Source: an uncultured virus (IMG/VR IMGVR_UViG_3300045599_000077)
Lineage: Duplodnaviria; Heunggongvirae; Uroviricota; Caudoviricetes
Reading direction: 5' to 3' (one strand)
IMG/VR virus record: IMGVR_UViG_3300045599_000077
Length of the DNA stretch: 23,339 nt
A model generated the notes under the pieces. It was not told where the DNA came from and did not search any database. It saw nothing but the letters and a program-made list of their open reading frames with translations. Made by a program: the position numbers and the translations under genes. Shown piece after piece: positions 1 to 23,339 of this stretch (positions are counted from its first letter, which is position 1; each line of letters starts with the position of its first letter).

Positions 1-4
1 GAAA

Positions 5-295
5 GTGATTAGCGTTAAGGCTGATATTAGAGCTAGGGTGCTGGATAAAGAAGCAATCAGTACGATCCAATCTGAATTGAAGAATCAAAACTATATCGTT
101 TTTGATATTAAGGTAAATGATAACAAGGTAGTATTGTCGAGAGAGGATAAGGGATTGTTGGAAGTATTTAATGAATTTCTACAGATTAATCAATACAATT
201 TGCTCAACTGTAGTAGTGTTAAATTTGAACTATTGGCTGATATCGCTAAAAGTAAGAAAAGTGTAAAATTGATTGCTACTGAGATTACGGTATAG
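5..295 (+). CDS. Hypothetical protein (may be 5'-truncated by window edge)
   Basis: Open frame from the window start with a GTG at 5, co-oriented with downstream genes; no recognisable motif. Confidence 0.55.
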   Translation: MISVKADIRARVLDKEAISTIQSELKNQNYIVFDIKVNDNKVVLSREDKGLLEVFNEFLQINQYNLLNCSSVKFELLADIAKSKKSVKLIATEITV

Positions 296-401
296 AGTGG
301 GCAAGCTTGCACTGGTTCACTTACGTTCACCGAGTGCAAGTCGTCCCGACCCACTTTTGTGGAATAGTGTAAACTATTACCTACAATTTGGAGGTCACTA
401 T

Positions 402-584
402 ATGAATGATACCATTGTCATTACACAAGAACGAATGGCTGGATGGCTCATGTTTAATCGATTTCATAAATTGGATGAAAAACTGGATTTAAAGAATCCG
501 AATCGAAGGGTTTATATTTTTAAGGATTCTCCGCAATTAAGACAAGTCATGACCAAATATAACGAGTTTAAACAGCAGTTGTAG
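402..584 (+). CDS. Small phage-associated protein, DUF5659-like (60 aa)
   Basis: GGAGG RBS then ATG at 402, better than the 273 start. MNDTIVITQERMAGWLMFNRF...NPNRRVYIFKDSPQL resembles the DUF5659 pattern. Confidence 0.7.
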   Translation: MNDTIVITQERMAGWLMFNRFHKLDEKLDLKNPNRRVYIFKDSPQLRQVMTKYNEFKQQL

Positions 585-601
585 TCATGAGGGGGTTCAA
601 T

Positions 602-2806
602 ATGGATGGGGAGCAAAACAAAAAAGTTATTATTGAGAATTTTGAATATAAGCGCCAGTATAAAGAAATCGTTACTTCTAACGGTGAAAAGTACATAGAT
701 GCAAATAATTATACATATTGGACAACCAATATTACCGTTGAAGTATTAAAGCCGGAACAAATTGTTTTCCTAAACAATGATATAGAAAGATTTGCAAAGG
801 AAGTCCAAGATAAATTTACAGGGCTATTTGATGCTAGAAAAAACAAAATCACCGAAGGACAAATAAAATTTAGCTATGATGCTACCCTAAGTATAATGGG
901 AGAAGTGAGAAATCCTGACAAAATTACAATCATACCAGCAAAAGCTGGTTTTGGAAAGTCAAGCTACATATATTCCTTTTTAAGTAACCTATGTAGTCAT
1001 ATTAAGAATAATGATTCAAGTTCTTTTAGTGGACAAGGTGTTATAATCGTTACCGATAAAATAGAGTCACTTAGACAACTCGAGAAAGACATTTTTAAAG
1101 ATATGGACTATTATCATGTCGGAGATTATAAGACGAGATACACCTATATTCTTGAAGCTTGGAATAAGAATTCTTTTCGAGATGGTATATGTAAAAATGA
1201 AGCCATTGAAGAATATGAATATGGGATGTGTAGCGGCAATGAATGTCCATTTTATAACAACTGTAAAATGAGCTACCAAAAAAAGCAGCAGGTTTATAGT
1301 CCGATACTTCTTATTACCAATGCAAGATTTAGACAGTTTCAAGAGAGGATTGAAGAGTATAAAACCTGGATTGATAAGAACGGTAACTATCAAGAAAGAA
1401 ACATCGTAATTATTGATGAAAAGCCCACAATCATTGATGACTACAGGGTTGATACAGATTTGTTTTCTACGTTGAAGAAAACTGTGGAGGAAGTAAAAGT
1501 AGATGTTTCTGAAAATAAAAACAAAGAGTTTCTGCTGAAAGAATTATTAATGGTAGAAGATGAAGTATTAAACTTGAGAAGTGAAATGGGGCAGTATAGA
1601 AATTGCATTTATTGCGGAACTAAAGAAAAGCTATTTAGTGATGAATTTAATGAAAAATGGGGTGCGTTGATTGGTTATAAGCACATTAATTCATTAAATG
1701 CCTTAGAGAGAATGTTTACTCAGGGAGCGCTATGGTGTAATGCAAATGCCCCGTATTTTAAAACTCTTGGTATTAAACAATTTAATTATAGCGGCTTCAA
1801 AACATATATTTTTGATGCTACTGCTGAACTCGATCCTGATTATGATGATGAAAGGTTCCAATTTTTAAGTATAGACGACTATAAAAATTATGAGAACATT
1901 ACATTTCACATTTTCAGGGATAAAAAAATGAACATGAGTCGAAGTGCCTTGGATTTAAAGAAGCACTATTGGAAAAACAAAGCAGTTGCTGAATGGATCA
2001 ATAATAACTTTCGAGACAAAACTTATGTCGTAAGCTATAAAAAAAATGTTAAAGTAATTTCAAAATACCTCAAGCATAAAGGAACGCGAATATTTCTTGA
2101 TAGTGATGAAGAAAAACCTGTTATTCCTCATTTTGGAGATACAAAGGGGAGCAATGAGTTCAAAGATGCCAAATATATGGTGCAAATCGGGTGGAATAAA
2201 GCCCCTTCCGATGAGTATTTATCGCAATGTTTAAGCAGGAATACTAATTTTGAAAAGCTATTTGAACCGAGAGAAGATAAAGCTGAGCAGACAGCTAAGA
2301 TACTAGAAAATAAAAACGGGTACTTTAAAAAATATGATGATGCTAATATTTATATGTGGCGTAAAATGGCCGTAGAGTTTGAACAGGAAGTATTTCGGAC
2401 ATGTGTTAGGGACTTTTCAGCGGATAATAAAGTTGATATTTATATATTCATGCCAGATGAAAAAGTAATTGGTCTGATATATCAACGGTTTAAAAAATGT
2501 AAAATCAAGACTAGTTATGAAGTTCCTGTAGAATTTAGAGAAGAGAAAATTTTAGGAAGGCAGAATGCTGACGGGAAAGATAATAAAATTCAAACGTTTA
2601 TAAAATGGATTAGAGATGAATGGGATGGAAGTAAAATTAGCATAAAGGACATAAAAGCTAAGTTTGAACTTAGTGATAAATATTGGGAGAAAATTAATTC
2701 AAATACTGCCGTAAAAAATATTAAGATGAATCGTAACATTAAGCTTAAGAGGGAAGGTAAGGGGAAAAATCAAGTCAACTATTGGTATGCTTTGAGTAAT
2801 GATTAA
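602..2806 (+). CDS. SF2 (DEAD/DEAH-like) helicase-domain protein with 4-Cys cluster; putative replication protein
   Basis: Walker A PAKAGFGKSS, Walker B IIIDEKP, motif III-like FDATA, motif V-like GDTKGSNEF, motif VI-like EQEVFRTCVR, and C-x12-C-x4-C-x5-C. GAGGGG RBS before ATG 602 (alternative start 587). Confidence 0.75.
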   Translation: MDGEQNKKVIIENFEYKRQYKEIVTSNGEKYIDANNYTYWTTNITVEVLKPEQIVFLNNDIERFAKEVQDKFTGLFDARKNKITEGQIKFSYDATLSIMGEVRNPDKITIIPAKAGFGKSSYIYSFLSNLCSHIKNNDSSSFSGQGVIIVTDKIESLRQLEKDIFKDMDYYHVGDYKTRYTYILEAWNKNSFRDGICKNEAIEEYEYGMCSGNECPFYNNCKMSYQKKQQVYSPILLITNARFRQFQERIEEYKTWIDKNGNYQERNIVIIDEKPTIIDDYRVDTDLFSTLKKTVEEVKVDVSENKNKEFLLKELLMVEDEVLNLRSEMGQYRNCIYCGTKEKLFSDEFNEKWGALIGYKHINSLNALERMFTQGALWCNANAPYFKTLGIKQFNYSGFKTYIFDATAELDPDYDDERFQFLSIDDYKNYENITFHIFRDKKMNMSRSALDLKKHYWKNKAVAEWINNNFRDKTYVVSYKKNVKVISKYLKHKGTRIFLDSDEEKPVIPHFGDTKGSNEFKDAKYMVQIGWNKAPSDEYLSQCLSRNTNFEKLFEPREDKAEQTAKILENKNGYFKKYDDANIYMWRKMAVEFEQEVFRTCVRDFSADNKVDIYIFMPDEKVIGLIYQRFKKCKIKTSYEVPVEFREEKILGRQNADGKDNKIQTFIKWIRDEWDGSKISIKDIKAKFELSDKYWEKINSNTAVKNIKMNRNIKLKREGKGKNQVNYWYALSND

Positions 2807-2895
2807 ACTTGGAATCCCTACCATTATGTATAATATATTTATACTGAATATGGGGGAGTCATAAAGTAGACTTTGAATAATCGTAGCAAAAGTTA

Positions 2896-2921
2896 AGGGC
2901 GGGAATTCCTGCTCTTTTTTT
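2896..2921 (+). terminator. Rho-independent terminator after helicase gene
   Basis: AGGGCGGGAA/TTCCTGCTCT stem followed by a T-run. Confidence 0.6.
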
Positions 2922-2951
2922 ATTGCCCAAAATTAATAAGTTGGAGGAATA

Positions 2952-3638
2952 TTGATGACCAGTAAACAAAAATTATCCAAGATTAAACGTTTTGTAAAAG
3001 GAAAAGTCAATGAATTTATGCGATTATTGCCGGAACACATAAAAGAGAATATTGACTTCTCGAAAGCCGCCATTCATCTGAACCATTACAGTTATGATAA
3101 TTTCGGCTACAACTTAATCAGTCTTAAGCTTTCTGAACATGTAGACATCAAGGATTATGAGCAATTTGAATATATGCTTGATCACATTAGTTATGAAAAT
3201 AAGCTGGGGCTGTATGTATCTGTTGATGATGAGAGTCGGGAAGTCCAACTCTTCAATAAGGCGCTGAATAATCACATTAAAACGTATCAGCTTATGGTTC
3301 ATGATGAGAAACGGAAAATTTACTCGATAATCCAGCATATTAAAAAGGATGAAGATTGCCGAGTAGAGAATCATCTTTCATCAATTGGACGACTATTGAA
3401 TTTGAGTGAGGCTATTTATCTGATTCTATACAATGTATTGAAAGATGATGAGGATTGCGGCTTAGATAGCATTGAGATAGAGGGAATTTTAGAAAAGGTG
3501 ACGGATGATACCATTACGCTGAACAATGCTAATTTTGCTGAAGTGAAGAGTACGCTTAAGATTTCGGATGGCTGGGAAATTGAAAATATCGAGTTATGGG
3601 CAAGAACAGAAAAGGATGTGAAATTAGAGCTTCTTTAA
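2952..3638 (+). CDS. Hypothetical protein (228 aa)
   Basis: GGAGG RBS, long ORF; no motif recognised. Confidence 0.75.
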   Translation: MMTSKQKLSKIKRFVKGKVNEFMRLLPEHIKENIDFSKAAIHLNHYSYDNFGYNLISLKLSEHVDIKDYEQFEYMLDHISYENKLGLYVSVDDESREVQLFNKALNNHIKTYQLMVHDEKRKIYSIIQHIKKDEDCRVENHLSSIGRLLNLSEAIYLILYNVLKDDEDCGLDSIEIEGILEKVTDDTITLNNANFAEVKSTLKISDGWEIENIELWARTEKDVKLELL

Positions 3639-3676
3639 TACGGAGAGGCTCTTTTTCTATTTGAAGGAGGAATCAT

Positions 3677-4897
3677 ATGCAAATTGAGATGATGAATATT
3701 GAGCAGCTTATTCCATATGCCAATAATGCACGACATAACGAGAAGGCTATTGATAAAGTAGCCAGTAGCATTCAGGAGTTTGGTTTCAAGAATCCGATTA
3801 TCGTAGACAAGAATCATGAAATTATTGCTGGACATACACGGTTACTGGCAGCCAAGAAATTAGGTATGACAGAAGTTCCAACCATAAAGGCCGATGATTT
3901 AACGCCGGAACAGGTAAAGGCATTTCGTATCGCTGACAACAAGACAGCTGAATATAGTGAGTGGAATTTTGAATTGTTAGCCCAAGAATTAGAGGAACTG
4001 AAGCTGGAGAATTATGATTTGAGTTTAACCGGATTTGATTTTTCGGAAGCCGAGCAGTTGTTGGATTCGTTCAAGGAAGAAACTGAAGAGATAGAGGAAG
4101 ATGATTTTGAAATAGAAATACCGGAGAATCCAATCACACAAAAAGGTGATGTATGGCTGCTGGGGAAGCATCGGCTGATGTGCGGAGATAGTACCAGTAA
4201 GGATGATGTTGAAACATTAATGGATGGACAGAAAGCGAATTTGATTGTGACTGACCCTCCTTATAATGTGGACTATACCGGGAAAACGAAGGAGGCATTA
4301 AAAATTGAAAATGACAAAATGGATAACGATAGCTTTTATGAATTTTTACTTGAAGCACACAAACGTATGTATGAGGTGGCAGCTGACGGAGCTAGTTTGT
4401 ATGTGTTCCATGCTGATAGTGAGGGGTTGAATTTTCGGAAGGCGTTTATTGAATCAGGATTTAAATTATCTCAATGCTGTATATGGGCAAAGCAAGCCAT
4501 GGTTATGGGACGCCAAAATTATCACTGGATGCACGAACCAGTGTTATATGGATGGAAACCGACAGCAGCTCACTATTGGAATAGTGACCGGAAGCAAACA
4601 ACCCTCTGGCAATTTGATCGTCCATTCAGAAATGAATTTCATCCGACTATGAAACCTATACCACTAATTTGCTATCCGATTAAAAATTCGAGCAAGATTG
4701 GCGATTTAGTATTCGATCCGTTTGGTGGAAGTGGGAGTATGCTGATTGCTTGTCAGGAAACGGATAGGGTTTGTTATACGATGGAACTGGATGAGAAATA
4801 TGCAGACGTAATTGTGAAGCGATACATAGAATATGTGGGTAGTTATGATGATGTTTATGTCATAAGGAATGGCGAGAAGATACCGTATTCTAATTGA
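3677..4897 (+). CDS. ParB-like N-terminal domain fused to DNA N6-adenine/N4-cytosine methyltransferase (beta class)
   Basis: N-terminal IPYANNAR...GFKNPIIVD...IIAGHTRLLAA; catalytic DPPY precedes SAM-binding DPFGGSGS; HPTMKP motif; AAGGAGG RBS. Confidence 0.92.
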   Translation: MQIEMMNIEQLIPYANNARHNEKAIDKVASSIQEFGFKNPIIVDKNHEIIAGHTRLLAAKKLGMTEVPTIKADDLTPEQVKAFRIADNKTAEYSEWNFELLAQELEELKLENYDLSLTGFDFSEAEQLLDSFKEETEEIEEDDFEIEIPENPITQKGDVWLLGKHRLMCGDSTSKDDVETLMDGQKANLIVTDPPYNVDYTGKTKEALKIENDKMDNDSFYEFLLEAHKRMYEVAADGASLYVFHADSEGLNFRKAFIESGFKLSQCCIWAKQAMVMGRQNYHWMHEPVLYGWKPTAAHYWNSDRKQTTLWQFDRPFRNEFHPTMKPIPLICYPIKNSSKIGDLVFDPFGGSGSMLIACQETDRVCYTMELDEKYADVIVKRYIEYVGSYDDVYVIRNGEKIPYSN

Positions 4898-5058
4898 ACG
4901 TTGTATTAACTATAAGGATGGGAATAACAGTGATGGTATAATCATTGGGAGAGAAGATAAACAATTTATTTATTCTCAATTACCAAAAAATATAGTAGAG
5001 CACCTCATAAGACAGGCTTTATATGAAATGCTCTTTAAGGATATACGTTTAAAAATAG

Positions 5059-5265
5059 TTATTCTATAAGAAGTCTCTCACTCTGATTGTTTCTAATTTG
5101 TTTCAAATCATGTATTTGTTTTTCGTATTCCATTTCTTTGATAATCTTACTAATTGTACCTTGGGAAACATCATTTAAGGCTGCAATTTTCTTTTGGGTG
5201 TACCCTTTTTTATAAAGGTTATAGATTAGAAGCTTATCTTCCCAAGATGAAATTTTTTTTGCCAT
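5059..5265 (-). CDS. Small helix-turn-helix DNA-binding protein (68 aa)
   Basis: LYKKGYTQKKIAALNDVSQGTISKII HTH; AGGAGG RBS and TTGACA-type promoter on the minus strand. Confidence 0.8.
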   Translation of the reverse strand: MAKKISSWEDKLLIYNLYKKGYTQKKIAALNDVSQGTISKIIKEMEYEKQIHDLKQIRNNQSERLLIE

Positions 5266-5478
5266 AATAACACTCCTCCTATTTTCAGATTATTTATCGA
5301 ATATTTATAGGTGTATTTTATATTGAAAAATAAAGGGTTGTCAATGATATGAAATAAAATCATTATTAAGTAACTAGGCTTTAGTTTGAAGTAACATCTC
5401 ATTTCCATTATTATTTTTAACTTGCTTTCACCTGTGTTTTGAGTGATGAATGTTAACAACAAAAACACAGGAGGGCTA

Positions 5479-6228
5479 ATGATGAATAGAAAAGAAATGG
5501 TAAAAGTATTGGGTGAACATTTTGGTGTGAAGCCTACATACTTAGGAGTTCCCAGCTGTAATTATCAAATTGAGACAGCAGGAGAGACATTTATCATTGA
5601 TCGAGTCGGAAACATTACCACATCTGAAGGTAAACAAGTAGAGTTTGAGCAACTGTTGAATGGAACAATTGAAGAAAGTACGCCGGAAGCAGAGGACACA
5701 ACAGGTTTTGAAATATCCGTTTCAATGGAGGGGCATACAGGGAGTACATTACGAAACCTCATAAATATGATATATAGCAAACAGATGCTGATCAAGAAAG
5801 CCATAGAGATGGAAGATGATATTGTAGGAGATGAATATATCAAGGCTGTAAATGAAGGGAAGATCACAACTTTAGACGACTTCAAGACAGCTACTGAGAA
5901 CGTAAGGTGCAACTGGCTAGACATTGATTTTTCCCGGAATCGAATCGTATTCAAATTTATAAAAGAAGAGATGAAGCCGGAGAGGATAAAAGCATACACT
6001 CAGCTTGTCGTATTAATCAATCAGTATGCGAAAACACTACAATATGCTTCGGCTAAGGTAAAGGATACGGATAATGAAAAATTCACATTCAGGACTTGGC
6101 TGATACGACTGGGAATGATCGGGGATGAGTACAAGGCAACCAGAAAGCTCCTATTGCAAAATCTAAAAGGAAATTCAGCCTTTCGATATGGCAAGCCCGA
6201 AAAGGTAGAAACAACGGCTGGGGAGTAA
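5479..6228 (+). CDS. Phage-associated conserved protein (family often annotated 'virulence-related protein')
   Basis: RKEMVKVLGEHFGVKPTYLGVPS, TLRNLINMIYSKQ and NEKFTFRTWLIRLGMIGDEYK...LKGNSAFR patterns are typical of this family, found downstream of phage methylases. AGGAGG RBS before ATG 5479/5482. Confidence 0.75.
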   Translation: MMNRKEMVKVLGEHFGVKPTYLGVPSCNYQIETAGETFIIDRVGNITTSEGKQVEFEQLLNGTIEESTPEAEDTTGFEISVSMEGHTGSTLRNLINMIYSKQMLIKKAIEMEDDIVGDEYIKAVNEGKITTLDDFKTATENVRCNWLDIDFSRNRIVFKFIKEEMKPERIKAYTQLVVLINQYAKTLQYASAKVKDTDNEKFTFRTWLIRLGMIGDEYKATRKLLLQNLKGNSAFRYGKPEKVETTAGE

Positions 6229-6408
6229 CATCCCCCTTTTTTCTTTGCCTGTGTCGGCTCGATATGGAAGATGGGGGATACGTTTAGGATAAGGGTAAAA
6301 AGCGATATAGCGCCAACGTGTGGGGCGACAGTGTGCATATTCAGAAGTCGTTGACTCGTTGGTAGGTGAGAGGTAACATGTGACAAACTTGATAAGGAGG
6401 TTCGTTGC

Positions 6409-6567
6409 ATGGGTCAGGCAAAAGTGAATATGGTGATTCGATTTCTCAAGGGGATGCAGGTGGATAAGGTATGCTCGCTAGGGGAAGAAGATGCCAAGGT
6501 ATACGTTGATATGATTCAGAAGGTAATTGACGATATTGAGTGCTTTTACGGCGATGAGTTGGAATAG
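6409..6567 (+). CDS. Small hypothetical protein (52 aa, not in ORF track)
   Basis: TAAGGAGG RBS, ATG 6409, MGQAKVNMVIRFLKG...FYGDELE*; followed by a terminator hairpin at ~6577-6603. Confidence 0.65.
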   Translation: MGQAKVNMVIRFLKGMQVDKVCSLGEEDAKVYVDMIQKVIDDIECFYGDELE

Positions 6568-6630
6568 TAAAGGAACGAGGGGCTAGAGATAGCTCCTTTT
6601 TTTACATTTGGATAGTGAGGTGAAAGTAGA

Positions 6631-6861
6631 ATGAATTTTCAAGAATGGTTTGACGAATACCTAGCAAGAAAGCAATTTCCATATAGGAAATTTAAATGCA
6701 ATGGAACTGGGCAAATTAGCATATATGAACTGATAGATGTTATAAAGAGCTGTTCGGAAGAAGAACAGAATAAAATACGAGAAATGATTTTAATAATCGA
6801 ATTGAGTAAGGGGGATATTTTGAGGTTTTTTAGTGATCTAGCAGATGGACTTAATCATTAA
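6631..6861 (+). CDS. Hypothetical protein (76 aa)
   Basis: GAGGTG RBS, intact ORF. Confidence 0.65.
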   Translation: MNFQEWFDEYLARKQFPYRKFKCNGTGQISIYELIDVIKSCSEEEQNKIREMILIIELSKGDILRFFSDLADGLNH

Positions 6862-6970
6862 ATGTTTTTGGTATAACGGAAAATTGACAAAAATATCTGA
6901 CTATCATCCCCTTCTGATACGGAAATAGTTTATAATATGTATATATTTCCATTCGGGAGGAGGGAAAGCA

Positions 6971-7171
6971 ATGAGCAAAACTTTTGGTAATCTTGATGAT
7001 CTATTTAAAGAATTAAAGAAGAATCCACTAAAGTACGCTGTGGGACAAGTTATCGAGAAAAGCTGTCCTGCTTGTAAAAAAGTGACTAAGATTAAAGTGA
7101 TAAAGGAAGATAAGCTAAAATGCTTAAGCTGTAATAGCGAAATTAAAGTTGATGAAATTAAATGGGTATAA
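6971..7171 (+). CDS. Small zinc-ribbon protein (66 aa)
   Basis: CPAC...CLSC; GGAGGAGG RBS; TATAAT upstream at 6931; terminator 7180-7206. Confidence 0.7.
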   Translation: MSKTFGNLDDLFKELKKNPLKYAVGQVIEKSCPACKKVTKIKVIKEDKLKCLSCNSEIKVDEIKWV

Positions 7172-7179
7172 ATCTAGTT

Positions 7180-7206
7180 GAGAGCCTGCACAATGGGCTC
7201 TTTTTT
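7180..7206 (+). terminator. Rho-independent terminator before terS
   Basis: GAGAGCCTG/TGGGCTCTT stem plus T-run. Confidence 0.6.
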
Positions 7207-7223
7207 ATTGGAGGTGAGGTGAA

Positions 7224-7787
7224 ATGGGAGTAAAAGGGCAGAAACAGAAAAATACGAAGTGGGAAACGATTGTCTATCCGAGACTTTCGGAGATTCAAAA
7301 ATGGTGTGAAGAGGGACTTACAAATGATGTGATTTGCAAAAGGCTTAATATTGCGCAATCTACGTGGTATGAATATCAAAAAGAATATCCGATGCTTTCG
7401 GAGTTAGTTAAAATGGGCAAGTCTGTTATCGATTCGCAGGTGGAAAATTCTTTATTAAAAGCGGCACTCGGCTACGACTATGAAGAAATAAAAACAATTG
7501 TGGAAGAAGATAAAAATGGAAAAAAGCGGACTCGGATTGAGAAAGTAAAAAGGCATCAGCCACCAAACCCTACTGCGATGATATTCTGGCTTAAGAATCG
7601 TGCGCCGGATAACTGGAACGATAGAAGAGAAATTATGATCGATACCAAGCAATCTGAACTGGAACGCAAGCAACTGTTCCTACAAATGATTGAAGAAGAA
7701 GCGCAGGATGAAGTAATCGAAGGCGAGTACAGTATTATTGAAGAATGTGAAACAGAAGAAGAATTCGAGGAACCCGAACAGGAGTAA
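7224..7787 (+). CDS. terS: Terminase small subunit (HTH type)
   Basis: N-terminal HTH (GLTNDVICKRLNIAQSTWYEY), VENSLLKAALGY and PPNPTAMIFWLKNR motifs, acidic tail; lies upstream of terL. Confidence 0.8.
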   Translation: MGVKGQKQKNTKWETIVYPRLSEIQKWCEEGLTNDVICKRLNIAQSTWYEYQKEYPMLSELVKMGKSVIDSQVENSLLKAALGYDYEEIKTIVEEDKNGKKRTRIEKVKRHQPPNPTAMIFWLKNRAPDNWNDRREIMIDTKQSELERKQLFLQMIEEEAQDEVIEGEYSIIEECETEEEFEEPEQE

Positions 7788-7980
7788 GATTGCTCGATTC
7801 TGTAGTTTGTATCGCTTCATTCTGTATATACGGCTGCTATATCGAACTCATCTTGCTACTCTATATCAAATACAATGCTATCCATCCATATCCAATTGTA
7901 TAGAAGCATAAATATTATGTCGTGAGTTATTCGATAGATAAATGCCAGATTCATTGTTAATTCTGCCTAAAAACTGCCCG

Positions 7981-8014
7981 AAGTCACAACATAATGACCG
8001 TTATGTATCGAGTT
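7981..8014. other. dif/IRS-like tyrosine recombinase core site: AAGTCACAACATAA-TGACCG-TTATGTATCGAGTT
   Basis: Inverted arms with ACATAA/TTATGT inner ends around a 6-bp asymmetric spacer; a third arm copy TTATGTCGTGAGTT at 7915-7928; immediately upstream of the recombinase promoter. Confidence 0.7.
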
Positions 8015-8018
8015 CTCG

Positions 8019-8047
8019 TTGACTTCATACCGCACCAATCGTACCAT
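8019..8047 (+). promoter_or_regulatory. Putative sigma-A promoter of tyrosine recombinase
   Basis: TTGACT-17 bp-TACCAT. Confidence 0.55.
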
Positions 8048-8071
8048 GTGACTGAAAGGATGGTGCGGAAT

Positions 8072-8920
8072 ATGCGGTATATCAATGAGTTTACAATCTA
8101 TTTGCAGAGTAAGGATAAGAGTGAAAATACAATTTCCTGCTATATTCGGGATACGAAGGCGTTTATCGAATGGTATAGCAGCAAAACCGAGCATGGAATT
8201 GAAAAAGTTATCGAGTTTGATGCGGTACAGTATAAGAAGCATCTACAAACCGAGTATAAATCCTTTGTCACGATTAACCGGAAGATAGCCAGCGTAAACT
8301 CATTCTTGAAATGGCTGAGGGAAAAAGGCCATATTAATGAAGAAATAGCTATCAAGACGGTAAAGGACAAGGATGTAAAACAATACAAAGGGCTAGAGAA
8401 CAAGGAATTATGGAAGATACGAAGTGAAATCCACCGCTTAGGCAACCGAATGCATATCTGTATCATTGAATTATTGCTTGGCACAGGCATCCGGGTAAGC
8501 GAACTCACGCATATTCAGCTAACCGATATTCAAATGACTCCACGAAAAGGACTTCTCACCGTAAAAGGGAAAGGAAACTCGAAACGAACCCTTCCATTAA
8601 ATAAGGACACAAGGAAAGCTATTGCTCAATATTTAGAAGTCAGGCCGGAGAGTGATTCGGATTACTTACTAATTGGACAGCGAGGAGCTTTACAGCGGAA
8701 TGCGATTAACTTGATATTGAAGCATTATGGCGACCGGGTAAAGGTAAAAGTCACACCGCATCAGCTACGGCACTCGCTTGGATATAACCTGGTCAAACAA
8801 GGTGTACCGTTGACAACCATCCAGCAAATACTCGGACATGACGATATTTCGACAACGAATATATACACCTTAACAACACAAAAAGATATGGATGAAGCTT
8901 TAGAGAGCGTGGAGTGGTAG
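8072..8920 (+). CDS. Tyrosine recombinase (XerC/D / TnpI-like resolvase, 282 aa)
   Basis: SAM-like N-terminus (KSENTISCYIRD), catalytic R (GIRVSEL), K (KGKG), HQLRH, LGH and Y (TTNIYT). AAAGGA-TGGTG RBS region supports ATG 8072 rather than 7994. Confidence 0.92.
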   Translation: MRYINEFTIYLQSKDKSENTISCYIRDTKAFIEWYSSKTEHGIEKVIEFDAVQYKKHLQTEYKSFVTINRKIASVNSFLKWLREKGHINEEIAIKTVKDKDVKQYKGLENKELWKIRSEIHRLGNRMHICIIELLLGTGIRVSELTHIQLTDIQMTPRKGLLTVKGKGNSKRTLPLNKDTRKAIAQYLEVRPESDSDYLLIGQRGALQRNAINLILKHYGDRVKVKVTPHQLRHSLGYNLVKQGVPLTTIQQILGHDDISTTNIYTLTTQKDMDEALESVEW

Positions 8921-8937
8921 AGATAACCGCTCTTTTT
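8911..8937 (+). terminator. Terminator after tyrosine recombinase
   Basis: GGAGTGGT/ACCGCTCT stem plus T-run. Confidence 0.55.
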
Positions 8938-9038
8938 ATGTTCTACGAAGGGGAGGGGTACTTCTATTTAATGGAATCAGGCCGCCAGCAAAGGCTTCAG
9001 AAAAATTTTCGATGAATTTTTTGGTGAATAATGTTGTG

Positions 9039-9665
9039 TTAGCTGACTTCAACGATAAGAATTTTAAATTCACCACTTGAAGAATCAGAAACTTTAGAAT
9101 AAGGGTTCCAATTTAAGTTATATGAATTAGTTAGGACGATTTCGCTTTCTCTGCCACGTTTAGTTCCAGCAGAAGCTAACTCGCCCCACGCTAATGCACC
9201 ACACAAATTTCTACCTTCATGAATTTTAAAAGCAGCATCTACACTATCGATTTTGGTAGAGACATTCCAATACAAGTTATCATTTGTAAGCATAATTGCG
9301 TATCCAATAGAATGTGTTTCCTTAGAGATAACTTGCTCTAACCTTGAGATATCTTTAATAAAATCATATCTTCCGCAATCCTGAGCACTATGATTTTTAA
9401 GATTAAATGCTTCATCATTGATAATAAAAGATGACTTTTTAGTTTTGTATTTTAGCTCAATTGGAATGTTAATGCCATTGTAATTGACCCAAATGTCTAG
9501 ATAGACATTATTCGATACATAGGGATAGTTATATTCTAACCTGATTTGTGCGTTAGGGTACTGGCTTTGGATTTCCCATGCAAAAGCTAATTGAAAATCT
9601 GCTTCAGAGTGAAAAAGAGGTCTATTGTTTTTTAGTTTAGAGATAACATTTTTAATATCTATCAT
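9039..9665 (-). CDS. Putative PD-(D/E)XK restriction-endonuclease-like protein (antisense moron)
   Basis: SEADFQ helix, YLDIWV and IELKYK motif order match a PD-(D/E)XK core; AAAGGA RBS; very AT-rich; opposite strand to flanking genes. Confidence 0.65.
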   Translation of the reverse strand: MIDIKNVISKLKNNRPLFHSEADFQLAFAWEIQSQYPNAQIRLEYNYPYVSNNVYLDIWVNYNGINIPIELKYKTKKSSFIINDEAFNLKNHSAQDCGRYDFIKDISRLEQVISKETHSIGYAIMLTNDNLYWNVSTKIDSVDAAFKIHEGRNLCGALAWGELASAGTKRGRESEIVLTNSYNLNWNPYSKVSDSSSGEFKILIVEVS

Positions 9666-9746
9666 AATCTAGCTTCCTTTATCTTATTTATTCCTTAATT
9701 TTACTATAAGTTTATAAGGTTCTGCTACTCAAAAGGGGGGATGTAA

Positions 9747-11348
9747 TTGAATGTGGAACAAGAATTTGAGCGTCAAAATCATCTTCTTAAACAATATATG
9801 CAAAAATACTTTTCTCCAGATAAAATAAAACAACTTGCTGAAATATTCACCTTTTCTGAACTCCGAAAACTCATCGGTGAAATGGACATTGAATTTTTCG
9901 CTCTCTGTTACTTCCCGAAGTATTTCGACCGCAAGTTCGGCAAGTTTCATCGGGAACTATTTCAGGAACTCAAATATATGCTATCAAATAAAGGGTTAAT
10001 CAATGCTTTTGGATTGCCAAGGGAACATGGCAAAAGCACGATTAACTCTTTTTTATTTCCTCTGTATGCCACTCTCTATGACAAGTCACAGTTTACGCTA
10101 ATTATTTCGGCTACCGAACAAATTGCGCTTCCATTCCTCGATATGATTAAAGACGAGCTAGAGAACAATCAATTACTGATTGAGGACTTTGGCATCCAGA
10201 AAGGGAACCGCTGGAACAATAATGAAATCTGGATAAAGAGCAGCGGTGGATTGGATTCCTGCATTATGATTCGTGGAATTGATGGTTCACTGCGTGGTAT
10301 CCATTATAAACAGCATAGACCAACGCTAGTGTTGCTGGATGATTTGCTTAAAGATGATACTGCAAAATCCGAAACAAAACGTGAGCAAGTGAAAAATACA
10401 TTCACCGATGTTGTCTTGCCAATCGGCACAAGGGATACTAATATTCTCATCTGCGGTACGATATTAAACGAAGAAGACTTAATGGCTGACTTGTTAAAAG
10501 GAAAAATACCAGGAGTTCGCAGTATTAAAAAGTCGGCGGTCATTCGCTTTTCTGAACGAGATGATTTATGGAGTGAATGGGAAGCCTTATATAATAATTT
10601 GCAGGATGGAGACAGGATAAATACAGCCCTGTCTTTTTTTCATGCTCATAAAGAAGAGATGCTGGAAGGAACAGAAATATTGTGGGATGAGTATCTTGAT
10701 TATTATTACCTCATGTGTAAGAAGCAAGCGATGGGGGAGAAGTCATTTTATAAGGAACTGCAAAATGACCCACGCTCTACAGATGAATACATATTCCAGC
10801 ATATTCAGTATTGGGATCGACTGCCGGATTTTGAAGAGATGGAGATCGTCATGTATATTGACCCGGCGATTAAATCTGGAAAGAAAAACGATTATTCAGC
10901 CATTACGATTTTAGGACAGCATCGAAAAACGAAACAGTGCTATGTTATTGATGGAAATGTGTATAAGTTGTTGCCAGATGATTTGTTTAAACAGATTATT
11001 CACAAATTACTAACATATCCGGTTGATAAAATTGGATTTGAAACGATACAGGCGCAGAGTTATATGAAACAGAAATTTGAGGAGGAACTATGGAAGGCAA
11101 AGATTTATGTTCCGGTGGAGAGTGTGAACAGTAAAGGTCAGAAACATGAACGAATTATTAGTCTAGAGCCGGATGTTAAAAAGGGACATATTCTGTTCAA
11201 TAGGGATAATATACGTTATAACAATCAGATAAAAGATTATAACAAAAATTGCAAATATGATGATGCGCCGGATAGTTTATATGGCGCTGTTCAGTTAGTA
11301 CAAGCGGTCAAGAGTTTAAAGTTCTATGAAAGAAAACTGCTTTTTTAG
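9747..11348 (+). CDS. terL: Terminase large subunit
   Basis: Walker A PREHGKST, Walker B LVLLDD, RNase H-like nuclease residues YIDPA and DDAPDS; TTG start after AAGGGGGG RBS. Confidence 0.93.
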   Translation: MNVEQEFERQNHLLKQYMQKYFSPDKIKQLAEIFTFSELRKLIGEMDIEFFALCYFPKYFDRKFGKFHRELFQELKYMLSNKGLINAFGLPREHGKSTINSFLFPLYATLYDKSQFTLIISATEQIALPFLDMIKDELENNQLLIEDFGIQKGNRWNNNEIWIKSSGGLDSCIMIRGIDGSLRGIHYKQHRPTLVLLDDLLKDDTAKSETKREQVKNTFTDVVLPIGTRDTNILICGTILNEEDLMADLLKGKIPGVRSIKKSAVIRFSERDDLWSEWEALYNNLQDGDRINTALSFFHAHKEEMLEGTEILWDEYLDYYYLMCKKQAMGEKSFYKELQNDPRSTDEYIFQHIQYWDRLPDFEEMEIVMYIDPAIKSGKKNDYSAITILGQHRKTKQCYVIDGNVYKLLPDDLFKQIIHKLLTYPVDKIGFETIQAQSYMKQKFEEELWKAKIYVPVESVNSKGQKHERIISLEPDVKKGHILFNRDNIRYNNQIKDYNKNCKYDDAPDSLYGAVQLVQAVKSLKFYERKLLF

Positions 11349-11380
11349 TTAAAAATGATAAAGAAAGGAAGATTAGATAT

Positions 11381-11671
11381 ATGTGTGAAAAAGGGAATTT
11401 AAAAAAAGTACATGTGATTTATGACTTAAAACCACCAAGAGAAAATGATATATATGTTGATTCCTGTATCGCTGAAGAAATTCAATATCTAAATGATAAA
11501 GGCATTAAAACAATGGGCTGTTGCTGTGGACATGGGGAAAAACCTCCTTTATGTTTGATAAATGTTGATAGCATCAAATTATGCGAAAAGTTAGGGTATA
11601 ATGTTCATGAAATATCGCCTGCTCATACAAAAAGCGGAATAGTACAGGTTTATCTAAAAGATTCTAAATAA
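11381..11671 (+). CDS. Small phage protein with VDxCI...LN..GIxT..CCGHG motif (possibly TYW3-like fold)
   Basis: YVDSCIAEEIQYLNDKGIKTMGCCCGHG; GAAAGGAAG RBS. Confidence 0.7.
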   Translation: MCEKGNLKKVHVIYDLKPPRENDIYVDSCIAEEIQYLNDKGIKTMGCCCGHGEKPPLCLINVDSIKLCEKLGYNVHEISPAHTKSGIVQVYLKDSK

Positions 11672-11714
11672 GAGGTAATTCACTACAAAGATTGATAGAT
11701 ATAGTGATTACCTC
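11672..11714. terminator. Hairpin between convergent genes (possible bidirectional terminator)
   Basis: GAGGTAATTCACTA ... TAGTGATTACCTC inverted repeat. Confidence 0.5.
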
Positions 11715-11722
11715 CGGGATTA

Positions 11723-11956
11723 TTACTTTGTATGAAGTTCGTTTAAACACCAATAGCAACCATCATATCCAGGATTATTCTTGATGTAATTTTCTACTTC
11801 CGAATATGTATCCAACATTTTGATATGGGACGTAGTAATTTTATTTATGTCGCAGGAAGTATGTTCATTATCCAAATCATGAATCTCTTTGTGTTTAGGA
11901 TTAGTATTTACAACATATCTTTTACCGTTAAATGGAGATTGATATCTTCTAGCCAT
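11723..11956 (-). CDS. Small His/Cys putative zinc-binding protein (77 aa; Ada metal-binding-like pattern)
   Basis: AAGGAAGGGA RBS then ATG 11956 (MARRYQ...); YVVNTN..EIH....C...GYDGCYWC. Confidence 0.7.
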   Translation of the reverse strand: MARRYQSPFNGKRYVVNTNPKHKEIHDLDNEHTSCDINKITTSHIKMLDTYSEVENYIKNNPGYDGCYWCLNELHTK

Positions 11957-12070
11957 ACAAATCCCTTCCTTTGTTTTTAATTTTCTATATATTATATATT
12001 TAGTGTAAATGGAATTTAATAGAAACACAAGGGTTTTCTTCTGGATTTTAAAATGAAAGGACGTGATTAT

Positions 12071-13354
12071 TTGCAAATTACCGAAAGTCTAATACTTGAA
12101 TGCTTAAATGAATTGAACAAGAGTGCTGCCGCTAAACAGCAATATAAAGACTACTACGAAGGCAACCATAAAGTTTTACACGACTATGCAATGCAGGATA
12201 GCCGTAGCAACCGCAAACTTGTTTTCAACTTCCCACGCAAATTCGTGGATAATGAAACCGGCTATTTGTTAGGGAAGCCTGTGAACTATGTATCTAAAAC
12301 CGATGATAAAGAGATTATTGATAAAATTGACCGCCACATGAGCCACTGGGACAAAGAACATAATCTCAATCTCCGAAAGCAAAGTGAAATTTATGGCGAA
12401 AGCTATGAATTGAATTACATCAACACAGACGGCGAATTTTCCGCTACCATTTTAACTCCACTCAATGCCTACATATTAGAAGATGGAACGGCAGACCATA
12501 ATGTTCTGCTGGCGCTTCATCAATTCACCCGAAAGTTTGATCCCAAAACGTATCTCGATGTTTACACGGAACAGGACATTCTGCATTACGAAGTGACAGA
12601 TAAAACGAAAATCGAATATATCGGAAAACATAATCACATCTTTGGAAGAGTCCCAGTGATTTCTTGCCCTGCCAACGGGGAAAGAAAAAGCGGCTTCCAG
12701 GATGTGATTTCTTTATTTGATGCGTATAATGCGTTGAATTCTGACTTGGTGAATGAAATTGCTGACCATCGCAATGCGTATTTAATCATAGAGAATGCAA
12801 AGCTGGAAGCAGAAGACTTGATGAATATGAAGAAGATGGGGATTATTCAAGTCCCAAGCGGCGGCAAAGTATCATGGCTGACCAAGGAAATTAATGATTC
12901 GTTTGTTAAAAACGAGTTAGATAATTTGGAGAGAAAGATTTACGACTTAATGGATGAGGTGAATTTTAATGAAAACTGGAGCAGTAATACGTCCTCGCTG
13001 GCCTTGCGAAATAAGTTGCTGAACTTGGAAAACCGAGTGAGCATGCGTGAGGCTATTATGGAAAAGGTCATCAAACAGCGACTGAAAAACTTCTTTATCT
13101 ATCTGGAGAAGAAAGAAGGCAAAGTGTATGACTATCGGGATGTTTCGGTGAAGTTCACCCGGAACCTGCCGACTGATTTAGTGGGCATTGCGGATGTGAT
13201 TGTAAAATTGCAGACGGTATGCTCGCAAGAAACATTGCTAACTTTACTGCCGTTTATTGAAAATCCGAAATTGGAGGTGGAAAAGTATCGTGCGGAAAAA
13301 GCGAGGAATCAAACTGATGAGGGAACGGCTCCAACTACCCCTTCTACTATATAG
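12071..13354 (+). CDS. Phage portal protein, SPP1 gp6-like
   Basis: YYEGNH, KLVFNFPRKFVD..TGYLLGKPV, HIFGRVPV, LFDAYN..NSD and FTRNLP...SQETLL motifs; GAAAGGA RBS before TTG 12071. Confidence 0.93.
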   Translation: MQITESLILECLNELNKSAAAKQQYKDYYEGNHKVLHDYAMQDSRSNRKLVFNFPRKFVDNETGYLLGKPVNYVSKTDDKEIIDKIDRHMSHWDKEHNLNLRKQSEIYGESYELNYINTDGEFSATILTPLNAYILEDGTADHNVLLALHQFTRKFDPKTYLDVYTEQDILHYEVTDKTKIEYIGKHNHIFGRVPVISCPANGERKSGFQDVISLFDAYNALNSDLVNEIADHRNAYLIIENAKLEAEDLMNMKKMGIIQVPSGGKVSWLTKEINDSFVKNELDNLERKIYDLMDEVNFNENWSSNTSSLALRNKLLNLENRVSMREAIMEKVIKQRLKNFFIYLEKKEGKVYDYRDVSVKFTRNLPTDLVGIADVIVKLQTVCSQETLLTLLPFIENPKLEVEKYRAEKARNQTDEGTAPTTPSTI

Positions 13355-13411
13355 TCGTTATCACAATATCCTAGCGCATTATTATCGCATTATTTATAGA
13401 ATGCAAATTTG

Positions 13412-13448
13412 AGTCCAATAACAATCACATGTTATTTGGACTTTTTTT
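13412..13448 (+). terminator. Terminator after portal gene
   Basis: AGTCCAATAAC/GTTATTTGGACT stem plus T-run. Confidence 0.6.
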
Positions 13449-13523
13449 ATGCCTTTTATGAGGCGAATCATTCTGCGTTTCCGGTTCTGATGAGTTGGAA
13501 GGGCAAAAAACAAGGAGGCAATA

Positions 13524-14144
13524 ATGATGAATTTAGAAGAAGTTAAACAGTTTATCGAGGAAAGCAAAGAAAACGAAGAAGTGCAAACATATCTAAAGGG
13601 CTTATATCAAATGAGCGTGGCAGATGTGGAGCATTTCTTGAAAACGAACAAAGAAGGAATGAGCTGGCTGGATTCCACTGTAGATAAGCGAACGGCCAAG
13701 TCGCTGGAAACGTGGAAAGCGAATCATCTGGAAGGCTTGATTGATACAGAAATTAAGAAACGTTTTCCAGAAAAAGATGCCAGAGATATCGAGGTAGAAC
13801 GATTGAGAGCGGAAGTTGAAAAGATGAAGCTGGAGAAACAACGAGAAGTGCTAATGAACCAAGCGATGAAAGCAGCCACAGAAAAGAACTTGCCGTTCAC
13901 ACTCATTGAGTACTTTATTGGAGTTGATGAAGCTTCCACATTGCAAAATTTGACGGTACTTGAAGAAGCGTTTCAACAGGCCGTTCAGAAAGCGGTCGAA
14001 CAACGGTTAAAAGGCGAAGGGTATACGCCTCCTCAATCATCCGCAAGTAACACGATTACATGGCAATCCGTTTCATCCATGTCTCCAGATGAAATCAATC
14101 AAAACTGGGACAGCATTAAACAGGCATTAAAACAAAAATTATAA
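13524..14144 (+). CDS. Capsid scaffolding protein (DUF4355-like)
   Basis: Coiled-coil, EKNLP...AVQKAVEQRLKG..TP pattern; position between portal and capsid. Confidence 0.85.
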   Translation: MMNLEEVKQFIEESKENEEVQTYLKGLYQMSVADVEHFLKTNKEGMSWLDSTVDKRTAKSLETWKANHLEGLIDTEIKKRFPEKDARDIEVERLRAEVEKMKLEKQREVLMNQAMKAATEKNLPFTLIEYFIGVDEASTLQNLTVLEEAFQQAVQKAVEQRLKGEGYTPPQSSASNTITWQSVSSMSPDEINQNWDSIKQALKQKL

Positions 14145-14165
14145 TGAAGGGATTAGGTGATACAT

Positions 14166-14996
14166 ATGTCAGTAACAAATTTTATTCCTACGATTTGGAG
14201 CGCACGTTTAAATGAAGGGTTTAAAAAGAACTTGGTGTATGGGAACTGTGTGAATACAGATTATGAAGGCGAAATTGCCGGACAAGGTTCTACGGTGAAA
14301 ATTAATTCGGTTGGAGCTGTCACAATTGGTACATACGATAAAACAACCGGAATCGGGAATCCGCAGGAATTAGATTCTACACAGAAAACATTGACGATTG
14401 ATCAGGCGAAATATTTTAATTTCCAAGTGGATGATGTCGATAAAGCGCAGGCGAATGTGGATTTATTGGAAGCTGGAATTACGGAGGCATCCTATGGATT
14501 AGCGAATGTGGCTGACCAGTATATTGCCGGATTTTATACCGAAGTAAAAGCAACCAATATCATTGGCGATGATACAACTCCGATTGTGCCAACGAAGGAT
14601 AATGCCTATGATTACTTAGTGGATTTGGGTGTCATCTTAGATGAAAATGATGTGCCGGAAACGGATCGATTTGTCGTAGTTCCTGCCTGGTTCTATGGCT
14701 TGTTAGTGAAAGACCCTCGATTCACAAAAGACAGCAATGTCATGCGTACCGGATATGTAGGAGACATTGATGGGATGGCTGTTTATAAATCGAATAACGT
14801 TCCCAATGTGTCAGGGACAAAGTACAAAATTATCGCTGGACATAAATCAGCGATCTCTTTCGCAGGTCAAATTGAGTCCGTAGAAGCATATCGTCCAGAA
14901 AAGCAATTTTCTGATGCGGTGAAAGGATTACAAGTATACGGAGCAAAATGTATCAAACCAGAAGGATTAGCGGTTCTTACTGCCAACAAAGCATAA
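14166..14996 (+). CDS. Major capsid protein (HK97 fold, P22-coat-like family)
   Basis: FIPTIWS, YEGEI..QGSTVKI, LTIDQAKYFNF.VDDVD, VP..DRFVVV and E.YRPEK.FSDAVKGL.VYGAK motifs; ATG 14166. Confidence 0.92.
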   Translation: MSVTNFIPTIWSARLNEGFKKNLVYGNCVNTDYEGEIAGQGSTVKINSVGAVTIGTYDKTTGIGNPQELDSTQKTLTIDQAKYFNFQVDDVDKAQANVDLLEAGITEASYGLANVADQYIAGFYTEVKATNIIGDDTTPIVPTKDNAYDYLVDLGVILDENDVPETDRFVVVPAWFYGLLVKDPRFTKDSNVMRTGYVGDIDGMAVYKSNNVPNVSGTKYKIIAGHKSAISFAGQIESVEAYRPEKQFSDAVKGLQVYGAKCIKPEGLAVLTANKA

Positions 14997-15009
14997 ATAC
15001 ATAACGAAC

Positions 15010-15039
15010 AGGGTGTCTCTGAAAAGGGATGCCCTTTTT
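15010..15039 (+). terminator. Terminator after capsid gene
   Basis: AGGGTGTCTCT/AGGGATGCCCT stem plus T-run. Confidence 0.6.
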
Positions 15040-15061
15040 CATTTTTAAGGAGGCGGAGCTG

Positions 15062-15337
15062 ATGCTAGGGCGTATCGTATCTTCCAATGGAATCATTGAG
15101 ATGAAGCCACCAGAAACAGAGAAAGAAATCATCCTAGGTGAAGTTGTTTACGAATTGAATCTTATTATTACAAATCATTGTAAAGTGTATATCAATGACA
15201 GTCCTCATTTTATTTATCTACCTATTATCTATACGCAGCCATTTTCTATAAAGGGAATTCCCATCTGGAAATTTAAAATTTGCATGGTTGATCGTTCGAT
15301 TTACCCATTTGAATTTAGCTACTATGGATTTTATTAA
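15062..15337 (+). CDS. Small beta-rich protein (possible capsid decoration/accessory)
   Basis: AAGGAGG RBS before ATG 15062; alternating hydrophobic beta-strand pattern; position after capsid gene. Confidence 0.6.
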   Translation: MLGRIVSSNGIIEMKPPETEKEIILGEVVYELNLIITNHCKVYINDSPHFIYLPIIYTQPFSIKGIPIWKFKICMVDRSIYPFEFSYYGFY

Positions 15338-15358
15338 TAAGGAAAGGAAGGGATAGGC

Positions 15359-15523
15359 ATGTGGTTTTTGCATAAAGAAACCGGATTGAAATGGGAAGTT
15401 ACCGATGAAGCGCTGATGAGAAGGTTAATGGAGAATGAAAGTTACGATTTGATAGAATCACCTATTGTATCAGCTACAACGGCAAAGAAAAGTAAATCAA
15501 ATGGAAAGCTGGTGAAGGAATGA
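15359..15523 (+). CDS. Small hypothetical protein (54 aa, not in ORF track)
   Basis: GGAAGGGA RBS; MWFLHKETGLKWEVTDE...KLVKE*; stop overlaps next start (ATGA). Confidence 0.7.
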   Translation: MWFLHKETGLKWEVTDEALMRRLMENESYDLIESPIVSATTAKKSKSNGKLVKE

Positions 15524-15828
15524 CGGAACAGATTGACCTGATGAAGAATTTGTTGCAGATAGAAAGTGCAGATGCCACAAGAGACATGATTTTGCTTCAT
15601 TATATACAGAAAGCACGAAGCAATATCTTAGGCTATTGTAATGTAAACGAATTACCATCGATTTATGATTTTATTGTGGTGGACTATGCGGTATATCTGT
15701 ATCGCAATCGAGATGCGGTAGGCATGACCCGGAAAACAGAAGGAGAGAAAAGCGTCTCGTATGAAGAGATGATTCCGATGTCCATTCGGCTGGCTTTACC
15801 TTTACCGAGAATTAAGGTGGGATATTAG
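15520..15828 (+). CDS. Head-tail connector/adaptor (SPP1 gp15 / HK97 gp6-like)
   Basis: KNLLQI...D.ILL.YI..A...ILGYCN...LP...AVYLY......TEGEKSVSY pattern. Confidence 0.85.
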   Translation: MTEQIDLMKNLLQIESADATRDMILLHYIQKARSNILGYCNVNELPSIYDFIVVDYAVYLYRNRDAVGMTRKTEGEKSVSYEEMIPMSIRLALPLPRIKVGY

Positions 15829-15830
15829 CG

Positions 15831-16103
15831 ATGTTTTATGATACACGCATTCAAATATGGAGTGGACTCGATGAAACGACATTTGTCAAAGAAATCGAAG
15901 GCGATGTACAGCCGTATGTCAAAACCATCGCGTTTGAGGATGGATATGAGCTGGAAGTAACGAAGCGAGTATTTTGTGACCGGGATGAAGCGATTACGAA
16001 GAATGGCTGCCTGATCATTGAAGGTGTCAAATATAAAATTCTAAAAATGAAAGTATGGAGCGATTATGTGGAGATTTTGCTATATGCATGTAAACGGCAA
16101 TAA
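15831..16103 (+). CDS. Putative head closure/stopper protein (SPP1 gp16-like)
   Basis: ~90 aa beta-barrel pattern (GDVQP...KRVFC...IIEGVKYKI); position after adaptor. Confidence 0.65.
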   Translation: MFYDTRIQIWSGLDETTFVKEIEGDVQPYVKTIAFEDGYELEVTKRVFCDRDEAITKNGCLIIEGVKYKILKMKVWSDYVEILLYACKRQ

Positions 16104-16117
16104 GGTGGGGGAGGTGG

Positions 16118-17272
16118 ATGACCATACGTGAGAGTGTAGACGAACAAATGGCGTTCTTTCTATATGAAAAGGGAGAAACGGTTCAGGTAAATGGAGTCGA
16201 ACGGCAGGCGCTTATTATCGATGCAATGGATAAAATCAACTATTACGATGATAAAGTTATCCGCAGCCAGGACAAACTGCAAACCGGAGATTTGATTGAT
16301 TATCAAGAAAGAAAGCATCTCCTTATCAGTCAAGTTGACCAGAATCCCCATTCCTATCGGGGCAAAATGAGAGCCTGTAATGATCGAATTGCTTTCAACT
16401 GGGCAGGGAATGTGAAATGGTTCGATGCCATTATAGAGGGACAGGATTTTTCGATTGATGCTGGAACAAAAATGATGATCCCGATAGGCAGTCTCTATGT
16501 CTATATGCAGGATAACGCCGAGACACGGAATATTCAGCTTGATCAGCGTTTTTATCATACACATCGACCATTTAAAGTAGAAGGTATTGATCGTTCCATG
16601 AATGGAGTCATAAAACTGTATGCTGTACTCGATTCCATTTCAAATTATGATGATGTAGAAAATAATATTGCGGAGCGCTGGAGATACGAAACCGCTCATA
16701 CATATTCATTAACCATTAATAATGGAGAGACAGCCAATGTTTTGCTGTATGATGTTCTTCAGCTAAATTATACCGTTACAGATAACGGCAACCCTGTTTT
16801 AAATCCGGCAATTACATTTACATCGAGCGATCCAAGTATTGTTAGTGTAGATAATAAAGGAAAAATCATGGGCATTCAGCCTGGACAAGCGATTATAACG
16901 GCAAGATTAACATATCAAGACACCATTATGGATACGATTACGATAACAACGGTTGAAACCGATATACATAACTATTCGATAACGATTACAGGAAGCCCGA
17001 CCATTAAGAAAGGGATGAGTGCATCCTATGTAGCAAAATTCTTTGATTCAGGTACAGAGGTTTTTGATAAATCGGGAATATGGAGTGTAAGAAATCAAGA
17101 TAATTCTACGCCTGTAATGGCAAGTATAACAGCAAGTACAGGAAACAGCGTAACAATTAAAGCAGGAACGCAAACGGATTATACGAATAAATACATTGTG
17201 TTAACGTGTACGTTATCCGATGATGCCAATATAAAAGCTGAGCAGTTAATACAAATCAAAAGTCTATTTTAG
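16118..17272 (+). CDS. Virion structural protein with C-terminal Ig-like (Big_2) domains
   Basis: LQLNYTVTD...ITFTSSDPSIVSVDNKGKIMGIQPGQAIITA is Big_2-like, followed by a second Ig-like segment; beta-rich N-terminal half. Confidence 0.8.
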   Translation: MTIRESVDEQMAFFLYEKGETVQVNGVERQALIIDAMDKINYYDDKVIRSQDKLQTGDLIDYQERKHLLISQVDQNPHSYRGKMRACNDRIAFNWAGNVKWFDAIIEGQDFSIDAGTKMMIPIGSLYVYMQDNAETRNIQLDQRFYHTHRPFKVEGIDRSMNGVIKLYAVLDSISNYDDVENNIAERWRYETAHTYSLTINNGETANVLLYDVLQLNYTVTDNGNPVLNPAITFTSSDPSIVSVDNKGKIMGIQPGQAIITARLTYQDTIMDTITITTVETDIHNYSITITGSPTIKKGMSASYVAKFFDSGTEVFDKSGIWSVRNQDNSTPVMASITASTGNSVTIKAGTQTDYTNKYIVLTCTLSDDANIKAEQLIQIKSLF

Positions 17273-17311
17273 AAGGGGCTTGCCGATAGGTGAGTCCTTT
17301 TATTTTTTTTT
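17273..17311 (+). terminator. Terminator closing the structural module
   Basis: AAGGGGCTTGCC-GATA-GGTGAGTCCTTT plus long T-run. Confidence 0.7.
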
Positions 17312-17338
17312 CATTTGAATGGGAAGGGGATACAATTG

Positions 17339-17467
17339 ATGCAGACAAAAAGTGTGGAATATTTGCTGAGTGTACATATTTTACAACAATTACAGGCAAT
17401 GAACTTGATTACAGAAGAAGAGTTTGTTGCTATCGATAAGGAAAATCAAAAGTCATTTCATGGCTGA
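17339..17467 (+). CDS. SHOCT-like microprotein (42 aa) upstream of serine recombinase
   Basis: GGAAGGGG RBS; MQTKSVEYLLSVHILQQLQAMNLITEEEFVAIDKENQKSFHG*, with the SHOCT-type LITEEEF motif. Confidence 0.7.
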   Translation: MQTKSVEYLLSVHILQQLQAMNLITEEEFVAIDKENQKSFHG

Positions 17468-17552
17468 TAACATACATAAATAACTTGAATAACTCTAAAA
17501 CCAATTATACCATGTGTGTGCAATAGGAATATATCAGGAAGGAGTGCTGCGA

Positions 17553-19157
17553 ATGGCTAAAGTGGTTAAAATTATTCCGGTGAAACCGGCAGATGTTGTC
17601 GAAGGTGTACCAAAAAAGATAAAGAAACGAGTATGTGCATATTGCCGGGTAAGCACAGATTCGGAAGAACAGAAAGAAAGCTACGAAAACCAATTAAACC
17701 ACTATACCCGATACATTCAAAGTAATCCAGACTGGGAGTTCGTAGACATCTATGCGGATGAAGGGATTTCGGGAACCAATACGAAAAATCGAACGGAATT
17801 TAAGCGAATGATTCAAGATGCGCGAGAAGGAAAAATCGACCTCATTCTCACTAAATCCATTTCACGCTTTTCCCGGAATACGATGGACTTACTGAAATAT
17901 GTGCGTGAGTTACGGAGTAAGGGGATTGCCGTATTATTCGAAAAAGAAAACATCAACACATTGGATTCTGCCGGAGAAGTATTCCTCACCATATTCAGCT
18001 CGATTGCACAGGATGAAAGCCGGAATATTTCAGAGAATTCCCGATGGGGGATTGTGAAAGGATTTCAGAATGGAAAAGTTTTTTGCAATACGACTCGCTT
18101 TCTTGGCTACGATAAAGACGAAGATGGTGAGCTGATTATTAATGAAGAGGAAGCGAAAATTGTGCGGCGCATTTATCAGGAATACTTAGAAGGGAAAAGC
18201 TATCAGGCAATTGCAAACGGACTCGAAGCTGATGGCATTAAAACCGCAACAGGAAATACGAAATGGTGGGATTCCACCATTACAGGTATCTTGACGAACG
18301 AAAAATACTACGGAGCCTTATTGCAGCAGAAAACGATAACCGTTGATTTTCTCACACACAAACGTGTGAAAAATATAGGGCAAGAACGACAGTTTTTTAT
18401 TGAAGAAAACCACGAACCCATCATTTCAAAAGAGATATTCGATAAGGTACAGAAGGAAAAAGAGCGCAGAGCTTTGCTCAAGGGAAATGTAAAAGGAGAG
18501 AGAAAAAAGTATTCGAGTAAATATGCGTTCAGTGGGAAAGTGTACTGCTCCAAATGCGGCAATACCCATAAGCGGAGAACGTGGAATAGTAACAATACCT
18601 CCAGAAAAGTAGTGTGGCAGTGTAAAACCTATATTAATGAAGGAAAAGATGCCTGCAACGCCAAGGCGGTCGATGAACAAGTATTACAGGATGCTTTTGT
18701 CCGGGTATTCAATCGGATGAAAGCAGATAAGGATGGATTTATTGAAACCCTGCATGACAATATTGAGAAAGTATTAGCGAAACGAGCAGGGGCTACCGCC
18801 ATCCAAGATATTGAAAGTAAAATGGAGCAGCTAAAATCTGACCTTAGAGGATTGGTGCAACTTCAAGTGCGAGGGCAGATTGATGAGGAAGTCTATAATG
18901 AAGAGCAAAGCCGAATGTCACAGGAGCTGGATGAGTTACGGAAACGGCGACTAGAACTGGATAAGGAACAGCATGGGAAAGAGCAATATAAGCAACGAGT
19001 TCAGGAGATTATTCAGACTATCCAGAGTAAGCAGGGCTTGTTGGAAAAATTTGATGATGACATATTCAATGCGCTGGTAGAGAAGATCGAAGTTCTCTCG
19101 CCAGCGCATTTTGTTTTTATATTGAAGAGCGGAATGAAGGTTGAGGAAACATTTTAG
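17553..19157 (+). CDS. Large serine recombinase (integrase of the phage-like element)
   Basis: AYCRVST catalytic Ser, DEGISG, KSISRFSRN, recombinase domain, Zn ribbon CSKCG...WQC...C, coiled coil. GAAGGAG RBS before ATG 17553; promoter TTGAAT-17-TACCAT at 17485-17513. Confidence 0.95.
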   Translation: MAKVVKIIPVKPADVVEGVPKKIKKRVCAYCRVSTDSEEQKESYENQLNHYTRYIQSNPDWEFVDIYADEGISGTNTKNRTEFKRMIQDAREGKIDLILTKSISRFSRNTMDLLKYVRELRSKGIAVLFEKENINTLDSAGEVFLTIFSSIAQDESRNISENSRWGIVKGFQNGKVFCNTTRFLGYDKDEDGELIINEEEAKIVRRIYQEYLEGKSYQAIANGLEADGIKTATGNTKWWDSTITGILTNEKYYGALLQQKTITVDFLTHKRVKNIGQERQFFIEENHEPIISKEIFDKVQKEKERRALLKGNVKGERKKYSSKYAFSGKVYCSKCGNTHKRRTWNSNNTSRKVVWQCKTYINEGKDACNAKAVDEQVLQDAFVRVFNRMKADKDGFIETLHDNIEKVLAKRAGATAIQDIESKMEQLKSDLRGLVQLQVRGQIDEEVYNEEQSRMSQELDELRKRRLELDKEQHGKEQYKQRVQEIIQTIQSKQGLLEKFDDDIFNALVEKIEVLSPAHFVFILKSGMKVEETF

Positions 19158-19205
19158 ATTTTTTTCTTGTTTTTACACATAGTTTTAAAAAAGTTCTTTA
19201 TACTA

Positions 19206-19248
19206 TTGTAAACAATATGTTTACAAAAATAAGGTGTAGCCATATACT
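19206..19248 (+). promoter_or_regulatory. Promoter with overlapping palindromic operator for the XRE-peptidase-PIN operon
   Basis: Perfect inverted repeat TTGTAAACA-ATA-TGTTTACAA (19206-19226) overlapping -35 TTTACA (19220-19225), 17 bp spacer, -10 TATACT (19243-19248). Confidence 0.7.
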
Positions 19249-19293
19249 TTTTAATAAAGATGATTCAAATCGTATGCAACAGGAGGTTATAGT

Positions 19294-19635
19294 ATGGACT
19301 TTTTTGAAAATGTGGGTAGAAATATTCTTGTTGTATTGAAGCAACAAGGAAGTAGTCAAAGCTCCCTTGCTGAAAAAATTGGCGTATCGAGACAGGTTAT
19401 GCAAAAAATTATAAAAGGAAAAAAAGCAATTAATGCTCTGGAAATTTCAAAAATTGCAGAGGTACTTGGTGTTTCTGTAGAAACGTTAACGCAAGAGACA
19501 ACCAAAACACAGGAAGAAGATCAAGTTGTCATGTTTATGGGAAGTATTAAAAATGAACATGTGAAAGAAAAGTTTGATTTTCTGAATGTAATTATGGAGG
19601 AAATCGTCCATATGGAGGATGACCTAAATGAGTAG
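19294..19635 (+). CDS. XRE-family HTH transcriptional regulator
   Basis: SQSSLAEKIGVSRQVMQKIIKGKK....LEISKIAEVLGVSVETL; AGGAGG RBS. Confidence 0.92.
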   Translation: MDFFENVGRNILVVLKQQGSSQSSLAEKIGVSRQVMQKIIKGKKAINALEISKIAEVLGVSVETLTQETTKTQEEDQVVMFMGSIKNEHVKEKFDFLNVIMEEIVHMEDDLNE

Positions 19636-20497
19636 CAATAACTATAGCCTTCCTTTTTTTGAGGAAGATGAAATAACGGATATTAAAAAAAATGTAGCCT
19701 ATTTTTTAAAGCAAACAGACTATGCAGACAAAATTATCAAGGATGACATTTTCAAGCTGTTAGAGAAAGAATGTAAGGTTCTTTACTATCCGATTGAAGA
19801 TGATGAAATTTGTGCGTTTTACCGAAAAGTGAATGAGACAAAATTTGTGTTTATTAATACAGCGATTCCATTTGAAAAGCAAGTATTTGCGGCAGCGCAT
19901 GAACTGGCTCATGTATGGGATATAGCTGGGGATGCATCTGAAGTGCTTCAGAGCATAGCTGTTCAGAATTATACAGAAGGACAGCAGCAAAATGGGATAC
20001 TACAGAATAAAATTGAAGATAAAGCAAATCGGTTTGCTGCTGAATTTCTTGTCGAAGAGAAGCTTTTACGTAAAGAATTGTCAGAAAGAGATGTACAAAA
20101 AGGTGCTGTGAAATTGCACACGTGTATTGAATTAATGGATGTATTTCTTGTTCCTTATAAGACCATTGTAATGAGACTGTATGAAATCGGATATATAGGG
20201 GATGTAGAATGTAAGGAGTTTCTGGATATTCCAGCTAGAGGAGAGAGCAGTCCGGTTGTACGTCTCCAGAATCGATTGGAATTGTGTGCAAAGAATAATG
20301 AAATCAGTAGAAAAATAAGGTTGGCTAATTTTGTGGATGTATCACTGAGAGCATATGAGAATAAACTTCGGACATATGAGAAGCTTGAACAACTGCTGGG
20401 TTTTGTGGGGAAGACTCCAGAACAATTTGGAATCGAGCAAGAAAAGGAAGAACTACTTAGCGAAGAAGAGCTAGAAGCGTTGTTGAGTGAGGAATGA
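19628..20497 (+). CDS. ImmA/IrrE-family (peptidase M78) Zn metallopeptidase
   Basis: FVFINT...QVFAAAHELAH (HExxH) and EDKANRFAAEFL; overlaps the upstream gene. Confidence 0.92.
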   Translation: MSSNNYSLPFFEEDEITDIKKNVAYFLKQTDYADKIIKDDIFKLLEKECKVLYYPIEDDEICAFYRKVNETKFVFINTAIPFEKQVFAAAHELAHVWDIAGDASEVLQSIAVQNYTEGQQQNGILQNKIEDKANRFAAEFLVEEKLLRKELSERDVQKGAVKLHTCIELMDVFLVPYKTIVMRLYEIGYIGDVECKEFLDIPARGESSPVVRLQNRLELCAKNNEISRKIRLANFVDVSLRAYENKLRTYEKLEQLLGFVGKTPEQFGIEQEKEELLSEEELEALLSEE

Positions 20498-21093
20498 TGA
20501 AGCATTTAGATAAAGTTATTCTGGATGCTGACATTTGCTTTAAACTTGGCAGATATTCAAAAGTTCAAGTACTGCAACAAGTCATTCCCCATATTGCGAA
20601 TGAAGTGTATATTCACGAATACGTGTATGCAGAAGAGATTAAGAAAAGGGAAAATGGAAAAGATCAGTTAGAACAGTTGATTGCCTTGAAACAACTAACC
20701 GTTTTATATGAACAGGATTTGTCGACATACCAAAAGCATATTTATGATGGTATAGTATCTTTATTATGCCAAGTTATGAAAGGAACGCCCCCGTATAAAG
20801 ACAAAAAACATTTGGGAGAAATTTTTTCCCTTGCGATGGCTAAAACTTTGCAAATTCCTATTTTCATGACAGATGAGAGAGATTTGCAGCCTATTATTGA
20901 TTCTAAATTAAACTCAGGAATGTCAGATGATATTAGTGTATTTCGCCTTCGGAGTTTGATTTTTTGGATAAAAGAACATCCTGAATGCGGAATTAGCAGG
21001 AAAGAAGCGAAGTTTATCTGGTGCGGAGCTTATAGTAAAGATGATTTGGATTATTATAAAGCGGAATTTGATAATAAAATTTGGCCACTGTAA
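20494..21093 (+). CDS. PIN-domain-like protein (putative RNase/effector)
   Basis: VILDAD, VYAEE, HLGE..SLAMA and FMTDERD acidic residues in PIN order; start overlaps the peptidase stop. Confidence 0.75.
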   Translation: MMKHLDKVILDADICFKLGRYSKVQVLQQVIPHIANEVYIHEYVYAEEIKKRENGKDQLEQLIALKQLTVLYEQDLSTYQKHIYDGIVSLLCQVMKGTPPYKDKKHLGEIFSLAMAKTLQIPIFMTDERDLQPIIDSKLNSGMSDDISVFRLRSLIFWIKEHPECGISRKEAKFIWCGAYSKDDLDYYKAEFDNKIWPL

Positions 21094-21136
21094 GAAGGGG
21101 CTTATTCAGTGAATATGAATATATTCTTTTTACCGT

Positions 21137-21152
21137 CTCGACACATGTCGAG
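21137..21152. other. Putative attR recombination site (CTCGACA-CA-TGTCGAG)
   Basis: Perfect 7-bp inverted repeat around a central dinucleotide, at the start of an orphan rlmD-like 3' end. Confidence 0.7.
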
Positions 21153-21191
21153 TGTACAGTGTTACTTAAATTGAGAGAGGCAAGCCAGTAA
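21141..21191 (+). pseudogene. rlmD: Orphan 3' end of rlmD/rumA-type 23S rRNA m5U methyltransferase
   Basis: Translates THVECTVLLKLREASQ*, matching the C-terminal T-x-HVE-(C/T)-V-x-LL motif of RlmD/TrmA; no 5' part present here. Confidence 0.7.
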
Positions 21192-21202
21192 ATTGCCTCT
21201 CT
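21174..21202. terminator. Hairpin between rlmD fragment and convergent recombinase
   Basis: AGAGAGGCAA/TTGCCTCTCT perfect 10-bp stem. Confidence 0.6.
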
Positions 21203-21204
21203 TA

Positions 21205-22731
21205 TTACGCCCCCGCCGACAGTGGGCGGGTAATATTATAATGAATCGTAAGAGCACCGTTTTCATGGACTTCGATTTTATGAATGAGTTTTTGGAGAAC
21301 TTGCTTTAAAACTTGTTCATCATCAATATTTAATTGAGCGAAGCGGTCCACTTGTTTCTTAAAGGCACGGAGTTGTTGCTCTGTGTCTTTTTGATTTTCA
21401 AGCATGGATTCCAGTTCTGCTTTTCTCGTGGAAAGCTGGGACTGTTCTGATTGAATATGCTCATTCTGAGCTTTAAACTGCACAATATCGATTGCTTTAT
21501 CGGTGTACAGTTGAAGTAGACTTTGAAACTCTTTAGTAAGCTGATTTAGACGCTTGGTAATGGAAGCTAATTCTTTGCTGTATTGAGCTTGTTTAGCATT
21601 AGCTTTTTCATTTGCCATTCCATAAAGTTTCTCCATCTTGATATTATCAGTAATTAATGCTCTAAGTTCATCTTTTACAGCTTGTAATAGAGTATTCGAC
21701 TCAATAATATGAGAAGAACAAAAAGAGCGTGAGTGTTTTACATACCCCCCACATACATATGCTCCATTCTTTCTTCTATCTTTGCGGAATAGCATGCCTT
21801 TACCACAGTCGGCACAAACAGCGATATGAGCGAATAAGCTCTCCTGCCCATTGCTTTTATTTTTACCTTTCTTTTTCATCTTTTCTTGTACTGCATTATG
21901 TTCGTCCATGGTAATAATAGCAGGATGGGCATTCTCAGTTATAACCTGTTTACTTGGGTCTACCTGTTTCCGCCTTTTTGAGATGAAATCGGTTGTTTCC
22001 GTTTGATGCTGAACGAGGGTTCCTGTATAGACGATGTTACTTAGAATAAGTTTTACTGTGCTTTGATGCCACAAGACCCCCGCATTGCTGCCGCCTGACA
22101 CTGTTCTTGGGGTCGGTACGCTCTTTCCTATAAGATAATTACTAATTTTGTACATGCCCCAATCCTTATATAAATACAAATCGAAAATTTCCCTAACAAT
22201 AGGGGCATGGTTTTCATCAAGTACTAGCTTTTTGGTAAGTGAATCTCGTTGATAGCCGAAGGCAGGGAGAGAGGCTTTATAGATTCCCTGCTTAGCACTT
22301 GCACGAAGACCGAGTTTAATTCGCTCGGATAGCTTAGCGCTTTCTTCCTCTGCTAATACAGCTTTAAGATTAAACATTAGCCTACTTGTACTTGTTTGGG
22401 TATCATAATTATCTTCGGGAAGAATGAGCCGAATCCCAAACGATTCAATATTATGTGCTGTTTTTAGATTTTCGATAGTATTTCTGCCTAACCTAGATAC
22501 AGACTTAGCAATAACAACATCGAATTTCTTACTCTTAGCATCTTGTAGTAAGCGTTGTATGGCGTCTCTTTTATCTCTAGTTGCCCCACTGATTCCATCG
22601 TCAATGTAGTGTTCGGTAACTGACCAGCCATTCTGAATAACTAAAGAATTAGCTAAAGTAACCTGATTTTCAAGGCTGTTCTTTTGAGCGTCTCTATTTG
22701 TACTTACTCTTGCATATATAGCGCATCGCAT
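21205..22731 (-). CDS. Second large serine recombinase (adjacent, probably separate mobile element)
   Basis: AIYARVST, DDGISG, KSVSRLGRN, recombinase domain, Zn ribbon CADCG...YVC...C, coiled coil; AAAGGGAGG RBS. Confidence 0.95.
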   Translation of the reverse strand: MRCAIYARVSTNRDAQKNSLENQVTLANSLVIQNGWSVTEHYIDDGISGATRDKRDAIQRLLQDAKSKKFDVVIAKSVSRLGRNTIENLKTAHNIESFGIRLILPEDNYDTQTSTSRLMFNLKAVLAEEESAKLSERIKLGLRASAKQGIYKASLPAFGYQRDSLTKKLVLDENHAPIVREIFDLYLYKDWGMYKISNYLIGKSVPTPRTVSGGSNAGVLWHQSTVKLILSNIVYTGTLVQHQTETTDFISKRRKQVDPSKQVITENAHPAIITMDEHNAVQEKMKKKGKNKSNGQESLFAHIAVCADCGKGMLFRKDRRKNGAYVCGGYVKHSRSFCSSHIIESNTLLQAVKDELRALITDNIKMEKLYGMANEKANAKQAQYSKELASITKRLNQLTKEFQSLLQLYTDKAIDIVQFKAQNEHIQSEQSQLSTRKAELESMLENQKDTEQQLRAFKKQVDRFAQLNIDDEQVLKQVLQKLIHKIEVHENGALTIHYNITRPLSAGA

Positions 22732-22852
22732 AGATGAGTAGTCCTCCCTTTGGGTCTCTTACTGGCTCTATACGATGTGTCTCCATAAAAATTAAGTGAA
22801 GCCTTAATTATCCCTTACCTGACTCGTAAAGAGAAGGTAGGAGGTGAAATTC

Positions 22853-22963
22853 ATGAAACAAGAATTTGTAGGAACCCAATCCATACAAGAAATGATGGAA
22901 GAGCTATTACAATCATTGCTTCAGGCTGGATTGCTTAGACTTGATGCATCTGATGAGAACTAA
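22853..22963 (+). CDS. Acidic microprotein (36 aa) divergent from second recombinase
   Basis: AGGAGGTG RBS; MKQEFVGTQSIQEMMEELLQSLLQAGLLRLDASDEN*; followed by a terminator. Confidence 0.55.
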   Translation: MKQEFVGTQSIQEMMEELLQSLLQAGLLRLDASDEN

Positions 22964-22990
22964 AAAGAGCCCTGAGGTGGGCTCTTTTTT
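22962..22990. terminator. Bidirectional rho-independent terminator
   Basis: AAAAAGAGCCC-TGAGGT-GGGCTCTTTTT. Confidence 0.75.
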
Positions 22991-23339
22991 ACAGAAGTCC
23001 CTTTATTCTCAGCAAAGCACCGTAAATGTTTAGAGAGTAATTTTCACGTTTAGACCAGGGCTCAGTTGTCTCTGCTACGATTTGACTTAATGGTGATTGG
23101 TTCCAAACAGCGAAGTATTGCTCTTCATCAAGCATATCTTTGTGTTTTTCAAATAGTTCTTTCAAATCTTGGATGAAGGCTTCTTGTTTATTTCTATGAT
23201 TTCGTATATATTCTGTTGGTAGACTGAATTCTGGACACGCAGAACCGAGAGTGCGACAATAAAAGCATTCTAAATCGAGGTGTCTACGATGGCAAAAAAG
23301 TACAGTCAAGAATTCAAGCACCAAGCTGTCCAACTCATT
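22989..23339 (-). CDS. Hypothetical protein, C-terminal part (frame open to window edge)
   Basis: Frame open through 23339 and ends at the bidirectional terminator; contains CFYC and other Cys/His residues. Confidence 0.55.
   Translation of the reverse strand, partial: NELDSLVLEFLTVLFCHRRHLDLECFYCRTLGSACPEFSLPTEYIRNHRNKQEAFIQDLKELFEKHKDMLDEEQYFAVWNQSPLSQIVAETTEPWSKRENYSLNIYGALLRIKGLL

Follow-up and report, generated by a model that had tools for sequence, protein, structure and literature searches.

The window, a 23,339-nt stretch of DNA from an uncultured virus (IMG/VR IMGVR_UViG_3300045599_000077), covers most of an integrated mobile element of about 30–40 kb, the left arm of which lies outside the sequence (Table 1). 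The gene order of the element is variable cargo, an RdRP-like RNA polymerase, a DUF5659 protein, a helicase-like protein, a ParB-methylase and TerS, followed by a dif-like site with an Xer-like recombinase, accessory slot 1, TerL and accessory slot 2, and then by portal, scaffold, capsid, adaptor, head-completion protein and neck protein X, ending with a large serine recombinase, further variable cargo (here PDC-M69) and attR. The first-pass annotation had placed the element at 7224–19157, which is too small on both sides: it begins left of the window, the polymerase, helicase-like protein and ParB-methylase being on that side, and its right end is near 21140. This is an intact copy of a widespread family of mobile elements of the Bacillota, and no description of the lineage was found in literature searches.

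Table 1. Features of the element, with positions in the window and the matches that identify them.
Feature	Position	Strand	Matches and remarks
RdRP-like (YonO-type) single-subunit RNA polymerase, 3' end	2..295	+	cut by window edge
Small DUF5659 protein	273..584	+	Pfam DUF5659 3.9e-4, phrog_31546 3.6e-18
739-aa helicase-like protein (SF2 / ResIII-DEAD-like)	587..2806	+	
ParB-N / N6-N4 DNA methyltransferase fusion	3677..4897	+	PF01555 2.3e-26, ParB_N 2.3e-7, phrog_498 1.1e-177
Amidoligase-family protein	5443..6228	+	Amidoligase_2 5e-5, phrog_2443 1e-55
Small terminase subunit TerS	7224..7787	+	phrog_309 1.4e-41
Conserved non-coding region: dif-like inverted repeat and promoter-like site	7900..8060		
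Xer-like tyrosine recombinase	8072..8920	+	Phage_integrase 4.7e-34 and SAM-like N-terminal domains
Accessory slot 1: 208-aa ORF	9039..9665	-	
Large terminase subunit TerL	9747..11348	+	phrog_38 2.9e-92, T7-type RNaseH-like nuclease domain
Accessory slot 2: 96-aa ORF (+, 11381-11671) and 117-aa ORF (-, 11723-12076)	11381..12076		
SPP1-type portal	12053..13354	+	PF05133 6.6e-96, phrog_64 3.3e-105
Scaffolding protein	13524..14144	+	DUF4355 1.1e-25, phrog_172 4.9e-30
Major capsid protein	14157..14996	+	phrog_267 6.5e-73, Phage_capsid_2, P22_CoatProtein
Small conserved ORF, 54 aa	15359..15523	+	phrog_20453 2.1e-5
Head-tail adaptor	15520..15828	+	Phage_connect_1 2.3e-12, phrog_132 1.1e-15
Head-completion (stopper-type) protein p90, 90 aa	15831..16103	+	Atlas structure
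Protein X, 384 aa, Ig protein	16118..17272	+	Big_2, phrog_16444
Terminator-like hairpin closing head operon	17272..17301	+	13-bp stem, 5 GC pairs, then T run
Large serine recombinase, taken as integrase	17553..19157	+	Resolvase 6.9e-38, Recombinase 6.1e-28, Zn_ribbon_recom 3.7e-13, phrog_95 5.3e-151
Right-arm cargo: candidate defence system PDC-M69 A/B/C (HTH, M78 peptidase-like, 199-aa protein)	19294..21093	+	
Right junction (attR region) and displaced rlmD 3' end encoding ...THVECTVLLKLREASQ*	21130..21191	+	reading frame 21078-21191

What remains of the polymerase has 59% identity to the C terminus of a 1076-aa ORF at the same position in a metagenome relative (L061), and homologous polymerase ORFs in the relatives match Pfam RdRP PF05183 (5.2e-17; 2.7e-8). 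It is unusual for a known satellite to have its own RNA polymerase or a genome of full size, and both traits would also fit an autonomous virus. The DUF5659 protein, in which the C-terminal ~57 aa are the conserved part, is 61–65 aa long and 68–80% identical in relatives, where it is always between the polymerase and the helicase-like gene. The 739-aa helicase-like protein has no match in Pfam, PHROGs or NCBIfam; the Atlas puts it near ResIII/DEAD clusters, one of them with YonV_C in 10% of its members, which is a lead only. It is found in the same position in relatives L060–L063 (70–71% identity) and in the copy on a metagenome chromosome, G004 (33%). The ParB-methylase is conserved in the relatives with 50–81% identity, and the amidoligase-family protein is 59% identical in G004. 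None of the genes found is recognisable as a replication initiator, a repressor switch or a helper sensor.

TerS is 45–73% identical in the relatives and TerL 73–86%, the closest phage TerLs being those of Mu-like phages (33–35%). Two further genes between them had been overlooked in the first-pass annotation, one for a tyrosine recombinase, which has a dif-like site, and the other a 208-aa ORF on the minus strand. The non-coding region between terS and the recombinase gene is a conserved block, in which the dif-like repeat has its arms at 7980–7994 and 8001–8015, a 6-nt spacer and the core CATAA-N6-TTATG at 7990–8005, with the promoter-like site at 8019–8047. Of the 15 aligned elements, 14 have this core without change and the other (L024) has one mismatch, and the dif-like pattern occurs once in the window against 0.02 occurrences expected. 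The ORF of the tyrosine recombinase runs from 7994 to 8920, with the ATG at 8072 as its likely start, and its best NCBIfam matches are XerA, XerD and XerC (6.9e-54 to 9.2e-48), all under the cut-offs. It has a dN/dS of 0.048, and of the 15 loci that have space for it between terS and terL, 14 carry it there. In the relatives there are between 127 and 1860 nt from this recombinase to TerL, and differing genes occupy this interval, slot 1; here it holds the 208-aa ORF, for which there is no match in Pfam, PHROGs, NCBIfam or PADLOC. The distance from TerL to portal at slot 2 is similarly variable (-1 to 2223 nt), and its two ORFs match phrog_12958 and phrog_28292, both families without an assigned function.

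In the head module, Pfam, PHROGs and the Atlas place TerS, TerL, portal, scaffold, capsid, adaptor, stopper and Ig protein where the first-pass annotation had them. There is no prohead protease. The major capsid protein shares 53% identity with its counterparts in the tailed phages AP45 and D6E, and the 54-aa ORF is present in most relatives. p90, without a Pfam or PHROG match, is conserved in all relatives, and its Atlas structure has a TM of 0.80 to a cluster with PF05521 Phage_HCP in 83% of its members. That the head genes are intact, as had been proposed, agrees with their lengths, which equal those in relatives, no gene of the window copy being broken. Ribosome-binding sites had been noted for all of them; a Shine-Dalgarno-like motif is present ahead of TerS, TerL, scaffold, capsid, adaptor, p90, X and the serine recombinase ATG, but none is obvious before the portal ATG. 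All of the core genes tested are under purifying selection, with dN/dS of 0.03–0.27 for TerL, portal, scaffold, capsid (0.05–0.06), adaptor, p90, X and both recombinases, in a comparison where synonymous sites are near saturation.

Structure models of protein X (pLDDT 81.7 for the whole protein, 79.7 for the N-terminal part) have two neck-type beta-barrels (residues ~2–89 and ~88–176) followed by two Ig-like domains. In VIA-align, residues 2–89 match 8hdr_A (Z 11.1, rmsd 3.2, 81 aa), with further neck matches to 7kjk (Z 10.8), 9b42 (Z 9.8) and the stopper 8gtf_M (Z 8.4), while residues 85–176 match neck chain 9m6x_S (Z 7.4); the Foldseek matches are lambda and T1 neck chains. A protein search gave 221 homologues of X. 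Its N-terminal part has 26% identity to the "head-tail joining protein" of a Bacillus siphophage, which is encoded upstream of the major tail protein, and a distant homologue precedes the tail genes in complete Bacillus siphophages. As modelled, X is a neck protein with an N-terminal stopper-type fold, and it is predicted to bind p90. The complex prediction of p90 with the N-terminal part of X, made with self-built alignments, gave a score of 0.72, whereas the best of 3 controls had 0.02. Of 157 solved complexes 116 come up to this mark, as do 2 of the 215 mismatched pairs; the score may stem from resemblance to neck complexes that are already solved. At least 94% of the contacts are shared among the three runs, and the partner pLDDT is at least 85.

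The terminator-like hairpin leads directly to the serine recombinase, as first described, with an ORF that is open from a GTG at 17514 and a ribosome-binding site before the ATG at 17553. Among the family loci with at least 400 nt of sequence after X, which span two classes, the serine recombinase is the next gene after X in 27 out of 27 (gap 139–460 nt), and in none does a tail module intervene between the two. In 3 of these loci the recombinase is only 27–28% identical, which would mean that the integrase has been swapped and the layout kept.

The rlmD target that had been suggested is borne out by the displaced rlmD 3' end at 21141–21191, after the three-gene candidate defence system. The first pointer to this junction was a weak tblastn hit, and the reading frame here matches the RlmD C-termini (VDMFPHT.HVE[SC]V...) of genomes G042, G029 and G004. 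When G029 is compared with G042, which has no X, the sequences part within the HVE codons. In Paenibacillus the left junction is within the conserved C-terminal motif of RlmD, and the rlmD reading frame is open across it as read in G029; the corresponding junction of the window copy is outside the sequence. On these alignments the element is inserted in the rlmD 3' end.

Hosts of the family are Paenibacillus, Desulfotruncus, Desulfotomaculum, Desulfosporosinus, Anaerovorax, Clostridium and Eubacteriales. X is present in 5 of 31 sampled Paenibacillus genomes, in 4 of which it is 24.7–28.8 kb downstream of rlmD on the same strand, and tandem arrays of 2–3 element copies occur at one att site. 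This patchy distribution, the arrays and the spacing from rlmD indicate that the element is mobile. No circular junction was found among the public contigs matching the window.

There is no tail or lysis family match in Pfam or PHROGs anywhere in the window, in agreement with what had been noted from its genes. Since the left arm of this copy is outside the sequence, and the metagenome contigs searched contain no exact match to the window, the absence of tail genes from it rests on the relatives. Tail and lysis genes were sought within bounded elements, and no such family is present in the 36.6-kb tandem unit E2 of a Paenibacillus chromosome, in the 34.4-kb G029 insertion as bounded against G042, or in the P. 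agricola and G004 copies, nor is there one in the 10 kb left of two close metagenome relatives. The relatives hold several large ORFs without any family match, and a novel tail protein may be among these.

A full set of genes for filling and sealing a head, without tail or lysis genes, would suggest that the element probably spreads with borrowed phage tails. The best reading, and a reasonably probable one, is that this is a full-size (about 31–41 kb) capsid-forming satellite lineage, which makes its own heads and takes tails and lysis from other phages. It is best read as unrelated to the cf-PICIs, which carry a protease, HNH and int-alpA-rep, unlike this element; the contrast with cf-PICIs drawn in the first-pass annotation agrees with the cf-PICI papers. 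After induction, such a satellite would be excised by its serine recombinase, its late operon would be transcribed by its own polymerase, and its TerS and TerL would load its DNA, by headful, into capsids that it builds itself on its scaffold. The adaptor, p90 and X would close the head in that order, X being the most distal head-side ring with its Ig domains outside, and a co-resident or infecting tailed phage would supply tails and lysis. The Xer-like recombinase and the dif-like site next to terS may resolve multimers, or may circularise terminally redundant DNA on entry, P1 Cre/lox being an analogue. In G004 a complete siphovirus prophage, with HK97-type head genes, neck, tube, tape measure, holin, endolysin and two serine recombinases, is present between rlmD and the element, and is a possible tail donor in this single case.

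The head closed by adaptor, p90 and X could instead be a complete virion or gene-transfer particle, tail-less or stub-tailed and produced autonomously, which attaches by the Ig domains of X and is released by host autolysis, such as mother-cell lysis. An RNA polymerase of its own, a full phage size, two outward Ig domains on a neck fold, host genera that we take to be mostly spore-forming and the absence of an identified helper are all in keeping with this. It is, however, rather unlikely, given that there is no ejection, cell-wall-degrading, tube, nozzle, fibre or lysis gene, that the capsid gene is trailed by only three small neck genes, and that the distant homologues of the N-terminal part of X function in complete tailed phages, encoded ahead of normal tail modules. 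To our knowledge, no portal-bearing bacterial virion infects without a tail.

The G004 array, in which tail and lysis genes are directly upstream at the same rlmD, and the position of the window's left arm outside the sequence might indicate that the element is half of a two-part phage, with its tail and lysis genes in the same replicon or in a fixed partner element elsewhere in the genome. The G004 neighbour, however, has its own terminase, portal, protease and capsid and is therefore a complete phage; there is no neighbour of this kind inside the array in the Paenibacillus tandem units or in the G029 and P. agricola copies, and in close relatives the 10 kb that precede the polymerase contain restriction-modification and host-like genes. 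A divided phage is thus quite unlikely.

Seven relatives (L007, L012, L019, L021, L026, L030, L031) have frameshifts or deletions in head genes or recombinase, and in the G029 copy the polymerase is gone and IS fragments are present, as would be expected of a prophage lineage that lost tails and lysis once and decays as an immobile remnant, kept only for its defence cargo. This is improbable in view of the selection on every head gene, the same X-recombinase boundary at all 27 loci across two classes, the patchy distribution with multi-copy arrays at one att site, and the unbroken genes of the window copy. Satellites are known to interfere with their helpers and the element is rich in defence cargo, but a role of the capsid genes as decoys or in other interference against infecting phages, with no infectious particle, is very improbable when a complete terminase, portal, neck set, integrase and att site, beyond what interference needs, are kept together.

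If the element is a capsid-forming satellite, its cargo arms and the two slots in the packaging operon would hold defence and accessory genes that repay the host for keeping it. PDC-M69 A/B/C was identified by PADLOC (5.2e-39, 1.8e-87, 3.2e-66), with Pfam matches to HTH_3 and Peptidase_M78. In relative L001 PADLOC finds Lamassu, and other cargo in the relatives includes type I restriction-modification, toxin-antitoxin, metal resistance, a Dcm-Z1-AIPR island and VgrG-like toxins. A contig from an RNA library overlaps each of slot 1 (8750–9677), slot 2 (10981–11984) and the PDC-M69 region (19246–21416).

The genes of the window, as drawn from the ORF listing and from scans against the Pfam and PHROGs families, are given in the table. 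All of the features listed in the first-pass annotation, from TerS to the Ig protein, the terminator and the integrase, are correctly identified, although it had left out the tyrosine recombinase gene and the 208-aa ORF, which lie between terS and terL. Most of the head genes have a ribosome-binding motif upstream, and the start of the large serine recombinase is most likely the ATG at 17553. Across the whole window there is no match to a tail or lysis family in Pfam or PHROGs, as had been claimed from the sequence alone. Nor is there a tRNA gene in the window, or a match of the 7224-19157 region to phage records by megablast.

Features of the window, with positions in window coordinates
Feature	Position	Strand	Basis or remark
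3' end of cut gene	2-295	+	first 97 codons match C-terminal end of a relative's polymerase, 59%
DUF5659 protein	273-584	+	ORF listing and family scans
739-aa protein, helicase-like	587-2806	+	
ParB-N/DNA methyltransferase	3677-4897	+	family scans
Amidoligase	5443-6228	+	family scans
TerS	7224-7787	+	family scans
Tyrosine recombinase	7994-8920	+	
208-aa ORF	9039-9665	minus	
TerL	9747-11348	+	family scans
Two small ORFs	11381-12076		
SPP1-type portal	12053-13354	+	
Scaffold (DUF4355)	13524-14144	+	
Capsid	14157-14996	+	
Adaptor	15520-15828	+	
p90, 90-aa protein	15831-16103	+	
X, 384-aa Ig protein	16118-17272	+	
Terminator-like hairpin	17272-17301	+	
Large serine recombinase	17514-19157	+	Resolvase, Recombinase and zinc-ribbon domains
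HTH, M78-peptidase-like and 199-aa genes	19294-21093	+	
Second large serine recombinase	21205-22731	minus	

A protein search with X, the Ig protein that closes the structural operon, returned 221 homologues of about 383 aa that are 55-78% identical, the named ones being from Paenibacillus, Desulfotomaculum, Desulfosporosinus, Clostridium and Thermoanaerobacterales. Relatives were compared by tblastn with the window proteins in an IMG/VR locus (L001) and 29 reference-genome loci. In every locus that is long enough the gene order is TerS, tyrosine recombinase, TerL, portal, scaffold, capsid, adaptor, p90, X and serine recombinase. The large serine recombinase is the next gene after X in all 27 loci with at least 400 nt beyond X, at a distance of 139-460 nt; the three other loci stop 5 nt or less from X and are therefore outside this count. 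In three loci (Anaerovorax, Anaerovoracaceae and Eubacteriales) the recombinase in this position is merely 27-28% identical. The capsid gene has been exchanged in some members, being Phage_cap_E in L001 and a P22-type coat in the metagenome-derived chromosome G004. As the serine recombinase directly follows X in 27 of 27 loci, it is a conserved design that the structural operon stops abruptly after the neck genes, and none of these loci has a tail module between the two genes, which would have implied a one-off deletion in the window.

Four relatives could be bounded: the Paenibacillus genomes G001 and G029, contig C12 of P. agricola, and G004. In the Paenibacillus chromosome G001, rlmD is followed by three tandem copies with X-to-X spacings of 36.6 and 31.7 kb. 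The middle unit (E2, 36.6 kb), in which each ORF was compared with Pfam and PHROGs, has in its left part a VgrG-like/EndoU toxin, HTH and RES proteins and several unknown proteins, then a 1131-aa RdRP-like protein, ParB, a 684-aa protein and a ParB-methylase, and to the right the packaging and head genes, X and the recombinase. Compared with G042, which has no X, the G029 genome carries an insertion of 34.4 kb. Inside this insertion there are IS fragments, a Dcm-HATPase-Z1-DUF4420-AIPR island and a ParB-methylase, then the head module and recombinase, and then KptA, a VgrG-like toxin and hsdM fragments. The order on the P. agricola contig is rlmD, PemK, type I restriction-modification, RdRP-like polymerase, DUF5659, a 600-aa protein, ParB-methylase, head module and recombinase. 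In G004 it is metal-resistance genes, type I restriction-modification, polymerase, DUF5659, a 737-aa protein that is 33% identical to the 739-aa protein of the window, methylase, amidoligases, head module and recombinase. No tail or lysis family was found in any of the four, so that, judged on these relatives, the genes missing from the window would not be elsewhere in the att-bounded element.

The left arm of the element lies outside the window. In two close metagenome relatives, with a helicase-like protein 70-71% identical, the polymerase gene is immediately left of the counterparts of the window's first genes, and further left are restriction-modification or host-like genes. An exact 41-base word from the left end of the window has no match in metagenome_contigs; one public run has a contig of 74,240 nt that terminates at window position 8010.

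Between rlmD and the head-only element in G004 (chromosome 2848000-2898000) there is a complete siphovirus prophage of about 46 kb, which has two serine recombinases at its right end and whose ParB-methylase, one amidoligase and gamma-glutamyl cyclotransferase are 50-55% identical to those of the element. In this adjoining prophage the PHROGs library detects Neck1, tail terminator, major tail protein, tape measure, Dit, holin and endolysin, so that the negative result for tail and lysis genes is not due to insensitivity of the search. Streptococcus phage Javan262 (22.7 kb), with a capsid that is 51.5% identical, was considered as a head-only relative and set aside, as it carries tape-measure, fibre and lysin genes. 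The 170-kb Bacillus siphophage KoopaTroopa has a gene annotated as a tyrosine integrase (L003 11899-12888) within its tail module, immediately ahead of the gene for the tape measure.

The first-pass annotation had ended the element at the recombinase (19157), and this boundary has to be moved. There is no rlmD remnant directly 3' of the recombinase (19158-19293); it is at 21141-21191, within a frame (21078-21191) that comes right after the last of the three genes following the recombinase and terminates in ...THVECTVLLKLREASQ and a stop codon. RlmD proteins have the C-terminal end VDMFPHT.HVE[SC]V..., and comparison with this displaced rlmD end places the right junction of the window at about 21130-21150. 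The occupied rlmD of G029 departs from the G042 sequence within the HVE codons, where the element provides a new C-terminus, and the rlmD of G004 has the same ending, followed by the array. The junction is therefore inside the C-terminal motif of rlmD, the sequences diverge within a few bases, and the att site has no long direct repeat. Both the displaced 3' end and the comparison of G029 with G042 confirm the proposal of rlmD as the target. Going by its domains and this junction, the large serine recombinase would be the enzyme through which the element integrates. No similarity indicating a conserved att half-site 3' of the recombinase was seen across the relatives. Since rlmD in G042 is immediately followed by a remnant of hsdM with an internal deletion (L055, about 3000-3200), G042 is not a clean empty site and, as there is also a TerL fragment beyond the insertion in G029, the right end of that insertion is only approximate. 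Together these remnants show that the rlmD site accumulates decayed copies.

The second recombinase, on the minus strand, is outside the element. The sequence beyond the rlmD remnant (21205-23339) holds this 508-aa protein, for which the best NCBIfam match is XisF-like and below the cut-off, and an uncharacterised 116-aa ORF, and both are probably part of a different mobile element. At the right edge, 126 bases (23214-23339) have a contig depth of 122-196x in public runs, against 21-27x elsewhere, which indicates a repeat.

The genes after the recombinase differ among the relatives. In the window, the three genes at 19294-21093 match all three PADLOC PDC-M69 models (A, B and C) in adjacent positions (5.2e-39, 1.8e-87 and 3.2e-66) over nearly the full model lengths, and are a candidate defence system. 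A palindrome at about 19206-19228, overlapping a promoter-like site, is just 5' of them. In L001 there is instead a Lamassu system (12847-15665; LmuA 1.2e-143, LmuB 8e-244) directly 3' of the serine recombinase. In Paenibacillus G001 and G029 this right arm has polymorphic toxins of about 1000-1090 aa with small downstream ORFs, their VgrG-like (Phage_GPD) N-terminus being conserved and their C-termini variable, with EndoU in one. In P. agricola there is a GGDEF-EAL gene, which is not host flank, as it has 83-84% paralogues on C28 and on C16, the contig of the second copy of the element, where the 83% paralogue is about 3.5 kb downstream of X.

There are no family matches to p90, but its Atlas model aligns with the Phage_HCP (head completion) cluster with a TM of 0.80. 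A model of the N-terminal part of X (pLDDT 79.7, pTM 0.76) was aligned to about 48,000 PDB representatives, and residues 2-89 match the neck proteins of many tailed phages, the best being 8hdr_A (Z 11.1, rmsd 3.2, 81 aligned residues), then 7kjk (Z 10.8), 9b42 (Z 9.8), 2pp6 (Z 9.3), the stopper 8gtf_M (Z 8.4), PBSX XkdH (Z 8.1) and the GTA chain 6tba (Z 7.7). Residues 85-176 form a second barrel, for which the matches are to other neck chains with Z about 7. Foldseek adds the lambda and T1 neck chains, and two Ig-like domains are C-terminal to the barrels. With whole X the Foldseek list was filled by Ig-domain proteins and gave nothing on the N-terminal part, and profile searches with this part and with p90 against PDB sequences gave none below E 0.06. 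Pfam has PF27197 and PF27289 precomputed on homologues of X. Bacillus siphophages of 160-170 kb have a distant homologue, annotated as a head-tail joining protein and encoded three genes ahead of the major tail protein. Complex prediction of p90 with the N-terminal part of X scored 0.72, against 0.02 for the best of 3 controls; this mark is reached by 116 of 157 solved complexes and by 2 of 215 mismatched pairs. The contacts agree between runs by at least 94%, and partner pLDDT is at least 85. The prediction used custom alignments, and its favourable outcome may derive in part from neck complexes that are already solved. The models support a predicted binding of p90 to X, and X is read as the most distal ring on the head side, which could provide the surface for tail docking.

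The tyrosine recombinase is Xer-like, with XerA, XerD and XerC as the best NCBIfam matches, below the cut-offs for XerA, XerC, XerD and XerS, and is between terS and terL in 14 of the 15 loci with room for it. The non-coding stretch 5' of it is conserved between elements whose proteins are just 55-70% identical. In this stretch, directly upstream of the recombinase (together window 7900-8920), there is a dif-like inverted repeat with a 6-nt spacer (core CATAA-N6-TTATG, 7990-8005), followed by a promoter-like site at 8019-8047. Of 15 aligned elements, 14 have the core without a mismatch, and all 15 have it if one mismatch is allowed; it occurs once in the window where 0.02 would be expected. 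Sites of the dif type have this layout, two inverted arms with a spacer of 6-8 bp beside the recombinase, and as in Xer/dif modules the Xer-like gene is directly beside the putative site. Unlike single-recombinase Xer/dif modules, this candidate module is within the capsid-packaging operon of a tail-less element. In phage P1, Cre/lox circularises DNA packaged by the headful, and lox is beside the packaging start region; the dif-like site is likewise next to that region of the element. By analogy, its position next to terS suggests that it may serve to resolve multimers, or to circularise DNA after headful packaging. There are two accessory slots in the same operon (8921-9746 and 11349-12052). 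The gap between the tyrosine recombinase and TerL varies from 127 to 1860 nt and that between TerL and the portal from -1 to 2223 nt, with contents such as a TIR-like match and a GTPase in G004 and nitroreductase/HxlR in G029.

Capsid-forming PICIs (cf-PICIs), of which the prototype EcCIEDL933 is 15.4 kb (10.1101/2022.09.08.507074; PMC10085698), are integrated elements with TerS, TerL, portal, capsid and head-tail connectors and with no tail or holin genes, as is the element described here. Induced by a helper phage, cf-PICIs are transferred on its tails, and the element too would be expected to need only tails (and lysis) from a helper. The differences are several. At about 31-41 kb the element is larger than the genomes of cf-PICIs, which go into small capsids. 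It has a scaffold and no prohead protease, where cf-PICIs have a head maturation protease, and no HNH nuclease, which is part of the cf-PICI packaging module; neither a prohead protease nor an HNH family is matched in the window or in unit E2. The int-alpA-primase/rep module of the left end of cf-PICIs is also missing, as read from the left arms of the relatives, which carry cargo, the polymerase and the helicase-like gene, and have no match to AlpA or primase-rep families. Unlike cf-PICIs, the element has a large serine recombinase following the head genes and targeting rlmD, its own RdRP-like RNA polymerase, and an Xer/dif-like module inside the packaging operon. Its head genes are of other phage ancestry, with TerL nearest to Mu-like phages (33-35%) and the capsid at 53% to AP45 and D6E. 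The contrast with cf-PICIs drawn in the first-pass annotation agrees with these papers; the two kinds of element differ in protease, HNH, int-alpA-rep, gene ancestry and size. From its gene content, then, the element would work like a cf-PICI, and is not a member of that group, lacking four of its defining features (protease, HNH, int-alpA-rep and small genome).

Other known systems are more distant. SPbeta-type Bacillus phages carry YonO as RNA polymerase and SprA as serine recombinase, and are about 134 kb with full tail and lysis modules. The element shares with them an RdRP-like single-subunit polymerase gene upstream of the late genes (Pfam RdRP), a large serine recombinase, and leads of the YopX and YonV_C type, and differs from them in having no tail and lysis modules. 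Among the top matches listed for X, TerL and capsid against phages there is no SPbeta record. The polymerase with the YopX and YonV-type leads would point to kinship with these phages. The terminator, tube, tape measure, distal tail and lysis cassette of a complete tailed prophage are absent from the window and from the bounded relatives. Gene transfer agents are domesticated clusters of head and tail genes that are inherited vertically and package random host DNA. The element is unlike these, in that it has no tail genes, a patchy distribution (5 of 31 genomes), tandem arrays, and its own integrase and att site. Pseudomonas islands (PMC12772148) were rejected as kin, as they have no capsid genes. 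No description of this family was found in the openly accessible literature on capsid-forming satellites, YonO, rumA serine recombinases, Paenibacillus and SPbeta.

The observation of a head-only gene set is confirmed, with its boundaries corrected, and the head-only reading withstands both of the refutations put forward in the first-pass annotation. That it is a satellite which borrows tails is, on the genes, somewhat probable. A decaying lineage is one of three main rivals to this. In seven relatives a core gene is broken by a frameshift or deletion, as is expected for a population of mobile elements. TerL, portal, scaffold, capsid, adaptor, p90, X and both recombinases have pairwise dN/dS values of 0.03-0.27 in all comparisons for which dS was estimable, with synonymous sites near saturation. 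The other rivals are that the element makes an autonomous tail-less particle, and that it is part of a two-part phage. The distribution is that of a mobile element: X is present in 5 of 31 sampled Paenibacillus genomes, all 31 of which have rlmD, and in 4 of the 5 it is 24.7-28.8 kb downstream of rlmD on the same strand. Tandem arrays have two or three copies, and unit sizes are 31.7, 36.6 and 34.4 kb, with about 41 kb in G004.

More tentatively, and with rather less confidence than for the satellite reading itself, these elements may form an undescribed class of full-size (about 30-40 kb) capsid-forming satellites. They would use the RdRP-like polymerase for their own late genes, seal their own heads to a tail-docking neck protein, circularise or resolve their DNA by the Xer/dif module in the operon, and line up in tandem with helper prophages at rlmD. 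They would have spread from one class of spore-forming Bacillota to another via the tails of unrelated phages, with defence systems carried in four cargo positions. The capsid-forming satellites studied so far are small and mainly from Proteobacteria. If the proposal is true, their known range is widened, theft of the tail only has evolved independently, and this strategy is not restricted to small genomes. It would also explain mislabelled 'prophages' in Paenibacillus, Clostridia and Desulfotomaculia, which appear complete to virus-finding tools and would make no virion alone; the IMG/VR record behind L001 is an example. The elements carry restriction-modification, Lamassu, PDC-M69, toxins and metal resistance and, as vehicles of defence genes, may shift these between distant hosts. 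As there are intact copies in cultivable Paenibacillus strains, this can be tested directly.

DNA of the window is present in 13 public runs from 10 studies. Among the public contigs aligned to the window, none shows a join that would indicate a circular form. RNA-library contigs cover both accessory slots and the PDC-M69 genes although, being contigs, they say little about expression; in the RNA-library run there are almost no contigs over about 13345-16679, from the scaffold gene to the first half of X, which is an absence of cover only. In two runs there are two contig alleles over 8020-8530, differing at 48 positions and with the depth about doubled, which indicates that a second, related element shares the tyrosine recombinase region in those communities.
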